Part shown: positions 1 to 57,239 of the stretch, one piece after another
How the letters are laid out: every line of letters starts with the position of its first letter
How positions within the stretch are numbered: position 1 is the first letter of the stretch
Assembly: GCA_003510435.1 (NCBI GenBank)
Contig: DOMK01000006.1
Location: 1-57,239, forward strand
Origin: Candidatus Magasanikiibacteriota bacterium
GTDB lineage: Bacteria > Patescibacteriota > Patescibacteriia > Magasanikbacterales > UBA922
Direction of reading: 5' to 3'
Length of the DNA: 57,239 bases
Notes under the pieces: generated by a model
Databases searched by the model: none
What the model saw: only the letters and a program-made list of their open reading frames with translations
What the model was told of the DNA's origin: nothing
Translations under genes and position numbers: made by a program

Positions 1-27
1 CACCCCTTCGGGGATTCGGGATTGGGT
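1..27. repeat. Family-A element, right-arm fragment at the window edge
   Basis: caCCCCttcGGGGattcgggatt matches the right-arm hairpin+ggattcggaatt motif. Confidence 0.5.
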
Positions 28-1088
28 GAAAGCACCATTATATTATCAGCATGCATCACTTGCACGCCTCTTTGTTTTTTAAAATCATTTTTTTGTAATT
101 CAACCGAAGACAAATCTACCACCCCAATCGCAATACTTTCTTTATTTTCATTTAACAACTCAACCAAATCACCATTTTCAAAACTGCCAAAAATATTTTT
201 TATTCCTACTGCGAGTAAACTGGTACCTTTTTGTAGAGCTAACACGGCTCCATTATCTACCATGATACTCGCAGCTGAAGTTTTCGCTGATAAAATCCAA
301 CGATCGCGATTTTTCAAAACCTGACAGCTTTTATGCGTTAAAAATTTTGTACCAATTTTATTACCAGCCAAAGCCAATTCTAAATTACCAGATTTTAAAC
401 CACTAATTATTTGTGTCTCTATACACACAGCTCGACATAATCTGGCCACTTTTAATTTTGAAATCATTCCGCCCGTACCATGAGTAGAAATATCTGATCG
501 ACAAAATTTCATCAACTCCGCATTTACATCTTCAATTTCATTTAACAAAGACTTTTTATCACCAACTTTTCCATCTTGATATAGTCCATCAATACTGCTG
601 ACGATTAATAATTTTTTGGCTGATAAAGCCACGGCCAATGCACCTGCCAAACTGTCATTATCACCAAAACCCCAATCAGTCCCATTGACAAGAAAGTCAT
701 TTTCATTAACCACTAAAATAAAATCTGGATGGGTTAAAAAATTTTCAATCTTGGTTTGTAAAGATAAAAACTCGCGACGTTTAACTAAATGAGGACGAGA
801 CAAAAGTAATTCCGCAATTTGAAAATTATATTTTTTCCCAGCCTCACGAAAATATTGCATCAAAATTGGCTGACCAATTCCCGCAGCCAAAGCTTTTTCT
901 AGACCAGGATTATTGGTTTCTTTTCTACCCAAAGCCACTGACCCAGAAGCAATAACAATAAACTTCTCCCCCATTTTGGTACGAGATAATATTGTACCAA
1001 AAAATTCTTCAAGCAAATCTTTTCTGACTGCTTGATTATTATCAATAATTACGTTTGTACCAATTTTTATGATTGTTAGGTTTTCCAT
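1..1088 (-). CDS. proB: Glutamate 5-kinase (ProB), partial; 3' end runs off the window start
   Basis: Minus-strand translation from ATG (cat at 1086-1088) reads MENLTIIKIGTNVIIDNNQAV...VIASGSVALGR...SIDGLYQD... and a PUA-like C-terminal part (AVGIKNIFGSFENGDLVEL). Missing from the ORF track because no stop lies inside the window. Lies directly downstream of proA. Confidence 0.7.
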   Translation of the reverse strand, partial: MENLTIIKIGTNVIIDNNQAVRKDLLEEFFGTILSRTKMGEKFIVIASGSVALGRKETNNPGLEKALAAGIGQPILMQYFREAGKKYNFQIAELLLSRPHLVKRREFLSLQTKIENFLTHPDFILVVNENDFLVNGTDWGFGDNDSLAGALAVALSAKKLLIVSSIDGLYQDGKVGDKKSLLNEIEDVNAELMKFCRSDISTHGTGGMISKLKVARLCRAVCIETQIISGLKSGNLELALAGNKIGTKFLTHKSCQVLKNRDRWILSAKTSAASIMVDNGAVLALQKGTSLLAVGIKNIFGSFENGDLVELLNENKESIAIGVVDLSSVELQKNDFKKQRGVQVMHADNIMVLSPNPESPKG

Positions 1089-1104
1089 ACGACAATTCAA
1101 CAAC

Positions 1105-1188
1105 TTCTGTTTAACTCTGTTAGTTCTGTTTATTCTGTTGTAAAATTTAACAACAGAAATAACGGAATTGAACAGAAAAAACAGAATT
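1105..1188. repeat. TCTGTT/AACAGA palindromic element in the proA-proB intergenic region
   Basis: …ttctgtttattctgttgtaaaatttaacaacagaaataacggaattgaacagaa…; 45-bp core nearly identical to 10383-10427. Confidence 0.65.
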
Positions 1189-1215
1189 TACAATATTATA
1201 TTTTATCTTTTCATA

Positions 1216-2454
1216 CTATTTACGTATTTGCCCAGACCCCATCACCACATACTTAGTCACAGTCAAATCTTTTATTCCCATTGGTCCACGCATATGAATG
1301 GATGAAGTACTAATACCAAGCTCTGCACCCAAACCAAATTCTCCCCCATCAACCAAACGGTTGGATGCATTATGTAAGACCGAGGCACTATTGACTGAAC
1401 GCAAAAATTCATTCGCTTTGTCTTTATTTTTGGTAATAATAGAATCAGTCAGGTGTGAACTATGAATTTCTATATGTTGTAAAGCTTCAGTAAAAGAACC
1501 AACAATTTTGATCGCGATAATTAAATCTAAATATTCTTCATCCCAGTCTTCTTCGGTTGCCAAAATACAATTTTCATTATAACGACAAACCATCGCATCC
1601 CCTCTTACTTCTACATTCTTAGCAAATAATTCTTTTAACAAATCTGGTAAGATTTTATCAGCCATATCTTTATGAATTAAAACTTTTTCAATTGTATTAC
1701 AAGTGGAAGGATTAGACGTCTTGGCATTGATAACAAGTTCAATGGCCATTTTTTTATCAGCTTCAGAATCAATGTACATATGACAAAGTCCGCGTTCATG
1801 AGCAATCACGGGCACACGTGCGTTATCTTTTATACTGTTGATTAATTTGGCTCGTCCGCGAGGTACAACCAAATCAACATACTTATCTTGTTTTACTACT
1901 TCAGCCAGAGCTTCATAACTTCTGTCTTCCAATTGTTGTACACAATTTTTGTCCATACCAGAAGTTTCCAAGGCTTGTTGAATAAATTTTAGTAAAACTG
2001 TGTTAGAATTATTTGCTTCTTTGCCACCACGCACGATTAGAGCATTACCAGATTTTACACACAGTCCAGCCGCGTCTATAATAACATTTGGTCGAGATTC
2101 ATACACAAACACAATCACACCAATTGGTACGTGCATTTTGGCAACTTTCATACCATTTGGTCGTTTCTTTTTTTCTTCTATTATTCCAATTGGATCTTCA
2201 TATCCAGCAATTTCTTTTAAACCTTTGGCCATGCCTTTTAAAATTTCTGATGTTAGAGTCAGGCGCTTTTCCATGGCTTTGGTTAAACCTTCTGCTAATA
2301 ATAAATCTTTTTGATTCTCTGATAAAATTTCTTCTTCATTGACCAATAACAAATCAGCCAAAGTCTTTAAAAATTGATTTTTTTGTTTAGTCTCTACTAC
2401 CCGTAATTGATTCGAGGCTTTTTTTGCAAATTGTAATTGTTCAATGGTTGTCAT
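1216..2454 (-). CDS. proA: Gamma-glutamyl phosphate reductase
   Basis: Full-length ~412 aa match to the ProA aldehyde-dehydrogenase-fold pattern (…VIAHERGLCHMYID…, C-terminal …ASNRLVDGGEFGLGAELGISTSSIHMRGPMG…). The ORF-track start at 2460 is TTG; the first ATG is 2454. Confidence 0.85.
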   Translation of the reverse strand: MTTIEQLQFAKKASNQLRVVETKQKNQFLKTLADLLLVNEEEILSENQKDLLLAEGLTKAMEKRLTLTSEILKGMAKGLKEIAGYEDPIGIIEEKKKRPNGMKVAKMHVPIGVIVFVYESRPNVIIDAAGLCVKSGNALIVRGGKEANNSNTVLLKFIQQALETSGMDKNCVQQLEDRSYEALAEVVKQDKYVDLVVPRGRAKLINSIKDNARVPVIAHERGLCHMYIDSEADKKMAIELVINAKTSNPSTCNTIEKVLIHKDMADKILPDLLKELFAKNVEVRGDAMVCRYNENCILATEEDWDEEYLDLIIAIKIVGSFTEALQHIEIHSSHLTDSIITKNKDKANEFLRSVNSASVLHNASNRLVDGGEFGLGAELGISTSSIHMRGPMGIKDLTVTKYVVMGSGQIRK

Positions 2455-2466
2455 AAACAAATATAT

Positions 2467-2600
2467 TTCGATCCGCCCAGGGCGGAGAGAAATCCCTTTT
2501 TAAAACATTGATCAGTGCCTTATATCAGTTCCTATTTTAATACATTTTTGAACTCTTGAAAAGGGATTCCTCACCCCGACCTTGTCGGGGATTCGGAATT
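2467..2600. repeat. Family-A GC-rich palindromic element, complete copy (~135 bp)
   Basis: Left arm cgatCCGCCCagGGCGGagagaaatccctttt (2467-2500). Right arm aaaagggattcctcaCCCCGACcttGTCGGGGattcggaatt (2561-2600). Arms are mutual inverted repeats, each with its own hairpin. Confidence 0.8.
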
Positions 2601-2777
2601 GATTAAAAAAATAAAGCGACACCTTTTTAGATGCCGCCATTTTTGATACTTTAAGCAAGTACTACTTTAGGCAGCACTGCATGGAGGGAAAATTGTATTA
2701 ATATTATTCATACAAATATATACTACCAAACAGACAGAGAAAAGTCAAATTAAATCACTAGTTATATGTGAACAACA

Positions 2778-2813
2778 AAGGGATCCTTCGACTCGCTTCG
2801 CTCGCTCAGGATT
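2778..2813. repeat. Family-A related element (cctgagcgagcgaagcgagtcgaaggatccctt core)
   Basis: Reverse complement reads aatcctgagcgagcgaagcgagtcgaaggatcccttt. Shares its core with the copies at 3676-3768 and 34004-34060. Confidence 0.6.
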
Positions 2814-2817
2814 AAAA

Positions 2818-3666
2818 TTAAATACCCTTAAATACTGGTACACCATTATTTGGATTAGTTGGCACGTAAATTGTGCCTTGACGATCTTTCAGACTATTGA
2901 TATATAAATATTGTAAATATCTTTCAGTCAAACTCTGATTAATAAGTTGCTGGGAATCACGTTGACCAGTCGCTTCAATCACTTTTCTCTCTGCTTCTTT
3001 TTTCTCAGTCTGCAATAAGAAATCATAACGTTGTGATTCTTGTTCTGATTGGAGTTTTAATTGGATACTTTGGGCTAAGTCAGCGGGCAACTGGACATGG
3101 CGAAGTAGTGCATCTTCGATTTCAATACCCCGGGGTAATAACTGAGCTTGTAAATCAGCAAAAATCTTTTGCGCGGCTTCTTGGCGTTTTTCCGAATAAA
3201 TATCTTTGGCCTCATACTGAGCAATCACTTCTCTAATCACACTTCTGATTTGCGGACGAATGACAATCTCATCATAAGTCAGACCAATATCCCGATAGAC
3301 ATCAGACGCTTTTTCTTGGACCAAGTGATAAAGTACAGTAATATCCAAGTCAACGCTTAGACCTTCTTTGGTTAGAGCTGTAATCGCATCGGCTGAAGCT
3401 TTCTTCCCCTCACCTTGAGCGACACTCATAGTATATTCCTGTGTCCGGACATTCATCTTGGTCACTTTTACCAAAGGATTTTTTAGATGAAAACCAGAGG
3501 CAAATTCTTCATCACGCACTTTGCCAAAAAAAGTTTGTACGCCGGTTTCACCTGCGCCAATCACTACCCAAAACGAACTGGCAAAACTCAAAATTAAAAG
3601 AACTACCACGGCTGATACAATCCACCAGCCAAACTTTCTCCTTTTCATAGGATTAATTGTTTCCAT
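2818..3666 (-). CDS. SPFH/band-7 domain membrane protein (HflC/HflK-like)
   Basis: N-terminal TM segment (KFGWWIVSAVVVLLILSF) followed by an SPFH-like body. The ORF-track N-terminal extension (to 3942) is in-frame read-through of a repeat element. The real start is probably ATG 3666 (METINP...) or 3648. Confidence 0.65.
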   Translation of the reverse strand: METINPMKRRKFGWWIVSAVVVLLILSFASSFWVVIGAGETGVQTFFGKVRDEEFASGFHLKNPLVKVTKMNVRTQEYTMSVAQGEGKKASADAITALTKEGLSVDLDITVLYHLVQEKASDVYRDIGLTYDEIVIRPQIRSVIREVIAQYEAKDIYSEKRQEAAQKIFADLQAQLLPRGIEIEDALLRHVQLPADLAQSIQLKLQSEQESQRYDFLLQTEKKEAERKVIEATGQRDSQQLINQSLTERYLQYLYINSLKDRQGTIYVPTNPNNGVPVFKGI

Positions 3667-3675
3667 AGTTTTTTT

Positions 3676-3768
3676 GTCATTCCGAAAGAGCGAAGCGAAT
3701 GAGGTCGAAGATCCTCCGAGGAGGGAATCCCTTTCCTCTGCCTCAGACGTTCTCGCTGTCACGGAAGA
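3676..3768. repeat. Family-A variant element upstream of the SPFH gene
   Basis: gtcattccgaaagagcgaagcgaatgaggtcgaagatcctccgaggagggaatccctttcctc…; shares gtcatyc…gagcgaagcga…gtcgaaggatcc and gagggaatcccttt motifs with other copies. Confidence 0.65.
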
Positions 3769-3954
3769 ATTAAGATTAAATAATTTATTAATAAAATTTT
3801 GTAAATTAAAATCTATTCCATTCTTTTTTAACTGCCAGTACAACAAAGCCAGACCAACTAAAATTAAAAAACCAGTTCTACTTAACAAACCAAGTAAGAG
3901 AACAACTGCTGGAAAAATGTAATCTTTGTATTTTTCTTGCATAATATTTTGTAA

Positions 3955-4041
3955 ATAGAACTCAAATTACCAGAATGACAAAAATTAACCAAAATAAATA
4001 TTTACGAAAATTTGGGGTGATTTGGGAAATTTGAGTTCTAT
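3955..4041. repeat. ~85-bp long palindrome (ATAGAACTCAAATTACC…GGTRATTTGGGAAATTTGAGTTCTAT) abutting the murA stop
   Basis: Arms atagaactcaaattacc… and …gggaaatttgagttctat are reverse complements. Second copy at 16331-16414. Confidence 0.7.
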
Positions 4042-5342
4042 CAATCAATCTTATTAATCTTTGCGCCAACTTTTTGTAGACGTTCTGCCAGATTTTCATA
4101 ACCGCGTTCAATCGTATACGAATTACGCAAGACTGATCGTCCTTTGGCGGCCAACATAGTTATAAAAACTGTCATTGCTGGACGAATGGCTGAAGGGGAC
4201 ATTAATTCATTAGCATAAAATTTTGTCGGGCCTTCTACAAATACCCTATGGGGATCAAGTAGAGTAATCTTAGCTCCTAACTTTTGCAGTTCCAAATAAT
4301 AAACAGCACGATTTTCATAAACCCAATCATGAACTAAAGTCCTGCCTTTGGCACAAGCCAAAATTGGTACAAAAAATGGCAGATTATCAATATTTAAACC
4401 TGGAAATGGACGTCCATAAATTTTATCTGGTAATGCTATTAACTTTGAAGGAATAAATTTTACATCCACCAAATCAAATTTACCATTAGCTGATTTGCGC
4501 TTTTTTGATAATTCAAATTTTTGTCCCATCACACTTAATTTTTCTAATTCTAATTCCAAAAATTCTAAAGGACAATTTTTAACTTTCAAACTAGATTTAG
4601 TAACAATTGCTAGAGCAAAAAAAGTCATAGCTTCAATCGGATCTGGCATAATATTATAACTTTTTACAGATTTCAAAGATTTCACACCTGTAATTTCCAA
4701 AGTAGTAGAACCAATACCCTTAATTTTAGCACCAGCCTTAACCAAAAAATAACACAGATCTTGTACCATGTAATTTGATGAAGCAAATTTTAGAATACTT
4801 TTACCAGGTGACAAAACTGCGGCCATTATAGCATTTTCGGTCGGTGTGTCACCTGACTCATACATGACGATCTGTGATGATTTCAACGGTGAATTATTTA
4901 CTTGATAATATTTAAACTTTGACTCAACTTTCACACCAAATTTTTCCAATGCAAACAAATGAGGTTTTATAGTCCTTTCACCAAGACGACAACCACCAGA
5001 CTTATAAATCTTATATTCTTTGACTCTACCAGCTAAAGCACCGAGCAATAATAATGAGGAACGAGTTATTTCAGTAGCATGTTTATTAATATCAGCCATT
5101 TTTAATTCCTTTGAACTATTTAATAAAAGTGTGTGTTCATTTATCCAGCGTAATTCTACACCAATACTTTTCAATATTTCTAAAATTCTAAATACTTCTT
5201 CAATTCTAGGGAGATCTTTCAATATTACTTCTCCCTTAACCATCAAGGAAGCACATAATATAGACACAGCAGAATTTTTTGCTGTATTGACAGATAATTC
5301 ACCGCTTAATTTTTTTCCACCCTGAATAATAAATTTAGCCAT
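4041..5342 (-). CDS. murA: UDP-N-acetylglucosamine 1-carboxyvinyltransferase
   Basis: MAKFIIQGGKKLSGEL... N-terminus and a MurA-like body throughout; catalytic-loop Cys context (…KSGGCRLGERTIKPH…). Start trimmed to ATG 5342 (track start 5417 lies upstream). Confidence 0.9.
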   Translation of the reverse strand: MAKFIIQGGKKLSGELSVNTAKNSAVSILCASLMVKGEVILKDLPRIEEVFRILEILKSIGVELRWINEHTLLLNSSKELKMADINKHATEITRSSLLLLGALAGRVKEYKIYKSGGCRLGERTIKPHLFALEKFGVKVESKFKYYQVNNSPLKSSQIVMYESGDTPTENAIMAAVLSPGKSILKFASSNYMVQDLCYFLVKAGAKIKGIGSTTLEITGVKSLKSVKSYNIMPDPIEAMTFFALAIVTKSSLKVKNCPLEFLELELEKLSVMGQKFELSKKRKSANGKFDLVDVKFIPSKLIALPDKIYGRPFPGLNIDNLPFFVPILACAKGRTLVHDWVYENRAVYYLELQKLGAKITLLDPHRVFVEGPTKFYANELMSPSAIRPAMTVFITMLAAKGRSVLRNSYTIERGYENLAERLQKVGAKINKID

Positions 5343-5436
5343 ATAAACATTGATTTTATTAGTTTTATATTGTATATTGTAGCTTAGATAGGATAAATAA
5401 TCAAATTCTTGGCTCAAACTATGTAAGCTATATATT

Positions 5437-5482
5437 CCCCGCCTGCAATCCCGATTTTATCGGGACTTGCATTGCGGGCAGG
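5437..5482. repeat. Nested GC hairpin element between divergent murA and the PEGA-protein gene
   Basis: ccgCCTGCAATCCCGAttttATCGGGacttgcATTGCgGGCAGG. Confidence 0.5.
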
Positions 5483-5510
5483 CTTAATCCTTACTCCTTA
5501 TTCCTTTATA

Positions 5511-6830
5511 ATGACTTACCCCCAAACCAAAATCACCCGTAATATTAGACTCACTATAATGATTTCTTTAATAATCACCTTTTTTATTATTTCTCCAATA
5601 ATCATTATGTATACCGCTGGGTATCGCTATGATTTTAGTAAACATGAAATAAAGCAGACAGGGGTTTTGAGTATTGATGCTTTGCCAAAAGATTTAACTG
5701 TTTATCTTAATAACGTAAAAATAGATAAAAAAATTCCCGTTTGGCTACCCAATCGCGCGCCAGGCAACTATGAAGTTAAACTAACAAAAGATGGTTACCA
5801 AGACTGGGTAAAAAATATTGACATTGCCAGTAAAAAAACGAGCTATATCAAAGAAATTACTTTATTCAAAAAAAGTTTACCCACACCAATCCTGGCAGAT
5901 TTACAAAAAACGATTGCTAATTTTTATTCTTCTTTTGATGGCCAATATATTATTCTTACAACCAAAGAAAATAATATATTTGAAATTTATTTGTACGAAA
6001 CAAACACCGAAACTTTATCTTCACTTTCTAGAATAAAAACAGAAACTGAACCAATTGTTAGTTGGTCGCCTTTTAATAATTATTTTTTAATTCAAACCAC
6101 TGAAAAACAAAAAGATATCATTCAAATTTTTGACGCCACTAATCAAAATATTACAAAAACTTACACATACGATAAATCTGTAATATACCAATGGACAAAG
6201 AACACTTCTGTCCCGTCAATTTATTTGCAAAATAATGGACAGATAATTCTGGCAACCACTGACAGTGAAAAATTACTAACAAATATTGATAGTAGCATTC
6301 AAGCCTGGTATGTGCAAGATGAAAATAATGTCTGGCTATACAAGAATAACACTCTTAAAAATGGCCTATCTGAATACCATCTAGAAAGCACAATAAAAAA
6401 TATTATTGATATTAATAATAACCGACTAATTTACAAAACTGATACTGATATAAAAGTAATAAAATTTTTTGATAACAAAATTCAAGAAATTAATTCTATT
6501 CCTACCCAACAAATCATTTATAATTCACAAACCGGAGAATGGATTACTTGGTCATGGTGGGAATTATGGACAATATATAATAATGGTGATACTAAGCTAC
6601 TCAATCGCACTGGAGAAAAAATGGTAATAATCAATCCCCTAGATCAGTATGGACTATTGTTAATTGCAAATGAAAATAAAATTACTGGCTTTAATCCTGG
6701 CTATTATCTTAGTCATGAATTATTTAATAATGGACAAATTTTAAAAACTGCGGTTGATATCAATACTAGAAAAATTTATTTCTGGGGCAAAGTGGCGGAT
6801 AAGACTGGGGTGTTTGAATTGGAATACTAA
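5511..6830 (+). CDS. Hypothetical membrane-anchored protein with a PEGA-like domain
   Basis: N-terminal TM helix; a PEGA-like segment (LTVYLNNVKIDKKIPVWLPNRAPGNYEVKLTKDGYQDW); long beta-rich C-terminal region. The track start at 5472 is TTG inside a hairpin; the first ATG is 5511. Confidence 0.4.
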   Translation: MTYPQTKITRNIRLTIMISLIITFFIISPIIIMYTAGYRYDFSKHEIKQTGVLSIDALPKDLTVYLNNVKIDKKIPVWLPNRAPGNYEVKLTKDGYQDWVKNIDIASKKTSYIKEITLFKKSLPTPILADLQKTIANFYSSFDGQYIILTTKENNIFEIYLYETNTETLSSLSRIKTETEPIVSWSPFNNYFLIQTTEKQKDIIQIFDATNQNITKTYTYDKSVIYQWTKNTSVPSIYLQNNGQIILATTDSEKLLTNIDSSIQAWYVQDENNVWLYKNNTLKNGLSEYHLESTIKNIIDINNNRLIYKTDTDIKVIKFFDNKIQEINSIPTQQIIYNSQTGEWITWSWWELWTIYNNGDTKLLNRTGEKMVIINPLDQYGLLLIANENKITGFNPGYYLSHELFNNGQILKTAVDINTRKIYFWGKVADKTGVFELEY

Positions 6831-6871
6831 AACACTCAATCACCTAAGCACTTTAGCACCTGAGCACCAAA

Positions 6872-6897
6872 ACACCTAAACAAAGGGTGTTTTTTTA
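6872..6897 (+). terminator. Rho-independent terminator (ACACC-loop-GGTGT + T-run)
   Basis: aaaACACCtaaacaaagGGTGTttttttt after gene 5511..6830. Confidence 0.5.
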
Positions 6898-6926
6898 TTA
6901 GTGTAAATTAGTGTGTAAGATTAGTG
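6897..6926 (+). promoter_or_regulatory. ATTAGTG x3 direct-repeat array abutting the TTGACA -35 of the GC-island gene
   Basis: attagtg (6897-6903), attagtg (6907-6913), attagtg (6920-6926); spacing 10 and 13 nt. TTGACA at 6931-6936. Confidence 0.6.
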
Positions 6927-6993
6927 TTCATTGACAAAATAATATTTTTTTGCTAATGTAATTTTGTAACCATCATAACGCCCTGGAGGGCAC

Positions 6994-7413
6994 ATGCTCG
7001 ACGTGAACGAATTCCTGTCGTGGTTCGAGGCGGGTCGCTTCAACAGCGTGCTCGCGTTCAAGGACGCGGGCATCGTGGGTAAGAGGGTTGAACAGGTGGC
7101 CCAGGCCATCAAAGCCATCCATGACGTCAACGGGACAACGTTCATGGAAATCATCAGCAACCTCGCTAGTCGGTTCTACGACATGGACGAAAGTGTCCCC
7201 GCCGACTCCGGCCTCGTCGGCGAAGGTGCCGTGGCCATAGCCGCGGCGTTCTCTACACTGTTCAACATGACAGACTTCCCCACCCTGGGAAAGCTCACTG
7301 GCATGCTCTGCGTGTTCGAGGAGGTACTCGAGCACGACTTCAAGCCGAGCGAACCCGGCTACTTGGCCGTAAAGACGGCCGTCGATCATCTGCGTGGACT
7401 TCTCTCCGCCTAG
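6994..7413 (+). CDS. Hypothetical acidic protein (139 aa) encoded in a ~62% GC island
   Basis: ATG preceded by SD ctGGAGGg (6983-6990). TTGACA (6931-6936)-N17-TAATGT (6954-6959) promoter-like signal upstream. Hairpin terminator downstream. Coding strand chosen over the overlapping antisense ORF 6973..7494 because of the RBS/promoter and protein-like composition. Confidence 0.5.
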   Translation: MLDVNEFLSWFEAGRFNSVLAFKDAGIVGKRVEQVAQAIKAIHDVNGTTFMEIISNLASRFYDMDESVPADSGLVGEGAVAIAAAFSTLFNMTDFPTLGKLTGMLCVFEEVLEHDFKPSEPGYLAVKTAVDHLRGLLSA

Positions 7414-7485
7414 CCCTCGCTCCGCTTCAGGAGCAACGTCCCAGGGCGAAGGTGGATTTCGATTCTGTACGTTCTTTTCTCGACT

Positions 7486-7557
7486 AAAAAACACCCGCGC
7501 CCGACTTAGTTCCGATTCATATCGAGATTAAGTTGGAGGATTTACGGGTGTTTTTTT
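7486..7557. terminator. Long hairpin terminator-like structure after the GC-island gene
   Basis: AAAAAACACCCG…(47-nt structured loop)…CGGGTGTTTTTTT. Confidence 0.5.
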
Positions 7558-7572
7558 ATTTCAATTAATATT

Positions 7573-8028
7573 TTATTTTAGTAAAGCCATTTCCACAGCT
7601 GTCATACCCCATTCATAACCACTGTTTAATTTCCCTGAGGAACGTTCTACTGCCTGTTCTTCATTTAGGCAAGTAAGTATACCAAAAATGACAGGAATGC
7701 CAGTGTCTAAATTTAATCGCATAATTCCCTGGGTAACTGCTTCGGCAATATATTCAAAATGCATAGTTCCACCTTTTATAAGAGAACCTAAACAAACCAC
7801 AGCGTCTACTTTTTTATTATCAATCAATTTTTTGGCTGCCAAAGGAATTTCATAAGCTCCGGGAACACTTAACTCATAAATATTTTTTTCTAAAACTCCA
7901 CACTCAGCCAAAGCTTTCCGGCAATTTTCTACCAAAGGATCAGTAATAAAACTATTCCACCGGCTCCGGGCAATGCCAATTTTTAATTTACTACCGTCAC
8001 TTATTTTAAATTCAATGCCTTTTTTCAT
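7573..8028 (-). CDS. ribH: 6,7-dimethyl-8-ribityllumazine synthase
   Basis: 151 aa, typical lumazine synthase length and motifs (…GAYEIPLAAKKL…VVCLGSLIKGGT…). Confidence 0.9.
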   Translation of the reverse strand: MKKGIEFKISDGSKLKIGIARSRWNSFITDPLVENCRKALAECGVLEKNIYELSVPGAYEIPLAAKKLIDNKKVDAVVCLGSLIKGGTMHFEYIAEAVTQGIMRLNLDTGIPVIFGILTCLNEEQAVERSSGKLNSGYEWGMTAVEMALLK

Positions 8029-8032
8029 ATAA

Positions 8033-8626
8033 TTATATTTTATTTTTTACCAAATTTTCTAAATACTTTAACATCATATCAAATTCGATATTCACTTCGT
8101 CCCCTATTTGCAAAATACCAAGCGTGGTTTCTAACAAAGTATATTGAATAAGTGAAACTGTAAAAATATTTTTATTTGTCCGGGCGATTGTTAAACTCAC
8201 ACCATCAACTGCCACTGAACCCTCAGCAACTAAATATTTTTTATATTCATCATCTACTTCTATACTAACCAATTTATCTTCACCTTCATTTTTAATATCA
8301 ACTACTTTGCCAACCGTATTGACATGACCATAAACAAAATGTCCGCCCAATTCATCACCCACATGTAAAGAACTTTCTAAATTAATTTTACTGCCTGGCT
8401 TTTTATTTCTAAAAATAGTTTTACGTAATGTCTCGGGCATTAATTCAAATACCAAATCATCATTGATTTTTTCCGCCACAGTCAAACACACTCCACTTAT
8501 GCAAACGCTAGAACCAAGTTCAGCTTCATTGTAAATTTTTGGACAGGAAACAAAAAACCGCAAACTGTCATTTTCTTGCTTAATATCCTCAATGATTCCA
8601 ATTGATTTTATTATACCAGTAAACAT
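8033..8626 (-). CDS. ribE: Riboflavin synthase alpha subunit
   Basis: MFTGIIKSIG... N-terminus, two lumazine-binding repeats, 197 aa. Confidence 0.85.
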   Translation of the reverse strand: MFTGIIKSIGIIEDIKQENDSLRFFVSCPKIYNEAELGSSVCISGVCLTVAEKINDDLVFELMPETLRKTIFRNKKPGSKINLESSLHVGDELGGHFVYGHVNTVGKVVDIKNEGEDKLVSIEVDDEYKKYLVAEGSVAVDGVSLTIARTNKNIFTVSLIQYTLLETTLGILQIGDEVNIEFDMMLKYLENLVKNKI

Positions 8627-8630
8627 AGGT

Positions 8631-9737
8631 TTAATTACTTACTCGCCCTCTTATTTTCATATTATCATTTATTAATTTATAGTCAAGGCTAACCAAATTA
8701 AGGCTATCAGAAACCAGATTAATACCTTCTCCCCCAACCACTGTCTTGGCTTCACGTCCGCCAATAATTTTGGGCGCTAAATAAAAAATTATTTCATCTA
8801 TAACATTGCCATTTTTTTTGTGAGCATCTACAAAGGTGCCATGAACTCCGCCTCCACCTTCAACAAATATTTTTTGTATTCCTTGCTTAGAAAAAAAATC
8901 CAACAACTGTTTTATATCAACCTTTTTCTTGCCAAAAGATTTATATTTTATATTTGCTTTGGCAAAAACTTCTTGTCTCATTTTTGTCGCCAAATTAGTA
9001 CAAACCACAAAAATATTTTTATCGCGATAAACTTTGGCTTTCACATTAGTAGAAAGTTCAGCATCTAAAATTATTCGTAATAATTTTTTATTTTTATATT
9101 TGCCATGTGGAGCCAATTCTGGATCGTCCGCCTTTACAGTTCCAGAACCAACCAAGACTGCATCACAGAGACTTCTTTCTATTCTCGCATCTTGCCTCGC
9201 TTTTTCATTAGTAATCCATTTGGAATCACCAGTCTTGGTGGCAATTTTACCATCCAAACTTATGGCGGCTTTCAAAACCACATAGGGCCAGCCTACACTT
9301 GCCCATTTTAAAAATGGCTGATTTATTTTTTTAATTTCCAAAACAAGTCTTTTATCTTTACACATTTCTACTGCCACACCATTTTTACGCAAATAAATTA
9401 TTCCTTTGCCATTTACTTTTACAAAAGGATCCTTCATTCCCACATAAACTTTTTTAATTCCAGATCTGACTATCAAATCTACACATGGTGGAGTCTGTCC
9501 ATAATGGCAACAGGGTTCCAACGTTATATACAACTCACAATTTTTTAGTAAATTTTTATTTTTTATTTTTTTAATAGCCAACACTTCAGCGTGATCTTTT
9601 CCAGTATGTTTATGCCAACCAATAGCAACAATCTTGCCTTGTCTTACCAAAACAGCACCCACAGCTGGATTAGGTGAAGTAAAGCCTAAACCTTTTTTGG
9701 CTTCTTCTAGAGCTAATTGCATGAATTCAATATTCAT
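8631..9737 (-). CDS. ribD: Bifunctional diaminohydroxyphosphoribosylaminopyrimidine deaminase / 5-amino-6-(5-phosphoribosylamino)uracil reductase
   Basis: CMP/dCMP deaminase zinc motif (HAEVLAI…LEPCCHYGQTPPC) followed by a RibD C-terminal reductase domain. Confidence 0.9.
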   Translation of the reverse strand: MNIEFMQLALEEAKKGLGFTSPNPAVGAVLVRQGKIVAIGWHKHTGKDHAEVLAIKKIKNKNLLKNCELYITLEPCCHYGQTPPCVDLIVRSGIKKVYVGMKDPFVKVNGKGIIYLRKNGVAVEMCKDKRLVLEIKKINQPFLKWASVGWPYVVLKAAISLDGKIATKTGDSKWITNEKARQDARIERSLCDAVLVGSGTVKADDPELAPHGKYKNKKLLRIILDAELSTNVKAKVYRDKNIFVVCTNLATKMRQEVFAKANIKYKSFGKKKVDIKQLLDFFSKQGIQKIFVEGGGGVHGTFVDAHKKNGNVIDEIIFYLAPKIIGGREAKTVVGGEGINLVSDSLNLVSLDYKLINDNMKIRGRVSN

Positions 9738-9740
9738 AAA

Positions 9741-10343
9741 TCAAACCTGGCGAAGTAAATGCCCCATTTTATCTTTTTTGGTTTTTAAATATTTTTTATC
9801 TTGGCCATTTTTTGGTTTTATTTCAATTGAAACCCTAGCTTCAATTTCAATCCCGCATTTTTTAAGTTCTTTTATTTTATCTGGATTATTTGTGAGTAAT
9901 TTTATTTTATTTATACCCAAATCATCTAAAATCAAACAAGCAACTTTATAGTCTCTTTTGTCCGAAGCAAAACCTAATTTTACATTAGCCTCTACAGTAT
10001 CCAAACCCTGTTCTTGCAAATGATACGCTTTTATTTTATTACCCAAACCAATTCCTCTACCTTCCTGACGTAGATATATAATGACACCGCCAACTTTGCC
10101 AATTTTTTTCATGGCCAAATCTAGTTGTTGTTTACAATCACATTTTTGTGAATGAAAAACTTCGCTCGTAATACATTCGCTATGCACCCGAACTAACACA
10201 GATTTATTAGTACTAAAATTTTTTCCCGATAATAAAACAACATGCTCACTGCCGTTGTTATCTTTATAAATTATAATATCAAACTGGCCATATTTTGTTG
10301 GTAGTATGCTTTTGGCTATTTTTTTTATCTTGTATTTCTTCAT
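9741..10343 (-). CDS. ribA: GTP cyclohydrolase II
   Basis: …VRVHSECITSEVFHSQKCDCKQQ…YLRQEGRGIGL… GCH-II signature. 200 aa, so no DHBP-synthase domain. Confidence 0.85.
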   Translation of the reverse strand: MKKYKIKKIAKSILPTKYGQFDIIIYKDNNGSEHVVLLSGKNFSTNKSVLVRVHSECITSEVFHSQKCDCKQQLDLAMKKIGKVGGVIIYLRQEGRGIGLGNKIKAYHLQEQGLDTVEANVKLGFASDKRDYKVACLILDDLGINKIKLLTNNPDKIKELKKCGIEIEARVSIEIKPKNGQDKKYLKTKKDKMGHLLRQV

Positions 10344-10364
10344 AATTAATTTGAATTTTATAAA

Positions 10365-10428
10365 TTCTGTTTCATTCCGTTATTTCTGTTTATTCTGTTG
10401 TAAATTAACAACGGAAAGAACAGAATTA
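10365..10428. repeat. Second copy of the TCTGTT/AACAGA element upstream of ribA
   Basis: ttctgtttcattccgttatttctgtttattctgttgtaaattaacaacggaaagaacagaatt. Confidence 0.65.
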
Positions 10429-10481
10429 AACACCTGCCTGCGCAGGCAGGGAGAAAAACAAAAAAAGCTTATCAGAGACAG

Positions 10482-11573
10482 CTAAATCTCAATAATCGTC
10501 TTATCACCAATAATCATTTTATGACCCTCAGCTTCTTGTCCGGGTTTTTTTATCACACTTACACCCTTACCAAGAATACTATCAGTAATTTTTATATCAG
10601 CGTCCACCACACTATTCTCTAGCATAATAGAATCTTTCATCTTACAATTTCTTAATTCCCCACCAGAACCAATAGTCACATTCGGACCAATTTCACAATT
10701 TTCCAAAATACAATTCTCAGCAATCATAACTGGACCAATAATTTTTACCCCAGCTTTTATTTGCGAGCCAATCCCCACATGAACTTTGCCAGAAATATCG
10801 GCCGACTTATCTATACTGCCGTGATTAGGAAATTCACTGGCTTCCATTCTTTCCAAAAGAAGTCTGTTGGCTAATAACAAATCATTGGCTTGGCCAGTAT
10901 CTTTCCACCAACCAGTAACTTCCCTGTATCCAACTTTAAAATTATTTTTTAAAAAATGTGAATGAATTGATGATATTTCATATTCACCCCGCGCACTTTT
11001 CTCAATTTTTTCAAAAGCATTGAAAAAAACTTTTGGACCATAGAGATAAATCCCTGTCACCGCAAAATCATTGGGCGGATTTTGTGGTTTTTCTACCACA
11101 TCAATCAATTTTCCCGCTTCATCAAAATATGGCACACCAAACCGATTTGGATCTGGTACTTTTGACAAGGCCAACATACAGTCAAAATTATTTTTGTTAA
11201 ATTCATCAGTCATCTCCTTGATACTACCCAATATAATATTATCTGATAAATAAAATATAAAAGGATCATCACCAATAAATTTCTTGGCTTCATTTACTAC
11301 ATGGGCAATTCCCTGTGGTCCACCAGTTTGTTCAAAAAAAGTAATCTTGACTCCCCAGTGTCCCCCATCACCCACATATTTTTGCAATTCAGTTTCACCC
11401 GGATTTGTATTAATAAAAATTTCTTCCACACCTGCTTCTACCACTTTTTCTATAGCATGAAAAATCATTGGCTTATTGGCCAAGGGTATCAAGTGTTTAT
11501 TGATAAGTGAAGTGATCGGACGCAAACGAGTTGCATGCCCACCACCTGTTAATATTGCTTTTTTAATTCTCAT
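10482..11573 (-). CDS. Sugar-phosphate nucleotidyltransferase (glucose-1-phosphate thymidylyl/uridylyltransferase-like) with C-terminal left-handed beta-helix
   Basis: N-terminal GGxGTRL motif (LTGGGHATRLRPIT) and a hexapeptide-repeat C-terminus. Sits inside a dTDP-sugar/glycan cluster. Confidence 0.7.
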   Translation of the reverse strand: MRIKKAILTGGGHATRLRPITSLINKHLIPLANKPMIFHAIEKVVEAGVEEIFINTNPGETELQKYVGDGGHWGVKITFFEQTGGPQGIAHVVNEAKKFIGDDPFIFYLSDNIILGSIKEMTDEFNKNNFDCMLALSKVPDPNRFGVPYFDEAGKLIDVVEKPQNPPNDFAVTGIYLYGPKVFFNAFEKIEKSARGEYEISSIHSHFLKNNFKVGYREVTGWWKDTGQANDLLLANRLLLERMEASEFPNHGSIDKSADISGKVHVGIGSQIKAGVKIIGPVMIAENCILENCEIGPNVTIGSGGELRNCKMKDSIMLENSVVDADIKITDSILGKGVSVIKKPGQEAEGHKMIIGDKTIIEI

Positions 11574-11617
11574 ATAACATTGATTCCACTGATTCTAAAA
11601 ATGATTTCACTGATTAC
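11574..11617 (-). repeat. 38-bp AATCAGTGRAATC-N8-AATCAGTGGAATCAATG element, copy 1, ending 4 nt before the nucleotidyltransferase start
   Basis: Minus strand: gtAATCAGTGAAATCatttttagAATCAGTGGAATCAATGttat-ATG. Confidence 0.7.
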
Positions 11618-11618
11618 T

Positions 11619-11999
11619 TTAAAAATTCTTATAATTAGCAAATCTTTTGACTTCTAGACTTGAATTACAAAAATTTATTAATAAACCTACTTCTAATTTA
11701 CTAGCTTTTAAATATGATATTGTTTGAGTTTGAAATAACTTAGGCATTTCTCCTGATACGGCTTTTAATTCTACCACTACTTTACTATTCACAACTAAAT
11801 CCAACTGAAATGTGCCTACCCACATATTTTGATATTTAATATCAAACTGTTTTTCACTTTCTACACCTAAACCTTCATTTTCTAAAGCCACAATCATTGC
11901 TTTGTGATAGATTCTTTCTTGAAAACCTGGACCAATTTCACGATGTATTCTCATGGCTACACCAATTATTTGTCTAGTTAATTCACTTTCTTTATACAT
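11619..11999 (-). CDS. GxxExxY family protein (PD-(D/E)XK nuclease superfamily)
   Basis: 126 aa; G-x-x-E-x-x-Y signature (IGVAMRIHREIGPGFQERIYHKAM). Flanked on both sides by inverted copies of a 38-bp repeat. Confidence 0.75.
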   Translation of the reverse strand: MYKESELTRQIIGVAMRIHREIGPGFQERIYHKAMIVALENEGLGVESEKQFDIKYQNMWVGTFQLDLVVNSKVVVELKAVSGEMPKLFQTQTISYLKASKLEVGLLINFCNSSLEVKRFANYKNF

Positions 12000-12028
12000 A
12001 GATCTGTGAAATAAAATTAAACAACCAC

Positions 12029-12066
12029 AATCAGTGAAATCTCAAATTAAATCAGTGAAATCAATG
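12029..12066 (+). repeat. 38-bp AATCAGTGAAATC element, copy 2, inverted relative to copy 1; the pair brackets GxxExxY gene 1
   Basis: AATCAGTGAAATCtcaaattaAATCAGTGAAATCAATG. A degenerate unit gatctgtgaaat lies at 12001-12012. Confidence 0.7.
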
Positions 12067-12068
12067 TC

Positions 12069-13166
12069 TTACCACCAAATCAAAAACTTAACAATAACAA
12101 AATACACTTTCATCACCGGATTCCCTACATAAATCACCAAAGGATTTTCTACAGACTTTTCTTGAAAATATATTCCGGCCACAGCATTTTTTAATAATTC
12201 ACGATCAGTAATTTTTTTAATTTTAAAAATATTTTTTCTTTTCTTCAACCACAATTGCCAACTACTTAGTTTTAACCAATACTGATAAACTTTTATTCGT
12301 TCTTTCCACCAGCCACCTTTGAAAGCAAATAACCACAAACCGATTTCTAAAACCAAAGCAATTGGCAAGAGTAATAATAAAGTTGGAATGCGGAAAAACA
12401 TTAGCATTACCCCATAACGATTGCGTTCCATCCAATAAAACTTGGTAATACTCCGGCTAAATTGATACTTGTGATAAAAAATTGAATCTTTTACTACAAC
12501 CGACCTAAAACCAGCTACTCGCAAACGAAATGAATACTCCAAATCTTCATGATACAAGAAAAAATCTTGATCCCACAAACCAAATTCTTTTAATAAGTCT
12601 GCTCGCATCATAAGCGCGGCTCCACTCGCATAACCAACATCACTCACGGCTGGCAAATTTAAATTTTGATGTTTTACTCTATAATCACCACAAAAACCAA
12701 AACCTAAATATTGAAAAGCATTACCCGCACTATTTACCAAATCTGTTTCTGGATGCAATAGTATTAGAGACTGTGCCACACCAATAGTCTTGTCTTTTTC
12801 CATTTGTTCTACCAATGGTTCAAGACAATTAGAGGCCATAAAACCATCATTATTGTGAAAAAACACATAATCAAAGCCATTATCTAGCGCCCATTTTATG
12901 CCTTCATTATTTCCCCCAGCAAAACCCAGGTTGTCTTTTTGGGGAAGCAGTGTCACGTGAGGAATAATCAAACCAGACATGGGCATAACATTTTCTTCTA
13001 TATAGCGGACTGAACTGCCATACTCTGGGTGCGGATTATCCACAATCACAAACTCCACTCTATCTCTGGGATAAGTTAATTTTTTCAAAGACGAAACCAC
13101 GTCGTCTATGTATGGTTCACAATGAAAGGAAAGATATATAATAGCAATGCGAGGATAAGAATTCAT
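12069..13166 (-). CDS. Glycosyltransferase family 2
   Basis: GT2 fold motifs (…VIVDNPHPEYG…, DxD-type …FHNNDGF…), C-terminal TM helices. The track start 13205 is TTG; ATG at 13166 used. Confidence 0.7.
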   Translation of the reverse strand: MNSYPRIAIIYLSFHCEPYIDDVVSSLKKLTYPRDRVEFVIVDNPHPEYGSSVRYIEENVMPMSGLIIPHVTLLPQKDNLGFAGGNNEGIKWALDNGFDYVFFHNNDGFMASNCLEPLVEQMEKDKTIGVAQSLILLHPETDLVNSAGNAFQYLGFGFCGDYRVKHQNLNLPAVSDVGYASGAALMMRADLLKEFGLWDQDFFLYHEDLEYSFRLRVAGFRSVVVKDSIFYHKYQFSRSITKFYWMERNRYGVMLMFFRIPTLLLLLPIALVLEIGLWLFAFKGGWWKERIKVYQYWLKLSSWQLWLKKRKNIFKIKKITDRELLKNAVAGIYFQEKSVENPLVIYVGNPVMKVYFVIVKFLIWW

Positions 13167-13214
13167 AATAAAAAAATTTTCAATTTTACAATTTACAATT
13201 TTCAAAATGTTTGA

Positions 13215-13249
13215 TATTAGAAATTAGGTTAATTAGAAATTAGAAATTT
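13215..13249. repeat. TTAGAAATTAGGTKAATTAGAAATTAGAAATT element, copy 1
   Basis: tattagaaattaggttaattagaaattagaaattt; near-identical copy at 50037-50071. Confidence 0.6.
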
Positions 13250-13299
13250 AAAAAACTTTGCACCTAATATAAACCTTAATTATAATTTGAACTAGAATT

Positions 13300-14139
13300 T
13301 CATTTTCTAGCTCTATAGTATTTATGGTTCCCCTGCCACTTCCACAAAAACTGCCACCAACTCTTGGCATGAATTCTGGCCAATCTATTCTTAAACAAAG
13401 CTTTAAACAGTCCTGGCACTTTGGCCGACTCCCGAGCATGCACATGTCTTATAATAATATCATGAACATAATAAACTGGCCAGCCCGCTTCCCACATCCG
13501 CCGACACCAATCACAATCTTCCAAATACATAAAATATCTTTCTTCATCAAACCAACCTACTTCTTCTACCACTTCTTTGCGCACAATCATAGCTGCTCCC
13601 AAGACCCAGTCTACTGGCCTGGTCTCATTATGATCAAAATCTTTCATTTCTAGCTTGTCAGCATGGCGCTTGATCCATTTATATTTTCGATCAAAATTAA
13701 TATGCTTCAGTGGTTTAATTAAAATTGATGGTAAATCAAACCGATAACAAGAATATTGTAGAGTTCCATCCATATTTAACAACTTTGGACCAATACAACC
13801 AATCTTTCTATGATCATCCATGTATTTTATTAATCGTTCAATTGTTTTAGAATTCTCTGGAATAATAGTATCGCGATTGAGAGCAAAATAATATCTCGCT
13901 TCGGTCGCTTTAAAACCCTTATTATTACCTTTACCAAAACCAATATTACCACCACAATCTATATACTTAACTCCAGAAGGTAAAGCTTCCTTAATTCCAT
14001 CTTTGTTTTCCGAATTATCAGCTACAGTAATTTGGACATCATATGGACAATCTTTAATATCAGCCAAAACAGAATCAACGGCACGTAAAATGTCGTCTTT
14101 CATTAGATAATTTAAAAATACTATATTGATATCCTTCAT
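13300..14139 (-). CDS. Glycosyltransferase family 2
   Basis: …QITVADNSENKDG…, LNRDT, ED…motifs of GT2. An ATTAGTG triple repeat abuts the start codon. Confidence 0.75.
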   Translation of the reverse strand: MKDINIVFLNYLMKDDILRAVDSVLADIKDCPYDVQITVADNSENKDGIKEALPSGVKYIDCGGNIGFGKGNNKGFKATEARYYFALNRDTIIPENSKTIERLIKYMDDHRKIGCIGPKLLNMDGTLQYSCYRFDLPSILIKPLKHINFDRKYKWIKRHADKLEMKDFDHNETRPVDWVLGAAMIVRKEVVEEVGWFDEERYFMYLEDCDWCRRMWEAGWPVYYVHDIIIRHVHARESAKVPGLFKALFKNRLARIHAKSWWQFLWKWQGNHKYYRARK

Positions 14140-14143
14140 AAAC

Positions 14144-14173
14144 CACTAATCTTTTACACTAATTCACACTAAT
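14144..14173 (-). promoter_or_regulatory. ATTAGTG x3 direct-repeat array ending 4 nt before the GT2 start codon (14139)
   Basis: cactaat units at 14144-14150, 14157-14163, 14167-14173 (minus-strand ATTAGTG). Confidence 0.6.
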
Positions 14174-14180
14174 AATTAAT

Positions 14181-14654
14181 TTATAAATGCCAATTTTTAT
14201 CTTGATATTTTTCTTTTTTAAATAATTTTTCAATTTCTTCTTTAATTAACATAATATCTTCTTTGTTCAAAGGTTCAAAATCATCATAAAAACCAGTTGA
14301 TCTGTCTGGTAAATAAACTGATTCTGGCCAAGGCTGTTTAAGAGCATTTTTAGCTCTACCTAAAACATGATAATGTAAAAAAGATTTTTTACCTTCCTTG
14401 GCTGCCCAATTCCCCATGTCCTGATAATTTATTTTTATCACTGGTATTCCTTGTTTATTCATAACTGTCTCCATAGCTTCTCCAACCATTATTGTCAAAC
14501 GCATCAACTCAATTGCCCCCCCTGGATCTAATTTTGTTCGGTCAGTAATTTCTTCATTTTTTATTCTTATCCTAATATGCCCACCATCATTTCTTGAAAC
14601 AAAGGGTTTTTCATGGGATTCAACTATAAAATTTTTTGTTTCGTATATTAACAT
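14181..14654 (-). CDS. HIT-superfamily-like protein (hypothetical)
   Basis: Weak HIT-like His cluster (…KSFLHYHVLGR…). Assignment tentative. Confidence 0.3.
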   Translation of the reverse strand: MLIYETKNFIVESHEKPFVSRNDGGHIRIRIKNEEITDRTKLDPGGAIELMRLTIMVGEAMETVMNKQGIPVIKINYQDMGNWAAKEGKKSFLHYHVLGRAKNALKQPWPESVYLPDRSTGFYDDFEPLNKEDIMLIKEEIEKLFKKEKYQDKNWHL

Positions 14655-14662
14655 AATGACTT

Positions 14663-14962
14663 TTATTTTTTAGAGTGATCTTTTATAATTAAAACTAAAT
14701 AATAAATCATGGAGTAAACCGCGACAGATAAAAATATTATACACACACCAATAAAAATATACCAATTTATAACATTATCAAAGGCTGTCCGCATATAAAA
14801 ACTCATCAGTAAAAAAAATGAAAAAAATACTGACATAAAAAGCATTCCAACAAATCCACGCACTTTGTTTTTATTTACTTTTTCTTTCAGTTCTTGTTTA
14901 TGCTCGCGATTATATTTTATTCCCTGATTAATTGTTTCAAAAAAATTTTCTATAAAGGTCAT
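14663..14962 (-). CDS. Small hypothetical membrane protein (2 predicted TM helices)
   Basis: ORF with ATG and hydrophobic stretches. No family recognised. Confidence 0.35.
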   Translation of the reverse strand: MTFIENFFETINQGIKYNREHKQELKEKVNKNKVRGFVGMLFMSVFFSFFLLMSFYMRTAFDNVINWYIFIGVCIIFLSVAVYSMIYYLVLIIKDHSKK

Positions 14963-14970
14963 ACTAATTT

Positions 14971-15192
14971 TTATTTATTAGGTGTCCTAGAAAGTATTGG
15001 CTCATCTGATTCACTCTCAATATCAGTATTTAACAAACTATCAATAATACCATCAGCCGACTTAGCTTGCTCCAGATGAACTTCAATATCTTCACCTGAC
15101 AAATGATCTGTCATACGATTCAATCTTTCATTAATATCATTATCAACAATAGTAACACCTCTTTCAATTTTTAATCCCCTATTGCTATTCAT
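14971..15192 (-). CDS. Small acidic hypothetical protein
   Basis: ORF with ATG, tightly packed between neighbours. No family recognised. Confidence 0.3.
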   Translation of the reverse strand: MNSNRGLKIERGVTIVDNDINERLNRMTDHLSGEDIEVHLEQAKSADGIIDSLLNTDIESESDEPILSRTPNK

Positions 15193-15242
15193 AATTTCTT
15201 AATTCAATATTTGTCATATGTTACATGCTATATGATACATGA

Positions 15243-16319
15243 CTAAATCCACCACCGTCTCATCTCTCTCCAACTCACCTTTCTCATTTCTTTAATCTTC
15301 AATCTTTTAATCTTTAAGTCTTTACGATTTTTCCAAATCTCCCCCAACCCTTTCAACACACTTCTATCAAAAATTAAAAAATACACAAACTTCTTTAATT
15401 CATACCATTTTATCCATAGCAAGTCAAGAAGGTAATTTTGCCAATATTCATTTTTATACAGTGTCATTAAATGATTTTTGTAACTATGATACTTCACCCA
15501 CGATGACTGCTTTTTCTTATTAGCCATAGCTACCATGTCCCCTTTTTTCTCCAACCCCTCGGCCGATCTGTCATGATAGGCAACCGTATCAAGCAAAACA
15601 AAGGCTTTATACCCAGCAATCCGTAAACGATAGGCCAAATCCACATCTTCTTTATACAAAAAATATAATTCATCAAACAAACCAACTTTATCAATCACAT
15701 TTTTGCGAAGCATAGGAAAAGCACCAGACACTCCAAAGACTTCCATCGCTTCATCAACTGTATGATGAGACAATTCTAATTTAGATTTTTTATCATCCCA
15801 ATCTTTGCCGGTATATTTTTCTATCACCCTCCTATTTCGCAAAACTTTTAAACCGAGCGTGTCAATTTTATTACTAAAACTCTGTTCTAATCTTTCAGTG
15901 AAATCTTTTTTTAAATCAGTGAAATCAATGTTCCAACGCATAAGTCTTGGACTAACGACTGCTACGTCATCATGACTATCCATAAACTGTACTAATTTCT
16001 CCAAACAATCCGGCATCAAATACATATCTTGGTTAAGCAATAAGACATATTCATTTTCTCCTTGTTCCTTATTCCTTATTCCTTCAAACAATTTATTATG
16101 ACCGCCTGAAAAACCAAGATTTTCCTTTCCTTCAATCAATTCACACTCAATCGGCATACTCTTAATCTCAATCTTAATCTTTTCTACTGTATCATCTGTT
16201 GACCCATTATCCAAAATTACTAATTTAAAATCACGAAAAGTCTGCTTTCTTAACGAATCAAAAAGATACTCTATATATTTAGAGCCATTCCAGGTGACTA
16301 GGTGTATATTTAATTTCAT
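15243..16319 (-). CDS. Glycosyltransferase family 2 (rhamnosyltransferase-like)
   Basis: …LVILDNGSTDDT…, NQDMYL, ED motifs. The track start 16331 is TTG; ATG 16319 (MKLNIHLVTWNGS) used. Contains an in-frame copy of the 38-bp AATCAGTGRAATC element (IDFTDLKKDFTE). Confidence 0.75.
   Translation of the reverse strand: MKLNIHLVTWNGSKYIEYLFDSLRKQTFRDFKLVILDNGSTDDTVEKIKIEIKSMPIECELIEGKENLGFSGGHNKLFEGIRNKEQGENEYVLLLNQDMYLMPDCLEKLVQFMDSHDDVAVVSPRLMRWNIDFTDLKKDFTERLEQSFSNKIDTLGLKVLRNRRVIEKYTGKDWDDKKSKLELSHHTVDEAMEVFGVSGAFPMLRKNVIDKVGLFDELYFLYKEDVDLAYRLRIAGYKAFVLLDTVAYHDRSAEGLEKKGDMVAMANKKKQSSWVKYHSYKNHLMTLYKNEYWQNYLLDLLWIKWYELKKFVYFLIFDRSVLKGLGEIWKNRKDLKIKRLKIKEMRKVSWREMRRWWI
15893..15930 (+). repeat. 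38-bp AATCAGTGAAATC element, copy 3, in frame inside the GT2 gene 15243..16319
   Basis: tttcagtgaaatctttttttaaatcagtgaaatcaatg; encodes IDFTDLKKDFTE on the minus strand. Confidence 0.7.
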
Positions 16320-16330
16320 AAAACTATCCA

Positions 16331-16414
16331 ATAGAACTCAAATTACCAAAATTACCAAAATCCACTAAAATAAATTTGCGAAAATTTAGGTAATTTAGGA
16401 AATTTGTGTTCTAT
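16331..16414. repeat. Second copy of the ATAGAACTCAAATTACC long palindrome, between two GT2 genes
   Basis: atagaactcaaattaccaaaattacc…ggtaatttaggaaatttgtgttctat. Confidence 0.7.
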
Positions 16415-16433
16415 TTTTAAAAAAATATTTATT

Positions 16434-17279
16434 TTAAACAAACAAATCAACTAAAAACGCTAACAAAATTCCTACTGGTCTAAAAATAGCAATCCAAATC
16501 CATTTGGACATTGGTTCCCATTTTTTAAAATATGTTAACATGGATTTGCTAAAATTTTTCTGTTTCCAATAACTTTTTCTTTTTTTAAAACTCTGACCTA
16601 CATAATCTATACAAGTAATAATCGGAGTGTACATTACTTTATATCCAGCTTTAGAACACTCTCGACAAGTATCAACATCTTCAAACCAAATAAAATATCT
16701 TGGATCAAATGCCCAACCCAATTTTTTATAAACTTCCCGACGCATCAACAAAAAAGATCCGCGCACACTATCTACCGTCTGTTCTTTCTCTGGATCAAAA
16801 TCTTTCATCAAATAATTATCCAAAATCATTGGTATAAAATGTGGAACTTTCAAAAGTAATAAAACTTGTTCCCAGACTTTAGGAAATCTTCGTGGTTTAG
16901 CCTCTTCATTAAACTGGCCAAACTGATCAACTAATTTACAACTCGCAATCCCAACATCAGGATGATTTTTCATCCACTCTATCATTTTATCAAGACTGCC
17001 CGGTTCAATTTCATTATCAGCATTTAAAAATAATAAAAATTCCCCTTGGGAAATTTCAGAACCTTTATTATTACCTTGGGCAAAACCCAAATTTTCTAAA
17101 TTTTTTATTAGTTTAACTGAAGAATATTTTTCCACTAGTTCGACAGTTTTATCTGTAGAAGCATTGTCTACTACAATTTGTTCATAAGTAATATCTTTAC
17201 AACCCAAAACCACAGATTTAATTTGTTTCTCAATAAAATCTTGTGAATTCCATGTGACGGTAATAACTGATAGATCCAT
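16434..17279 (-). CDS. Glycosyltransferase family 2
   Basis: MDLSVITVTWNS…VVDNASTDKT…LNADNE… GT2 motifs. The track start 17315 is TTG; ATG 17279 used. Confidence 0.75.
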   Translation of the reverse strand: MDLSVITVTWNSQDFIEKQIKSVVLGCKDITYEQIVVDNASTDKTVELVEKYSSVKLIKNLENLGFAQGNNKGSEISQGEFLLFLNADNEIEPGSLDKMIEWMKNHPDVGIASCKLVDQFGQFNEEAKPRRFPKVWEQVLLLLKVPHFIPMILDNYLMKDFDPEKEQTVDSVRGSFLLMRREVYKKLGWAFDPRYFIWFEDVDTCRECSKAGYKVMYTPIITCIDYVGQSFKKRKSYWKQKNFSKSMLTYFKKWEPMSKWIWIAIFRPVGILLAFLVDLFV

Positions 17280-17286
17280 AAATTGA

Positions 17287-18177
17287 CTAACTAAAATTTC
17301 TGGGATTCTCAACAAAGAATGAAAGTAATTCTCTAATAATCTCTTTTGTTTTTTCTATTTCCCTACCATCCATTATCATCTTTATACTATTTTCGTAAAT
17401 ACTTTCATCTTCATGTTTATGTCTCCGAACTGTACAACGGCTAACATGAGAGAACAAATTATTCGGTTCTTCTTTTTTGCCACCAGATACTGTAGGACAT
17501 TCTGACTCAAAATGACTAACCATATCACAATTTTTTTTCTTCCTTGTCCTGTCTGAAAAATATTCCAAAGCAAATATATTATCAGGATTATCTTGGCCCA
17601 CTGAATGCTCTATACTTATTTGCACAGATCCCTCACCAACACGATGGCTACTTTGTCTAAATTTAACATGCACTTCCACAATCGTTGGTTTGGAGAGCTG
17701 ATTCACTATATTAGACAGAGTTGGATCAAATATTTCAGATAACAATTTTTCTATGTCGGCGCCTGTCGGCCAGCAATCCATACTGATTGTCTTATTAAGA
17801 TCACATTTTTTTGACCTTTCGAATTTCCTAACAATAATATCAAAATCACCAACTTTATATCTAGCTACATTATTTTCATCCTCCATTAAATCCTGCAAAC
17901 CATCAAATTTATCTAATAACCTATAATACAAGTCCCTAATATTATTATAATCACCAGCTACGGCCACTAATTTATTAGCCTGATTTTCAAAATCTACTGA
18001 TAAATTCTGTATATAAGTATATAATTCAGTCACCATTTCACTCAGCTTCAATACTTCCTGATCATGTTTCCATATCTTATTTTTACACCAAGCCATAATA
18101 TCAGCCAATTCTTTGATTGTCTCTCTAACTTCTTGTGGCATCTCTCGTAAAAATTGTTCTGATACTCTTTCTGGCAT
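17287..18177 (-). CDS. Hypothetical protein (296 aa)
   Basis: Intact ORF with ATG, packed in an operon between a cupin gene and a GT2 gene. No recognisable family. Confidence 0.4.
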   Translation of the reverse strand: MPERVSEQFLREMPQEVRETIKELADIMAWCKNKIWKHDQEVLKLSEMVTELYTYIQNLSVDFENQANKLVAVAGDYNNIRDLYYRLLDKFDGLQDLMEDENNVARYKVGDFDIIVRKFERSKKCDLNKTISMDCWPTGADIEKLLSEIFDPTLSNIVNQLSKPTIVEVHVKFRQSSHRVGEGSVQISIEHSVGQDNPDNIFALEYFSDRTRKKKNCDMVSHFESECPTVSGGKKEEPNNLFSHVSRCTVRRHKHEDESIYENSIKMIMDGREIEKTKEIIRELLSFFVENPRNFS

Positions 18178-18185
18178 ATAAAATA

Positions 18186-18527
18186 CTATATTCTATTATA
18201 ATCATCTTCTATTCGCACAATATCATCTTCACCAAAATATTCCCCAGTTTGAATTTCTATAAAAATCAAATCTTCATTTTCCTGATTAGCGACACGATGT
18301 TTACTCTCCACAGATATATCAATATATTCGCCTTTTTTTACAATAATATCTTTATCATCTAAAGTCACAGTAGCCTCGCCTGAAACAACAAACCAATGTT
18401 CACTCCGTTTATAATGCATTTGGTAACTCAATCTGTGTTCAGGCTTAACCAAAATTTCCTTAACTTTGTAAGTTGGAGTATCAACTAAAACTTTATATTG
18501 TCCCCATGGGCGTTGTTCTGTTTCCAT
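18186..18527 (-). CDS. Cupin-2 domain protein (mannose-6-phosphate isomerase type II C-terminal-like)
   Basis: 113 aa cupin pattern (…YQMHYKRSEHWFVVSGEATVTLD…GEYIDISVESKHRV…). Confidence 0.6.
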   Translation of the reverse strand: METEQRPWGQYKVLVDTPTYKVKEILVKPEHRLSYQMHYKRSEHWFVVSGEATVTLDDKDIIVKKGEYIDISVESKHRVANQENEDLIFIEIQTGEYFGEDDIVRIEDDYNRI

Positions 18528-18528
18528 A

Positions 18529-19764
18529 TTAATTTTGGGTTAATTGTTCAGCCACCGATTCTCTAGTATACTCTTTATATTTATCAGCTTGTCTTTCTGA
18601 CAATCTGTCTCTTTTTATCTTAGTTGACGATTGTGTTTTCTTAAATACTAATTCTTTATCCACAATTCTTCGCCTAATTGACAAAGGCTCTCCACTGCCA
18701 TCCAAAATTTCTGACATTTGAATTCCTAATTCTTGAATCCAAAATGGATATTGACCTGAATGATCCAAACCACCACCATCAAAAGAAGTTGAATAAAAAA
18801 TCCCAGCGTTTAATAAACCTTGCCTGACTTCTTTTTTGTAAGTTTTTCTACCTAAATCAGTAAATTTTTGAAATTTTTTTCCGAGATCATCTTGTTGGCG
18901 TTCAAATCTATCATATCCAGAATCTTCATGTTCAATTTCATCATGATTTAAACTAATTTTATCTTCGGTGTTAGTCGGCCCACCAGAATAAGCCACTAGA
19001 GCTAAACCTAAATCACCAAATCTATCTCTTAACTTTCCTAAATATTTTATACCGGCATCAATACATTTTTCCACATCAAATCTTTCATCAACTTTAGAAT
19101 CAAATTTGTCTTTATCAGTTTCTTCTTCTACATCTTTATCAACTTTTAATCCAACTGCCCTAGCTGTGCCAGGAACTAATTGTAATATTCCTCGCGCACT
19201 CGGCTTAACATCTGAACGAGCAAAAGGATTACCACCACTTTCAGCCGCTACTATACCATAAATAATTTGCAAAGGAATATTATATTTTTCTGCCACTTGT
19301 TTACAGGCAATCTGGACTTTGATCCTATATTCTTCATTTTCAATTAAATATGACAAATAGCCCATCAACTCTGCTTCTTTATTAAATTTCTTAAATTTAC
19401 TTTCATATACTTTTCTTGTCTCCTGAGAGGTAACTCTAGCCCATTCAAATTTAATTACATCCTGAACTTCTCGTGGTAAATCTTTTATCCGTTCCATTAG
19501 TTCTATTTCTAAATAACCTCTAGTACTTATTTCTTTTTTTTCAACCACATCTCTTTCATCAGTATCAGATCCTACACCATCCGGAGTAGCAGACACCACA
19601 TCATCAACATTGTTATCTTCGCGACCTAAACCTGGTACTGGTTTACGAAGCAATTCACCTTCAATATCAGGAAATTGTTTTATAATATCACAACCAGAAG
19701 CAGCTAAAACAGCCATACTAACTAAAGCTTCTCTCCTTGATATTCCTCTTCTTCCTTCACTCAT
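18529..19764 (-). CDS. Exported lytic transglycosylase (SLT) domain protein
   Basis: Tat/Sec-like N-terminus (MSEGRRGISRREALVSMAVLAASGC). SLT catalytic region (…IIYGIVAAESGGNPFARSDVKPSARGILQLVPGTA…). Confidence 0.65.
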   Translation of the reverse strand: MSEGRRGISRREALVSMAVLAASGCDIIKQFPDIEGELLRKPVPGLGREDNNVDDVVSATPDGVGSDTDERDVVEKKEISTRGYLEIELMERIKDLPREVQDVIKFEWARVTSQETRKVYESKFKKFNKEAELMGYLSYLIENEEYRIKVQIACKQVAEKYNIPLQIIYGIVAAESGGNPFARSDVKPSARGILQLVPGTARAVGLKVDKDVEEETDKDKFDSKVDERFDVEKCIDAGIKYLGKLRDRFGDLGLALVAYSGGPTNTEDKISLNHDEIEHEDSGYDRFERQQDDLGKKFQKFTDLGRKTYKKEVRQGLLNAGIFYSTSFDGGGLDHSGQYPFWIQELGIQMSEILDGSGEPLSIRRRIVDKELVFKKTQSSTKIKRDRLSERQADKYKEYTRESVAEQLTQN

Positions 19765-19768
19765 AAAA

Positions 19769-20641
19769 TTAACAAGTTAAAATTTTATCACTAGACTCGC
19801 CGCGTTTTTTCAATTCAGCATATTTTGTCATTGTGTCTCTCATGGCTTCATGGACTTCGCGCATATTGATACCAATCTTAGCAAGATTTTCTGAAGCCAA
19901 AAAATTATTTGATCTACCTTTGGTGGCGAGGCCTTGCTTGACCAAATCATCATTTGTAATCCATTCATTTTTGTGATTTGGATCTACCATTTCTTCATAT
20001 AGAGCCACAATCTCACGATGTTTCAATGTTCCAGGATTGGTGACATGAAAAATTCCACTGGCTTTTTTCTCCATCAGTTGATAAAAGACATTTACCATAT
20101 CATCCACAATGGTCACACTATTTTCCACATCAATTACTTTCGGAAAAGTGGACAGTTTATCAATCATATTATTAGTTGAAGGAATATAATCAATTGGCAT
20201 ACGAATTCGGCCAATCCCCACATTTGGTAAAGTAGACAAAACTAAATCCGTTGCCCACTTGGTGCGAGAATATGTCACCTCCGTTGGATTACCCATATCA
20301 TTTTCACGCCATTTCTTGTCTTGGTGTGGAGAATCGCCATAAAAAATACAACCAGAACCAATATGAAGCAAATAAACATTTCTTTCCTGGCACGCTTCGG
20401 CAATTGTAATTGGTAATTTCGTATTACCAAGAATAGTTTCCAGTTGATGTGTCTCACACCAATCTACATTTGGCTTGCCTCGAACACCAGCAGCATTAAG
20501 AACTACGTCTGGTTTATGTTCGTCTAATAATTTCAAAACATCTTCTTTGGAGTTAATTCTATCTGTAGAAATTACAGATTCAACCCAAGCATCGTGGCAT
20601 CGATGACCAATATATCCTCCGCCGATTATTAATATAAGCAT
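19769..20641 (-). CDS. NAD(P)-dependent sugar epimerase/reductase (dTDP-4-dehydrorhamnose reductase RmlD-like)
   Basis: N-terminal Rossmann GxxGxxG (ILIIGGGYIGHR), SDR-like body. Adjacent to rfbB. Confidence 0.6.
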   Translation of the reverse strand: MLILIIGGGYIGHRCHDAWVESVISTDRINSKEDVLKLLDEHKPDVVLNAAGVRGKPNVDWCETHQLETILGNTKLPITIAEACQERNVYLLHIGSGCIFYGDSPHQDKKWRENDMGNPTEVTYSRTKWATDLVLSTLPNVGIGRIRMPIDYIPSTNNMIDKLSTFPKVIDVENSVTIVDDMVNVFYQLMEKKASGIFHVTNPGTLKHREIVALYEEMVDPNHKNEWITNDDLVKQGLATKGRSNNFLASENLAKIGINMREVHEAMRDTMTKYAELKKRGESSDKILTC

Positions 20642-20755
20642 ATAATATTATTTTTGGGTTAGGGTAAAGAAGCCGGAATATTTCCAAACAAATCTGGCTT
20701 CCTAGCCCTAACCCAAAACCATTTTATTAAGTAAGTTAATATTTAATTTAAAAAA

Positions 20756-21763
20756 TCAATTTTTTCTATACTGCTTTTGATAATACGCCTGATATTCCCC
20801 ACTCTTACAATGTTCTACCCAATCCCAATTATTCAAATACCACTCAACGGTTTGTTTCAATCCTGTTTCAAAATCCACTAACGGTTCCCAACCTAATTCT
20901 CTTGTCGCTTTGGAATAATCAATAGAATAACGACGATCATGACCTGGTCGATCTTTTACATACTCTATAAAACTTTCATCTTTATTCATCAGACTAATTA
21001 ATTTCTTGGTCAGTTCTATATTTGGAATCTCACTATTTTTTCCACCCAGACAATATGTTTCACCGATCTTACCTTTTTGAATAATAAAATCTACTCCCCG
21101 ATTATGATCATCCACATGGATCCAATCTCGCACTTGCAAACCATCACCATAGACTGGAAGTTTTTTATTTTCTTTTAAATTGGAAATAAATAATGGAATA
21201 AGCTTTTCGGGAAATTGATATGGACCATAATTATTAGAACAATTGGAAATTGTAATGGGTAAATTGTGCGTTGTGTAATATGCCCGCACTAACAAATCTG
21301 AAGAAGCTTTACTGGCAGCATACGGACTCCTAGGCGCGTACGGGGTATTTTCATTAAAAGATAAATCATCTGGACCAAGATGACCATACACTTCATCAGT
21401 TGACACATGATGAAAACGTTTATTATATTCTCGAGCTGCTTCAAGTAATACTTGTGTACCTAAAACATTGGTCCGAACAAATGCACTAGAATCAAGAATG
21501 GACCTATCTACATGGCTCTCAGCTGCGAAATGTACTATCAAATCAACACCACTAACTAAACTAAAAACTAAATCACGATCACAAATATCCCCTTTAACAA
21601 ATTTATAATTTGGATTATCAACTACATCTTTCAAACTTTCCAAATTTCCGGCGTAAGTAAGCAAATCAAAATTAGTAATCTCATCTTCAGGATGAGTCTT
21701 TAGCCAATAATGAATAAAATTTGAGCCGATAAACCCCGCACCACCTGTTATTAATAATTTCAT
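20756..21763 (-). CDS. rfbB: dTDP-glucose 4,6-dehydratase
   Basis: MKLLITGGAGFIGSNF… plus YxxxK context (YAASKASSD). 335 aa. Confidence 0.9.
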   Translation of the reverse strand: MKLLITGGAGFIGSNFIHYWLKTHPEDEITNFDLLTYAGNLESLKDVVDNPNYKFVKGDICDRDLVFSLVSGVDLIVHFAAESHVDRSILDSSAFVRTNVLGTQVLLEAAREYNKRFHHVSTDEVYGHLGPDDLSFNENTPYAPRSPYAASKASSDLLVRAYYTTHNLPITISNCSNNYGPYQFPEKLIPLFISNLKENKKLPVYGDGLQVRDWIHVDDHNRGVDFIIQKGKIGETYCLGGKNSEIPNIELTKKLISLMNKDESFIEYVKDRPGHDRRYSIDYSKATRELGWEPLVDFETGLKQTVEWYLNNWDWVEHCKSGEYQAYYQKQYRKN

Positions 21764-21766
21764 AAT

Positions 21767-22201
21767 TTATTTATGTAAATATTCTTTTACAAACTTATCA
21801 AAAATTCTTCTATGATGAAAACACATTTGTTTTGGCACATCTTCCAGTTTAAACCATTTTCTATCTTTTATTTCAAAGACTTTCCACTGTTCTATACTGC
21901 CACCTTTAATCTCAACCACATAAAACAAAACCAGAGCCGCATGCCTTAGGTCTTGTTCTGGATCAGAATGAACGGTAAACAATTCTTTAGTTGCCACATC
22001 TAAACCGGTTTCTTCTTTTACTTCGCGTACCAAACATTCTTCAATCGTTTCACCAACTTTCATATGTCCACCTGACATCATCCACATATCTTTGTACGGT
22101 TCCACATTTCTCTGTACCAGCAAAATTTCTGTCTTGTCTTGATTTAAAATAAAACCTACAGCCGATGGTCTTACATATTCAGATTGTTTTGTATATTTCA
22201 T
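21767..22201 (-). CDS. NUDIX hydrolase
   Basis: NUDIX box GGHMKVGETIEECLVREVKEETGL. Confidence 0.75.
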   Translation of the reverse strand: MKYTKQSEYVRPSAVGFILNQDKTEILLVQRNVEPYKDMWMMSGGHMKVGETIEECLVREVKEETGLDVATKELFTVHSDPEQDLRHAALVLFYVVEIKGGSIEQWKVFEIKDRKWFKLEDVPKQMCFHHRRIFDKFVKEYLHK

Positions 22202-22206
22202 ATAAA

Positions 22207-22593
22207 TTATTTCTTTAAAATCTCAAATGGATAATCATCACCAGAACGCAACGGCCTATCAGAAAATACAATTACTCTCGCCAATTCTTTTCCACAATTT
22301 TTACTAGCTATAGCAATAAAAGGTGGCAAACTAACCACGCTACTACCAACTTTCAATTCCATTTCTTTTGTTTCTTTAGTATTTACTTGAACAAATTTAA
22401 ATTTTACTTTTCCCGCTTCTACCATATACATAGAATTAGTTTCTTTGTGATAATAATTGCCAGTAATAACTCCTTCTTCCATCTCGACACGTGAAATGTA
22501 AACTTTTCCCACCTTGACAAATTCTAAAATTCTACCGGCTTTACTAGTATCTTTACAAAAATTATATTTTGTAATAAATTCATTTTTTGGCAT
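22207..22593 (-). CDS. WxcM/FdtA-like cupin (sugar 3,4-ketoisomerase-like), tentative
   Basis: Small cupin-like ORF inside a dTDP-sugar cluster. Start ambiguous: ATG 22632 would overlap the upstream gene by 35 nt; ATG 22593 does not. Confidence 0.35.
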   Translation of the reverse strand: MPKNEFITKYNFCKDTSKAGRILEFVKVGKVYISRVEMEEGVITGNYYHKETNSMYMVEAGKVKFKFVQVNTKETKEMELKVGSSVVSLPPFIAIASKNCGKELARVIVFSDRPLRSGDDYPFEILKK

Positions 22594-22597
22594 ATTT

Positions 22598-23521
22598 TTA
22601 TTTTTTGTTTTCCAACCAATTTTTAATATCATTTAAAGTACATTGATTGTGATAAGCAATATTAGCCGGCAAATTATCTAATGAAAAATATTGAAAATCA
22701 TCCATTTCTATATTTTTTTTAAAATCTTGACTAAGTAATTTTACAAAATAAAAAGAAATTACATCAGCTGCCTTAGGGCTGTGCCCCTTATCAGAATACA
22801 CATGAAAAAGATCGCCCACTATACATTTTACTCCCAACTCTTCCAAAATTTCGCGTTGACAACACTCAACAATACTTTCTTCGACATACATATGTCCGCC
22901 AGGAAAATCCCAATCACCCACAAACGGTTTTTGTGAACGCCTGGCTAATAAAATTTCATTCTTATCATTAAAAATAATCGCATTAGTTGCAAACCTCACA
23001 AACAAATTTTGTTGAGCATAAACATATTCTTTACCCAAATATTCACTAAAATAACTTCGGCTCGCTGAAATTAATTTTTTTTCTGACTGCTTTTTTAAAT
23101 ATAATAAAATAATATCATTATGATCAAAAATTAATTTTTCTCTCAAGGTCTGTTCCGGTAAAACCCAACGAAAATCATCGGCCTCATTATTTTTCTGCCA
23201 AAAACCGCCAATCACTCTTACTTCATAAATTATTGACACTACATAAAAACGACTATCTACTGGCGTTGAACTCTTGCCTTTTGCTTTTATATCAATCAAA
23301 TTTAAAATCTCCACTTCATAACCAGTCTCTTCCCTAACTTCTCTTTTAATAGTAGACTCAACATTATCATCATTCACTTCAATCCGTCCACCCAATATCC
23401 CCCAACCACCCTGATATGGCTCCACTGTTCTGTGTGTTAATAAAATTTCACCCTTGTCATTGGTCACTATTACTTGGACACAGGGTACAACATGGTCATT
23501 TTGTTCTGTATAATTGAACAT
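22598..23521 (-). CDS. Tandem NUDIX-domain hydrolase
   Basis: Two NUDIX boxes (GGRIEVNDDNVESTIKREVREETGYEV and GGHMYVEESIVECCQREILEELGVK). Confidence 0.7.
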   Translation of the reverse strand: MFNYTEQNDHVVPCVQVIVTNDKGEILLTHRTVEPYQGGWGILGGRIEVNDDNVESTIKREVREETGYEVEILNLIDIKAKGKSSTPVDSRFYVVSIIYEVRVIGGFWQKNNEADDFRWVLPEQTLREKLIFDHNDIILLYLKKQSEKKLISASRSYFSEYLGKEYVYAQQNLFVRFATNAIIFNDKNEILLARRSQKPFVGDWDFPGGHMYVEESIVECCQREILEELGVKCIVGDLFHVYSDKGHSPKAADVISFYFVKLLSQDFKKNIEMDDFQYFSLDNLPANIAYHNQCTLNDIKNWLENKK

Positions 23522-23526
23522 AAAAA

Positions 23527-24069
23527 TTATTCATTGTGTAAAAAATAATGATGCACTAGTGCCCAAGTCGCCAAAGTTTGTCCACACCAAATTTCATTTT
23601 TCCTTACCATCTGATCTACTTCATCTGGTCGACGGTACAAAACTTCTATATCTTCAAACTCTTCTAAAGCCTGGGCTTTTTGTTCAGTGGTGTAAGCCAA
23701 AAAAATATGACCTCTATCTTTTAATAAACCATTTGAACCTTCAATTATACCCAATTTTACATAATCATCTGCAATCCAGCCAGTTTCTTCTAATAATTCT
23801 TTTTTGGCCGCTTCTATTGGTTCCATACCCTCAGGAATTCCCCCACCAGGAAATTCTATACTCTGTTTGTCTTCCAAATAACGATGTTGCAAAGTTAAAA
23901 CCAACCGCCCGTCTGACATAACTGGCACAACCATTACCATACCACTAGTTTCTCCATAATAATAATTTCCTTGTTTACCATCTGGCATTTCAAAAACATC
24001 GTGTTTATAAGTCCACCACGGATTTGAATGAATTGTTTCTTCAGATATTTTCTTTGGGTGTTTGTTCAT
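23527..24069 (-). CDS. NUDIX hydrolase (ADP-ribose pyrophosphatase-like)
   Basis: NUDIX box (FPGGGIPEGMEPIEAAKKELLEETGW). The track N-terminal extension to 24171 is read-through of a repeat element; first ATG after the element is 24069 (MNKHPKK...). Confidence 0.7.
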   Translation of the reverse strand: MNKHPKKISEETIHSNPWWTYKHDVFEMPDGKQGNYYYGETSGMVMVVPVMSDGRLVLTLQHRYLEDKQSIEFPGGGIPEGMEPIEAAKKELLEETGWIADDYVKLGIIEGSNGLLKDRGHIFLAYTTEQKAQALEEFEDIEVLYRRPDEVDQMVRKNEIWCGQTLATWALVHHYFLHNE

Positions 24070-24080
24070 ATTTTTTCGTA

Positions 24081-24203
24081 ATCCCGATCCGCCCAGGACG
24101 GAGAGGGATCCCTTTTCAATGCATTTGTCGATGCAAAAATGCGTTTTATCTTTATTCTTTTTTCCGTGCAATAGAAAGGGATTCCTCGCTACGCTCGGAA
24201 TTT
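24081..24203. repeat. Family-A element, complete copy
   Basis: Left arm cccgatCCGCCCaggaCGGagagggatccctttt. Internal palindrome GCATTTgtcgatgcAAAAATGC. Right arm aaagggattcctcgctacgctcggaattt. Overlaps the last 5 codons and stop of the HIT gene. Confidence 0.8.
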
Positions 24204-24593
24204 GTCTGCCAAACTTTTTACATCAAAACTCTCTAATTTCTTAATAATAGAATGTACACTCCCCCCGCCATCACCTTCGTAACGTGGAAAAATATGCCAA
24301 TGCACGTGCGGAACTACTTGGCCAGCGACTGATTTATCATTAATTCCAATATTAAAACCATCTGGATTTAAAACACTCTGTAATTTGGCTTGAGTATTTT
24401 TCAACGCCGTAGCCATATTTTGCCAATCCACTTCTGACATTTCTGATAAATTTGAAAAATGTTTTTTCGGAATTACCACCGTATGGCCTTTGGCATGCGG
24501 AAAAATATCTAAAAACGCCAAAACAAAATCATCTTCATATACAGTATAATTTGGTATGACTTTATTAATTATTTTACAAAACAAGCAGTCCAT
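24189..24593 (-). CDS. HIT family hydrolase
   Basis: HxHxHxx motif (VVPHVHWHIFPR). The last 5 codons and the stop lie inside a repeat element. Confidence 0.8.
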   Translation of the reverse strand: MDCLFCKIINKVIPNYTVYEDDFVLAFLDIFPHAKGHTVVIPKKHFSNLSEMSEVDWQNMATALKNTQAKLQSVLNPDGFNIGINDKSVAGQVVPHVHWHIFPRYEGDGGGSVHSIIKKLESFDVKSLADKFRA

Positions 24594-24663
24594 ATAAAAT
24601 TTTCAATTTATTTTTTATCACTGATTACTGTCTACTGATGACTGACTACTTTACTATATTAAC

Positions 24664-27063
24664 TTATTTTTTGTCCTTTTTCAACCCCACGTTAGATTGA
24701 CCAAAGTCAATCCCCTCTTGCCAGACAAACATCCCCCCAACCAGCTCTGGTTCTGATTTAAAAATCTGGTTTACTTTATCAAGATTACTACCTACAAATA
24801 ACTCACTTTTTTGTACAAACCAACATTTGTCAGCCTGGGTAAGGTCTTTCATGGTAATCAAGCTAGATACATCTGGATTAACAGTAAATTTGTCTAATAA
24901 TTCAACTCTTTCTTTTTGACCAAATTGATAATCTATAGGAAAGCCACCACCAACAATTCCACCAGATGACAATGCTTCTAGTGGCAACAAAATCCAAGTA
25001 TCTGCAAGAACACAAGGTTTAAGATCAGAAGATCGGAAGATCAAAAGATCATCACTAAATAATTGATCTTTTGATCTTTTGATCTTTTGGTCCTTTCCAT
25101 CCACCAATGAATCTACACTGCTAATATTACTCATTATATACTCTGCCACCCCATATTCATCAACACTAACCACCCGTATATCTGGTCCGGAAGCATAAGT
25201 GAAAGTAGTGAACCAACTAATACTTACAATAAACAACAAAACACCAATTTTACTCAAAATATTATTTTTATTTATGTTACACGTGATTAATGATAAGTGA
25301 TAAGTGATATACATTAAACCTTTAATCAATAAAATCAAAATCAACACTGCCAACACCCCATCTAACCGTCTAGTAAAAAGTTTATCTCCCTCCAAAACAA
25401 ACCAACCAATAATATAACCACCAAGGACAGTATAGAACAACAAATTAATGATCTTTGATCTTTGATCTTTGATCTTTGACATTTCAAAAACCCCGAACAT
25501 TATCAAACACCATACAATCACCATTGCCAATATTAACCACCACCGCCAAGTATTAAAAATACTACTAACAAAAGCTAAGTCTGGCGTATGATTAAATAAA
25601 AAATTTCCACTCAAAATATCATGGGGACGAATCATACTGGCATAAAACCAACCACTAAACTGGCCAATAAGCTGTTTAAAATTCTGCCACCAAGGAATTT
25701 GATCAGGAATAAAACTAACTTTGTTAATAATTTCTATAATTGGGATAATAAAAACACTGACCAGAGCAACTATTCCTAATAAAATTCTTCTAAACAAATT
25801 ATATGGGTTACCTATATTATTTGATAAGTGATAAGTGATAAGTGATAATATAATCACAAGCCAAATCAAAATAAAATACAACGAATAACTCCAAAGCATT
25901 AAAATACTAAAAAATATTACTAAATATTTCTGATACTTATTGCCATCGCGCAAATATTGTAACCACAACATGAGAGTAAACAAAAAGAAAAGCAAACCAA
26001 AACTAACTGGCAACGTGAGACTACCCAGTGCTTGAAGAGAAAATGGTAAAAATGATAACCAAGCTAGTAATAACCCCCTACGCCTTGTACCAAACAAAAT
26101 CCAACCCAACTTAAACATTATAAATGGAAAAACAATTGACCATAAAATTGGCATTAGCCATTTATTTACAGTGATTAAATTTGTCTGCAAAGTCTGAGCC
26201 AAAACCACACTACTACCCCACATCGCGCCATAAGAATATTTTTGTGGATTAAAAAAAACTTCAGGTAAATCAACTTTGGACACTTCGATCCAATTGGCTT
26301 CTGGACCAACTAAAACTGGCAAAACTGAATCTCCAGATAATAATTGTTCTTCTACCGCAATATGACGCCACACATCTCCACCCCAAGGCATTTGGTGCGA
26401 CATGGGCAAATATAGATGAAGTAAAATTGACTGTAACAAAAAAATCAATAAAATAACTTTGGTTTTATATTTGCTAAACAAAAATATTCCAGACAAAATT
26501 GTTAAAATAAAAAATACTAATAAATAGTATTGATTAATTGTTTGCCAAGGTAAATTTAAAACACTGGTACTTTCTGAACTGTACAATAAATAAAATCCGA
26601 CTAAGCACAGAACAAAATAAGCCAAAATCCAGAGAAAATGTCCAGTAAACAAAATAAAATCTTTATCAGTCTCCGCTTCTAGATTTTCTCGATTATTAGC
26701 CTTTTTTCTTTCAAAATACCAAGCCTGTAATAAACTAACTATAGCCACCGTTAGATAAAGAGCAAAGATAAATAAAATATCTAATTTATAAACCATTACA
26801 AAAATTGAACTGACTAGACTAAGTAAACTAAAAACCACAAACCAAGAAAAAACTGACGTTAACCAAGTTTTTTTCTTCAAACTAAATACTCGTTTTAAAC
26901 TATCTTGCCACCACTGTCCCACAATAATTAGATAAGACAAAAACAAAAACCAGCCTAAGTAGGTATAGTGCCAGCTGGTCAAATTAAAATACAACAAAAA
27001 CAGATTTACCAACAAAAAAAACAAATAAGTCTGTTTTTTGATAAAAGATTGGATTTTTAACAT
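24664..27063 (-). CDS. Large polytopic membrane protein (GT-C/PMT-like glycosyltransferase candidate)
   Basis: ~15+ predicted TM helices followed by a ~200-aa soluble C-terminal domain. The track start 27084 is TTG; ATG 27063 used. Contains in-frame AAAAGATC/GATCTTT and GATAAGT short tandem repeats. Confidence 0.4.
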   Translation of the reverse strand: MLKIQSFIKKQTYLFFLLVNLFLLYFNLTSWHYTYLGWFLFLSYLIIVGQWWQDSLKRVFSLKKKTWLTSVFSWFVVFSLLSLVSSIFVMVYKLDILFIFALYLTVAIVSLLQAWYFERKKANNRENLEAETDKDFILFTGHFLWILAYFVLCLVGFYLLYSSESTSVLNLPWQTINQYYLLVFFILTILSGIFLFSKYKTKVILLIFLLQSILLHLYLPMSHQMPWGGDVWRHIAVEEQLLSGDSVLPVLVGPEANWIEVSKVDLPEVFFNPQKYSYGAMWGSSVVLAQTLQTNLITVNKWLMPILWSIVFPFIMFKLGWILFGTRRRGLLLAWLSFLPFSLQALGSLTLPVSFGLLFFLFTLMLWLQYLRDGNKYQKYLVIFFSILMLWSYSLYFILIWLVIILSLITYHLSNNIGNPYNLFRRILLGIVALVSVFIIPIIEIINKVSFIPDQIPWWQNFKQLIGQFSGWFYASMIRPHDILSGNFLFNHTPDLAFVSSIFNTWRWWLILAMVIVWCLIMFGVFEMSKIKDQRSKIINLLFYTVLGGYIIGWFVLEGDKLFTRRLDGVLAVLILILLIKGLMYITYHLSLITCNINKNNILSKIGVLLFIVSISWFTTFTYASGPDIRVVSVDEYGVAEYIMSNISSVDSLVDGKDQKIKRSKDQLFSDDLLIFRSSDLKPCVLADTWILLPLEALSSGGIVGGGFPIDYQFGQKERVELLDKFTVNPDVSSLITMKDLTQADKCWFVQKSELFVGSNLDKVNQIFKSEPELVGGMFVWQEGIDFGQSNVGLKKDKK
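25021..25098. repeat. Inverted arrays of AAAAGATC / GATCTTTT octamers inside the membrane-protein gene
   Basis: aagatcagaagatcggaagatcaaaagatc…gatcttttgatcttttgatcttttggtcctttcc. Confidence 0.75.
25450..25477. repeat. Heptanucleotide SSR (GATCTTT)x4 inside the membrane-protein gene
   Basis: gatctttgatctttgatctttgatcttt. Confidence 0.8.
25823..25847. repeat. Heptanucleotide SSR (GATAAGT)x3-4 inside the membrane-protein gene; second short copy at 25291-25309
   Basis: gataagtgataagtgataagtgata. Confidence 0.75.
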
Positions 27064-27086
27064 AATTCTTGCTACAATACTCAAAT

Positions 27087-29225
27087 ATGAAACTAATACT
27101 GTCTACAGGCAAGTATACCATTCTTGGGGTCATTATTTCAACCCTAGTTTTGTTATCGCTGTGGAAGCTCACAAACCCAGCCTGGTGTACTGGTTTTTAC
27201 CTCCTCTATCTCTTATTTTTTGGCTATTACCTAGGCCAGTTTTTTTTAAACAAAGAAAAACGGATTTGGCAGATATTTTGGGGTACTTTGGGTTTAGTAG
27301 GAACAATGACGATCATCTTGTCTATTATCTATTGGTTTTATCAGATTAACAGAGAGGTGATTACGTTTGTCTTGATTCTAATGCCCATTTTGATTTCTTT
27401 GCAACCAGCGCCGGAAGAAGATATTTTTTCTGGCGTAGAAACCAAAATTGATTTGGAATCTTATGCTTATATAAAATCATACTTATCTACCAAACTTTTG
27501 GCTGGAGTAATTTTGTTTGGACAACTCCTACTATTTGCTACGCTCTATGATAGAGAATATTCTGATACGATTATTTCTCCTTGGACTTTATTAGGCAATA
27601 ACTTTTTTATTGGCTTTTTTATTGTTAGCTTAATGTTATTATGGGTTTTACAAAAATCAAAACACATTCCCACTAATTTATTATTAATTACTACCCACAC
27701 AGGTTTAATTTTAAGCGTAGTTTTATTAATATTTAAATACGGCTTTGGTTTTGATCCTCATATTCACGAAGCAACGGAAAAATGGATTAGCCAAAACGGC
27801 TTTATTTTACCAAAACAACCATACTATATTGGCCAATATGTACTCGTAGTAATGAATAATGCCATTACTCATGTTTCTATTTTTACTCTAGATAAAATTT
27901 TAGTACCGGTAAGTGCTTTTCTCACCATGCCATTAGCCCTATACTTTGGTCTATCACGCAATGATTTTAAATACAAAATTTTCCCCGCTCTCGCTCTAGT
28001 ACCACTAATTCCTCTAACTTTTTTTATTGTCACCACTCCAAATAATTTTGCCCTACTCATGACCTTGCTCGTAAGTGCTTGGATTTGGTATGAAAATAAA
28101 TTTAGTTATTACAAAACAAATTTTTTAGGAATAATTTTGACTCTAACGGCCTGTGCTGTTCACGCCATGATTGGTTTGCCTTTATTAATTATTTATCTTG
28201 GTTCAATCTTATTCAAAAAATCTAATCATTCATTTAAACTAATCTTTTATCCAATTTATATTATTATTTTAAGCTTGATTGTCCCCCTAGCTCTGTATGC
28301 CAATTCTATTTTGAACAAAGGTTCAATTATTTTCCAAAATACTTTCACCCATATTTCTGATTTTCTAGTCATCTTTGCTCGCCCACACTATATCATGATT
28401 GACCGCGGACCAAATTTATTAAAACTACTCTACTATTACCGCGATGCTCTTTTACCAATCATGCTAATAATTTTATTAGCGGGAATTATTATTGCTATAA
28501 AAAAATATCACACAAAAATCACTGGCTTTTTTATTGCCACAGCTCTGGGTTTAATTATCTCGGCTTTCTTTATTATCACCACCATTCAATTCAAAGATGT
28601 AATTTCTTATGATCAAAAATTGTATGGTCAGAGATTATTAGACATGGCCTTAATTATTCTCTTGCCATTTTTTGTTTTGGCTTTACGGGAAGTTTTTATG
28701 TTAATAAAAAGCCAAGCTGGCAAACAAGTACTGGCGAGTTTGTTTTTCTCTGGTTTGCTTCTTGTGTCTTGGTTTTTCACTTATCCGACACGTGATAATA
28801 TTTCTCTCTATACTGGACAAAATATGCGCTCGGCTGATGTCCAGACTGTTCACTTTATTGCGAATAGAAACAATAATAAAACTGACTATATAGTTTTGTC
28901 TAATCAAATTATTGGCGTCACAGCCCTGCGTGAATTTGGCTTTGGACATTATATTAAGACTCCAGCTGGTGAACAATACTTTTATTCTATTCCCACTGGC
29001 GGACCATTATATCAATATTTCCGCAAAATAGTTTATGAAGAACCAAAACGAGAATGGATGGAACAAGCTATGAAATTTGCCGGCGTCAAAAAAGCTTATT
29101 TTGTTCATACCAATTATTGGGCACCCGCTGCTGAAATTCGCGACAAAGCAAAATTAGAAGCTGATGAGTGGTGGGAGTTGGTTGATGGAAGGGTTTGGGT
29201 TTTTGAATATGTATCGAAAGAATAA
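27087..29225 (+). CDS. Large polytopic membrane protein (GT-C-like candidate), divergent from the previous gene
   Basis: Many TM helices plus a C-terminal soluble domain. The track start 27069 is TTG; ATG 27087 used. Confidence 0.4.
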   Translation: MKLILSTGKYTILGVIISTLVLLSLWKLTNPAWCTGFYLLYLLFFGYYLGQFFLNKEKRIWQIFWGTLGLVGTMTIILSIIYWFYQINREVITFVLILMPILISLQPAPEEDIFSGVETKIDLESYAYIKSYLSTKLLAGVILFGQLLLFATLYDREYSDTIISPWTLLGNNFFIGFFIVSLMLLWVLQKSKHIPTNLLLITTHTGLILSVVLLIFKYGFGFDPHIHEATEKWISQNGFILPKQPYYIGQYVLVVMNNAITHVSIFTLDKILVPVSAFLTMPLALYFGLSRNDFKYKIFPALALVPLIPLTFFIVTTPNNFALLMTLLVSAWIWYENKFSYYKTNFLGIILTLTACAVHAMIGLPLLIIYLGSILFKKSNHSFKLIFYPIYIIILSLIVPLALYANSILNKGSIIFQNTFTHISDFLVIFARPHYIMIDRGPNLLKLLYYYRDALLPIMLIILLAGIIIAIKKYHTKITGFFIATALGLIISAFFIITTIQFKDVISYDQKLYGQRLLDMALIILLPFFVLALREVFMLIKSQAGKQVLASLFFSGLLLVSWFFTYPTRDNISLYTGQNMRSADVQTVHFIANRNNNKTDYIVLSNQIIGVTALREFGFGHYIKTPAGEQYFYSIPTGGPLYQYFRKIVYEEPKREWMEQAMKFAGVKKAYFVHTNYWAPAAEIRDKAKLEADEWWELVDGRVWVFEYVSKE

Positions 29226-29290
29226 GGAGTAAAGAATAAGGAGTAAGCCTGCCTGTCCAAACAAGGAATAATTTTGAATCTAAACAAATT

Positions 29291-30742
29291 ATGAAACTAG
29301 ATAATTTGGAAACATACGAGCGAGTATATAGCAGTCATTGGTTTTTGACTTCTTATAACGGAATCGGTTTTGTTTTTGATTTTCCCAAAATCGGCGGGGG
29401 GAATTTCATCAGCCAAATCATCTATAAAATGGAAAACCAAATGTGTGGATATATATTTGATAGAGAAGAATTTGAAAAAGCAGCCAATTTTACTGCAAAT
29501 AAATTAATCAACGATCTCAAATGGAGAGAGAAAACCTATCAAAAAATAAATTACTATACTAAACATTATTTTGAAGCGGGAGAAAAATTAAGAAAATCAA
29601 ATTTATCTTTATTATCTGATAAAAAAATTATCCAAATAATTAGAAAAATAATAAATTTCCAACATTATCATCAAGTGTACAGTGTTTTAGCCAATGGCAT
29701 AGTGTTAGATGGTCGCAATCACTTGTCAAACAAAATTAGGGAAGAATTAAAACGGGGTTTAAAATATCCCAAAAATTTTGAAAATTATTGGGTTTTACTG
29801 AGTCAAACAACAAAAATGAGCTTGAGACAACGCAAAGATTATGATATGGCTCTATTAGCAAAAAAAACTTCAAAACTTTCTAAATCTATTGTTGAAACTC
29901 ACCTAAAAAAATTGCACATTAAATACTGCTGGCTTGATTACAATAATATGGGGCCGGTAGCTTCCCTAAATAAATTTGAGCAAGAACTTAAAGAAGTTGT
30001 GCAAAATAAAAAAAATTTACTTATTCCAAATCAATTATTAATACTTAAAGAAAAACAAAAAAAACTTATCCGTAAATTAAAACTTGGTAACAAATTAAAA
30101 TTTTTAGTTACTTTGGCTCAAGGTGTTATTTGGCAAAAAGGATACCGCAAAGATGTACAATACCACGGATTTTATTGCTATGAAAATTTATTTCGAGAAT
30201 TGGCGAGAAGAAAAAAAGTTTTAGATTGGCAAACATTAAGTTTTCTTTTCCCTTGGGAGGTTGAAAAATATATTAAATCAAATTATCCATCTATTTTTGA
30301 ACTGAAACAAAGACGAAAATTTTCAATTTTTACAGTCACCAAGTTAGGGTTAAACATTTTATCGGGGAAAAAAGCAAAAACATTTGCTAAAAAAATTGAA
30401 TCATCTGAAGATTATTCCGATATAAAAGAAGTGAAAGGACAATGTGCCTATGTTGGAAAAGTACGTGGAAAAGTTAAGATTATTCAAATTCCGGCTGATA
30501 TGAAAAAAATGAACCAGGGTGATATTCTTATTTCCCAAGCAACTAGTCCAGATCTATTATTCGCAATGAAAAAAGCCTCGGCAATAGTCACAAACACTGG
30601 CGGTTTAATTTGCCACGCCGCTATTACTGCTCGTGAATTAAAAATTCCATGCATAGTCGGAACAGGCAACGCCACACTTATTTTCAAAGATGGTGATATG
30701 GTCGAGGTAGATGCTAACAAAGGAATAATTAATAAACTATGA
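29291..30742 (+). CDS. PEP-utilising-enzyme mobile (swivelling phosphohistidine) domain protein
   Basis: C-terminal ~90 aa match the PEP-utilising mobile domain (GDILISQATSPDLLFAMKKASAIVTNTGGLICHAAITARELKIPCIVG). The N-terminal ~390 aa are unassigned. Confidence 0.6.
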   Translation: MKLDNLETYERVYSSHWFLTSYNGIGFVFDFPKIGGGNFISQIIYKMENQMCGYIFDREEFEKAANFTANKLINDLKWREKTYQKINYYTKHYFEAGEKLRKSNLSLLSDKKIIQIIRKIINFQHYHQVYSVLANGIVLDGRNHLSNKIREELKRGLKYPKNFENYWVLLSQTTKMSLRQRKDYDMALLAKKTSKLSKSIVETHLKKLHIKYCWLDYNNMGPVASLNKFEQELKEVVQNKKNLLIPNQLLILKEKQKKLIRKLKLGNKLKFLVTLAQGVIWQKGYRKDVQYHGFYCYENLFRELARRKKVLDWQTLSFLFPWEVEKYIKSNYPSIFELKQRRKFSIFTVTKLGLNILSGKKAKTFAKKIESSEDYSDIKEVKGQCAYVGKVRGKVKIIQIPADMKKMNQGDILISQATSPDLLFAMKKASAIVTNTGGLICHAAITARELKIPCIVGTGNATLIFKDGDMVEVDANKGIINKL

Positions 30743-31395
30743 ATAAAAAAATCTACACCGAAGCATTAAGCTTGTCAATTAGAAAACTATCTAAAATTAT
30801 AAAATCGGGACATCTTCGAGGACTTGAATCAATTATCCAAGAAAATCTTTGTACTACACTAAACAAATATAATTATAATGTGGTTCGTGAAAAACCTTTG
30901 AGTGAATTAGGTGGAAAAAATCTCTGGGACAACTCTGGGAATCCAAGAATTGATATTGTCCTAGACAACAACCACGCAATTGAGCTAAAAGTTATTCGCC
31001 TTCCAAATAAAGATCACACTAGCCCTAATCAAAGACTCTACGACATTGGACAAATTTCATCTGATTATTGGAGACTTAAACAGGCAAAAGCAGTAACAAA
31101 AGCCGAGCTTGGTATCCTACTTTGTGGACCACTAGTAATGGACTTACAAACTCCAACTTCTATTGTACGAGAATTCCACAATAGAATGTTCCTTGATTTT
31201 ACTATCAGTAAAAAATATGGGGAACTTCATAAAGAACTAAAAGAACCATCATCATCAATGTATGAACAACGCAAATTACAACTTATCGCAATTAAAGAAA
31301 TGGGATTTGATAAACCATTTATCAAACTTCCAAACGAATGGTTTGTTGTAGTTAAGGAAGGATTTGCTTATGTATCAATACCAATTAACAAATAA
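30739..31395 (+). CDS. PD-(D/E)XK-like nuclease-fold protein (hypothetical)
   Basis: E…(RIDIVLDNNHAIELKV) arrangement consistent with an E-D-ExK motif. Start overlaps the upstream stop by 4 nt (ATGA), implying translational coupling. Confidence 0.4.
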   Translation: MNKKIYTEALSLSIRKLSKIIKSGHLRGLESIIQENLCTTLNKYNYNVVREKPLSELGGKNLWDNSGNPRIDIVLDNNHAIELKVIRLPNKDHTSPNQRLYDIGQISSDYWRLKQAKAVTKAELGILLCGPLVMDLQTPTSIVREFHNRMFLDFTISKKYGELHKELKEPSSSMYEQRKLQLIAIKEMGFDKPFIKLPNEWFVVVKEGFAYVSIPINK

Positions 31396-31402
31396 ATAAA
31401 CT

Positions 31403-33208
31403 ATGAAAAATAAAATCATTCTTATTACTTTACTAATTTTGGCAATTATAATAATTACCACAACTATTTTATTGCAAAAAAATAATAAAGCTAATGAAAT
31501 TATTAAAAATAATGTTGAATCCCCTATTACAAAAAATTCTGACTGGCAAACATATGCAAATAAAGATTATGGTTTTGAAATAAAATATCCAGCCGATTGG
31601 ACAGTAAAATATGATGGACAAAATGTTTCGTTTTCACCAAAAGATAAAGAGACAACGGAAATTAGTATTTTTATTCCAACTCCTGGATTTTTCAATTGCC
31701 CAGCCACTGGAGAAGGTGGAAAGACTGTCCCTTATGGAAGCGCTATATGTATTGATGGTCAAACCAATGCCCTAGTGACAGATCAAACATCCACTATCAT
31801 ACCAAACATACAGGAAACCATGCTCAGTGGAAAAACTACTCAATTCTGTCCCCCACCACAAAGACAGGACAAGGAAATTTTCTTTTGTGAAGGAACTATG
31901 TATTTACGCTTTTACACCACCAACGAACAAGAAGAAATATTTAATATCATGCTGTCTACACTTAGTTTTAATACCCAATTATCAAATACCACATCAACAA
32001 AGACAGTAAACTATACCACTAGCTATCTGCCAAAAGATTGGATTATTGAAGATAATATTTTTTATAGTCCAATAACATATGGATCAAGAGAAGGTGGAGT
32101 ATATAGTCTGTATATAAATATTAATAGTGAATTCTCCAGTATAAATGATTATGTAAAAAATAAACCAGCTTGCATAAAAGATAAAAAAGACTTATTAATA
32201 AATAATTATCCAGCCATAAATTTTATTAATGAATGCTATGCCCTCAAACCAAAAATAACCATGGTGCAAATTGATAATAATTTGGTTGAAGCTTTTAGTT
32301 ATTCTTCATCTGATGAATCAGTTGAAATTGAAAAAATTCTAGGCTCATTAAAAATTACACCTACTGACGATATTACCAATGTTGAATGGCAAACCTATAA
32401 AAATACAGATTATGCGTTTGAAATTAGTATTCCTAAAACATGGAGTGTAATACCACAGGATAGTAATTTCTGGCTTAATCCTGATGTCCCTGGACCTCGT
32501 GATTCTTTCTATGCACCAATTAATCTGATAGTAAGAGAAAACAATGATAATTTATCAATTAAAGATTGGTTTTTAAAAACCTGGCCACAGGAAAAAAAAG
32601 GCGCTGATAATCTTACCCCACTAATAATAAATAATAGTGAAGAAGCAAAAAAGCGTCCACTAGATATGGGATCAAATGATAAAATATATACCTATTTTAT
32701 AAAGAAAGATAATAAAATTTTTGAATTTGGTTTGATGGATGCACAAGAAGATATAACTAATGCCAATGAAATGATGAGAGCAATTGTAAATTCATTTAAA
32801 TTTTTATCAGATACAACCAGCACCACTCCTGATGATAAAGGTAGTATTGAAGTGGTTGGTGGTTATAGTTATTATCTTACAACAGATGTTTCGGTGGCAC
32901 CTTACAAAATTACTGCTTTAAACAAAGTTTGTTTTGAACCAGCCCAATTGGAAACAATAAATCGTGGTAATATGTTTTGTTTCAAAAACACAGACCAAGC
33001 CTTAAATATTTTGAATATTAAAAACATTGATAATACTTGTAAAAAATATTGGGGTACAGCCAAAATTAAAATAAAAAATTTTACCAACAAAAATTTAACT
33101 TTTTCTAAAGGTGATCCTTGTGTTGATAGAGGCGATTGTGAATTTAATGAAGCGGAATTAGTTGGGGTAGTTGAAACTTATGAAGATAGTCCTCAGTGTG
33201 AAAAATAA
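31403..33208 (+). CDS. Exported/membrane-anchored repeat protein (hypothetical)
   Basis: N-terminal TM/signal anchor. Two copies of an internal ~40-aa repeat (WQTYANKDYGFEIKYPADWTV / VEWQTYKNTDYAFEISIPKTWSV). Cys-rich C-terminus. Confidence 0.4.
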   Translation: MKNKIILITLLILAIIIITTTILLQKNNKANEIIKNNVESPITKNSDWQTYANKDYGFEIKYPADWTVKYDGQNVSFSPKDKETTEISIFIPTPGFFNCPATGEGGKTVPYGSAICIDGQTNALVTDQTSTIIPNIQETMLSGKTTQFCPPPQRQDKEIFFCEGTMYLRFYTTNEQEEIFNIMLSTLSFNTQLSNTTSTKTVNYTTSYLPKDWIIEDNIFYSPITYGSREGGVYSLYININSEFSSINDYVKNKPACIKDKKDLLINNYPAINFINECYALKPKITMVQIDNNLVEAFSYSSSDESVEIEKILGSLKITPTDDITNVEWQTYKNTDYAFEISIPKTWSVIPQDSNFWLNPDVPGPRDSFYAPINLIVRENNDNLSIKDWFLKTWPQEKKGADNLTPLIINNSEEAKKRPLDMGSNDKIYTYFIKKDNKIFEFGLMDAQEDITNANEMMRAIVNSFKFLSDTTSTTPDDKGSIEVVGGYSYYLTTDVSVAPYKITALNKVCFEPAQLETINRGNMFCFKNTDQALNILNIKNIDNTCKKYWGTAKIKIKNFTNKNLTFSKGDPCVDRGDCEFNEAELVGVVETYEDSPQCEK

Positions 33209-33361
33209 AACTAGAAGCTAGTGAATAATGAAATTTAATGTATGGAATAATTGGTTATATAAATATTTGCTAAAATATAAATTTTTTGTTAAGATAAACA
33301 CATACTAACAATATTTTCAAGACTGGTAACAATCCAGTAATAATATTTAATAATTCAAAAT

Positions 33362-33607
33362 ATGCCAAATGATGACACAACAACAGCAAATCAGGAATTT
33401 CAGAGACGTCTTCAACAAGAAGCCAAAAGATTTAGTGAGTCAAGTCATGGTTGTCTAGAAGACACAGTTGATTATCTACTAGCCTGGGCTAGAGAAAATT
33501 CGCCTACCCAAGAATATGATGAACTAGTCCTAAGATCTGTAGCAGAGAATATATGCGAAGATTTACAAATACCACGGAGATTAGAGATAACGGGAGGAAG
33601 AAGATAA
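33362..33607 (+). CDS. Small acidic hypothetical protein (81 aa)
   Basis: ATG ORF with a TTGCTA-N17-TAAGAT promoter-like signal upstream and an ACACC-loop-GGTGT+T-run terminator at 33623-33645. Confidence 0.35.
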   Translation: MPNDDTTTANQEFQRRLQQEAKRFSESSHGCLEDTVDYLLAWARENSPTQEYDELVLRSVAENICEDLQIPRRLEITGGRR

Positions 33608-33620
33608 AAAAATTAAACAA

Positions 33621-33645
33621 AAAACACCCTCACCGGTGTTTTTTT
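33621..33645 (+). terminator. Rho-independent terminator (ACACC-loop-GGTGT + T-run)
   Basis: aaaACACCctcaccGGTGTttttttt. Confidence 0.6.
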
Positions 33646-33679
33646 GTTTAAATGTTTATGTGTTTAAATATACTATGTC

Positions 33680-34873
33680 TTAAATCATACGCCTTACAGC
33701 TTCACTCAACTCATCAACATTCCCCGCCTCCACCAATTCCACATTTTTAATTCCACCAAAAATTTCCTTTACACCACCAGTATCAGAAGCAATCACACGC
33801 AAACCATGATGCAAGGCTTCGTGAATAACAGTTGGATTATTTTCTATACAAATAGACGGAAAAATTAAAACATCACATTCATTGTAAATTTCTTCTAACT
33901 TTTCTCCTTCTAGTCGACCGTGAACAATTACATTATTTTTATCTTTTGCCCATTCTTTCACTTCTTGATGCAAAATGCCATCACCCACGATATGCAATAT
34001 TACGTCATCCTGAGCGGAATGAGGAGCGGTAGCGACGAGTGCAGTCGAAGGATCCCCTTGTAAGTGAATCAAATCTGGGGATTCCTGACCCACTTCGTCG
34101 TGGGATTCGGAATTAACTTGATCCCAAGCCTGCATCAAAACACGGACACCTTTATGCTCCACCAAACTACCAACAAATAAAAATTTGATATTTGAATCTG
34201 AAATCACTTTCGGGTTATGGGTTATGCCTGCCTGCCGATGAGGCAGGGGTTTGGGATTTTCCAATACATAATTACTATACACAAAAAAATTTCTTTTTCT
34301 ATAAAACTCCCACAAAAACTTAGTCGGAGATATTACCTCATCCACATTTCTAAATTTTCTTTTCATTATCCACGAATATATTTTTTGCGCCAAATTATCT
34401 TTTTCATGATTCCACACCAACACCCCAGATGACTCAACTAACTGTACATCATGAATATAATGTCTCCAGTTAATTCCTAATTCTTTATTCCTTATTCCTA
34501 AACAATATCCTATTCCCATCAGATTGTGTGTTTCTACTAAATCTGGTTTTTCACTTTTCAAAATATTGTGAATAATCCGCCCGCTCCAACCATTAAAAAT
34601 ATCAATAAAATGCCAAATTAATTTCAAAACAAAATTATGTTTGGACAAATTTTTATAAGAAAAAATATTTGGTACCCAAAAACGATAAATATTTATACCA
34701 TCTTCAAAACTCTTTACTGGACACCAAGAACCCCAACCTGACCATGGTCGCCAAGTGATTACCACTACATCATTACCACCGTCAACCAATTCTCTAGCTC
34801 GCCTTTCTACCACTCTCTCGGCTCCACCCACAGCATAGGGTTTGTATAAATTGTTTATTAAAACGACTTTCAT
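33680..34873 (-). CDS. Glycosyltransferase family 4 carrying an in-frame repeat-element insertion
   Basis: GT4 C-terminal motifs (…IHEALHHGLRVIASDTGG…). A 37-aa segment (NSESHDEVGQESPDLIHLQGDPSTALVATAPHSAQDD) is encoded by a GC-rich repeat element at 34004-34115. Confidence 0.7.
   Translation of the reverse strand: MKVVLINNLYKPYAVGGAERVVERRARELVDGGNDVVVITWRPWSGWGSWCPVKSFEDGINIYRFWVPNIFSYKNLSKHNFVLKLIWHFIDIFNGWSGRIIHNILKSEKPDLVETHNLMGIGYCLGIRNKELGINWRHYIHDVQLVESSGVLVWNHEKDNLAQKIYSWIMKRKFRNVDEVISPTKFLWEFYRKRNFFVYSNYVLENPKPLPHRQAGITHNPKVISDSNIKFLFVGSLVEHKGVRVLMQAWDQVNSESHDEVGQESPDLIHLQGDPSTALVATAPHSAQDDVILHIVGDGILHQEVKEWAKDKNNVIVHGRLEGEKLEEIYNECDVLIFPSICIENNPTVIHEALHHGLRVIASDTGGVKEIFGGIKNVELVEAGNVDELSEAVRRMI
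34004..34115. repeat. Family-A element inserted in frame (111 bp) in the GT4 gene
   Basis: gtcatcctgagcggaatgaggagcggtagcgacgagtgcagtcgaaggatcccc…ggggattcctgacCCACttcgtcGTGGgattcggaatt. No stop codons in the gene's frame. Confidence 0.8.
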
Positions 34874-34880
34874 TTTTCAC

Positions 34881-34937
34881 AATCCCGAATCCACCGTAGT
34901 CCGCCAGCTGGCGGACGAAGGTGGAGAGGGATCCCTT
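34881..34937. repeat. Family-A left-arm solo copy directly upstream of the GT4 start
   Basis: aatcccgaatCCACCgtagtCCGCCagctgGCGGacgaaGGTGGagagggatccctt. Confidence 0.65.
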
Positions 34938-35180
34938 GTTATATATTTAAACTACGCTTTAGATTATACCTTTACACAACACTTTTTTCAAATTTATACC
35001 CCGAAGCCTTGGCGAAGGGGTACAAAAAATCCCAATTTGCACTAACCTCCTCAGTTTATCTCCAATACTTGGAAACAAACTGAGCGGTGCAAACTGGGAT
35101 GATCTTGTCCCCTTAAATTTGTCCGCTCCTAAAGATCCCAATGGGATTGCCCTCCTTGACAGTGAAAAGTCAGGGGTCTC

Positions 35181-35360
35181 TCACATTTCGTGACCGAGAG
35201 AATCTCTGGCCACGCGAGTCTGAAGGCTGTCCGCCTTCTTCTGCTTCGCGGCCTTGATCTCGGCCGCCCTTGCCTGTTTTGCCCTCTGCCGAGCCGAGGA
35301 GGGGGATTTGTACTTCCCATATCCCACCACGCCCGACTTCTTAGCCCCCTTCATACCCAT
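35181..35360 (-). CDS. Small Lys/Ala-rich basic ORF (~59 aa) in a high-GC island; could instead be a structured RNA
   Basis: ATG 35360 preceded by GGGGTG. GC ~58% in an AT-rich genome. TTGACA on the same strand ~55 nt upstream. The track start 35432 is GTG. Confidence 0.25.
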   Translation of the reverse strand: MGMKGAKKSGVVGYGKYKSPSSARQRAKQARAAEIKAAKQKKADSLQTRVARDSLGHEM

Positions 35361-35511
35361 AGACACCCCTGTGAGAAAATTCACAACAATATTCAACCAT
35401 AAAACTATCTCTCTTGTCAACAATTTCCCCACATTTCACCCACATATCACTATTTTTAACAGTTGATAAAAAACAGCAAATAGGCTAATATACTCATTAC
35501 CAAACAAAGAT

Positions 35512-35544
35512 ATCCGTAAATCCGGATTATCAGTAAATCAGTAG
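35512..35544 (+). promoter_or_regulatory. Conserved upstream motif ATCCGGATTATCWGTAAATCAGTAG ending 2 nt before the dnaB ATG
   Basis: atccgtaaATCCGGATtatcagtaaatcagtag-ct-ATG. 24/25 identical to the motif upstream of gene 44504..44860. Confidence 0.55.
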
Positions 35545-35546
35545 CT

Positions 35547-36980
35547 ATGCCTGATATCACCGAACTAGAAAAAATTCCCCCACAAAACCTAGAAGCCGAG
35601 ATGTCTCTTCTCGGTTCTATTTTGCTTGATAAAGATGCCATGCTGAAAATTGCGGACATGATTGACACGGATGATTTTTATAAAAATGCGCATGCGGATA
35701 TTTTTTCTGTCATGTCTGAATTGTATAATAAAAATGAACCAGTAGATGTCCTGACTCTGGGTAATAGGTTGGAAGAAATAAATAAATTAGAAAAAGTTGG
35801 CGGACGAACTTATTTGATTGCCCTATCCAATGCTGTCCCGACTGCTTCGCATATAGAACAATACGCGAAAATCATTCGCAGAAAATCTACTCTACGCAAA
35901 CTCCTACATGCTTCACATGAAATCACTCGTCTTGGTTATCAAGAAGAAACTGAGAGTGTGGAAGATTTGTTAGATGAAGCTCAACAACATCTCTATGGCG
36001 TTACGCAAAAACATCTCAAACAAACTTTTTCTCCGATTCGAGAAGTTTTGAATAATGCTTTTGAACGCATTGACGAACTCCATCGCGAAAAGGGCAAACT
36101 CCGCGGTCTGCCAACCGGCTTTACTCAACTAGATAATCTTTTGGCTGGTTTGCAAAAATCTGATTTGATTATCTTGGCCGCTCGTCCTTCGGTTGGTAAA
36201 ACTTCCCTGGCTCTAGATATTGCCCGTAATGTGGCTGTCCGGGGCAAAGCTTCAGTTGGAATTTTTTCTTTGGAAATGAGCAAAGAACAACTTGTGGACA
36301 GAATGCTCTGTGCTGAAGCTGGAGTTGATCTTTGGAAAATGCGGACTGGCAATCTATCTGATCGTCCTGACAGTCAAGATTTTCCGCGCATTGGCCATGC
36401 CATGGGTGTTTTATCAGAAGCCAAGATCTATATTGATGACCAACCGGGCAATAATGTCATGCAAATCCGCACCAAAGCCAGACGTTTGCAAGCTGAACAT
36501 GGATTAGATTTGATTGTGATTGACTATTTGCAACTGATGGAATCACATAATCCAAAAAGAAACAGTGATAACCGTGTGCAAGAAGTCGCTGAGATGTCGA
36601 GAAATTTAAAAGGCATTGCTCGTGAACTCAATATTCCGGTTTTAGCCTTATCACAATTGTCCCGTGGTGTAGAAGCGCGTAAACCAGCTATTCCAAAATT
36701 ATCCGACTTGCGTGAATCTGGTTCTATTGAGCAAGATGCGGATGTGGTTATGTTTATTTATCGCAAAATGGCTGACAGAAATTATCGGGAAGAAGATATA
36801 CCGCCTGATGAAAGACAGATCGCCGAAATTTATATATCCAAACACAGAAATGGTCCGACTGGTATGATGAAAATGTTCTTTAAAGCGGAAAATGCTAGTT
36901 TCAAAAATCTTGATACTGATTTTGTGGCCGCTCCTCCCCCACCACCAACAAAAGCAATACCTAATATACCAAAATTTTAA
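35547..36980 (+). CDS. dnaB: Replicative DNA helicase
   Basis: Full DnaB N- and C-domains; Walker A (ARPSVGKTSLAL), Walker B (LIVIDYLQLM). Confidence 0.95.
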   Translation: MPDITELEKIPPQNLEAEMSLLGSILLDKDAMLKIADMIDTDDFYKNAHADIFSVMSELYNKNEPVDVLTLGNRLEEINKLEKVGGRTYLIALSNAVPTASHIEQYAKIIRRKSTLRKLLHASHEITRLGYQEETESVEDLLDEAQQHLYGVTQKHLKQTFSPIREVLNNAFERIDELHREKGKLRGLPTGFTQLDNLLAGLQKSDLIILAARPSVGKTSLALDIARNVAVRGKASVGIFSLEMSKEQLVDRMLCAEAGVDLWKMRTGNLSDRPDSQDFPRIGHAMGVLSEAKIYIDDQPGNNVMQIRTKARRLQAEHGLDLIVIDYLQLMESHNPKRNSDNRVQEVAEMSRNLKGIARELNIPVLALSQLSRGVEARKPAIPKLSDLRESGSIEQDADVVMFIYRKMADRNYREEDIPPDERQIAEIYISKHRNGPTGMMKMFFKAENASFKNLDTDFVAAPPPPPTKAIPNIPKF

Positions 36981-36989
36981 TTATTCAAA

Positions 36990-37112
36990 ATACTAATATA
37001 CAAATTTTACAAATTATACTAATGCTATACTAATACACTTTGTCACTGCACATTTGTATAGCATTTGTATTATTAGTATTAATTTGTATATTAGTATCAT
37101 AACTATTAGTAT
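36990..37112. promoter_or_regulatory. Dyad-symmetric array of TACTAATA / TATTAGTA units ending at the ybaB ATG
   Basis: …tatactaatgctatactaata…gtattattagtattaatttgtatattagtatcataactattagtat-ATG. Three direct ATTAGTA units, the last touching the start codon. Confidence 0.45.
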
Positions 37113-37409
37113 ATGTTCAACAAACTAAAACAATTCAAAGACATGCGCAATCAAGCCAAAGATTTACAAAGCAAATTGGCTGATGAATCTGTCACAACCA
37201 GTTCCAGCGGTGTCTCATTGACTATGGATGGTAATTTAATTTTGAAAGATTTAAATATTCCTGATGATTTATTATCTCCAGACAAAAAAAATAAATTAAT
37301 CAGTGCTATCAAAGATGCTCATAGCGATGCCATGAAAAAAATCCAACGTATCATGGCCATGAAAATGAAAGAAATGGGTGGCTTGCCAAATATACCAGGA
37401 CTTTCTTAA
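37113..37409 (+). CDS. ybaB: YbaB/EbfC nucleoid-associated protein
   Basis: 98 aa; typical YbaB length and pattern. ybaB-recR neighbourhood is conserved. Confidence 0.8.
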   Translation: MFNKLKQFKDMRNQAKDLQSKLADESVTTSSSGVSLTMDGNLILKDLNIPDDLLSPDKKNKLISAIKDAHSDAMKKIQRIMAMKMKEMGGLPNIPGLS

Positions 37410-37413
37410 AAAA

Positions 37414-37434
37414 TTCCTCCCCTATCAGGGGAGG
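37414..37434 (+). terminator. GC hairpin after ybaB
   Basis: TTCCTCCCCtatcaGGGGAGGtt. Confidence 0.45.
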
Positions 37435-37534
37435 TTAGGAGGGGTCTTTAGTGTAAATAATTATTGTAATAAAACTCCACCATTCTAAAATATTTAATAA
37501 AGACTAAACCAATAAAATTTACTATTAAGTTCAT

Positions 37535-38179
37535 ATGGATGAACAAAAACAAGGCTACAAACCTCCACCACCACCAGAAAATCAATCAACACCAGAAGAA
37601 ACCAAAACCCCAATTGATTTCACTAGTTTGGATTTGTGGGAATTATCTCAAACTTCTAAAAAAACAAAAGAACCAGACCCAGAAGATGAAACTGCTAGAT
37701 TTGAAAATAGTAAAATTGTAAATATAAAAGGATATGATTTTACTATCGTCTTTACGCTAGAAACTATTGATTTTAATGAAAGCATAAACTTTGACACTAT
37801 AAGTATATCCATAAATAAAGATGACAAAAAAATGATTGTGGCAGAGCTAGAAATAGAAAAAGTTGGGGAACAATATAAATCCTTTGTATATATTGAGGGT
37901 AATAATAATGACACTAATGGAGGAGATACTAATAAACAACAAAATGAATTAAAAGGCCAAGCCAGGATACTTTACGAAAAAGTATTAGATTTTTTACAAC
38001 ACTACGCCGATGCCAATGGACACCAGCTCTGCGACATAGTAAAAAATATTTCTTCTTTAACAGAAGAAAGGTGGCAGGAAATCTTTGCACCAATACTCAA
38101 ACCCAAAGGTTATGAGGCATTAAATGGACAAGGTAATGAAAGATACAAAAAAATTTATTACCCATCTCCAAAAAAATAA
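37535..38179 (+). CDS. Hypothetical Pro/acidic-rich protein
   Basis: ATG ORF between ybaB and recR. No family recognised. Confidence 0.4.
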   Translation: MDEQKQGYKPPPPPENQSTPEETKTPIDFTSLDLWELSQTSKKTKEPDPEDETARFENSKIVNIKGYDFTIVFTLETIDFNESINFDTISISINKDDKKMIVAELEIEKVGEQYKSFVYIEGNNNDTNGGDTNKQQNELKGQARILYEKVLDFLQHYADANGHQLCDIVKNISSLTEERWQEIFAPILKPKGYEALNGQGNERYKKIYYPSPKK

Positions 38180-38267
38180 TAAATAATTTGGCATTTGGTA
38201 TTGATTTGAAATTGGAAATTTTAATTTTGATATTTTAAATCATCTATAAGCGATATAATCTAAATTT

Positions 38268-38310
38268 AAAGGGATCCCTCATCCCGACTGGGTCGGGAAT
38301 TCGGGATTTG
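38268..38310. repeat. Family-A right-arm solo copy directly upstream of recR
   Basis: aaagggatccctcatCCCGACtggGTCGGGaattcgggatttgg. Confidence 0.7.
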
Positions 38311-38316
38311 GCGAGT

Positions 38317-38901
38317 ATGTTCTCCAAATCAATCCAACAACTCATCACAGCTTTTTCTAAGCTCCCAAGTGTTGGCGAACGTACAGCCGAACGCTATGTC
38401 TTTTATTTATTAAAATCTGGAAAAAAAGATGCTGGGGAAATTACTCTGGCCTTAAAAAATTTAATTGACACTGTTAAAAGTTGTGAAATCTGCTGGGACT
38501 TTTCTGATTCATCACCTTGTACAATTTGTTCTGATAAAAAACGTGATACCAAAACAATTTGCGTAGTGGCTGAACCACAAGATATTCAAGCCATAGAAAA
38601 AACTGATGAATATAATGGCCTCTATCATGTTCTACGCGGAGTAATAAAAGCTGATGATGACGAACTAAATAATTTAAAAATAAAAGAACTAATTACTCGT
38701 GCCAAAACAGCTACTGAAATTATCTTTGCTTTGAATCCTGACCTGAATGGCGAAAACACCACTATGTATTTGATTGATAAATTAAAAACTATTAATCCAA
38801 AATTAAAACTTACTCGCCTCGCCCGCGGTCTACCTATGGGAAGTGATCTCCAATATGCCGATGAAATTACTCTTGGTAGCGCGATAAAGAATAGAAAATA
38901 A
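38317..38901 (+). CDS. recR: Recombination protein RecR
   Basis: HhH (LPSVGERTAERY), C4 zinc finger (CEICWDFSDSSPCTIC), Toprim. The track start 38308 is TTG inside a repeat; ATG 38317 used. Confidence 0.9.
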   Translation: MFSKSIQQLITAFSKLPSVGERTAERYVFYLLKSGKKDAGEITLALKNLIDTVKSCEICWDFSDSSPCTICSDKKRDTKTICVVAEPQDIQAIEKTDEYNGLYHVLRGVIKADDDELNNLKIKELITRAKTATEIIFALNPDLNGENTTMYLIDKLKTINPKLKLTRLARGLPMGSDLQYADEITLGSAIKNRK

Positions 38902-38928
38902 AAAATCTTGAAACATGTCTTGGTATAT

Positions 38929-39204
38929 ATGAAAAAAGTAATCATCATTATTTTTATTGGTCTATTTGCCCTGGCCTTCACGGCACCCTGGCTTTGGATC
39001 AATAACGGAGAAAATATTAAGGAAAATAATTTTTTTCGAGGAAATGACAACGAAAATTTTAAAAAATCTAAAAACACCTGCGACTGTGATGGATCATGCT
39101 TAAACATTAAATGGTTACCATTTGGTGCAAAAGTAGATGCTTGTGCCAATGATTATTATTATATTTCATTCTGGGGACAAAGATTCTACATGGATGGTAA
39201 ATAA
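38929..39204 (+). CDS. Small Cys-rich exported protein (hypothetical)
   Basis: Signal-anchor then CDCDGSC…C motif. Terminator at 39223-39246. The track start 38908 is TTG; ATG 38929 used. Confidence 0.35.
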   Translation: MKKVIIIIFIGLFALAFTAPWLWINNGENIKENNFFRGNDNENFKKSKNTCDCDGSCLNIKWLPFGAKVDACANDYYYISFWGQRFYMDGK

Positions 39205-39220
39205 AATCTATATATTTAAA

Positions 39221-39246
39221 AAACACCAATCACAGGTGTTTTTTTG
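39221..39246 (+). terminator. Rho-independent terminator (ACACC-loop-GGTGT + T-run)
   Basis: aaaaACACCaatcacaGGTGTttttttt. Confidence 0.6.
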
Positions 39247-39269
39247 TTTTATTGTTTACATAATTTTTT

Positions 39270-39715
39270 ATTTGCAGGCGGAGTGTGCCTAAAAAGACAA
39301 AATTCTCCTCCGCCTACAAAAGGCCGGAGCGTCTAGCCGTCCCCCTTGTGGGAACTACTCTCGGGGGTGGGAGGGCACCCTTAAGAGAGACGGCTAGACG
39401 TCGGCCACAAGCGGCCAAGATGTTCGTTAGGTGGACGAACACCTTACAAAGCCAATCTTGCAAAACCAAGGAGGGAGGCTTACAAGACAGACTTCGGCGC
39501 CAAAAAGGCTCAGACCGCGCCATTGTTAGAGCCCCAGCCTACACCCCTGCACGATTCCGTGCTAAAAGTGTAATCACCACGTCCTCGGCACCCCAAGAAA
39601 ACCCTTTTCCGGGAGGTCGCGATGACGAACACCGCCTTGCCACCGTGCTGGCAGGTGGGTGTATCAAACCGGGGCCGAACCAAAAAGTACGGAACAAATA
39701 TAATTTATAATTATA
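39270..39715 (+). ncRNA. GC-rich structured RNA candidate (~440 nt); RNase P RNA is the leading guess, strand uncertain
   Basis: ~55% GC island with nested long stems (GGCCGgAGCGTCTAGCCGTC…GACGGCTAGACGtCGGCC; GTTCGTtaggtggACGAAC; CCACCgtgctggcagGTGGG). AAAAGGCCGGAGCG resembles the RNase P CR-I/P4 5' strand. The ORF 39285..39710 through it is implausible protein (Arg/Pro/Gly-rich, no RBS). Confidence 0.35.
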
Positions 39716-39746
39716 TCTGATTCCCTGCTTTTTATTTTTACAAAAA

Positions 39747-39769
39747 TAAATCCGCTAAAACAGCGGATT
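39747..39769. terminator. Bidirectional hairpin terminator between the structured RNA (+) and rplU (-)
   Basis: AAATCCGCTaaaacAGCGGATTT flanked by A/T runs on both sides. Confidence 0.6.
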
Positions 39770-39778
39770 TATTAAATT

Positions 39779-40091
39779 TTATTTTACTTCTTTTACTTTT
39801 ACTCTCGTAAAATGCTGTTTATGACCTTGAACTTTTTTATATCTAATTTTATTTTTAAATTTCACCACTCTAATTTTTTTGCTTCTACCTTGCTTTTCTA
39901 CGGTGGCAGAAATTTCTACTCCAGCCAAATATGGTGTGCCGATTTTTACATCTTTACCATCTTCACTAGCGAGTAATAAAATTTTATCAAAGACTACATC
40001 TTTTCCTTCTTCTACTTCTAGTTTTTCAATTTTTAAGGTGTCACCAGTTTTTATTAAATACTGTTTTCCACCTGTTTCAATGACTGCAAAC
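39779..40091 (-). CDS. rplU: 50S ribosomal protein L21
   Basis: MFAVIETGGKQY… canonical L21 N-terminus. The track extension to 40162 is read-through of a repeat element. Confidence 0.85.
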
Positions 40092-40098
40092 ATATATC

Positions 40099-40137
40099 TT
40101 GTCATTCCGATCCGCCCAGGGCGGAGAGGAATCCCTT
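40099..40137. repeat. Family-A left-arm solo copy directly upstream of rplU
   Basis: gtcattccgatCCGCCCagGGCGGagaggaatcccttt. Confidence 0.7.
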
Positions 40138-40248
40138 TCTTATGGGATATAAATGCTCTCACCGTGAACGATCTTAATTTAAATTAATGTAATATATAAT
40201 GTAAACATTACGCAAATATTCTACCAAATAAGCCAAAATAAGTCAAGT

Positions 40249-40716
40249 TTACTCCTCCACAAGGCCAATTTTATCGCCAATTTTAAGATCATTTTTCTCT
40301 GCCCAGCCAGCTGACAATTCCAAAACTAAATTGGCTGGCTTGCGCGAATAATAACGTTTTAATTGAGCTTCTGATGATTCTGGCTCTATTTGTACATTGG
40401 GGGCAATATCCACGACCACTCCATTATCAAACCAGACAATATCAATGGGAAACTTCATGTCGCGCATCACAAAAGTGTACTTATCAGCGGTATAATAAGG
40501 AAAAGCCATACCATCATACTCCCCCAAATCCTTACGTCCACCCAAACCCTTATATTGTTGGTAAATAGTTTTTGCTACCAAGACATTTATTTCCTGTCCT
40601 TTTAATTCTAACTTGGTACTAGAAAAATGTCTTTGGTAAAGTTTCAGTCCAATGCCAAAAATAACAATCACTATCAAAACATACCATTGCCATTTTTTTG
40701 CTTTTTTTTCTGCCAT
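40249..40716 (-). CDS. DUF192 domain protein
   Basis: N-terminal TM and a DUF192-like core (…GMAFPY…FVMRDMKFPIDIVWFDNGVVVDI…). Confidence 0.55.
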   Translation of the reverse strand: MAEKKAKKWQWYVLIVIVIFGIGLKLYQRHFSSTKLELKGQEINVLVAKTIYQQYKGLGGRKDLGEYDGMAFPYYTADKYTFVMRDMKFPIDIVWFDNGVVVDIAPNVQIEPESSEAQLKRYYSRKPANLVLELSAGWAEKNDLKIGDKIGLVEE

Positions 40717-40719
40717 ATA

Positions 40720-41745
40720 TTAATTCTTTTTTGAAAACCAAATACCCAAGAGCATCATTAAAACAAATAAAAATACCAGGGCAATTAATTTTTGTTGGCT
40801 CTGTAAAAACAAAGTAGTTATACCAAACAAAAATGAAATTGCATAAAACAACCACACGGTTTGCTTTTGACTTAGTCCACTCTGTAATAATCTAAAATGC
40901 AAATGTTCTGAATCACCTTTATAAATTGGTCGACCATTTTTTATGCGCAAAATAATTACCCGCACAATATCCAAAAGTGGCACCGCCATAACTAATAGAG
41001 CGGTGGCAATTTTACTTCCAGAAATAATTGCTAGGCTACCCAGCATAAAACCAGTAAACAAACTTCCCCCTTCACCTAAAAATATTTTTGCTGGATGCCA
41101 ATTCCAAACTAAAAATCCTAAACAAGAACCAGCTAACAAAATTGCGAGCAAAGCAACATCAGGTTGAAACCACAACGTCTGCAAACTTAAGAAAAAAATT
41201 ACTAATGCACCAATAGCAACGATACCAGAGACCAATCCATCAAGTCCATCTAATAATTTGGTTGTAAACATCATACCCATTAACCAAAAAAACACTAACA
41301 GATTGGTCAAAATCATATAATCACCGACCTGCCAGATACTCATGTTGAATACCCCACCAAATGGATTGGTAATTATAGTGGGTCCAATCTTGAACAAAAC
41401 CACAATCAAAGCTGCTAAAATTGGAAACCAAATTTGTTGTTTAGCTTTTAATTTATATTTATCATCCAAAAAACCACCGATCATTAATACTAAACCGCCC
41501 AAAAACAAAGCCCAGAGATGATATAATTCTATATTGTTATTAAAATTTGCTCGCAGTAAAAAAACTAAAATAAAAAAACTAAGAAATATTGCCAAGCCTC
41601 CACCTAGAGGAATATTTTTTTTATGAATTTTTCTCTCTTCAGTCCGTGCTTTATCTACAATCGAAAATTGCAACATCAAAAATCTTACTCCTACGACTAA
41701 TATGGCGGTAATAAAAAATGCGGAAAAAAAATATAGAAAATACAT
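40720..41745 (-). CDS. Polyprenyl-phosphate N-acetylhexosamine-1-phosphate transferase (WecA/MraY family, GT4 superfamily)
   Basis: Multi-TM protein with HKKNIPLGGGLAIF and DGLDGL motifs. The track start 41763 is TTG; ATG 41745 used. Confidence 0.7.
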   Translation of the reverse strand: MYFLYFFSAFFITAILVVGVRFLMLQFSIVDKARTEERKIHKKNIPLGGGLAIFLSFFILVFLLRANFNNNIELYHLWALFLGGLVLMIGGFLDDKYKLKAKQQIWFPILAALIVVLFKIGPTIITNPFGGVFNMSIWQVGDYMILTNLLVFFWLMGMMFTTKLLDGLDGLVSGIVAIGALVIFFLSLQTLWFQPDVALLAILLAGSCLGFLVWNWHPAKIFLGEGGSLFTGFMLGSLAIISGSKIATALLVMAVPLLDIVRVIILRIKNGRPIYKGDSEHLHFRLLQSGLSQKQTVWLFYAISFLFGITTLFLQSQQKLIALVFLFVLMMLLGIWFSKKN

Positions 41746-41746
41746 A

Positions 41747-44500
41747 CTACTCTGACCTTTCAATACTTATCTCCCCCCCTTTACCTAAAATTACAATATC
41801 ACGTCTTTGTAATTTATTAGCCAAAATTAAATCTGCTAATTTATTTTCTACCATGTCTTGGATCGCCCGTCGCATTGGTCGAGCGCCAAACTCTGGATCA
41901 AAGCCAACTTGAGCCAAAGCATCCAAAGCCAAATCTTCTACGCGCAATTCTACTCCCCGCGTTTCCAAATCCTTAGCCACTCGTTTTAACATCAAACTAG
42001 CTATTTGTTTAGTTTCTTCACGATTAAGTGGTTTGAATAAAACAATTCCATCAAAACGATTGAGAAATTCTGGTCGATAGTATTGTTTTAGTTCGTGGTG
42101 CAATAATTGTTGACGGATACTTTCTAATGATACACCTTGAACAACTTGATCTTGAACAAAATTAGTTCCCGCATTGGATGTGGCAATAATAATCGTGTTA
42201 GTAAAATCAATTACCCGCCCCGTACTATCTGTCAGCCGACCATCATCAAACACTTGCAAGAACAAAGTTAAAACATCTGGATCAGCTTTTTCTAATTCAT
42301 CAAGCAAGACCAAAGAAAATGGTTTTTGGCGCACGGCTTCTGTCAAAAGACCACTACCTTGCACACCAGTTTGACCAATCAAGCGATACACCCCAGTTTT
42401 GTCTTGAAATTCACTCATATCAATTCTGATCATATTTTTCTCCCCACCAAAATAAACTTCAGCAATAGTTTTGGCTAGTTCAGTTTTACCCACGCCAGTT
42501 GGCCCCAAAAATAAAAAATTGGCAATGGGTTTTTTTTGCGAACGAATTTCTACTCTAGCGCGACGCAGAGCATTGGCTACTAATTTTACGGCTTCGTCCT
42601 GACCAACTACATTCTTATGCATTTCTTCTTCCAAACGCATTAATTTGACTGATTCATCTTCGGCAATACTTGTCACTGGTACACCAGTCTTTTGCGCCAC
42701 GACCGCAGCCACATCTTCGGCTGACACCAAATGACTACCACCATGAGTACTCTTGGCATAACTAGCTGACTCAGACATAACAGCAATCGCGCTGGCTGGC
42801 AAATTTTGATCATGCAAATATTTTTGCGCTAGCTTGACTGACTTTTCCAAAGCATCATAAGAAAAAAATACATCATGCTTATATTCTACTTGACCTACTT
42901 TTGATTCCAACACCTGAATGGTTTGATTCTCTGTCATTTCTTTTATATCAACTCGTGCCAAAACTGTACCTAATTCAGTATTCACAATTTCATGATTATA
43001 ATTTTCTGTAGTAGAAGTTGCAAAAGTTAAAAATTTTCCTGGTCCCAAATATTCTGACAAAGCTTCGGACATATCCACACCCTCTCCGCCAGTCTCAGTC
43101 ACCCCAACCAAATCATGAATATTTTTTATAAACAAAATAATATTTTTTGCCCGTCCCACTTCGTGCATAATTCTAATCAATCTTTCCTGCGCTCCGCTCA
43201 CAGTTGTACCAGCGAGCAAAGTAGAAGTGGACAATTGCACCAAACGTTTATCTTGCAATCTTTCTGGCACATTATCTTCTATCATTCTCTGGGCAATACC
43301 CTCAATTATACTCATCTTGCCAACACCATGTTGACCAACTAAAATCACACTCTGTCGACCGCCTTCAATAATGCGGAATATCTCTTCAATTTCTTCGTCT
43401 CTAGATACACAGGGTGATAGATAACCATACTTCGCCGCCATTGTAATATCTTGACTAAAAGTATTTAGATAAGGAGTGGCGACAGCGGTCATGGCTCTGT
43501 CCAAACCATACTTACTTCTTCTGGCACCTGCTTTTTGTAATTTTTGATATTGTCGGCGCAAACGTTCACGAATTCTTAACCACTCAATCGCATTACTTAA
43601 TTTATCTTTATCAACTTTAAAATCGTAAAGCATTTCTTGGATCATTTCCGATTGACGAACAGTGGCAACCAAAAGTTCAGTTACATTGACATATTCTTGT
43701 CTTTTTTCATAAGCTATCTGATAAGATTGAAATAAAATTTGTTCTAAATCATCTGACAAAATTGGAAAAGTTTTTGCTTTGGTTTTATTAAACAAATTAA
43801 ACAATTGGGTTTGCAAACCCTTGACTGAAATGCCAAGACGTAAAAAAACTGTGCTAATTTTTGATGACGATAACAAAGCATAAAATAAATGTAGGACATT
43901 TACTTCTTCTCCACCATATTTATTTGCTAGCCAATAAGCTTCTTCTAGAATTTGTCTTGCTTCACTAGTAAAAGTATCAGCAATATCTTTCTTTTTCTTT
44001 TTTGATAATTTAATAACCTCTAACCAAGTTTGAATTATTTGACCATTAACAAATTCTGGATTGTCTTTTTTATTATAATCATTCAATTCCACTGTTTCCT
44101 GAATTCTTTGCAAAACAATTAAACGATAAAATAAATAAGACCAAGCAATTAAACCAAACCAAAAAATAGATAAATGAATATTATTCTGCAACCAAAAATC
44201 AACTGTCAAAACATCTTGCCACCAATTATATTGATAAACAAAAAATAAAAATAATCCCCAAAAACCCAAACCAAACACCAAAGCACCCATAATTCTAAAT
44301 TTTTCCAAAAATCTCTCGGCTTTGTGAATCGCAATATGATAATGAGTCAAAGGCTCACCCCAATACAAAAACTTTTCTCTAATCATACTACCCATGCTCA
44401 TGCCTTTGCATTCTCGACATTTCATAAACTTAATATAACCAGAACCATTGCAAGTGTGGCAGACAGTAATATTAATTGGTTCGTTTTTGGTAAATAACAT
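41747..44500 (-). CDS. Clp/Hsp100 AAA+ chaperone (ClpC-like) with N-terminal zinc ribbon and two TM helices
   Basis: CxxC…CxxC at N-terminus, two hydrophobic helices, Clp-N repeats, two AAA+ modules (GQHGVGKMS; GPTGVGKTE). Confidence 0.8.
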   Translation of the reverse strand: MLFTKNEPINITVCHTCNGSGYIKFMKCRECKGMSMGSMIREKFLYWGEPLTHYHIAIHKAERFLEKFRIMGALVFGLGFWGLFLFFVYQYNWWQDVLTVDFWLQNNIHLSIFWFGLIAWSYLFYRLIVLQRIQETVELNDYNKKDNPEFVNGQIIQTWLEVIKLSKKKKKDIADTFTSEARQILEEAYWLANKYGGEEVNVLHLFYALLSSSKISTVFLRLGISVKGLQTQLFNLFNKTKAKTFPILSDDLEQILFQSYQIAYEKRQEYVNVTELLVATVRQSEMIQEMLYDFKVDKDKLSNAIEWLRIRERLRRQYQKLQKAGARRSKYGLDRAMTAVATPYLNTFSQDITMAAKYGYLSPCVSRDEEIEEIFRIIEGGRQSVILVGQHGVGKMSIIEGIAQRMIEDNVPERLQDKRLVQLSTSTLLAGTTVSGAQERLIRIMHEVGRAKNIILFIKNIHDLVGVTETGGEGVDMSEALSEYLGPGKFLTFATSTTENYNHEIVNTELGTVLARVDIKEMTENQTIQVLESKVGQVEYKHDVFFSYDALEKSVKLAQKYLHDQNLPASAIAVMSESASYAKSTHGGSHLVSAEDVAAVVAQKTGVPVTSIAEDESVKLMRLEEEMHKNVVGQDEAVKLVANALRRARVEIRSQKKPIANFLFLGPTGVGKTELAKTIAEVYFGGEKNMIRIDMSEFQDKTGVYRLIGQTGVQGSGLLTEAVRQKPFSLVLLDELEKADPDVLTLFLQVFDDGRLTDSTGRVIDFTNTIIIATSNAGTNFVQDQVVQGVSLESIRQQLLHHELKQYYRPEFLNRFDGIVLFKPLNREETKQIASLMLKRVAKDLETRGVELRVEDLALDALAQVGFDPEFGARPMRRAIQDMVENKLADLILANKLQRRDIVILGKGGEISIERSE

Positions 44501-44503
44501 AAA

Positions 44504-44860
44504 TTATAATCCCAAAGAAATCAATAACATATAAACTATAAAAATTGGAAATGCTAACCACAATCCAAACAAAACCAATACCACCAAAAACCAAATAAAT
44601 AATCCAATTGACCGACCAATCACATTAATAAACCGCATAAAAATACTCATGAGTCTGCCTTGCCAATCAGTTTGTCCATACATGGGAACAAACATATTTT
44701 TCAACCAAAGACCCGGTGCCATAAACATATTGGCATCTTGCATCAGACCATAACAAAATTTTAGGGCTTGCTTCACTCCACCAGTAAACCACCAGATAGG
44801 AAAATAAACCAAATCAAAAACAAACTCTAGAGCCATGCGTTGTAAAACTAAAATCCACAT
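44504..44860 (-). CDS. Small hypothetical membrane protein
   Basis: ATG ORF with ~3 TM helices. Preceded by a conserved upstream motif shared with dnaB. Confidence 0.4.
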   Translation of the reverse strand: MWILVLQRMALEFVFDLVYFPIWWFTGGVKQALKFCYGLMQDANMFMAPGLWLKNMFVPMYGQTDWQGRLMSIFMRFINVIGRSIGLFIWFLVVLVLFGLWLAFPIFIVYMLLISLGL

Positions 44861-44865
44861 AAGAC

Positions 44866-44938
44866 TACTGATTTACAGATAATCCGGATCAACTGATATT
44901 TTTATCCGTAGATTCGAATTATCAGGATATCTGTAGAT
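44866..44938 (-). promoter_or_regulatory. Same motif (with a second degenerate copy) ending 5 nt before the ATG of gene 44504..44860
   Basis: Minus strand: …gatatcctgataattcgaatctacggataaaaatatcagttgATCCGGATtatctgtaaatcagtag-tctt-ATG. Confidence 0.55.
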
Positions 44939-44961
44939 TATTATACCACAAACTAAAAAAA

Positions 44962-44980
44962 ACTCCCAGATTTTGGGAGT
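44962..44980 (-). terminator. Hairpin + T-run (on minus strand) after ftsL
   Basis: aaaaaaaACTCCCAgattttGGGAGT. Confidence 0.5.
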
Positions 44981-45000
44981 ATTAGTGATTAAGTGTTTAA

Positions 45001-45040
45001 GTGGTCAGGTGGTCAGGTGGTCAGGTGGTCAGGTGGTCAG
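45001..45040. repeat. Octanucleotide tandem repeat (GTGGTCAG)x5 just downstream of the ftsL stop
   Basis: gtggtcaggtggtcaggtggtcaggtggtcaggtggtcag; preceded by attagtgattaagtgtttaagtgg. Confidence 0.8.
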
Positions 45041-45045
45041 GTGGT

Positions 45046-45387
45046 TTACCTCATCGCCACCGCTGTACCAACCAAAGTCGCATATTCTACATTGTCAGCC
45101 ATTACCAAGCTTGTACCCTGCAATCTAGATTGAATACTTTTCATTGATCTGTTAGTAGCAATTTCAAATTCCAACCTTTGATTATCTTGTTCTAGAATCT
45201 GAATCTGTTTCTCCAAATCTCTCATTTCATAACCAGTGGTAGAGGCTGAACTAGTCTGGACTACATACATTATGCCAAAAACTCCGATTAATGCTAAAAG
45301 CGTCATCCGAAAACTAGTACTAAGTAGCCAATGTCTAACAGCCATTTTTTCTTCTCGCATGGTTTTGTAATCATTGAAATAGTTCAT
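45046..45387 (-). CDS. Cell division protein FtsL-like (single-TM, coiled coil)
   Basis: Position immediately downstream of rsmH. TM followed by a coiled-coil segment (DLEKQIQILEQDNQRLEFEI). Confidence 0.5.
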   Translation of the reverse strand: MNYFNDYKTMREEKMAVRHWLLSTSFRMTLLALIGVFGIMYVVQTSSASTTGYEMRDLEKQIQILEQDNQRLEFEIATNRSMKSIQSRLQGTSLVMADNVEYATLVGTAVAMR

Positions 45388-45413
45388 AAAATATAATAAT
45401 ATAAATAATTTGT

Positions 45414-46343
45414 TTAAAGTTTTTCTATTACCCGCAGTTTGGCTGATCTGGCTCTTGGATTATTCTTATATTCCTCTTCTGTACAAACTACTGGTTTTTT
45501 ATTTATTAATTTAATTGTTTTGTTCTCTTGACTTTTAAAATAATGTTTTACAATTCTATCTTCTAAAGAATGAAAAGTTATTACTGCCAACCTACCACCT
45601 CGGTGTAAAACCTCAATCGCTTGTGGTAAAACATCCTCTATTACCCCAAACTCATTATTAACAGCTATGCGTAAGGCTTGAAATGTCTTTGTAGCTGGGT
45701 GTAATCCTCCAACCCAAGGAATTTCTTTATCTGTTTTTAATTTTGTTCTGTATACTTTTAAAATTATTTCTACCAAATCTCCGACAGTTTTTATATTTTT
45801 TTCTTTTCTTATTTCCACTATCATCTTAGCAATTTCTTTACTCAACTTTTCTTCACCATATTCTCTAAATATTTTTTCTAACTCTTGTCCATCTAAACTA
45901 TTTATCAAATCTGATACATTTGGATTTTGTAAATTGAAAATTGTAAATTGAAAATTACTCCCATATCTCATGTCCAGAAGTTCATCTGTCTTTTCGAAAC
46001 TAAATCCTCTACCTCGTTCTTCAAACTGTGGTGTTGACCAACCAAAATCCATTAGTATTCCATTGATTGGATTAAACTTATTTTCCTCTACAATCGTTTT
46101 TAAATTAATAAAGTTATTACGGACAAATATTACCTGTGCATCAAATTTATATAAATATTGTTTGGCTCTTAAGATTGCTTCTGGATCAGCATCAATTCCT
46201 AATAATTTTCCTGTGGTCCCAATCTGTTCTAAAATCTTTTCACTGTGTCCCGCGTCACCCAAGGTACAATCAATGACGTGCATCCCAGACTGGAGTTGTA
46301 AACCTTCTATAACTTCATTAAGCAGTACGGGAATATGACGCAT
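45414..46343 (-). CDS. rsmH: 16S rRNA (cytosine1402-N4)-methyltransferase
   Basis: MRHIPVLLNEV… and SAM motif (DCTLGDAGHS). Contains an in-frame AATTGAAAATTG-type repeat (SNFQFTIFNLQN). Confidence 0.9.
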   Translation of the reverse strand: MRHIPVLLNEVIEGLQLQSGMHVIDCTLGDAGHSEKILEQIGTTGKLLGIDADPEAILRAKQYLYKFDAQVIFVRNNFINLKTIVEENKFNPINGILMDFGWSTPQFEERGRGFSFEKTDELLDMRYGSNFQFTIFNLQNPNVSDLINSLDGQELEKIFREYGEEKLSKEIAKMIVEIRKEKNIKTVGDLVEIILKVYRTKLKTDKEIPWVGGLHPATKTFQALRIAVNNEFGVIEDVLPQAIEVLHRGGRLAVITFHSLEDRIVKHYFKSQENKTIKLINKKPVVCTEEEYKNNPRARSAKLRVIEKL

Positions 46344-46417
46344 ACTTTAAATTCTCAATTTTCAATAACCAATTTTCAACTATTTGAAAATTGAAAATTC
46401 GTAAATTGAAAATTTAT

Positions 46418-46846
46418 TTAGATTCCTAAATTAAACATTTCTTCAGCAATTTTATTACTATCTTTTTCTGTTTTTACTTTATAATTTTCCCAATTTTTCT
46501 GATCCCAAAGTTCGAGGCGGTTGTATAGACCAGCCACAACTACGTTCTTTTTGAGACCAGCAAAACTGCGAAGATATTCTGGCAACATTATTCTGCCTTG
46601 TTTATCAATATCTACGTCCATAGCACCAGCAAGCATCAACCGAGCAAATGCGCGAGTGTTGGCTTGAGAAAATGGTAAATTGGCTAATTTTTCTGCCAAC
46701 TTTTGCCATTCATTTTTGGTATACAAAAACAAACAGTTATCTAATCCTCTGGTCACAACTGCGCCTTTAATACTTGGACGAAACTTTTTTGGTATAGCCA
46801 ATCGTCCTTTTTCATCTAGATTGTGCTGGTATTCGCCAATAAACAT
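46418..46846 (-). CDS. mraZ: Transcriptional regulator MraZ
   Basis: MFIGEYQHNLDEKGRLAIP… two MraZ repeats. Three ATTAGTG direct repeats end 4 nt before the ATG. Confidence 0.9.
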   Translation of the reverse strand: MFIGEYQHNLDEKGRLAIPKKFRPSIKGAVVTRGLDNCLFLYTKNEWQKLAEKLANLPFSQANTRAFARLMLAGAMDVDIDKQGRIMLPEYLRSFAGLKKNVVVAGLYNRLELWDQKNWENYKVKTEKDSNKIAEEMFNLGI

Positions 46847-46850
46847 AGAT

Positions 46851-46879
46851 CACTAATCTTAACACTAATCGACACTAAT
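46851..46879 (-). promoter_or_regulatory. ATTAGTG x3 direct-repeat array ending 4 nt before the mraZ start codon; candidate MraZ operator
   Basis: cactaat units at 46851-46857, 46863-46869, 46873-46879. Minus strand reads ATTAGTGtcgATTAGTGttaagATTAGTGatct-ATG. Confidence 0.65.
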
Positions 46880-46921
46880 TTTTGATTTAACTTATAGAGG
46901 GACAGGCATTTCCTCCATAAA

Positions 46922-47299
46922 TTAATTTACTAATCTCTTATATCTAATTCCATCAGGTGTGATTAAAATTATTATTCCCAATTTTTTATTAGTAGCTTTT
47001 AAATATGTAAGAACTTGTTTTATATGCATCGGATAAAAATCATCTGCTACTTTTAATTCTACTACAATTTTATTTTCTACCAAAAAATCTAATGAGTAAC
47101 TCCCAACTTTCTTACCTTTATGAGTGACTCTTACTTTGTGTTCACGTTCAAAACTAAAACATTTTTTTGTCAATTCATCAGCATAAGCACGCTGATAAAA
47201 CAATTCGTAATGTCCGTATTTTAAACTGTTATAAACTGCATAAGCACAACCAACCAACTCATAACATTCATCTTTGTAGATTAAATCAACCCCGTTCAT
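46922..47299 (-). CDS. GxxExxY family protein (PD-(D/E)XK nuclease superfamily)
   Basis: 125 aa; GCAYAVYNSLKYGHYELFYQRAY signature. Flanked by inverted ATTAGTG arrays. Confidence 0.75.
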   Translation of the reverse strand: MNGVDLIYKDECYELVGCAYAVYNSLKYGHYELFYQRAYADELTKKCFSFEREHKVRVTHKGKKVGSYSLDFLVENKIVVELKVADDFYPMHIKQVLTYLKATNKKLGIIILITPDGIRYKRLVN

Positions 47300-47309
47300 A
47301 TCTCACCAC

Positions 47310-47392
47310 ATTAGTATAGGTTAGTGCTAAGATTAGTAGCTTCCAAATTATTCACACAATCACATTAGTGCAGATTAGTGTTAAGATTAGTG
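47310..47392 (+). promoter_or_regulatory. Two ATTAGTR x3 arrays upstream of GxxExxY gene 2, oriented towards the downstream + strand
   Basis: attagta/gttagtg/attagta (47310-47338) and attagtg/attagtg/attagtg (47364-47392). Confidence 0.55.
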
Positions 47393-47646
47393 GTATTCCC
47401 CATAAATCCCCACGTACTACCATTATACCCCACTTACACTACCTTTGCAACCCCAAAACCCCACTTATCCACAGCGTAAAGCTCCCTTCGGTCGCTACGT
47501 TGTAGACAGTCCTTCGCCCTCTGGACTACGGACTGTAAACTCTTATTTATTAAAAAAATAAATGACACCTCATTTTATAAATTTTTTGACAGAGTTAATT
47601 TTAAATAGTAATATTAATATATATAATTTTTAATTAAATATTCTAT

Positions 47647-47832
47647 ATGCAAAATGAAAGATGTGCTCGGGTAGTTCCAAGACAAGATGGTAAAAATAAA
47701 AAATGTGCCCATGGATCAGAAATAGGATGCAAAGAATGTCATAGAGCACACCCAGAAATATTAAAAAAAATTGACCCTAAATACAAAAATGAACCACCAA
47801 TTATGAGAGAAAGCGATCCATTTGAAGATTAA
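47647..47832 (+). CDS. Small Cys/His-rich (zinc-ribbon-like) hypothetical protein, 61 aa
   Basis: C-x13-C-x7-C-x2-C-H pattern. ATG start. Hairpin+T-run terminator at 47845-47877. Confidence 0.35.
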   Translation: MQNERCARVVPRQDGKNKKCAHGSEIGCKECHRAHPEILKKIDPKYKNEPPIMRESDPFED

Positions 47833-47844
47833 ATTATATATATC

Positions 47845-47877
47845 AAAAAATCCCCCACTAAACTGGAGGATTTTTTT
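47845..47877 (+). terminator. Rho-independent terminator after the small Cys-rich gene
   Basis: AAAAAATCCCCCActaaacTGGAGGATTTTTTT. Confidence 0.65.
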
Positions 47878-47985
47878 AAAAAAATTGTGTACAAGGAATT
47901 GACATTTAAAAAAAAATACGCTAGTGTATTTATAAGTTCGAAGTCAACCGCCATTCGTCAACCTCAAGAAAAAAAGGAGGGCACC

Positions 47986-48300
47986 ATGCCCGACCCCGCC
48001 GAAGTGACTGCTGTCGCCGTCGTACCCGAGCCGTTCGTGGCTCGTCACCCCGGGATCCTCGACCCCTGCGAATGTGGTGCCCCGCAGACGGTCCGCTCGT
48101 CGACGAGCGTGACCTACAAGTGCGGCCGCATCGACTCGACCGATCCCGCGAAGCAGGCCAGCGTCCCGTGCCCGAACGCGCCCGAGGCCGTCGAGGCCGA
48201 GCCCGTGAGCCTGGACGTCGCCGCCGACGCCCCCGTGCCCGAGCCCGTCGCCGCGCCCGTGGTCGAAGCGCCTGTGGTCGAAGCCGCGCCTGCCGCGTAG
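47986..48300 (+). CDS. Hypothetical protein (104 aa) in a ~68% GC island; Cys cluster then Pro/Ala/Val/Glu-rich tail
   Basis: Perfect SD AAGGAGG (47974-47980) 5 nt before the ATG. TTGACA (47899-47904)-N17-TAGTGT (47922-47927) promoter-like signal. Hairpin terminator at 48505-48532. The track ORF 47887 starts at GTG upstream. Confidence 0.45.
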   Translation: MPDPAEVTAVAVVPEPFVARHPGILDPCECGAPQTVRSSTSVTYKCGRIDSTDPAKQASVPCPNAPEAVEAEPVSLDVAADAPVPEPVAAPVVEAPVVEAAPAA

Positions 48301-48504
48301 CTGAAGGCCGAGGGAATTGGACCGACCGTCCTGCAGGAGGTTGGTCCAACGAGACAAAAATGCAGACGGAGGATACTTGGCGGTTGACTTGTGTCTGCAG
48401 GAATGGGGGGAGACGATGGATCGGGAGGGTCTATCGTCATTCGAGGCCGACAATTGTCTGCCTCCGTTCTTATGAAAATCAAATTTGGTTTTTAGAGGAA
48501 TATA

Positions 48505-48532
48505 AAAAATCTCGATTTAATCGGGATTTTTT
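48505..48532. terminator. Bidirectional hairpin terminator (GC-island gene on +, uvrC on -)
   Basis: AAAAAATCtCGATTtaaTCGgGATTTTTT. Confidence 0.6.
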
Positions 48533-48549
48533 ATTTGTTTAATTTTTGG

Positions 48550-49950
48550 TCAATTTCTTTTCAATTTCCGTAATGATCTCTGATATGTAATCGCAAATCT
48601 ATGAGCTTCATCTCTCACTTGGATTAACAAATTTTGATTTTCTTTTACCCATTCGGTAAATTCTCTTTTTTTATCAGTGGAATCTTTTCCAAAATCAGTG
48701 AAATCAATGTGGAATTCATTCTTTTTTCTATCCGGACCTTTAGCAATTCCCACAACGGGAATTTTAAATTTATTTGTTCTAATAATTTCCACGGCCTTAT
48801 TTACTTGCGAGACTCCCCCATCTACCAAAATTACATCAGGCAATTTCCAAATATCACCACTTTCTACTTTCAACTTTCTACTTTCAACTTGAGGAGCATG
48901 GCGCAGCCTGCGACGAATCACTTCTGCCATACAATCAACGTCACTTTGCCCTATTACAGTTTTTATTTTAAATTTTCTATATTGTGATTTGTTTGGATAA
49001 CCATTTTCAAATACCACCATACTACCAACCATACCAGTTGAACCAAGATTAGAAATATCATAACCTTCTATTCGAAGTTCTGAGTTCTGAGTTCTGAGTT
49101 CTGAGTTCTCCTGTAAAAAACTTTTATTCAACAAAGCAATGTCTTGTATTTTTTGTAAATTTTTTATTTGATCACGCAATCTTCCAGCTTCCTCAAACTC
49201 ATGAATTTTAGAAGACAATTTCATTTTCTTTTCCAAATCACGAATCAAACCTTTTTTATTACCACGCAAAAATTTTACTAATGGATTAATTACTTTCTTT
49301 TTATATTCAGACGAACTTATTTCCCCAGTACACACACCCAAACATTGTCCCATTTGACGATATAGACAAGGCTTACAAAGCTTACCAAGCTCACAAGGCT
49401 TACAATGTGATATATAAAATAATTTTCTTAAAAGTCCCATCATCTCGCGTGTTTTTAATCCTGGATACGGTCCAAAAATATGTTGAAACTGTTGTAATTG
49501 TTCTAGTTGTTGTAAATGTCTTTCACTTACAACATTTTTAACATCTACAACATTTGGAACATTACCAAGCTCATGCGCTCTAATCGTCTTAACTTGAGGG
49601 AAAACATCTTTTGTAATACAAATATAATTCCAACTCTTATCATCTTTCAAATCCACGTTATACTTTGGTTGATATTTTTTAATTGTATTCGCTTCCAAAA
49701 TAATCGCTTCCAAAACCGAATCAGTTTGTTTTATTTTTATATCCACCACCTCGTCGATCATAGCTTCGATAGGTCGCAATCCCCCTCCCTTTTTAAGGGA
49801 GGGCTGGGGTGGGTTCCGAAAATAACTCCTAACCCTGCTCTTCAAACTTGTCGCTTTACCAATATAAATCAACTCTTTCTGTTTATTATAGAAGAGATAA
49901 ATACCTGGTTCGTTGGGAAATGATTTGATTTTTTTTTCTAAATTAGCCAT
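48550..49950 (-). CDS. uvrC: Excinuclease ABC subunit C (short form lacking C-terminal HhH domain)
   Basis: GIY-YIG N-terminus (GIYLFYNKQKELIYIGKATSLKSRVRSYF), Cys-rich region, UvrC endonuclease core (…VRDEAHRFAITYQR…). Only 466 aa. Contains a heptanucleotide SSR and two small in-frame repeat insertions. Confidence 0.85.
   Translation of the reverse strand: MANLEKKIKSFPNEPGIYLFYNKQKELIYIGKATSLKSRVRSYFRNPPQPSLKKGGGLRPIEAMIDEVVDIKIKQTDSVLEAIILEANTIKKYQPKYNVDLKDDKSWNYICITKDVFPQVKTIRAHELGNVPNVVDVKNVVSERHLQQLEQLQQFQHIFGPYPGLKTREMMGLLRKLFYISHCKPCELGKLCKPCLYRQMGQCLGVCTGEISSSEYKKKVINPLVKFLRGNKKGLIRDLEKKMKLSSKIHEFEEAGRLRDQIKNLQKIQDIALLNKSFLQENSELRTQNSELRIEGYDISNLGSTGMVGSMVVFENGYPNKSQYRKFKIKTVIGQSDVDCMAEVIRRRLRHAPQVESRKLKVESGDIWKLPDVILVDGGVSQVNKAVEIIRTNKFKIPVVGIAKGPDRKKNEFHIDFTDFGKDSTDKKREFTEWVKENQNLLIQVRDEAHRFAITYQRSLRKLKRN
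48672..48709 (+). repeat. 38-bp AATCAGTGRAATC element, copy 4, in frame inside uvrC
   Basis: tatcagtggaatcttttccaaaatcagtgaaatcaatg; encodes HIDFTDFGKDSTDK on the minus strand. Confidence 0.7.
49076..49110. repeat. Heptanucleotide SSR (AGTTCTG)x5 inside uvrC (in frame as ELRTQNS repeats)
   Basis: agttctgagttctgagttctgagttctgagttctc. Confidence 0.85.
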
Positions 49951-50036
49951 ATTTAAAATTCCAAAGATGAAATAACAAAATTTAAATTTTTAAATTTGTC
50001 ATTGATTTGACATTGGTAATTTGGCATTTGAAATTT

Positions 50037-50071
50037 ATTAGAAATTAGGTGAATTAGAAATTAGAAATTCA
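50037..50071. repeat. TTAGAAATTAGGTKAATTAGAAATTAGAAATT element, copy 2, overlapping the uvrA stop codon
   Basis: tattagaaattaggtgaattagaaattagaaattca. Confidence 0.6.
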
Positions 50072-52822
50072 CAATATTTTCTTTAAATATTGTCCTGTAT
50101 AACTATACCCAATTTTTGCCACAGTCTCTGGTGTTCCCACACAAACCACTTCTCCCCCTTTATCTCCGCCTTCGGGACCAAGATCAATAATCCAATCCGC
50201 GCATTTTATTACATCTAGATTGTGTTCAATCACCATTACTGTATTACCTTTGGAAACCAATTCTTGTAACACCCCAATTAATTTTTTTACATCTTCATAA
50301 TGCAAACCAGTCGTTGGCTCATCCAACAAAAACAAAGTCTTGGTTGTGCTAGGCTTGGCCAATTCGCGAGATAATTTTATTCGCTGGGCTTCACCACCTG
50401 ACAAAGTCTTGGCCGATTGACCAAGAGTAAGATAATCCAAACCCACTTCATTTAGAACTTTTAGTTTATCATAAATAAAAGGAATGTCTTCAAAAAAACT
50501 TTCGGCTTCTTCAATGGTCATATTCAAAACATCAGAAATATTTTTTTCTTTATAATGAATTTGCAAAGTTTCATTATTAAATCTTTTACCTTTACACACA
50601 TCACACACAATTTCTACACTGGGCAAAAAATGCATTTCAATTTCTAATGTTCCTCTACCCTCACAATTATCACATCTACCTCCCGGACGATTGAAACTAA
50701 ACCGGCCATTTTTGTAACCACGCATTTTGGCTTCGGGGGTGGAGGCATACAAATCGCGAATATGAGTCCAGGTACCAGTATAAGTCGCTGGATTGGAACG
50801 AGGTGATCGACCAATGGCGCTCTGGTCAATCTTAATGATTTTATCAATATATTCTGTATTTAAGACTTGTTTATGATCACCAACTTTTTTCTTTTTTTCT
50901 TCTGGTGCATGACCATGATAGTTTAATCTATTTGATACTGTTCGATATAAAATATCATGCATCAGAGTAGATTTGCCCGAACCAGACACGCCCGTGAGGC
51001 AAACAAATCGACGTAAAGGAATTTCTACATTAATATTTTTCAAATTGTGTTCACTCGCCCCTTTAATTTTTATTTTCGCGGTTGTATTATCCACCTTTCT
51101 TCTCTTTTCTGGTGCTTCAATATTTTTCTCTCGACGCAAATATTGTCCAGTCAAAGATTTTTTTGGATCACCAATTTTTAAACAATTTTTAAGTTCATCC
51201 TGAATGAGTCCAACAGGACGAATGAAGGATCTTTCGGAGCCAACATTTATCAAACTACTAATATTTTTTGTACCGCCATAGACTTTTCCTTCGAAAGATC
51301 CTTCACCCATTCGCTGTTGCTCAGGGTTCAGGATGAACTGTAAAGGTCCAGAATAGACTATCTCCCCACCATGCGTCCCCGCCCCTGGTCCAATATCCAC
51401 AATCCAATCACTAGCTAAAATTGTATCTTCATCATGTTCTACCACAATAATCGTATTACCCACGTCACACAAATTGCGTAAAGTCCGTACCAATTGATCA
51501 TTGTCTTTTTGATGTAAACCAATCGTCGGTTCATCCAACACATACAAAGCACCCACTAATTTTGTCCCCACTTGCGAAGCCAAACGAATGCGTTGGGCTT
51601 CTCCACCAGACAGAGTACCAGCCGTGCGATTGAGAGTCAGATAATGCAACCCAACATCATACATAAACTGCAATCTATTTTCTATTTCACGCAATACAGC
51701 TCCGGCAATTTCCTGTTCTCTCTCGGGCAAATTTAAAATTACCTCAGCAAAAAATTCACGTACCTCACCAATATCCATACTTACTACTTCCCAAATATTT
51801 TTGCCAAAGATCTTTACACTTAATGCATTGGCATTCAATCTTTTGCCCTCACACTTTGGACATACATCCTCACTAAACAAAGACTTGGTACCAAGACCAG
51901 TGCAATAATCACAATAACCATACGGACTGTTAAAACTAAACAATCTAGGTTCAATCTCTGGAAAACTAAAACCATCCTTTGGACAAGAATATTCTGTAGA
52001 AAAAATTTGTTCCCGACTTCGCTGAAGCTTCGTCGGGCAAGCTTCATCATTAGGATAAATCACAGTACAAAGTCCATTGGACAAATCCACGGCTGTTTCT
52101 ACTGCTTCAGCCAAACGCTTTTCTCCGTCACTATTCTGAATTCTAAAATCTGAAATCTGCAATTTGTCAATCACCACTTCAATCGTATGCTTCTTATCTT
52201 TACTAAGTTCAATTCTATTTTTCAAACTCTTCATTTTTCCATCTACTCGCACTTCCAAAAATCCAGAATTATAAACATCATAGAGCATTTGGTAATATTC
52301 CCCTTTTCTACCACGTACAACCGGCGCCAAAATTATCAACTCGTGGTTCGTAGTTCGTAATTTCGTATTTTTCGTAGTTCGTATCTTATTTACTGACTCC
52401 ATTATTCTTTCCTGCATTTGGTCAATCGTCATCTTCTCTATTTTTGTATTACAAAGTGGACAGTGAGGTTCACCAATTCGTGCAAACAAAACTCGTAAAT
52501 AATCATAAATTTCCGTAATCGTAGCTACAGTGGAACGTGGATTGGCACTATGCGCTTTTTGATCAATCGAAATCGCTGGCGACAAACCTTCAATCTCATC
52601 CACATCAGGTTTTTGCATCCCACCCAAAAATTGTCGCGCATAAGCTGACAAAGATTCTATATACCGACGTTGTCCTTCAGCAAAAATGGTATCAAAAGCT
52701 AGGCTCGATTTTCCCGAACCTGATAAACCTGTAAACACAATCATTTTGTTGCGTGGCAATTCAAGAGAAATGTTTTTTAGATTGTGTTCTCTAGCACCAC
52801 GGATTATTATTTTTTCTTGCAT
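50069..52822 (-). CDS. uvrA: Excinuclease ABC subunit A
   Basis: Two ABC ATPase modules ([14 protein letters not shown]; [10 protein letters not shown]), zinc-finger Cys pairs, 917 aa. Confidence 0.95.
52346..52386. repeat. TTCGTA-type short repeats in frame in uvrA (encode [12 protein letters not shown])
   Basis: ggttcgtagttcgtaatttcgtatttttcgtagttcgtatc. Confidence 0.7.
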
Positions 52823-53059
52823 GTAATTAAATGCTTACAAGGCCTACAAAGCTTTAAAGGCTTACGAAACCTGTCAGCTTTTTTAAATACAAAATACCCC
52901 TTTTTTGAGGTTAACTATAAACAACTTAAAATTTAAAGTGCATTACAATTATACCAAACAAGTATGATTTGTCAACCTGTTATAATTTACATCTTATTAT
53001 TTTAAAGCTATAATATTCACAATCAGCACTTTATTCTTTACTCCTTAATCCTTTATTTT

Positions 53060-53764
53060 ATGCGCATCACCTCCTCTGTTTATCTCGCAGTTAATATATT
53101 TGTAGTCTTATTTGGTTTGAGTTGTTTTATTTGGGGTTTTTATTTAGTAAAAGAAGGCTACAGAATAAAAGATACATTTCAAACTGCGACTGGTACTATC
53201 TATAATGTTATTATTAAACATGATTATAGTACAGAAATAGCCAATACCCAAGAATACTTGCAAATTGAATTCCCCTTGTCTAATGGAAAAAAAATTAGAT
53301 TTACCAATGATTATAGTCAAGAAAATAAAAAATATAAAATTGGTGATAATATACCAGTTTATTATAATCCAGAAAAACCAGAAAATGCCTACGTGGCTGA
53401 TTACCGCTTTTTGTTTGTACCCGGAGGAATATTATTATTCCTAGGTGGAGCTTTGATGATTTTTGCTGGACAATTAATTGTAAAATTTTTCTTTCGTAAA
53501 AAAACTATTGATAAATTAAAACAAACTGGCATAAAAATCCAAGCACCATTTATGGAAGCCAAAGAAGATTTTGAAACTACTATCATGGAAAAACATCCAG
53601 TTGTAATTCGCGTGGAAATGGAAGATGGCAGTTCATTATTTAGTGATAAAATCTGGAACTTTAATCCCGAAGCAATCAAACCAGGACACATGATCGATAT
53701 TTACTTTGACCCTATCAACAAAAAAGATTATTATATTGATCTAGAGTTTTTACAAAATAAATAA
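53060..53764 (+). CDS. Hypothetical membrane protein (two TM helices flanking a soluble segment)
   Basis: ATG ORF. Extended -10 TGTTATAAT at ~52978-52986. Terminator hairpin 53781-53813. Confidence 0.4.
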   Translation: MRITSSVYLAVNIFVVLFGLSCFIWGFYLVKEGYRIKDTFQTATGTIYNVIIKHDYSTEIANTQEYLQIEFPLSNGKKIRFTNDYSQENKKYKIGDNIPVYYNPEKPENAYVADYRFLFVPGGILLFLGGALMIFAGQLIVKFFFRKKTIDKLKQTGIKIQAPFMEAKEDFETTIMEKHPVVIRVEMEDGSSLFSDKIWNFNPEAIKPGHMIDIYFDPINKKDYYIDLEFLQNK

Positions 53765-53780
53765 GATTTTACAAGATAAC

Positions 53781-53813
53781 AAAAGACGCCTCGAATACTC
53801 GGGGCGTCTTTTA
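53781..53813 (+). terminator. Rho-independent terminator
   Basis: AAAAGACGCCtcgaatactcgGGGCGTCTTTT. Confidence 0.65.
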
Positions 53814-53864
53814 AATTTACTATCAGTCTAAATCAGTCTGTATAAATCTGTTTAAATCAATGCT

Positions 53865-55043
53865 TTACTTCAAAATATACGCTTTCATTGGCGGGAAGCC
53901 ATTAAAATAAACTGAACAATAAGACAAAGTATAAGCACCTGTAGAAAGAATAAACATCTTGTCCCCTTCTTTCATCCCCTTGGGAAATTTATACTGATAT
54001 TTTTCATACATAATGTCCATACTGTCACAAGTCGGACCAGCTAAAATAACTTTTTCTGTATTACGGTCAGTCTTTTTGGCTTTTTCCCAGAAGATTGGAT
54101 ATTTAATTGATTCATCAATAGTTTCTATTAAACCATTAAATTTACCCGCATCCAAATAAACCCATTTGTTTCTGTCCAAACTTGATTTTCTGGAAATCAT
54201 GACAATCTGGGTCACCATTACACCACAATTACCTACCATAGATCTACCTGGTTCAATCAAAATCTCAGGAAAATCAGTCGGGAAATCCTCTTGTAAAAAT
54301 CTGGTCACATATTTGGTATAGGTTTCCAAAGGATGAGTAGAGTGAACATATCTGGTTGGAAAACCACCACCCAGATTAATCGCTTTCAATTTTATCTTAT
54401 GTTGTTTCAAAGCATCAAATAAATATTTGCAGAAAGAAATTGCATTATCCCATGAACCAATATCACGTTGTTGTGAACCAACATGAAATGACAGGCCATA
54501 AGGAATAATATTCATTTTGCTCGCTTTTAATATCAACTGATAAATCATGTCTGGATGCGCCCCAAATTTTCTGGACAATGGCCAGTCTGCATTACCACCT
54601 TCCAAAATAATTCTAAATAATACTTTTGAACCTGGAGCATGTTTAGCAATTTCTTGTACATCTTCCCAAGAATCTGTGGCATACAGACGAATGCCTTTTT
54701 TATAAGCATAAGCAATATGTTCAACTTTCTTGATTGGATTGCCATAACTAAGACGTTCTGGTGGAATACCCAGGCGCAAACATTGATCTATTTCATAAAT
54801 TGAAGCCACATCAAAATTTGAACCTTTTTTCTCTAATAATTTTACAATCTCATCCATTGGATTGGCTTTGACTGCATAATAAATTTTGGCAAAAGGCATT
54901 AGAGAATGCAAATTGTCATAATTTTCCTCAACCTTCTTTGGATTGACAATTAAAAAAGGCGTTTCCTTGCCTTTAACAAATTCTTTAATTTTTTTGACTT
55001 CTTTGGTAGTTAAATACTTATAGATTGAATTTTTCTCTTTCAT
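53865..55043 (-). CDS. Fold-type III PLP-dependent decarboxylase (diaminopimelate/carboxynorspermidine decarboxylase-like)
   Basis: PLP-lysine context (YAVKANPMDEIVKLL) and Orn/DAP/Arg decarboxylase family-2 layout. 392 aa. Confidence 0.7.
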   Translation of the reverse strand: MKEKNSIYKYLTTKEVKKIKEFVKGKETPFLIVNPKKVEENYDNLHSLMPFAKIYYAVKANPMDEIVKLLEKKGSNFDVASIYEIDQCLRLGIPPERLSYGNPIKKVEHIAYAYKKGIRLYATDSWEDVQEIAKHAPGSKVLFRIILEGGNADWPLSRKFGAHPDMIYQLILKASKMNIIPYGLSFHVGSQQRDIGSWDNAISFCKYLFDALKQHKIKLKAINLGGGFPTRYVHSTHPLETYTKYVTRFLQEDFPTDFPEILIEPGRSMVGNCGVMVTQIVMISRKSSLDRNKWVYLDAGKFNGLIETIDESIKYPIFWEKAKKTDRNTEKVILAGPTCDSMDIMYEKYQYKFPKGMKEGDKMFILSTGAYTLSYCSVYFNGFPPMKAYILK

Positions 55044-55256
55044 AGAAATTTACCCCGCATTTTCAAGATGGCTTGAAGATGTTTTTGACTATTAATATTT
55101 GCCGTCAAGGGGATAAAAAATTAATAATACAATTATAACACCGTCTACGAAAAAATCAATAAAACTGTTGATAACCGTTTATTTGCGACGCAGGTGAGTG
55201 GAAAGCAAATTCGCATTTGATTTCCCGAGCCGAGGAGTAAATACAGGACAGATCCT

Positions 55257-57239
55257 TTACTTCTTCATTTTTCTAAGCTCTTTTAACTCATCTCTAAGTA
55301 TAGCTGCTAGTTCAAACTGCAAATCTTTGGCTGCCTCCCGCATTTTTTCTTCTTTATCTTTAATAATTTCCTCAATTGGCCTGCTATCACCAAGTAAATC
55401 CAATTCAACTGTTTTATTTTTCGTAGTTCGTGTTTTCGTATCTTTCGTATTTCGTATTCCAAATTCTTCCAAAATATTTTTTATGGTTTTTTGTATGGTA
55501 CGCGGAGTAATATTATGTTTTTTATTATATGCCAATTGAATCTTGCGCCGACGATCAGTTTCTTTAATCGCTTTTGCAATTGACTTTGTAATATTGTCAG
55601 CATACATCACAACCTGACCATTGACATTTCTGGCTGCTCGACCAATCGTCTGGATCAAACTAATTTCATTACGCAAAAAGCCTTCTTTGTCTGCATCCAA
55701 AATGGCCACCAGAGATACTTCTGGAATATCCAAGCCTTCACGCAATAAATTGACACCAACAATTACATCAATTTCTCCCCGACGCAATTTGGTAATAATA
55801 TCCACTCGTTCAATTGTTTTGATATCACTATGTAAATATAATGTTTTTATTTTTTTCTCTTTCAAATAATCATTCAAATCTTCAGACATTTTCTTTGTCA
55901 GTGTCGTCACCAAAACCCGCTCTTTATTTTTTATCCGCTCTTCAATTCTAATTATTAAATCTTCTACTTGAGATAAATTTTCCTTTCGTAATTTCGTACC
56001 TTTCGTATTTCGTATCCCTGTTATTGGTCTAATCACCACCTCTGGATCAATCAAACCAGTTGGACGAACTACTTGTTCTACTATCTTGTCACTAGATTTA
56101 ATTTCAAATTCACTTGGTGTAGCTGAAACATAAATCGTCTGATTAACTCTCTTTTCAAATTCTTTAAAATTTAACGGCCGATTATCACGTGCGCTTGGCA
56201 ATCTAAAACCATGTTCTACCAAAGTATCTTTGCGTGATTTGTCTCCGGCATACATTCCACCAATTTGAGGTACTGTGACGTGGGATTCATCTATAACTGT
56301 TAGGTAGTTCATTCCGATCCGCCGATGAGGCGGAGAGGAATCCCTTTTTGAAACAATATCATTTGCATTAAAAATATCTTTATTTAATTTGATTTCCATT
56401 GCATTAGAAAGGGATCTCTCGGCTTCGCCTCGAGATGACGCCAAAAAATAATCCAACAATGTATATGGTGGCTCCCCTGCCATTCGTCCATCAAAATGTC
56501 GAGAATAATTTTCTATACCATTGCAATAGCCAATATTTTTTATCATTTCCAAATCATATTTTACTCTCCGTTTCAAACGTTCGTATTCCAAAACTTTTCC
56601 TTGTTTTTTAAATAATTCTAATTGTGATTTTAATTCTTCTTTGATTGTTTTGAAAGCTCGTTCGCGCATTTCTGGACTAGCCACATAGTGTTTGGCTGGA
56701 AATAGCCACATATCATTGCTTTCTACTTTTACTTTTCTAGTCAATGCATCTAATACCTCTATAATCTCTATACCCTCTCCTATTTCTAATCTATATATTA
56801 CTTCTTCGTTTACTGGCATTACTTCAAACACTTGTCCGCGTAACCGAAAAGTTCCCCGTTTCAAATCAGAATTCGTGCGTTCAAATTGCATAGCAATTAA
56901 TTGCGCCAACAAATCTTCACGATTTAATATTTGCCCTTTTTCCAAATGCAAAACAATTTTTTCATATTCTTCTGGTGAACCAAGACCGTAGATGCAAGAG
57001 ACTGAAGCGACGATAATAACATCTTGACGAGTCAAAAGTGCTTGGGTACAAGCATGACGCAGGCGATCAATCTCTTCATTTATTTGCGCTTCTTTTTCTA
57101 TATAAGTATCACTACCCGGCATGTAAGCCTCAGGTTGATAATAATCATAATATGACACAAAATATTCTACGGCATTCTCAGGAAAAAATTCTCTAAATTC
57201 ATTACACAGTTGCGCAGCCAAAGTTTTATTATGAGCAAT
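55257..57239 (-). CDS. uvrB: Excinuclease ABC subunit B, N-terminus beyond the window end
   Basis: Helicase motifs (DESHVTVPQIGGMYAGD…), C-terminal UVR domain (…AAKDLQFELAAILRDEL…). Carries a 135-bp in-frame repeat-element insertion just before the DESH motif and two TTCGTA-repeat insertions. Confidence 0.9.
   Translation of the reverse strand: MAHNKTLAAQLCNEFREFFPENAVEYFVSYYDYYQPEAYMPGSDTYIEKEAQINEEIDRLRHACTQALLTRQDVIIVASVSCIYGLGSPEEYEKIVLHLEKGQILNREDLLAQLIAMQFERTNSDLKRGTFRLRGQVFEVMPVNEEVIYRLEIGEGIEIIEVLDALTRKVKVESNDMWLFPAKHYVASPEMRERAFKTIKEELKSQLELFKKQGKVLEYERLKRRVKYDLEMIKNIGYCNGIENYSRHFDGRMAGEPPYTLLDYFLASSRGEAERSLSNAMEIKLNKDIFNANDIVSKRDSSPPHRRIGMNYLTVIDESHVTVPQIGGMYAGDKSRKDTLVEHGFRLPSARDNRPLNFKEFEKRVNQTIYVSATPSEFEIKSSDKIVEQVVRPTGLIDPEVVIRPITGIRNTKGTKLRKENLSQVEDLIIRIEERIKNKERVLVTTLTKKMSEDLNDYLKEKKIKTLYLHSDIKTIERVDIITKLRRGEIDVIVGVNLLREGLDIPEVSLVAILDADKEGFLRNEISLIQTIGRAARNVNGQVVMYADNITKSIAKAIKETDRRRKIQLAYNKKHNITPRTIQKTIKNILEEFGIRNTKDTKTRTTKNKTVELDLLGDSRPIEEIIKDKEEKMREAAKDLQFELAAILRDELKELRKMKK
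55419..55458. repeat. TTCGTA-type short repeats in frame in the uvrB C-terminal linker (encode RNTKDTKTRTTKN)
   Basis: tttcgtagttcgtgttttcgtatctttcgtatttcgtatt. Confidence 0.7.
55984..56016. repeat. TTCGTA-type short repeats in frame in uvrB (encode IRNTKGTKLRKEN)
   Basis: tttcgtaatttcgtacctttcgtatttcgtatc. Confidence 0.7.
56309..56443. repeat. Family-A element, complete copy, inserted in frame (135 bp, 45 aa) in uvrB
   Basis: Left arm cattccgatCCGCCgatgagGCGGagaggaatcccttttt. Right arm agaaagggatctctcggcttcgcctcgagatgacgcc. Encodes ASSRGEAERSLSNAMEIKLNKDIFNANDIVSKRDSSPPHRRIGMN between YTLLDYFL and YLTVIDESH. Confidence 0.85.

What the first reader, a model, noticed from the sequence alone, without database searches (positions are those of the whole stretch)
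47899..48540. Second high-GC island: strongly SD-driven 104-aa Cys-cluster/Pro-Ala-rich protein followed by a GC-rich structured 3' region
ATG 47986 is preceded by a perfect AAGGAGG at optimal spacing and by TTGACA-N17-TAGTGT. The protein has a C-x-C…C…C-P-C cluster, then a PVPEPVAAPVVEAPVVEAAPAA tail. GC is ~68%. The 180 nt after the stop (48301-48480) remain GC-rich and contain long stems (GGACCgaccgtcctgcaggaggttGGTCC; GACGATGGATCgggaGGGTCTATCGTC) before a bidirectional terminator. That could be a cis-regulatory or sRNA element. Upstream lie a small zinc-ribbon-like gene (47647..47832), a perfect DnaA-box-like TTATCCACA (47468-47476) and ATTAGTG arrays. The whole 47300-48540 stretch looks like an accessory cargo zone next to GxxExxY gene 2.
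Basis: partly seen in the sequence, partly recalled or inferred. Interest (0 to 1): 0.6.

Follow-up and report, generated by a model that had tools for sequence, protein, structure and literature searches.

The report
GC-rich orphan gene, structured 3' RNA
In a very AT-rich, tiny-celled groundwater bacterium, a small stand-alone gene with the codon usage of a GC-rich organism carries a conserved folded RNA tail that base-pairs back to the very start of its own message; the gene is real and kept in three distant relatives, but neither the protein nor the RNA matches any known family.

Summary
The island is real. Independent assemblies span both junctions. It is a self-contained transcription unit: TTGACA-N17-TAGTGT promoter, 5'UTR, AAGGAGG, a 104-codon ORF (GC 0.73, GC3 0.87), a ~235-nt multi-hairpin 3'UTR and a bidirectional terminator shared with uvrC.

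It is not recent foreign cargo. The same unit sits between the mraZ promoter and uvrC in three deeply diverged CPR lineages whose synonymous sites are saturated. All three ORFs keep GC3 0.87-0.89 next to genes with GC3 0.26-0.40.

The proteins share only an acidic Ala/Pro/Glu tail. They are predicted disordered and have no detectable relatives among about 15 billion proteins.

The 3' region is a conserved sense-strand RNA:
- A hairpin stem covaries completely (7/7 pairs).
- Its loop holds an invariant box, an exact 13-nt complement of the extreme 5' end of the transcript.
- The only changes in that long-range helix keep G-U pairs.
- There is no Rfam match.

Best reading: an mRNA for a small acidic protein whose 5' end is clamped to its 3'UTR, controlling stability or translation. 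Why the GC-rich codons persist is unexplained. Similar GC-rich, SD-led orphan genes recur in related genomes, where native genes lack SD sequences.

The parts
47899..47927 (+). Promoter: -35 TTGACA (47899-47904), 17-nt spacer, -10 TAGTGT (47922-47927)
   Evidence: Read. The same TTGACA-N17-TAGTGT/TAGTTT is present in L084/L086 and L068. The consensus scanner does not call it because the -10 hexamer matches only 3 of 6 positions.
47941..47953 (+). 5' box AAGTCAACCGCCA. It starts about 6-7 nt from the inferred transcription start and forms the 5' arm of long-range helix P1.
   Evidence: It is an exact 13-nt complement of 48378-48390. No shuffle out of 100 reached 13 nt; the longest was 11. P1 forms in the MFE fold of the whole transcript. 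Across three lineages, 11 pairs are 100% paired and the only two changes give G-U pairs.
47974..47980 (+). Shine-Dalgarno AAGGAGG, 5 nt before the ATG
   Evidence: SD-like sequences are also present in relatives (GGGGGA, AGAGG). Only 3 of 33 long native ORFs in the window have an SD-like motif.
47986..48300 (+). ORF of 104 aa: four Cys (28, 30, 46, 62), then an acidic Ala/Pro/Val/Glu tail. Net charge is -10. GC is 0.73 and GC3 is 0.87.
   Evidence: CAI is 0.34 against native genes at 0.63-0.79. The ORF RNA shows no excess structure (z = 0.00). AlphaFold gives pLDDT 48 and pTM 0.21, consistent with disorder. There is no relative beyond the three lineages. There is no Pfam, PHROG, PADLOC or NCBIfam hit.
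48317..48349 (+). H1: GC-rich hairpin just after the stop codon (TTGGACCGACCG...CGGTTGGTCCAA)
   Evidence: Relatives also have hairpins of different sequence just after the stop codon.
48361..48399 (+). P2 hairpin: stem TGCAGAC (48361-48367) with GTCTGCA (48393-48399). Its 25-nt loop carries the 3' box TGGCGGTTGACTT (48378-48390).
   Evidence: The stem arms are unrelated in sequence in the three lineages yet paired: 7, 9 and 6 bp, with 7 of 7 aligned pairs showing changes on both sides. The box core GGCGGTTGAC is invariant.
48405..48411 (+). G-rich, SD-like linker: GGGGGGA here, GGGGGGATGGAGGGA in L084 and GGGAGGGATGGAGGGA in L068
   Evidence: In all three lineages it can pair with the CCUCC-bearing 3' arm of P4 as an alternative helix. 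This alternative helix is the MFE fold in L084 and L068.
48412..48438 (+). P3 hairpin: GACGATGGATC, loop gggag, GGTCTATCGTC
   Evidence: Of 11 pairs, one has a compensatory change and two have wobble changes. In L068 the outer pairs are lost, and 84.8% of cells are paired overall.
48443..48465 (+). P4 hairpin GAGGCCGACA/TGTCTGCCTC. Its 3' arm holds the anti-SD-like CCUCC (48461-48465), followed by the conserved CGTTC.
   Evidence: Of 10 pairs, 93.3% of cells are paired, with four wobble-type changes and one compensatory change.
48467..48500 (+). P5: AU-rich hairpin. The 5' arm starts at the conserved GUUC(C/U) and the 3' arm is the conserved UUUAG(U/A)GGAA.
   Evidence: MFE folds. The conserved ends are seen. 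The C-to-U change in the window gives a U-G pair, by my own reading of the sequences.
48502..48534 (.). Bidirectional intrinsic terminator (A-tract, 15-bp stem, T-tract), shared with the convergent uvrC gene (48550-49950, minus strand)

Best explanation
The region 47899-48534 is one autonomous, lineage-conserved transcription unit. It produces an mRNA for a small, highly acidic, probably disordered protein.

The mRNA is built to pair with itself over a long distance. A box a few nucleotides from its 5' end pairs with the apical loop of a hairpin (P2) in a conserved 3'UTR of about 235 nt (H1, P2, G-rich linker, P3, P4, P5, terminator). This closes the message into a circle.

Inferred mechanism:
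- The 5'-terminal helix shields the 5' end from 5'-end-dependent RNases.
- It also places the 3' domain next to the ribosome-binding site. That domain can switch between two folds, P3+P4 or G-rich:CCUCC.
- Together these would set the stability and translation of a GC-rich message that, unlike the native SD-less genes, depends on a strong SD.

Shown here: the unit's anatomy, its conservation, the RNA pairings and the strand.
Inferred: translation of the ORF, and the stabilising or translational role of the clamp.
Unexplained: why GC-rich codons are maintained.
For: - The island is real in several independent assemblies.
- A homologous unit lies at the same place, between the mraZ promoter and uvrC, in L068 and in L084/L086. 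It shares the promoter, 5'UTR box and 3' domain.
- P1: the complement is an exact 13 nt in the window (0 of 100 shuffles). It is 100% paired in three lineages, and both substitutions are wobble-preserving. It appears in the MFE folds of the window and L084 transcripts.
- P2 has 7 of 7 compensatory pairs. The whole structure has 93.2% of cells paired, against 27-47% when partners are slid. Nine pairs change on both sides, a count no shuffle out of 500 reached.
- The sense strand folds far better than the antisense strand: z = -5.05, -4.96 and -3.70 against -2.0, -1.75 and -1.43.
- Coding evidence: GC3 > GC1 > GC2 in all three ORFs. The SD+ATG is conserved. L084 and L086 differ by a 51-nt length difference (17 codons) that keeps the frame. 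The tail matches between lineages are in frame. The ORF RNA is no more structured than shuffles.
- Native genes lack SD sequences (3 of 33).
- From established knowledge, cited from memory: 5'-terminal stem structures stabilise bacterial mRNAs (ompA, aprE and ermC leaders).
Against: - Only three independent lineages exist, so the covariation statistics are thin. P1 is mostly invariant rather than covarying.
- L068's MFE fold does not form P1.
- The paired 5' box lies upstream of the SD and does not occlude it, so a translational effect is not obvious.
- No expression, end-mapping or peptide data were available.
- The N-terminal halves of the three proteins are not alignable. The 'same gene' claim therefore rests on position, flanks and the low-complexity tail.
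- The invariance of the 3' box suggests it may have another partner, a protein or a different RNA, that this model does not name.
Confidence: 0.55

Rival explanations
1. Recent horizontally acquired cargo. On this view a small gene, with its own SD and terminator hairpins, came from a high-GC donor (host, phage or plasmid) and landed behind a native promoter. The 3' structure would be just the donor's intergenic hairpins.
For: - Codon usage is that of a 65-72% GC organism: GC3 is 0.87 and CAI is 0.34 against native genes at 0.63-0.79.
- The gene has an SD in a genome whose own genes lack one.
- The GC jump starts at the SD and ends before the AT-rich terminator.
- The uvrC-mraZ gap is an insertion hot spot.
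- Other GC-rich, SD-led orphan ORFs occur in related genomes.
Against: - The same unit lies at the same site in three lineages whose four-fold sites in uvrC and mraZ are mostly at chance identity. A neutral import would have ameliorated, yet GC3 is 0.87-0.89 in all three.
- No homologue from any GC-rich organism turned up in 5.8 billion clusters, 1.84 billion representatives, viral contigs, phages or plasmids.
- The 3' domain covaries, so it is under selection in these lineages.
- No mobility gene is adjacent.
Confidence: 0.13
2. The conserved 3' domain is the functional product. It would be a stable 3'UTR-derived or independently made small RNA, or a protein- or ribosome-binding RNA. Its invariant loop box and G-rich SD-like stretch would act in trans, and the ORF upstream would be secondary.
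For: - The 3' box core GGCGGTTGAC is invariant while the surrounding stems changed completely. That is typical of a seed or binding site.
- The 3' domain has the strongest structure signal: z = -7.66 and -5.05.
- It ends at an intrinsic terminator, as 3'UTR-derived sRNAs do.
- The protein sequence is barely conserved.
Against: - The only conserved complement of the box found in 1.23 Mb of related DNA is the unit's own 5'UTR.
- No promoter-like site lies between the stop codon and P2.
- The SD-led ORF with coding periodicity is kept in all three lineages.
- This reading is compatible with the main model rather than exclusive of it.
Confidence: 0.17
3. DNA-level element. The two 13-bp boxes would be inverted repeats flanking an invertible or exchangeable cassette. 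That would explain why the ORF between them differs so much between lineages.
For: - Perfect 13-bp inverted repeats flank the SD, ORF and H1.
- The ORFs between conserved flanks are not alignable at their N-termini.
- A long antisense ORF spans the segment.
Against: - In L084 and L068 the repeats differ by transitions that are mismatches in DNA but G-U pairs in sense-strand RNA.
- No recombinase gene is nearby.
- All assemblies of each lineage show one orientation.
- Inversion would leave the promoter facing a sequence with no start site, by my own reading of the sequence.
Confidence: 0.04
4. The ORF is not translated. The whole 600-nt transcript would be a non-coding RNA, and the open frame a by-product of GC-richness, since GC-rich sequence has few stop codons.
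For: - All six frames carry long ORFs here.
- Gene callers chose a different frame, the 156-aa ORF.
- There is no protein homology and the model is disordered.
Against: - A GC3 > GC1 > GC2 periodicity of 0.77/0.56/0.87 is not expected of a non-coding RNA, and it recurs in the SD-led frame in all three lineages.
- The ORF segments fold no better than shuffles (z = 0.0, +0.67, -0.81).
- The L084/L086 length difference keeps the frame, and tail similarities between lineages are in frame.
Confidence: 0.08
5. Assembly or binning artefact: a chimeric join of a GC-rich fragment into an AT-rich contig.
For: The GC switch is abrupt.
Against: - Both junctions are spanned in assemblies from different runs and pipelines: ENA MEGAHIT, JGI and Logan.
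- Homologous units are embedded in contigs of up to 617 kb in other lineages.
Confidence: 0.01

Closest known systems
hok/sok-type mRNAs with fold-back inhibition (5' tac element pairing with 3' fbi element) (from memory)
   Same: It is a small-protein mRNA whose extreme 5' end pairs with a sequence near its 3' end. That gives a closed, presumably stable and translationally tuned molecule.
   Different: The product is acidic and disordered, not a roughly 50-aa hydrophobic toxin. No antisense RNA gene or mok-like overlapping frame was seen. The 3' partner is a hairpin loop about 150 nt before the 3' end, not the 3' terminus. The phylum also differs (CPR against Enterobacteria).
icaR mRNA of Staphylococcus aureus and B. 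subtilis hbs: 5'UTR-3'UTR pairing that controls translation or decay (from memory)
   Same: It shows cis pairing between the two UTRs of one bacterial mRNA. A C-rich anti-SD-like motif (CCUCC) is present in the 3'UTR.
   Different: Here the conserved long-range helix involves a box upstream of the SD, not the SD itself. The CCUCC is paired inside the 3' domain in both predicted folds.
3' cap-independent translation elements of plant RNA viruses, which use a kissing loop to the 5'UTR (from memory)
   Same: The apical loop of a structured 3' element is complementary to the 5'UTR. The 3' element carries sequences that could bind the translation machinery (SD-like G-rich stretch).
   Different: Those are eukaryotic viral RNAs that bind eIF4 factors. 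Nothing here shows ribosome binding. The analogy is in architecture only.
3'UTR-derived small RNAs sharing the mRNA's terminator, such as CpxQ, SroC and DapZ (from memory)
   Same: A conserved structured domain lies between the stop codon and an intrinsic terminator, with an invariant single-stranded box.
   Different: The only conserved complement found is the unit's own 5'UTR. Processing was not tested.
Compositionally deviant genomic islets / ORFan genes acquired by horizontal transfer
   Same: GC and codon usage are far from the host genome, there are no homologues, and the location is a variable intergenic hot spot.
   Different: The deviation is towards GC in an AT-rich genome. It persists across lineages with saturated divergence. 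No donor homologue or mobility gene was found.
Rfam 15 families
   Same: None.
   Different: No family reaches its gathering score anywhere in the window. At E <= 10 over 47300-48600, only chance terminator-like hits appear.

Membership tests
Any Rfam 15 RNA family | Match to a covariance model at or above its gathering score | tested here: not met
   No family reaches its gathering score in the window. At E <= 10 over 47300-48600, only terminator-like chance hits far below gathering appear.
tmRNA (considered because of 5'-3' end pairing and an internal ORF ending in Ala-Ala) | tRNA-like domain with an acceptor stem and T-arm, plus a short tag ORF without SD or ATG | tested here: not met
   ARAGORN finds no tmRNA or tRNA in the window. 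The ORF is 104 codons long with an SD and an ATG.
hok/sok-like type I toxin-antitoxin | Small hydrophobic membrane toxin | tested here: not met
   The product has a net charge of -10 and is rich in Ala, Pro, Val and Glu. It is predicted to be disordered.
hok/sok-like type I toxin-antitoxin | Long-range pairing of the mRNA's 5' end with its 3' region | tested here: met
   P1 is 13 bp, is conserved in three lineages and forms in MFE folds.
hok/sok-like type I toxin-antitoxin | Cis-encoded antisense RNA gene overlapping the 5' region | tested here: inconclusive
   No minus-strand promoter-like site was called within 47930-48000, but the scan is consensus-only.
Recently transferred genomic island | Composition deviating from the host genome | tested here: met
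   GC is 0.73 against 0.34. CAI is 0.34 against 0.63-0.79 for native genes.
Recently transferred genomic island | Homologues in a plausible donor lineage | tested here: not met
   The only relatives are the two other CPR lineages. No phage, plasmid or viral match was found.
Recently transferred genomic island | Absent from relatives, or present only in close strains | tested here: not met
   The unit is present at the same site in lineages with UvrC identity of 57-64% by tblastn (66-70% by global alignment) and saturated four-fold sites. It is absent from the other syntenic loci examined.
Integron gene cassette | attC recombination site at the 3' end and an integrase / attI nearby; cassettes lack their own promoter | tested here: not met
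   The unit has its own conserved promoter. The neighbours are uvrC, a 61-aa Zn-ribbon-like ORF, GxxExxY and mraZ, with no integrase. By my own reading, no GTTRRRY core lies at the boundaries. A formal attC model was not run.
Retron (msr-msd) | Reverse transcriptase gene adjacent to an RNA with terminal inverted repeats | tested here: not met
   Inverted boxes exist, but no RT gene is adjacent in the window or in relatives.
3'UTR-derived sRNA | A discrete stable RNA processed from, or initiated within, the mRNA 3' end | not testable with these tools
   This needs RNA-seq or Northern data. Only the structure and the terminator were shown.

The most novel reading that the evidence does not exclude
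The unit, and the wider set of GC-rich, SD-led orphan genes in these AT-rich, SD-poor CPR genomes, could be a host-coupled gene class. Their codon usage matches GC-rich host bacteria rather than the symbiont.

A 2026 preprint (bioRxiv 10.64898/2026.06.21.733656) reports that Patescibacteria import host RNA and have codon usage 'complementary' to their GC-rich hosts. Against that background, such genes could be translated efficiently only when host-derived translation components such as tRNAs are present. That would make them a codon-gated sensor of attachment. Alternatively, they could be meant for expression inside the host.

On this reading the self-clamped, RNase-resistant mRNA would be a stored message. 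My evidence does not exclude this:
- GC3 is held at 0.87-0.89 despite saturated divergence.
- CAI is 0.31-0.39 against 0.63-0.79 for native genes.
- No donor homologue was found.

Nothing tests it directly.
Probability: 0.06. Interest if true: 0.9.

Novelty: new variant of a known kind. Interest (0 to 1): 0.6.

Why it matters
- **A new RNA element.** It adds a conserved RNA structure with covariation support, absent from Rfam, to a phylum (CPR/Patescibacteria) where almost no cis-regulatory RNAs are described. Its architecture, a 3' hairpin loop clamping the 5' end of its own mRNA, is rare in bacteria.
- **A compositional paradox.** A gene has kept about 88% GC at third codon positions in genomes whose other genes have about 30%, across lineages with saturated synonymous divergence. 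Either strong selection acts on synonymous sites or an unknown process renews the sequence.
- **A wider pattern.** Similar GC-rich, Shine-Dalgarno-led orphan genes recur in related genomes whose native genes lack SD sequences. This may mark a distinct expression class in episymbiotic bacteria, and it is testable with existing aquifer metatranscriptomes and metaproteomes.
- **An annotation problem.** On every contig examined, gene callers either picked another frame or a different start codon for this unit. Such genes are therefore mis-annotated in public data.

Tried and rejected
- **Known RNA families.** Rfam at gathering and at E <= 10, and ARAGORN, found nothing.
- **Protein homology.** The word-indexed search of 5.8 billion clusters returned only the query. 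The exhaustive phmmer over 1.84 billion representatives gave one extra hit, P0002. It is a repeat-inflated artefact, with 5 weak stretches at 28% identity. A profile of the four family members recovered only the same three lineages. Pfam, PHROGs, PADLOC and NCBIfam gave nothing.
- **Structure prediction.** The island protein scored pLDDT 48 and the first-island protein 49.7. Both are too poor for fold search, so none was run.
- **Phage, plasmid or viral origin.** No matches except low-complexity GC hits in plasmids.
- **ATTAGTG arrays as MraZ boxes controlling the islands.** I held this idea at first and dropped it. The conserved GTGGGGA-N5-GGGGAA repeats beside the TATAAT of the mraZ promoter fit the canonical boxes better. 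L084 has ATCTGTG arrays instead, and the arrays flank GxxExxY genes.
- **5'-3' complementarity as a general feature of GC-rich units.** It is specific to this family. Other units match at chance level; the best was 10 nt, reached by 3 of 100 shuffles.
- **GC-richness as a requirement for RNA structure in the ORF.** ORF-only z-scores are about 0.
- **Shared GGAGGGCAC before the ATG of islands 1 and 2.** The motif occurs about as often as chance predicts: 4 matches against 2.9 expected when one mismatch is allowed.
- **More family members.** nhmmer over 1.23 Mb of related loci found none.
- **16S 3' end, to check the anti-SD.** It is not present in any DNA held.
- **Literature.** No paper on Magasanikbacteria GC islands was found.
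Full report
**Setting.** The window is an AT-rich chromosome segment (GC 0.344) of a CPR/Patescibacteria bacterium. Around the finding it carries rsmH, mraZ, a GxxExxY/PDDEXK_3 gene, uvrC and uvrA. Contigs carrying identical proteins come from groundwater metagenomes. The public genomes that show the same array-plus-promoter and GC-rich-ORF architecture are labelled Magasanikbacteria. No tRNA, tmRNA or Rfam family was detected in the 57 kb.

- GC rises from 0.33 to 0.73 exactly over ORF 47986-48300 and stays at 0.54 to 48480.
- Minor errors: the cysteines are C28, C30, C46 and C62 (C-P-N, not C-P-C), and TTATCCACA is at 47465-47473.
- The island is not a chimera. A 966-nt contig from another assembly spans both junctions with one mismatch. 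ENA, JGI and Logan contigs that carry the identical MraZ protein show the same gene order, and the ENA contig was checked as identical over 46801-48800.

**Is the ORF a gene?**
- Codon-position GC is 0.77/0.56/0.87 in the frame of the SD-led ATG. This is the signature of real coding sequence in a high-GC style.
- Its codon adaptation to the window's own genes is 0.34, against 0.63-0.79 for native genes. The neighbouring Zn-ribbon-like ORF (0.77) and GxxExxY (0.72) are native-like.
- Only 3 of 33 long native ORFs have any SD-like motif, so the perfect SD is itself unusual here.
- The ORF RNA is no more structured than shuffles (z = 0.00), unlike the 3' region.
- The protein has no relative apart from the two lineages described below. 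This held for the word-indexed search of 5.8 billion clusters, the exhaustive phmmer of 1.84 billion representatives (whose single extra hit is a repeat artefact), Pfam, PHROGs, PADLOC and NCBIfam, and viral contigs, phages and plasmids.
- AlphaFold gives pLDDT 48, consistent with disorder.

**The turning point: relatives.** I fetched 80 metagenome loci with UvrC (47-67% identity).
- The order uvrA-uvrC-gap-mraZ-rsmH is conserved in about 25 of them.
- The gap ranges from 171 nt to 2.6 kb, so it is a hot spot for small inserted genes.
- In L068 and in L084/L086 the gap holds a GC 0.7-0.8 island at the same position and orientation as in the window.
- It is the same unit. The promoter (TTGACA-N17-TAGTGT or TAGTTT), a 5'UTR box (AGTCRACYGCCA), an SD-led ORF of 107-130 codons and a 3' domain ending in a terminator next to uvrC are all recognisably homologous.
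- A profile search with the four proteins recovered only these lineages (P0003, P0004). They sit on many groundwater contigs of up to 617 kb, always between mraZ and uvrC.
- Within each lineage the compared copies are identical or differ by one or two bases, apart from a run of N in one contig.

**How old is it?**
- Between the three lineages, MraZ is 80-84% and UvrC 66-70% identical in protein.
- Four-fold degenerate sites of uvrC match at 26-36%, against about 30% expected from composition. Those of mraZ match at 30-51%. Synonymous divergence is therefore largely saturated.
- Flanking genes have GC3 of 0.26-0.40, whereas the three unit ORFs have GC3 of 0.87, 0.87 and 0.89.
- A neutral import would have ameliorated, and no donor was found. 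So either GC at synonymous sites is maintained, or the ORF is renewed by an unknown process. I could not decide between these.
- The proteins are not alignable in their N-terminal halves. They share an acidic Ala/Pro/Glu tail (net charge -10 to -21) whose DNA matches are in frame. L084 and L086 differ by a 51-nt length difference (17 codons) that keeps the frame.

**The RNA.**
- *Strand:* the sense strand folds at z = -5.05, -4.96 and -3.70 in the three lineages, against -2.0, -1.75 and -1.43 for the antisense strand.
- *P2:* this hairpin has stems of unrelated sequence in the three lineages (TGCAGAC, CTCGTAAAT, ATCGCC), each perfectly paired. Its loop presents an invariant GGCGGTTGAC.
- *P1:* in the window the loop box TGGCGGTTGACTT (48378-48390) is the exact 13-nt complement of AAGTCAACCGCCA (47941-47953). 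No shuffle out of 100 gave 13 nt. The 5' box starts only 2-7 nt from the inferred transcription start in all three lineages, by my reading.
- *Wobble changes:* the two substitutions seen in the 5' box (A to G in L084, C to U in L068) both keep pairing as G-U. This fits RNA on the sense strand and argues against a DNA inverted repeat.
- *Whole-transcript folds:* the MFE folds of the window and L084 transcripts form this helix and enclose the ORF. L068's does not.
- *Counted on a segment alignment:* 93.2% of cells pair, against 27-47% when partners are slid. Nine pairs change on both sides, a count no shuffle out of 500 reached. P2 is 7 of 7 compensatory, P1 is 100% paired, and P3 and P4 show wobble and single compensatory changes. 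With only three lineages, these numbers are indicative rather than definitive.
- *Alternative fold:* a G-rich SD-like stretch precedes P3. In all three lineages it can pair with the CCUCC-bearing 3' arm of P4. That alternative is the MFE fold in L084 and L068, while P3+P4 is the MFE fold in the window.
- *P5:* an AU-rich hairpin links the conserved CGUUC(C/U) to the conserved UUUAGWGGAA before the terminator.

**Mechanism.** I commit to the following, with confidence 0.55. The unit makes an mRNA for a small acidic protein. The mRNA's 5' end is clamped to the loop of a 3'UTR hairpin.
- Established knowledge (from memory) says that 5'-terminal helices protect bacterial mRNAs from 5'-end-dependent decay. 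Cis 5'-3' UTR pairing is also known to tune translation or decay (hok fbi, icaR, hbs).
- The clamp would also bring a bistable 3' domain carrying SD-like and anti-SD-like sequences next to the ribosome-binding site. That message needs a strong SD, unlike its neighbours.
- The pairings, the strand and the conservation are shown. The effects on stability and translation are inferred.

**Rivals.**
- Recent HGT cargo: 0.13.
- The 3' domain as the true product, acting in trans: 0.17. This is partly compatible with the main model.
- An invertible or exchangeable DNA cassette: 0.04.
- A wholly non-coding transcript: 0.08.
- An assembly artefact: 0.01.

**A wider pattern.**
- The window's first island (6994-7413, GC3 0.79) and a third small unit (35181-35360, minus strand) share the design of promoter, SD-led GC-rich orphan ORF and GC-rich 3' stretch. 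A terminator hairpin was checked only for the first.
- Scanning 872 kb of low-GC CPR loci found about 15 distinct ORFs of this kind. Eight of them, plus one from L105 and the window's 59-aa ORF, were scanned against Pfam, and none had a credible family.
- They do not share the 5'-3' clamp.
- A 2026 preprint reports that Patescibacteria import RNA from GC-rich hosts and have codon usage 'complementary' to them. Genes with host-like codons inside the symbiont are therefore conspicuous.
- The host-coupled reading in the novel case is speculative (0.06) but not excluded.

**Comparison with known systems and verdict.** The unit fails membership of every known family I considered: Rfam families, tmRNA, hok-like type I toxin-antitoxin, integron cassette, retron and recent island. 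It works most like the known cis 5'-3' UTR interactions, with a distinct loop-to-5'-end architecture. I rate it a new variant of a known kind, with interest 0.6.

Noticed in passing
window 6897-6926(+), 14144-14173(-), 46851-46879(-), 47364-47392(+); degenerate copy 47310-47338(+); loci L008-L066: The triple array ATTAGTG-N3-ATTAGTG-N5/6-ATTAGTG is not local. An exact-pattern scan of one genome per species gave 59 stretches, where about 0.5 would be expected by chance by my estimate. Nearly all are in CPR MAGs, and one MAG holds 18. The array points at a downstream gene and often ends 4-60 nt before its ATG. Examples are the S19, L24, L2, SSB, YebC, mraZ and glycosyltransferase genes. Its function is unknown. 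It could be an operator, a promoter element or an element end. L084 carries ATCTGTG arrays in the same position.
   Followed up: partly
window 46851-47392; L058 3098-3657; L010 4130-4531; L036 384-780: GxxExxY (TIGR04256/PDDEXK_3) genes sit directly next to ATTAGTG arrays. In the window and in L058 the gene is flanked by arrays in inverted orientation and is inserted between the mraZ promoter and mraZ. This looks like a mobile cassette, or a nuclease with its own binding sites.
   Followed up: partly
window 47395-47473 (minus strand); same region in L067, L068, L069, L084, L105: The C-rich stretch is the conserved mraZ (dcw) promoter read on the other strand. It has TTGCAA-N17-TATAAT (47450-47422) and GTGGGGA-N5-GGGGAA repeats that resemble canonical MraZ boxes (from memory). 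A perfect DnaA-box-like TGTGGATAA lies about 15 nt upstream of the -35 and is conserved in all relatives examined.
   Followed up: partly
window 6932-7556: The first GC island has the same design. An ATTAGTG array abuts a TTGACA-N17-TAATGT promoter, followed by GGAGG and a 139-aa all-helical orphan ORF (GC3 0.79, CAI 0.31). A structured 3' stretch (z = -3.7) and a terminator complete it. The protein has no homologue at all and is not even on record in the protein collection. L052 has the same array-promoter junction with a different GC-rich ORF.
   Followed up: partly
window 35181-35425 (minus strand): A third small GC-rich unit has a TTGACA promoter and a 59-aa basic Lys/Ala-rich ORF (GC 0.59, GC3 0.72). 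A GC-rich 3' stretch of about 190 nt follows. The unit lies in the 670-nt divergent gap between a glycosyltransferase-like gene and dnaB.
   Followed up: no
window 39270-39690: This 420-nt stretch has GC of about 0.5-0.6 and no periodic ORF. It lies between two terminator-like hairpins. It looks like a structured non-coding RNA but matches no Rfam family even at E <= 1.
   Followed up: partly
whole window: Native genes essentially lack Shine-Dalgarno sequences (3 of 33 long ORFs), whereas every GC-rich orphan ORF has a strong one. There is no tRNA gene in 57 kb.
   Followed up: partly
L067-L146 (uvrC-mraZ gap): The gap between uvrC and mraZ varies from 171 nt to 2.6 kb among relatives and holds different small units. 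These include a STAS-domain-like gene (my reading of the sequence) in L069, a GC-richer 96-aa orphan in L105, GxxExxY in L081 and several promoter-terminator units without clear ORFs in L067.
   Followed up: partly
window 47474-47545; L084 8240-8340: Right after TTATCCACA both lineages have AGCGTAAA followed by GC-rich hairpins, in the window ending in a T-rich stretch. This may be a small transcript or terminator divergent from the mraZ promoter.
   Followed up: no
window 47647-47832: The 61-aa Zn-ribbon-like ORF (C6, C20, C28, C31) has native composition and its own TTGACA-N17-TAATAT promoter and terminator. It was not found in any of the 80 related loci, so it is lineage-specific. Its only hit is a marginal PADLOC E1-E2 match (E = 2.8e-4).
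   Followed up: partly
L002/L003 8305-8775; P0003; P0004: On every contig examined, public gene calls mis-annotate the unit. In the window's lineage the +2 frame (156 aa) was called. In the other two lineages a truncated start (93 aa) or an over-extended start (148 aa) was chosen.
   Followed up: yes

What the first reader, a model, noticed from the sequence alone, without database searches (positions are those of the whole stretch)
49076..49110. Heptanucleotide SSR inside uvrC: potential slipped-strand on/off switch for nucleotide excision repair
(AGTTCTG)x5 lies within the uvrC reading frame. It encodes ELRTQNS repeats in a linker between the GIY-YIG/Cys region and the endonuclease core. Gain or loss of a single 7-bp unit would frameshift uvrC. 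SSR-controlled repair genes act as mutator contingency loci in other host-associated bacteria. The same genome segment has 7- and 8-bp SSRs in a surface membrane protein (25450-25477; 25823-25847; 25021-25098) and downstream of ftsL (45001-45040). Slippage-prone repeats therefore seem to be a general feature.
Basis: partly seen in the sequence, partly recalled or inferred. Interest (0 to 1): 0.6.

Follow-up and report, generated by a model that had tools for sequence, protein, structure and literature searches.

The report
Slippage-prone 7-base repeat inside uvrC
A perfect five-unit 7-base repeat sits in frame in a flexible linker of the DNA-repair gene uvrC of a groundwater Magasanikbacterium; it is one of many such repeats in this bacterial group, and losing one unit does knock out uvrC in a sister species, but nothing shows that this is a purpose-built switch.

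Summary
(AGTTCTG)x4.9 at 49076-49109 is perfect and far beyond chance. It lies in frame in a short-form uvrC (48550-49950, minus strand) and encodes NSELRTQNSELR. That peptide sits in the low-confidence linker between the UVR and RNase H-like endonuclease domains. A change of one or two units gives a stop within a few codons.

The repeat is not special to uvrC. Arrays of 7-8 nt are a feature of the whole Candidatus Magasanikbacteria group. They are about ten times denser in intergenic DNA than in genes in this window. Inside genes they are always in frame and sit in variable loops of uvrA, uvrB, uvrC, rsmH and glycosyltransferases.

The same five-unit array is kept in three other species, in one with mostly synonymous decay. 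All 81 fetched orthologues are in one frame.

One sister species does show slippage. One contig is identical to the others over 1,475 nt except that one heptamer unit is missing at the same linker, which splits uvrC. Another species carries a plain nonsense allele of uvrC.

My reading: this is a slippage-capable by-product of a lineage-wide 7-nt duplication bias. It can switch uvrC off by accident. An evolved contingency switch is unproven, and read-level data for this organism are still needed.

The parts
49076..49109 (-). Focal heptanucleotide array: AGTTCTG x4.9 on the + strand, AACTCAG x4 + AACTTCG on the coding strand. It encodes NSELRTQNSELR (aa 282-293).
   Evidence: 100% matches, TRF score 68. 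0 of 40 shuffles give any period-7 array.
48550..49950 (-). Short-form uvrC, 466 aa. GIY-YIG is at 49657-49908, UVR at 49150-49251 and the RNase H-like endonuclease domain at 48589-49098. No C-terminal helix-hairpin-helix domain was detected.
   Evidence: Pfam. About 8,000 homologues; the named top hits are mostly Candidatus Magasanikbacteria, 403-534 aa. Invariant catalytic-region columns.
49084..49140 (-). Linker 1 between the UVR and endonuclease domains (aa 271-289). It has low model confidence and is hypervariable in length (14-36 aa) among orthologues. It is a hot spot for 7/8-nt arrays and GC-rich palindromes.
   Evidence: AlphaFold2 pLDDT <50 for residues 271-289. Alignment A1. Linker survey.
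48859..48890 (-). Second array in uvrC: ACTTTCT/ACTTTCA, period 7/14, x4.6/2.3. It encodes VESRKLKVESG in linker 2, after RRLRH. It forms part of a 14-aa insertion relative to the closest relative, L167.
49480..49562 (-). Inverted pair of 9-nt arrays (TGTTGTAAT / TTACAACAT) inside uvrC at variable site A, before FGPYPG. Arms are 39 nt and 74% complementary. The region is in frame and has low pLDDT (aa 132-151).
52341..52383 (-). Heptanucleotide array in uvrA (TCGTAGT-like x5.7, [13 protein letters not shown]). The closest relative, L167, has a different heptamer array (GTCAAAA) at the same site.
52135..52163 (-). Heptanucleotide array in uvrA (TCTGAAA x4.1, [13 protein letters not shown]) at an indel-rich loop.
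55982..56014 (-). 7/8/16-nt array in uvrB (GIRNTKGTKLRKE). It coincides with an 8-aa insertion relative to L167. A second array lies at 55419-55458.
45001..45045 (-). Intergenic array of the same class: GTGGTCAG x5.6, placed directly after the stop codon of the ftsL-position gene and before its terminator hairpin.
25021..25092 (-). Inverted pair of 8-nt arrays (AAGATCAG x3.9 / TTGATCTT x3.4) inside ORF 24664-27084. The same ORF carries heptamer arrays at 25283-25309, 25449-25479 and 25822-25848.
   Evidence: The ORF has no Pfam family.

Best explanation
What it is. The array is a genuine, recently homogenised heptanucleotide tandem repeat. It now forms part of the coding sequence for a flexible spacer between the UvrB-binding UVR domain and the RNase H-like 5'-incision domain of a short-form UvrC. 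The organism is a groundwater Candidatus Magasanikbacterium (Patescibacteria/CPR).

How it arose. It was produced by a lineage-wide mutational bias that writes tracts of about 30-35 nt made of 7-8-nt tandem repeats all over these genomes. Selection removes the tracts from most coding sequence. They survive only where they keep the reading frame and fall in loops that tolerate insertions. The three variable linkers of uvrC are such places.

What it can do. Because the unit is 7 nt, a slip of one or two units truncates UvrC just after the UVR domain (shown by arithmetic). That would leave a half-protein like Cho, a UvrC homologue that makes only the 3' incision, and would abolish the 5' incision and hence normal excision repair (inferred from UvrC domain knowledge). 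Such a slip occurs in nature at the orthologous array of a sister species (shown).

How I read it. The locus can behave as an accidental, probably reversible, off switch. The evidence fits a tolerated mutational hazard in a gene under weak selection in dark groundwater better than a selected contingency locus.
For: Repeat and domain placement:
- Repeat, frame and domains.
- The linker has low model confidence, pLDDT <50 for residues 271-289.
- The linker is hypervariable, 14-36 aa among orthologues.

Genome- and clade-wide excess of period 7/8:
- The window has 10 period-7 arrays against 0 in shuffles.
- In 474 kb of Magasanik-like loci, perfect period-7 runs number 61 against 6.6 expected and period-8 runs 14 against 2. 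Periods 4-5 are at expectation.
- Period-7 arrays occur at 7.2 per 100 kb in these loci against 1.0 in loci of other phyla.
- Units are diverse, with no shared motif.

Signs of a selection filter:
- Array density in the window is 2.05/kb in intergenic DNA, 0.49/kb in the excision-repair genes and 0.22/kb in other coding sequence.
- All arrays wholly inside ORFs are in frame.
- Several coincide with or adjoin indels relative to the closest relative L167.

Hot spots in uvrC:
- In 78 orthologues, arrays with different units recur at the same three sites.
- Density in uvrC is 0.44/kb against 0.06/kb in neighbouring ORFs.

Evidence of slippage activity:
- L171 and L083 are identical over 1,475 nt except for one AAATTCG unit, which splits uvrC. 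The intact allele is on 14 contigs.
- Unit variants are fixed across whole arrays at site A (AATTTCA, AATTCAA, AATTTCC).
- Window and L169 share 10 of 10 codons in the array, against 57% elsewhere in the gene (p = 0.004).
- Strains L088 and L089, 99.8% identical, differ by a 3-unit indel in an intergenic array.

Evidence against a dedicated switch:
- The five-unit array is conserved in L162, L164 and L169 and decays synonymously in two of them.
- All 81 fetched orthologues are in a single frame.
- Another species carries a nonsense allele of uvrC, E367*.
Against: - No read-level or strain-level data exist for this organism. All contigs carrying this exact gene that could be traced come from one groundwater dataset, so the instability of this particular array is inferred by analogy.
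- The 7-fold excess of arrays in uvrC, at a density close to that of intergenic DNA, is more than a simple picture of 'neutral junk in loops' predicts. It could reflect selection for mutable tracts. However, the counts are not phylogenetically independent.
- Many arrays are perfect despite deep species divergence. This needs ongoing homogenisation, whose mechanism is unknown.
- The cause of the preference for 7 nt is unexplained.
Confidence: 0.6

Rival explanations
1. Evolved contingency (mutator) switch. Selection maintains the heptamer tract because reversible frameshifting of uvrC, and perhaps of uvrA and uvrB, creates subpopulations without excision repair and with higher mutation rates or a different response to damage.
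For: - The unit is not a multiple of 3 and the tract is perfect. A change of one unit gives an immediate stop.
- A natural allele lacking one unit occurs in an otherwise identical sister-species sequence.
- uvrC is 7-fold richer in arrays than neighbouring genes.
- Arrays are kept perfect in many lineages.
- All three excision-repair genes carry arrays.
Against: - The tract has only about 5 units.
- The unit number is invariant across 4 species and all available contigs.
- The array decays by synonymous changes in L162 and L164, as ordinary coding sequence does.
- The closest relative has an 8-nt array of the same total length at this site.
- 81 of 81 fetched consensus orthologues are intact.
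- Identical array types occur in rsmH, ribD and glycosyltransferases, and are denser still in intergenic DNA.
- A uvrC knockout also arises by a point nonsense mutation.
Confidence: 0.2
2. Static structural peptide. The repeat is an old duplication that now simply encodes a conserved linker peptide (NSELRTxNSELR). It has no meaningfully elevated instability, and its perfect DNA repeat in this genome is a coincidence of descent.
For: - The peptide and its length are conserved in three other species.
- Against L162 the differences are five synonymous and one conservative change.
- No length variants are seen for this array.
Against: - Codon identity with L169 is 10 of 10 in the array against 57% elsewhere (p = 0.004), which argues for DNA-level homogenisation.
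- The orthologous array in the sister species has slipped by one unit.
- The closest relative has replaced the peptide entirely.
- The region has low model confidence.
Confidence: 0.17
3. Sequencing or assembly artefact, or a chance repeat.
For: None found.
Against: - An independent assembly is identical.
- Orthologous arrays exist in other species from other studies.
- 0 of 40 shuffles give a period-7 array.
Confidence: 0.01

Closest known systems
SSR-mediated phase variation (contingency loci), e.g. tetra- and heptanucleotide tracts of Haemophilus influenzae (PMC2651432)
   Same: A tandem repeat whose unit is not a multiple of 3 sits inside an ORF. Gain or loss of one unit by slipped-strand mispairing frameshifts the gene. 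A natural allele differing by one unit exists at the orthologous tract of a sister species.
   Different: - The tract is short, about 5 units, against 8-38 for the H. influenzae heptamer loci or candidates.
- It lies mid-gene in an interdomain linker of a housekeeping repair enzyme, not in a surface or restriction-modification gene.
- The unit number is conserved across species.
- It is one of dozens of similar arrays spread over ordinary genes and intergenic DNA.
Tandem-repeat 'genetic switches' in mismatch-repair genes (6-bp repeat in Salmonella mutL; PMC2955026)
   Same: The copy number of a short tandem repeat inside a DNA-repair gene converts it between functional and defective alleles by slippage.
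   Different: - There the change is in frame (a 6-bp deletion allele) and was shown experimentally to modulate mutability.
- Here the change would be a frameshift in excision repair, and no phenotype or rate has been measured.
Over-represented heptameric SSRs in bacteria: GGGNATC in Xanthomonas and Nostoc (PMC4692102), TAACTGA in Beggiatoaceae and cyanobacteria (PMC4679880), cyanobacterial STRR heptamers
   Same: Genome-wide excess specifically of 7-nt tandem repeats, with copy numbers typically 2-6 and a preference for four, and higher density in intergenic DNA.
   Different: - Those systems have one dominant motif per genome, are largely excluded from coding regions, and are proposed to act as G-quadruplexes or protein-binding sites.
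- Here the units are diverse, AT-rich and without a shared motif. About half the arrays lie in frame inside genes.
Rickettsia palindromic elements and other MITE-like insertions inside protein-coding genes (own knowledge: Ogata et al. 2000; surfaced in the MITE-review search hit PMC10969869, not read)
   Same: Selfish or junk DNA is tolerated in frame in surface loops of housekeeping proteins. The same uvrC linkers also hold GC-rich palindromes in relatives.
   Different: RPEs are dispersed copies of defined 100-150-bp elements. The arrays here appear to be locally generated tandem repeats of about 30-35 nt with no shared sequence.
Cho (UvrC-homologue nuclease; own knowledge)
   Same: The predicted frameshift product (GIY-YIG plus UVR, about 291-299 aa) has the architecture of a UvrC N-terminal half that makes only the 3' incision.
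   Different: Cho is a dedicated, SOS-regulated gene. Here the half-protein would be an accidental truncation, and its activity is untested.

Membership tests
SSR contingency locus (phase-variable gene) | A repeat unit that is not a multiple of 3 lies within the ORF (or promoter), so that unit changes alter expression. | tested here: met
   The 7-nt unit lies in the ORF. In silico changes of one or two units give stops after a few codons, and three units keep the frame.
SSR contingency locus (phase-variable gene) | A long, hypermutable tract, typically many units. | tested here: not met
   The tract has 4.9 units. H. influenzae heptamer loci or candidates have 8-38 units (PMC2651432). No array inside an ORF exceeds about 5.7 copies in the window or the uvrC orthologues surveyed.
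SSR contingency locus (phase-variable gene) | Unit-number polymorphism, including off alleles, among strains or within populations. | tested here: inconclusive
   - This array shows no variants on any available contig, and there are five units in 4 species.
- The orthologous array in a sister species has one allele lacking a unit, against 14 intact contigs.
SSR contingency locus (phase-variable gene) | Association with genes whose stochastic switching is adaptive, and enrichment of SSRs in such genes rather than genome-wide. | tested here: not met
   Arrays occur in uvrA, uvrB, uvrC, rsmH, ribD and glycosyltransferases, and are about ten times denser in intergenic DNA. However, uvrC is 7-fold richer than neighbouring ORFs across the clade.
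UvrC (excinuclease ABC subunit C) | N-terminal GIY-YIG nuclease domain. | tested here: met
   PF01541, E = 5e-9, aa 15-98.
UvrC (excinuclease ABC subunit C) | UVR (UvrB-interacting) motif. | tested here: met
   PF02151, E = 1e-7, aa 234-267.
UvrC (excinuclease ABC subunit C) | RNase H-like 5'-endonuclease domain. | tested here: met
   PF08459, E = 2e-41, aa 285-454. The DEAHRFA motif is invariant in the alignment.
UvrC (excinuclease ABC subunit C) | C-terminal tandem helix-hairpin-helix DNA-binding domain (present in E. coli and T. maritima UvrC; own knowledge). | tested here: not met
   The protein ends 12 residues after the endonuclease domain, and Pfam finds no HhH family at E <= 0.01. The top-listed homologues (mostly Candidatus Magasanikbacteria where named, mostly about 400-500 aa) carry only the same four families. 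It is therefore a short-form UvrC.
Motif-specific heptamer repeat systems (GGGNATC, TAACTGA, STRR) | One dominant heptamer motif per genome. | tested here: not met
   18 different canonical units occur among 23 perfect coding arrays.
Motif-specific heptamer repeat systems (GGGNATC, TAACTGA, STRR) | Genome-wide over-representation specifically of period 7. | tested here: met

The most novel reading that the evidence does not exclude
Magasanikbacteria have a lineage-specific mechanism that writes and homogenises short tracts of 7-8-nt repeats. Selection has co-opted these tracts in the excision-repair genes, above all at three linkers of uvrC, as reversible frameshift switches. Groundwater populations would then continuously shed and regain repair-deficient (mutator or Cho-like) subpopulations. 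This would be the first contingency system described in the Candidate Phyla Radiation, and one that acts on DNA repair rather than on surface structures.
Probability: 0.15. Interest if true: 0.7.

Novelty: new variant of a known kind. Interest (0 to 1): 0.5.

Why it matters
Phase variation and local hypermutation are well studied in host-adapted pathogens. My literature searches found no description of them in uncultivated CPR/Patescibacteria.

This locus shows three things:
- One CPR lineage carries an unusual, strong excess of 7-8-nt tandem arrays.
- These arrays sit in frame inside core repair enzymes.
- A single-unit slip does inactivate uvrC in a natural population.

Even if it is not adaptive, this is a concrete, measurable source of loss-of-function heterogeneity in excision repair in reduced genomes. 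It also gives a handle on the still-unknown mechanism behind the 7-nt bias. If it is adaptive, it would be a new class of mutator switch.

There is a practical point for annotation as well. Such arrays explain many odd low-complexity inserts, split genes and contig breaks in CPR metagenome-assembled genomes.

Tried and rejected
- Rfam and tRNA scans of the window found nothing, so the repeat is not part of a known RNA.
- The metagenome-contig scan for strain variants returned nothing closer than 68% identity, so no direct population comparison for this species was possible. The genome-contig scan returned mostly other phyla, which I used as a control.
- I proposed that each coding array is an original copy plus exactly three added units (+7 aa). 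I rejected this. Array-bearing linker-1 versions are only 2-5 aa longer than the shortest linkers, and the closest relative has an 8-nt array of identical total length. Arrays therefore replace linker sequence rather than simply adding to it.
- I looked for a shared motif or binding site among the units and rejected the idea, because the units are diverse.
- I looked for an inverted partner of the focal array, which would suggest a hairpin element. None exists, although other arrays do have partners.
- Enrichment of arrays in the excision-repair genes within the window alone is not significant (p = 0.19).
- Truncated homologues: P0127 consists of contig ends inside the linker. P0137 stops after the linker for an unclear reason. 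P0124 is a uvrC/uvrB chimera joined at a GC-rich palindrome. None of these is usable as an off allele.
- Literature searches for heptanucleotide or tandem repeats in CPR/Patescibacteria/Magasanikbacteria found no relevant papers.
Full report
OBSERVATION. Bases 49076-49109 are (AGTTCTG)x4.9 with 100% matches (TRF score 68). They lie in the minus-strand ORF 48550-49950 (466 aa). Pfam identifies this ORF as UvrC, with GIY-YIG at aa 15-98, UVR at 234-267 and UvrC_RNaseH_dom at 285-454. No C-terminal helix-hairpin-helix domain is found. On the coding strand the tract reads AACTCAG x4 + AACTTCG and encodes N282-SELRTQNSEL-R293, directly before the conserved RIEGYDISN start of the endonuclease domain. 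The exact protein and an identical 11.4-kb stretch occur in an independent assembly of a groundwater metagenome (SRR2177986). NCBI names the organism a Candidatus Magasanikbacteria bacterium.

MORE THAN CHANCE, AND NOT ALONE. In 40 third-order Markov shuffles of the window no period-7 array reached TRF score 40. The real sequence has 10, plus 6 of period 14, 4 of period 8, 3 of period 16 and 7 of period 9, and none of periods 1-6 or 10. The only perfect repeats with >=3 copies and period >=5 are heptamers and octamers.

The same excess holds across the clade. Over 474 kb of non-redundant Magasanik-like loci, perfect period-7 runs number 61 against 6.6 expected, and period-8 runs 14 against 2. 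Periods 4-5 sit at expectation. TRF period-7 arrays occur at 7.2 per 100 kb in these loci against 1.0 in loci from other phyla and 0.8 in their low-GC subset. For scale, H. influenzae Rd has no heptanucleotide SSR with >=3 units in 1.8 Mb (PMC2651432). Units are diverse, with 18 canonical units among 23 perfect coding arrays. They are A-rich on the sense strand and share no motif.

WHERE THE ARRAYS SIT. In the window, arrays of period 7/8/14/16 occur at 2.05/kb in intergenic DNA, 0.49/kb in uvrA/B/C and 0.22/kb in other coding sequence. Every array that lies wholly inside an ORF is in frame in an intact ORF. Hosts are uvrC (two, plus an inverted pair of 9-mers), uvrA (two), uvrB (two), rsmH, ribD, three glycosyltransferases, and an 806-aa ORF without a Pfam family (five arrays).

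Comparison with the closest relative, L167, is informative. L167 is syntenic, with 83-96% aa identity in neighbouring genes and 74-78% in UvrC. Several window arrays coincide with or adjoin indels between the two genomes. At some sites both genomes carry arrays with different units: in uvrA, ACGAACT-type against GTCAAAA. The picture is a mutational process acting everywhere, filtered by selection to frame-preserving events in tolerant loops.

THE uvrC LINKERS ARE HOT SPOTS. An AlphaFold2 model built on 34 homologues gives pLDDT <50 for residues 271-289 (linker 1) and 132-151 (site A). Confidence is reduced around 350-370 (linker 2). In 78 orthologous uvrC genes, heptamer or octamer arrays with many different units, 3.4-5.3 copies and always in frame recur at exactly these three places. 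Linker 1 ranges from 14 to 36 aa. The shortest versions lack arrays, versions of 17-20 aa mostly contain them, and the longest contain GC-rich palindromes. Across 62 non-redundant loci, uvrC carries 0.44 arrays/kb, against 0.06 in other ORFs, 0.13 in uvrA and 0.52 in intergenic DNA. These counts are not phylogenetically independent.

IS THIS ARRAY A SWITCH? EVIDENCE AGAINST.
- The same array, at the same place and with the same five units, is present in three other species with 73-75% UvrC identity: L162/P0005, L164/P0006 and L169/P0012.
- Against L162 and L164 the array differs by five synonymous changes and one conservative change (Q to K). Its codon identity (6 of 11) equals that of the rest of the gene (56%). 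There it evolves as ordinary constrained coding sequence.
- No unit-number variant of this array was seen. The evidence is the identical L001 contig, the report of four contigs encoding the exact protein (one place shown, three similar places not shown), and 2-3 contigs for each orthologue.
- All 81 fetched Magasanik-like uvrC loci are in a single frame.
- The tract is short, and identical array types populate unrelated housekeeping genes.

EVIDENCE FOR SLIPPAGE.
- In silico, changes of one or two units give stops after a few codons. The products are 291-299 aa and lack the endonuclease domain. Changes of three units keep the frame.
- A search with the N-terminal half found P0121, a 278-aa protein ending ...KFEIRNSNFQE. 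Its contig L171 (ENA ERZ27254744) is 100% identical over all 1,475 nt to L083, except that one AAATTCG unit is missing from the linker-1 array (3.3 against 4.3 units). The ORF stops at a TAG created by the shift, and the endonuclease half continues in another frame.
- The intact allele (P0188) is on 14 contigs from several datasets, including the sample that yielded this window. Among 10 contigs of this near-clonal species, with no more than 4 SNPs in 4.3 kb, this is one of only two clean indels.
- At site A, orthologous arrays of equal length differ by a substitution present in every unit (AATTTCA in L097, AATTCAA in L106, L110 and L164, AATTTCC in L169). This indicates concerted evolution.
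- Window and L169 share 10 of 10 codons in the array, against 57% elsewhere in the gene (p = 0.004).
- Strains L088 and L089 (9 SNPs in 5 kb) differ by a 21-nt, three-unit indel in an 11-unit intergenic heptamer array downstream of the ftsL-like gene.

These arrays do slip on short evolutionary timescales.

CALIBRATION. A second natural uvrC loss-of-function allele has nothing to do with repeats. L184 differs from L087 by 2 SNPs in 2,852 nt, and one of them is GAA to TAA (E367*), upstream of the DEAHRFA motif. Knockouts of uvrC thus segregate in these groundwater populations by more than one route. This fits weak selection on excision repair and removes the need for a dedicated switch to explain L171.

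MECHANISM (shown and inferred).
- Shown: the array, its frame, the consequences of unit changes, its conservation, the excess across the clade, and one natural single-unit contraction at the orthologous tract.
- Inferred from established knowledge of UvrC: the GIY-YIG half makes the 3' incision and the RNase H-like half makes the 5' incision. A truncated product would therefore be Cho-like, and excision repair would be lost.
- Inferred: slipped-strand mispairing is the process behind the unit changes, and the change is reversible.
- Unknown: why 7-8 nt is favoured, why arrays stop at about 35 nt inside genes, and why many occur as inverted pairs.

COMPARISON WITH KNOWN SYSTEMS. The locus works like an SSR frameshift locus. 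It fails two of the four defining features of contingency loci that I tested (tract length and gene-specific enrichment), and a third (polymorphism) is inconclusive. It resembles the over-representation of heptameric SSRs reported for many bacteria (PMC4692102; PMC4679880). It differs in having no dominant motif and in residing in frame inside genes. The tolerance of junk in loops of housekeeping proteins recalls Rickettsia palindromic elements. The tandem-repeat switches in Salmonella mismatch-repair genes (PMC2955026) are the nearest precedent for a repeat-controlled repair gene. I found no paper on such repeats in CPR bacteria.

VERDICT. Best explanation (confidence about 0.6): an in-frame, slippage-capable by-product of a lineage-wide 7-8-nt tandem-duplication bias, sitting in a permissive interdomain linker. 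It can switch uvrC off accidentally, and in a sister species it has. An evolved mutator switch gets about 0.2, and a static structural peptide about 0.17. Novelty: a new variant of a known kind. Interest: 0.5.

Noticed in passing
window 47887-48450 (GC 68-79% at 48000-48300); also L083 4592-4915, L100/L102 4789-5130, L169 1817-2113, L164 3561-3944: - A 400-600-bp high-GC island lies directly downstream of uvrC in a 34%-GC genome.
- It holds a small ORF convergent to uvrC, with GC3 of 0.87-0.95 in four of the five species (0.60 in L164) and an acidic Ala/Pro/Glu/Val-rich tail.
- An ORF of the same kind occupies the same position, between uvrC and mraZ, in several species.
- These ORFs show no detectable sequence similarity to each other. 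The window copy has no Pfam or Rfam hit.
- L100 and L102, 99.9% identical, differ by a 51-nt indel inside the island's GC-rich repeat.
   Followed up: partly
window 49783-49803 (uvrC N-terminus) and 52012-52037 (uvrA): - Small GC-rich perfect hairpins are inserted in frame in genes.
- One is CCCTCCCTTAAAAAGGGAGGG, encoding PSLKKGGG. The other is CCCGAC...GTCGGG, encoding [10 protein letters not shown].
- Both lie at positions where the closest relative L167 differs: the uvrA hairpin is absent there, and the uvrC segment is replaced by unrelated sequence 3 aa shorter.
- Orthologues carry other GC-rich palindromes in uvrC linker 1: L084, L096/L105, L100, L136, L139 and L143.
   Followed up: partly
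window 25021-25092; 46346-46416; 1105-1192; 49480-49562: Tandem arrays often come as inverted pairs, that is, hairpin arms built of 7-9-nt repeats. This is seen both in intergenic DNA and in frame inside ORFs, including uvrC site A. L092 and L095 show the same in uvrC linker 1. It suggests template switching rather than simple slippage.
   Followed up: partly
L173, L174, L175 (protein P0127), last 20 nt: Three contigs from three assemblies all end at the same base inside uvrC linker 1 (...GACGACGGACGACA). This is probably an assembly break at a variable or long array.
   Followed up: no
P0124 (436 aa): A chimeric protein with a UvrC N-terminal half joined to a UvrB C-terminal part. The junction is at the GC-rich palindrome-encoded peptide VKTSPAGTASSQSTSPNRRG, also found in uvrC of L096 and L105. 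The cause is either misassembly or recombination through a dispersed element.
   Followed up: no
L184 2599 (vs L087): A natural nonsense allele of uvrC, GAA to TAA (E367*). The strain is otherwise 99.93% identical to L087.
   Followed up: yes
L182, at the position matching L176 3657: A 7-nt deletion (CGGTCCC) that is not in a repeat truncates the mraZ gene call in one contig of the near-clonal sister species. It is the only other clean indel in that population, and it is also 7 nt long.
   Followed up: no
L088 6941-7019 vs L089: An 11-unit AATTAAC-type intergenic array lies downstream of the ftsL-like gene, the same position as window 45001-45045. It differs by exactly three units (21 nt) between strains that are 99.8% identical.
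   Followed up: yes
window 46922-47832: A PD-(D/E)XK_3 nuclease gene (46922-47299) and a 61-aa Cys-rich ORF (47647-47832) lie between uvrC and mraZ. No such genes are called in the shorter (about 650-bp) spacer of the closest relative L167.
   Followed up: no
window 48550-49950 and homologues: UvrC here and in the listed homologues (mostly Candidatus Magasanikbacteria where named) is a short form of about 400-530 aa. It ends right after the RNase H-like domain and has no helix-hairpin-helix domain. Matches of similar length (about 1.2-1.3 kb) occur in Omnitrophota, Planctomycetota and Verrucomicrobiota loci.
   Followed up: partly

What the first reader, a model, noticed from the sequence alone, without database searches (positions are those of the whole stretch)
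52346..56016. All three NER genes carry in-frame low-complexity or repeat insertions; uvrC also lacks its HhH domain
uvrA (52346-52386), uvrB linker (55419-55458) and uvrB core (55984-56016) each contain TTCGTA-period repeats encoding (R/K)(N/T)TK-type peptides. The core copy inserts ~14 aa relative to the E. coli sequence VRPVATQVDDLL. uvrB additionally hosts the 135-bp palindromic element. uvrC contains the SSR, an in-frame 38-bp element copy (48672-48709), and a hairpin-encoded extra segment in the GIY-YIG domain (49781-49810, NPPQPSLKKGGGLRPIEA). UvrC is only 466 aa and ends without the (HhH)2 domain. The clustering of mobile or repeat DNA in the uvrABC region (48.5-57.2 kb) is striking.
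Basis: partly seen in the sequence, partly recalled or inferred. Interest (0 to 1): 0.55.

Follow-up and report, generated by a model that had tools for sequence, protein, structure and literature searches.

The report
Repeat DNA inserted in-frame in repair genes
In this uncultured Magasanikbacteria (CPR) genome the three excision-repair genes uvrA, uvrB and uvrC carry in-frame copies of small repeat elements that normally sit between genes; the genes are still under strong purifying selection, and the missing UvrC tail is an old trait of the whole lineage, not damage to this genome.

Summary
Three copies of a ~38-nt TACGAA array sit in uvrA and uvrB, all in the same frame, against none expected by chance. 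uvrB also carries a 135-nt palindrome. uvrC carries a GC hairpin, several 7-18-nt arrays and a solo "38-bp" arm.

The interpretation needs correcting in four ways.
- The (HhH)2-less UvrC is clade-wide and old.
- The genes are not decaying. dN/dS against a 91-95%-identical relative is 0.05 (uvrA), 0.07 (uvrB) and 0.14 (uvrC).
- The elements are not specific to excision repair. RsmH and two glycosyltransferases in the window also carry them, and elsewhere the TACGAA array sits in Tgt, TsaE, IleRS and others.
- The TACGAA array is one arm of a hairpin repeat found widely in Patescibacteria, and as arrays in Bacteroidota. It normally lies just after stop codons.

Orthologues carry different repeat families at the same loops and linkers, and the closest relative lacks most of the window's copies, so turnover is recent and recurrent. 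Indels are about five times denser in the repair genes than in neighbouring genes (P about 0.02).

Best reading: selfish DNA like the Rickettsia palindromic elements, kept only where it reads in-frame as a hydrophilic peptide in a permissive loop. This is a new variant of a known kind.

The parts
48550..49950 (-). uvrC, 466 aa: GIY-YIG, UvrC_M, UVR and RNase H-like domains, with no (HhH)2
   Evidence: Pfam and PDB matches. It scores 308.7 against TIGR00194, above the 285.45 cut-off. All 120 closest homologues have the same architecture.
50069..52822 (-). uvrA, 917 aa, which also lacks the ~90-aa insertion domain
   Evidence: PDB alignment E=0. Chain residues 331-422 of 9gxk_A have no counterpart, and there is no PF17755 hit.
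55257..57239 (-). uvrB, running off the window end (721 aa in L001)
   Evidence: E=8e-240 to 9gy7_E.
52340..52384 (-). TACGAA array copy in uvrA, encoding [15 protein letters not shown]; +13 aa at the start of the UvrB-binding domain
   Evidence: (family D3). At the same site the closest relative has an (AAAGTC)n array instead.
55416..55457 (-). TACGAA array copy in the uvrB linker between domain 3 and the UVR domain, encoding IRNTKDTKTRTTKNK
   Evidence: The same element sits at this site in L122, L124, L008 and at least 11 of 120 orthologues.
55971..56015 (-). TACGAA array copy in the uvrB loop between domains 1a and 3 (+15 aa, IRNTKGTKLRKENLS); a near-canonical left arm GGGATACGAAATACGAAAGGTACGAAATTACGAAA
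   Evidence: It is absent from the closest relative and present independently in P0250.
56310..56444 (-). 135-nt compound palindromic element in uvrB (+45 aa, residues 327-371, just upstream of helicase motif II DESH)
   Evidence: (family D1: 5 copies in the window). 40 of 121 orthologues carry some insert at this site.
51164..51331 (-). ~52-aa hairpin insert in the uvrA linker between the two ATPase modules (arms 51223-51250 / 51278-51305)
   Evidence: I1; 14-bp stem, z=-3.1. 50 of 120 orthologues have inserts here.
52013..52042 (-). 30-nt GC hairpin insert in uvrA ([10 protein letters not shown]), unique to this genome
49777..49803 (-). GC hairpin insert (CCCTCCCTT AAA AAGGGAGGG) in the UvrC GIY-YIG domain, +9 aa
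   Evidence: An identical 18-aa peptide occurs in the non-sister orthologue P0004. Low pLDDT at residues 50-56.
49076..49109 (-). AGTTCTG x4.9 heptamer array in the UvrC linker between the UVR and RNase H domains (ENSELRTQNSELR)
   Evidence: pLDDT <50 at residues 270-289.
48859..48890 (-). ACTTTCT/ACTTTCA array in the UvrC RNase H domain loop (42-nt insert APQVESRKLKVESG)
   Evidence: absent from the closest relative. pLDDT <50 at residues 355-365.
48674..48710 (-). Solo arm of the '38-bp element' in UvrC (HIDFTDFGKDS)
   Evidence: family D5. It belongs to the same family as the inverted arms 11577-11615 / 12029-12067 around a GxxExxY gene. It is absent from the closest relative.
49481..49562 (-). 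Period-9 and period-18 arrays in the UvrC middle region (NVPNVVDVKNVV, LQQLEQLQQFQ)
   Evidence: 52 of 120 orthologues have inserts here, four of them the TACGAA peptide.
46851..47392 (-). GxxExxY / PDDEXK_3 gene (46922-47299) inside a hairpin whose arms are (CACTAAT)n arrays; an insertion relative to the closest relative
   Evidence: (I8).
11577..12067 (-). Second GxxExxY / PDDEXK_3 gene (11619-11999) inside a hairpin whose arms are the '38-bp element'
   Evidence: (I5, D5).

Best explanation
The segments are copies of small non-coding repeat elements that abound in this Magasanikbacteria genome and its relatives. They have landed inside uvrA, uvrB and uvrC and survived because they add a multiple of three bases, read as a hydrophilic and mostly basic peptide, and lie in surface loops or inter-domain linkers.

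There are two kinds.
- Hairpin (palindromic) elements: the 135-nt element in uvrB, the 14-bp-stem element and the 30-nt GC hairpin in uvrA, and the GC hairpin in uvrC.
- 'Core plus spacer' arrays: 3-5 copies of a 6-7-nt core separated by 1-3 variable bases. The TACGAA array is the best example. In other Patescibacteria it is normally one arm of an intergenic hairpin that sits right after a stop codon. Inside genes only a single arm is found, in the sense orientation, because the other arm would encode hydrophobic F/V-rich sequence or a stop codon.

The same few loops of UvrA, UvrB and UvrC are occupied by different repeat families in different species, and they differ even between genomes of 91-95% protein identity. 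Copies are therefore gained, lost and replaced quickly, while the rest of each protein is tightly conserved.

Shown: the anatomy, the copy families, the insertion sites, the turnover, the purifying selection and the usual intergenic habitat.
Inferred: that the copies arrive by insertion or by local template switching or gene conversion from nearby copies, and that selection on the encoded peptide explains the frame, the orientation and the recurrent sites.

The loss of the UvrC (HhH)2 tail and of the UvrA insertion domain are separate, ancient, clade-wide reductions.
For: Dispersed families:
- The TACGAA motif has 3 hits in the window against 0 expected.
The hits cluster in particular Patescibacteria and Bacteroidota genomes.
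- The 7-9-8 spacing and the GGATACGAAAT start are conserved across these genomes.

Usual habitat:
- In 53 Patescibacteria loci there are 89 clusters. 55% are inverted pairs, 56% lie within 60 nt after a stop codon, and 10% lie inside ORFs.
- Only 11 of 166 strict hits lie in long ORFs. Nearly all of those are in sense orientation. The hosts are UvrB, TsaE, an RlmI-like methylase, IleRS, Tgt and a GT1 glycosyltransferase.

Permissive sites:
- The inserts fall at gaps against solved UvrA, UvrB and UvrC structures.
- They coincide with the low-confidence segments of the UvrC model.
- The same sites carry inserts of at least 5 aa in 36/120 and 50/120 UvrA orthologues, 40/121 and 46/121 UvrB orthologues, and 17-52/120 UvrC orthologues. 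The insert sequences are unrelated and typical of translated repeats.

Turnover:
- The closest relative lacks most of the window's copies and has others of its own. All indels are clean multiples of 3.

DNA-level rather than protein-level conservation:
- The linker element keeps CGA and ACG codons (rare in AT-rich genomes, by my own knowledge; not measured) and about 90% nucleotide identity in four species, while the flanking codons drift and the junction offsets differ.
- Element-bearing orthologues are scattered over the UvrB tree.
- Copies within one genome resemble each other most closely, as in P0250.

Selection intact:
- dN/dS is 0.053 (uvrA), 0.072 (uvrB) and 0.139 (uvrC), against 0.02-0.13 for ten neighbouring genes.
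Against: - No target-site duplication or transposase was found for the in-frame copies, so the mode of arrival is unproven.
- The same family at the same site in non-sister lineages is more than random insertion plus a selection filter easily explains. This occurs for TACGAA in the UvrB linker and core loop, for the GC hairpin in UvrC (window and P0004), and for the 38-nt arm (window and P0003). It could reflect targeting, recombination between lineages, or a function.
- All three TACGAA copies in 57 kb lie in repair genes and none is intergenic, unlike the usual habitat.
- The enrichment test rests on one genome pair and 13 genes (P about 0.02, post hoc).
- Some arrays (AGTTCTG, ACTTTCA) could have grown in place by slippage rather than by insertion.
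Confidence: 0.7

Rival explanations
1. The repair genes are under relaxed selection or are decaying in a reduced symbiont-like genome, and junk DNA accumulates in them. The truncated UvrC is part of that decay.
For: uvrC evolves 2-3 times faster than its neighbours (dN/dS 0.139; 78-80% aa identity against 91-95%) and has the highest repeat load. UvrC lacks (HhH)2 and UvrA lacks the insertion domain.
Against: All three ORFs are intact. uvrA and uvrB have dN/dS of 0.05-0.07, like ClpB, MraY and ODC. Many catalytic-domain residues are invariant across 18 UvrC orthologues. The HhH-less architecture is conserved over many 50%-identity clusters, so it is a stable functional form. Every indel is a multiple of 3.
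Confidence: 0.05
2. The segments are old, lineage-specific protein features, for example basic flexible linkers useful for DNA binding, that merely look repetitive. They are conserved at the protein level and have nothing to do with mobile DNA.
For: The UvrB linker is K/R/T/N-rich and of similar length in all 121 orthologues. The linker TACGAA copy is shared with the closest relative and with several other species. The absence of HhH is indeed ancient.
Against: The identical nucleotide element, down to third codon positions and rare CGA/ACG codons, occurs in intergenic hairpins of many genomes and in unrelated proteins such as Tgt, TsaE and IleRS. Most copies are absent from a 91-95%-identical relative. 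Other families in the same genes have intergenic copies in the window (families D1 and D5).
Confidence: 0.1
3. The arrays are functional cis elements that are selectively kept in genome-maintenance genes. Examples would be DNA-uptake sequences, which in Neisseria and Pasteurellaceae occur as inverted pairs after genes and are enriched in repair genes, or binding arrays for an RNA- or DNA-binding protein.
For: The nucleotide sequence and the 7-9-8 spacing are conserved across species and even phyla. Inverted pairs sit just after stop codons. The element recurs in UvrA, UvrB and UvrC of many species. All 3 copies in the window are in repair genes. Indels are enriched in repair genes. The core-plus-spacer design resembles known protein-binding arrays; this is my own knowledge (TRAP, omega heptads, met boxes) and was not tested.
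Against: Density is low (3 per 57 kb), far below the roughly one per kb I recall for uptake sequences. Many different families with the same design coexist in one genome. Different cores occupy the same site in close relatives. An unbiased scan finds the element mostly in non-repair hosts. No cognate protein is known.
Confidence: 0.07
4. The arrays arose where they are by replication slippage (ordinary simple-sequence expansion) and are unrelated to one another.
For: AGTTCTG x4.9 is a perfect heptamer run (100% matches) and ACTTTCT/ACTTTCA is perfect at period 14. Heptamer repeats are the commonest long simple repeats in bacteria (Mrazek 2007, as cited in PMC4679880).
Against: The three TACGAA copies share an irregular 7-9-8 spacing and 79-89% identity over 38 nt. 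The same pattern recurs in dozens of genomes. The 38-nt arm and the 135-nt palindrome are not tandem repeats at all.
Confidence: 0.08

Closest known systems
Rickettsia palindromic elements (RPEs; Ogata et al. 2000, 2002, as summarised in PMC10969869)
   Same: They are small dispersed repeats inserted in-frame into unrelated housekeeping genes. They are translated as extra peptide segments compatible with the fold. They occur in a reduced genome and come in several families per genome.
   Different: The host phylum differs (Patescibacteria/CPR). Part of the elements here are not palindromes but single arms built of hexamer-core arrays of 30-45 nt, against about 150 bp for RPEs. The same orthologous loops are hit repeatedly by different families. 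Most copies of the TACGAA family are intergenic, whereas nearly half of RPEs are intragenic. Sequence relatedness to RPEs was not tested.
REP/BIME, ERIC, Correia, BOX and other bacterial MITE-like hairpin repeats
   Same: They are intergenic imperfect palindromes placed just after genes, often as inverted pairs, and are occasionally intragenic.
   Different: The arms here are internally repetitive (a 6-7-nt core with a 1-3-nt spacer). No RAYT or IS partner was identified. A target duplication was seen only, and ambiguously, for the gene-bearing GxxExxY cassette.
Heptamer and other long simple sequence repeats: cyanobacterial STRR, and TAACTGA repeats of Beggiatoaceae, Cyanobacteria and Bacteroidetes (MacGregor 2015, PMC4679880)
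   Same: They are short arrays of 2-6 copies of a ~7-nt unit, mostly intergenic and close to gene ends. They are patchily shared between distant phyla including Bacteroidetes, and are occasionally in-frame at the periphery of proteins. Their function is unknown.
   Different: The period here is variable with a conserved spacing pattern. The arrays usually come as inverted pairs forming hairpins. They lie mostly after stop codons rather than just before start codons. In-frame copies sit in the middle of essential domains.
DNA uptake sequences (Neisseria DUS, Pasteurellaceae USS). The comparison rests on my own knowledge; no paper on them was read here.
   Same: They form inverted pairs downstream of genes, have solo copies within coding regions in preferred frames, and are over-represented in genome-maintenance genes.
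   Different: A DUS is one motif at about one copy per kb and is specific to a family. Here density is low, many families coexist, and the element is shared across phyla.
Canonical UvrC, and Cho
   Same: UvrC here has the GIY-YIG 3'-incision domain, the UVR (UvrB-binding) domain and the RNase H-like 5'-incision domain.
   Different: It lacks the C-terminal (HhH)2 DNA-binding domain. By my own knowledge (not checked here), 5' incision by E. coli and T. maritima UvrC needs that domain. Unlike Cho, it keeps the C-terminal nuclease domain.

Membership tests
RPE-like in-frame selfish repeats | The element belongs to a dispersed multi-copy family | tested here: met
   The TACGAA array has 3 copies in the window and at least 119 loci elsewhere. 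The 135-nt palindrome family D1 has 5 copies and the 38-nt family D5 has 3-4 copies.
RPE-like in-frame selfish repeats | Inserted in-frame in a conserved protein-coding gene without disrupting it | tested here: met
   Intact ORFs, indels in multiples of 3, and dN/dS of 0.05-0.14.
RPE-like in-frame selfish repeats | Palindromic (hairpin-forming) sequence | tested here: inconclusive
   Met for the uvrB 135-nt element, the uvrA 51215-51312 element and the uvrC 49783-49803 hairpin. Not met for the TACGAA and 38-nt copies, which are single arms with no self structure.
RPE-like in-frame selfish repeats | Insert lies at a surface or loop position compatible with the fold | tested here: met
   The inserts fall at gaps against solved UvrA, UvrB and UvrC structures and in low-pLDDT segments of the UvrC model. 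Positions were not inspected on 3-D coordinates.
RPE-like in-frame selfish repeats | Sequence homology to RPE families 1-10 of Rickettsia | not tested
Homology is unlikely given the host and the composition.
MITE | Terminal inverted repeats | tested here: inconclusive
   Intergenic TACGAA elements are inverted pairs. The copies in the repair genes are solo arms.
MITE | Target-site duplication | tested here: inconclusive
   An ~12-nt duplication TTTATGG(G/A)GGAA flanks part of the GxxExxY cassette. Only a trivial 3-nt repeat (GAA) flanks the uvrA 30-nt insert.
MITE | A cognate autonomous element or transposase with matching ends | tested here: inconclusive
   No IS was found. GxxExxY (PD-(D/E)XK) genes sit between arms of the same design, and one of them abuts a TACGAA arm (L099). 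Whether that protein mobilises anything is unknown.
Simple tandem (heptamer) repeats / STRR-type | Head-to-tail copies of one short unit | tested here: inconclusive
   Met for AGTTCTG x4.9 (period 7) and ACTTTCT/ACTTTCA (perfect at period 14). TACGAA has a conserved core but a fixed irregular 7-9-8 spacing.
DNA uptake sequence | A single motif at very high genomic density | tested here: not met
   3 copies in 57 kb, with many coexisting families.
DNA uptake sequence | Preferential uptake by the competence machinery | not testable with these tools
   This needs an experiment.
UvrC (TIGR00194 / canonical) | GIY-YIG, UVR and RNase H-like endonuclease domains | tested here: met
   (308.7 bits against a cut-off of 285.45).
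UvrC (TIGR00194 / canonical) | C-terminal (HhH)2 domain | tested here: not met
   There is no HhH hit and the protein ends 4 residues after the RNase H domain. The domain is absent in all 120 closest homologues and present in more distant compact relatives.

The most novel reading that the evidence does not exclude
The 'core plus spacer' arrays may be the arms of a so far undescribed class of hairpin elements, which would also include the TACGAA array, the 38-nt arm, and the CACTAAT, AATTCTG and GACGGAT families. The gene-bearing members of this class carry a GxxExxY / PDDEXK_3 nuclease gene in the loop. Gene-less hairpins and solo arms, including those sitting in-frame in uvrA, uvrB and uvrC, would be their non-autonomous derivatives or footprints.

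This would give a mechanism for the patchy, cross-phylum spread of heptamer-type repeats in Patescibacteria, Bacteroidota and perhaps Cyanobacteria and Beggiatoaceae, for which MacGregor 2015 reported that no mechanism is evident.

Evidence so far:
- Both GxxExxY genes in the window sit in such hairpins.
- One of them is an insertion relative to the closest relative.
- About 25 of 32 metagenomic GxxExxY genes are flanked by inverted arrays that score above all 30 shuffles.
- One GxxExxY gene abuts a TACGAA arm.
Probability: 0.2. Interest if true: 0.7.

Novelty: new variant of a known kind. Interest (0 to 1): 0.45.

Why it matters
In-frame colonisation of essential genes by selfish repeats is the textbook oddity of Rickettsia. 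My searches of the held paper library found no report of it in the Candidate Phyla Radiation. Seeing it there, at the same loops in many species and with rapid replacement of one repeat family by another, would make it a general route of protein-loop evolution in small genomes.

It is also a practical warning. Length variation and "low-complexity" segments in CPR proteins are often translated repeat DNA.

The work also shows that a large CPR clade runs nucleotide excision repair with a UvrC lacking its (HhH)2 domain and a UvrA lacking its insertion domain. That is directly testable in vitro and bears on what the minimal UvrABC machine is.

Finally, the link between repeat arms and GxxExxY nuclease genes offers a testable lead on the origin of heptamer-type repeats.

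Tried and rejected
- **Rfam.** A scan of the whole window at gathering scores, and of the uvrC-mraZ spacer in the window and in L122 at permissive E-values, found no known RNA family. The window has no tRNA genes.
- **LexA/SOS boxes.** I considered this because uvrA and uvrB are SOS genes. The published Bacteroidetes motifs (GGA-N5-TTC, CTAA-N5-TTAG; PMC8565304) do not resemble the array, and the copies lie deep inside coding regions.
- **Assembly artefact.** Rejected, because the ENA and JGI assemblies are identical over 18.7 kb and relatives share the features.
- **Pseudogenisation.** Rejected by dN/dS.
- **Literature.** Searches for CPR plus palindromic or in-frame insertions, for UvrC plus Patescibacteria, and for GxxExxY found nothing that describes these features.
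- **DNA of the closest UvrB orthologue.** P0241 could not be fetched because the sample has no file.
- **GC-rich island.** The 62-79% GC island downstream of uvrC could not be identified.

Full report
**Source and gene map.** The window comes from a Candidatus Magasanikbacteria (Patescibacteria/CPR) contig. The same sequence is present in an ENA assembly (145 kb contig) and a JGI assembly (149 kb contig), and the two are identical to the window over the 18.7 kb compared. On the minus strand lie uvrC (48550-49950, 466 aa), uvrA (50069-52822, 917 aa) and uvrB (55257 to the window end; 721 aa in L001). A DUF3592 gene and an ornithine/DAP decarboxylase gene lie between uvrA and uvrB. G+C is about 33%.

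**Check of the observation.** The three TTCGTA/TACGAA clusters are real.
- The hexamer occurs 23 times on that strand, and 13 of those lie in the three clusters. There is no other cluster in 57 kb.
- The strict motif TACGAANTACGAANNNTACGAA hits exactly these three places. None of 100 dinucleotide-preserving shuffles gave any hit.
- The copies are 79-89% identical over 38 nt and share an irregular 7-9-8 unit spacing.
- All three are read in the same frame, ATA CGA AAT ACG AAA = I R N T K.

Inserts were then sized against solved structures.
- UvrB has a 45-aa insert at residues 327-371 (window 56310-56444). This is the 135-nt palindromic element, and it lies a few residues before helicase motif II.
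- UvrB has a 15-aa insert at residues 470-484 (55971-56015) in the loop joining domain 1a to domain 3.
- The UvrB linker copy (55416-55457) lies in the flexible linker before the UVR domain and replaces it rather than lengthening it much.
- UvrA has +13 aa at the TACGAA copy.
One is a 10-aa, 30-nt GC hairpin (52013-52042). The other is a ~52-aa insert (51164-51331) between the two ATPase modules, whose DNA forms a 14-bp perfect stem.
- UvrC has a 9-aa insert in the GIY-YIG domain made by a 9-bp GC hairpin (49783-49803), and an insert in the RNase H-like domain.
- UvrC also carries arrays of period 7-18 at 49076-49109, 48859-48890, 49481-49519 and 49528-49562, and a copy of a 38-nt dispersed element at 48674-48710.
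- UvrC has GIY-YIG, UVR and RNase H-like domains and stops four residues after the last one, with no HhH.

**The missing HhH domain is a clade trait.**
- All 120 best UvrC homologues, named Magasanikbacteria or Patescibacteria where named, are 403-534 aa. They have the same Pfam set without HhH and end at the same ...YQRSLRKIK position.
- In a library clustered at 50% identity, most of the best 150 representatives are 398-530 aa. For most of these the match runs to within about 10 residues of their C-terminus.
- Six compact relatives of 472-500 aa at 38-43% identity still carry a C-terminal HHH_5/HHH_2 domain. Four relatives of 403-431 aa do not.
- The loss is therefore an old event inside this radiation, not a truncation in this genome.
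- Likewise UvrA lacks the ~90-aa insertion domain: residues 331-422 of the solved chain have no counterpart and there is no PF17755 hit. None of the 120 homologues lists that domain.

**What the TACGAA array is.**
About 17 hits would be expected for equal base frequencies (my own estimate).
- By my reading of the record titles, 53 loci are Patescibacteria (Magasanik-, Moran-, Uhr-, Parcu- and Saccharibacteria) and 41 are Bacteroidota. Several hits often come from one genome.
- The Patescibacteria copies share a consensus GGATACGAAATACGAAAnnTACGAAATTACGAAA. They very often occur as an inverted pair with a short loop, that is, a ~75-nt hairpin.
- Of 89 clusters in the 53 Patescibacteria loci, 55% are inverted pairs, 56% lie within 60 nt after a stop codon, and only 10% lie inside ORFs of 80 aa or more.
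- Of 166 strict hits, 11 lie well inside long ORFs, nearly all in sense orientation. By my reading of the translations, the hosts are UvrB, TsaE, an RlmI-like methyltransferase, IleRS, Tgt and a GT1 glycosyltransferase.
- The element is thus normally an intergenic, REP-like hairpin. The copies in the window are the rare intragenic class, and each is a single arm with no self-structure.
- The second arm read in frame would give F/V-rich peptide, and one antisense frame contains TAG. This explains why only sense single arms survive inside genes. That step is inference.

**Insertion hot spots across orthologues.** Alignments of 120 homologues of each protein show that the window's inserts sit at sites where many orthologues also carry extra residues.
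- UvrA: 36/120 at the TACGAA site and 50/120 at the linker between the ATPase modules.
- UvrB: 40/121 at the palindrome site and 46/121 at the core loop.
- UvrC: 17-52/120 at five sites.
- The extra peptides are unrelated between species. They have the look of translated hairpin repeats (VIPTEAKRSGGI, LRSAQNDK, PLLGGVGEG, SLGMT) or of translated short arrays.

The TACGAA peptide (I/V)RNTKxTK(L/V)R(N/T)TK itself recurs widely.
- It is in the UvrB linker of at least 11 of 120 orthologues, scattered over a neighbour-joining tree.
- It is in the UvrB core loop of P0250.
- It is at two sites of UvrC in five species.
- It is in the UvrA inter-module linker of P0198.

At the DNA level, the linker element in the window, L122, L124 and L008 keeps about 90% nucleotide identity. 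This includes third positions and the CGA and ACG codons, which I take to be rare in AT-rich genomes (not measured). Meanwhile the flanking codons drift and the junction offsets differ by 2-4 codons. Within P0250 the linker and core copies resemble each other more than either resembles copies in other genomes. This points to repeated insertion or conversion at the DNA level, not to simple protein-level conservation.

**Recent turnover.** L122 is a fully syntenic locus from the closest available genome, with 91-95% protein identity for most genes.
- It has the uvrB palindrome and the linker copy.
- It lacks the uvrB core copy, the uvrC ACTTTCA array, the 38-nt arm and the uvrA 30-nt hairpin.
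- It carries a different hairpin in the uvrA inter-module linker and an extra palindromic insert at UvrA residue 222.
- At the uvrA TACGAA site it has an (AAAGTC)n array with the same 7-7-9-8 architecture but a different core.
- All of these differences are clean multiples of three.
- A 27-nt TTGAAAA-type array in rsmH is likewise specific to the window. It lies about 430 nt from an intergenic array of the same family. The uvrB core copy lies 558 nt from the linker copy. Both hint at short-range copying, but this is inference.

**Selection.** Nei-Gojobori dN/dS between the window and L122 is 0.053 for uvrA, 0.072 for uvrB and 0.139 for uvrC, against 0.022-0.128 for ten neighbouring genes. The repair genes are therefore functional and constrained, and only uvrC is somewhat faster. 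The AlphaFold2 model of UvrC (mean pLDDT 71.6) has its low-confidence segments at 50-56, 130-137, 270-289 and 355-365, which are the inserted repeats. One further low-confidence stretch (78-105) is not explained by an insert.

**Is the repair-gene cluster special?**
- Not exclusively. In the window RsmH, a GT2 glycosyltransferase (15243-16331, three elements) and a GT4 glycosyltransferase (33680-34873) also carry in-frame arrays. About 20 arrays are intergenic.
- The load is nevertheless higher in the repair genes. Nine of 26 intragenic arrays lie in the 12% of coding DNA that is uvrABC.
- Against L122 there are 16 internal gaps (9 merged events) in 2104 aa of repair proteins, against 3 in 3046 aa of ten neighbours. 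ClpB, which is the same length as UvrA, has no internal indel. My own binomial estimate gives P of about 0.02, and the test is post hoc.
- The simplest reason is that these multi-domain proteins have several long flexible linkers, and that the UvrB linker is basic in all species, which the TACGAA peptide mimics. Targeting or a function cannot be excluded.

**Link to GxxExxY genes.**
- The 38-nt element in uvrC belongs to the same family as the two inverted arms (11577-11615 and 12029-12067) that enclose a PDDEXK_3/GxxExxY gene.
- The second GxxExxY gene (46922-47299) is enclosed by inverted (CACTAAT)n arms that are 93% complementary.
- This second cassette is absent from L122, and a ~12-nt sequence is duplicated at its borders.
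- In 32 metagenomic GxxExxY loci with enough flank, the best inverted match between the upstream and downstream flanks exceeded all 30 shuffles in about 25. The arms are again arrays of a 6-7-nt core with a variable spacer, for example AATTCTG, GACGGAT and ATGAT.
- One Moraniibacteriota GxxExxY gene abuts a TACGAA arm (L099).
- I found no description of this in the searchable literature.
- It suggests, but does not prove, that the arrays are arms of a class of hairpin elements whose gene-bearing members encode this nuclease.

**Comparison with what is known.**
- The closest parallel is the Rickettsia palindromic elements, which are selfish repeats inserted in-frame in housekeeping genes (PMC10969869).
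- The array architecture and the patchy cross-phylum distribution recall heptamer repeats such as TAACTGA in Beggiatoaceae, Cyanobacteria and Bacteroidetes. The function and spread of those repeats are unexplained (PMC4679880).
- Here the differences are the host phylum, the single-arm core-plus-spacer elements, the recurrent use of the same orthologous loops by different families, and the mainly post-stop-codon habitat.
- I therefore file it as working like RPEs, not as a member of that family.

**Verdict.** It is partly wrong: the HhH loss is ancient and unrelated, there is no relaxed selection, the elements are not specific to repair genes, and the TACGAA array is a conserved dispersed element rather than local low complexity.

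Noticed in passing
window 47950-48450: A 62-79% G+C island lies in a 33% G+C genome, directly downstream of uvrC. An ORF at 47987-48299 on the + strand follows an AAGGAGG ribosome-binding site and encodes a Pro/Ala/Val/Glu-rich peptide with Cys motifs. A possibly structured stretch and a terminator-like hairpin follow. There is no Pfam or Rfam match. The closest relative has a different, non-homologous GC-rich island at the same place (L122 ~14290-14690). Possible readings are foreign (host?) DNA or an unknown structured RNA.
   Followed up: partly
window 46851-47392 and 11577-12067; loci L125-L158: GxxExxY / PDDEXK_3 nuclease genes sit inside long hairpins whose arms are arrays of a 6-7-nt core with a variable spacer. 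This holds for both genes in the window and for about 25 of 32 metagenomic loci. The 46851-47392 cassette is an insertion relative to the closest relative, with an ~12-nt duplication at its borders.
   Followed up: partly
window 50069-52822 (uvrA): UvrA lacks the ~90-aa insertion domain (no PF17755 hit, and no counterpart of residues 331-422 of PDB 9gxk_A). None of the 120 closest homologues lists that domain either, so this clade has a reduced UvrA as well as a reduced UvrC.
   Followed up: partly
window 47396-47504: A 109-nt stretch upstream of mraZ is 95% identical to the closest relative, far above the surrounding spacer. It contains five spaced GTGGGG/TGGGG repeats around a TATAAT box. 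From my own knowledge of E. coli MraZ this looks like MraZ operator repeats. The GxxExxY cassette is inserted between it and the mraZ start codon.
   Followed up: no
window 24664-27084: An 806-aa ORF without any Pfam match contains five short arrays, including an inverted pair at 25021-25051 / 25063-25089. It may be a poorly conserved protein or partly non-coding DNA rich in repeats.
   Followed up: no
L122 9172-9705: The closest relative has an extra 177-aa gene without Pfam hits between DUF3592 and uvrA. It is absent from the window.
   Followed up: no
loci L005 7090-7356, L023 3446-3647, L121 6567-6813: In two Bacteroidota MAGs (L005, L023) and one Magasanikbacteria MAG (L121) the TACGAA unit forms higher-order tandem arrays with periods of about 40, 41 and 60 nt and 4-6 copies, instead of hairpins.
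   Followed up: no
loci L010, L018, L022, L034, L052, L055, L064, L075, L081, L082, L095: Several MAGs labelled 'uncultured Gammaproteobacteria' carry the Patescibacteria-type TACGAA hairpins and in-frame copies (TsaE, IleRS). The taxonomic labels may be wrong.
   Followed up: no
window 47649-47831 (+): A small 61-aa Cys/His-rich ORF (MQNERCARVV...CKECHRAHPE) lies between the GC island and the mraZ upstream region. Both assemblies call it as a gene, and its function is unknown.
   Followed up: no
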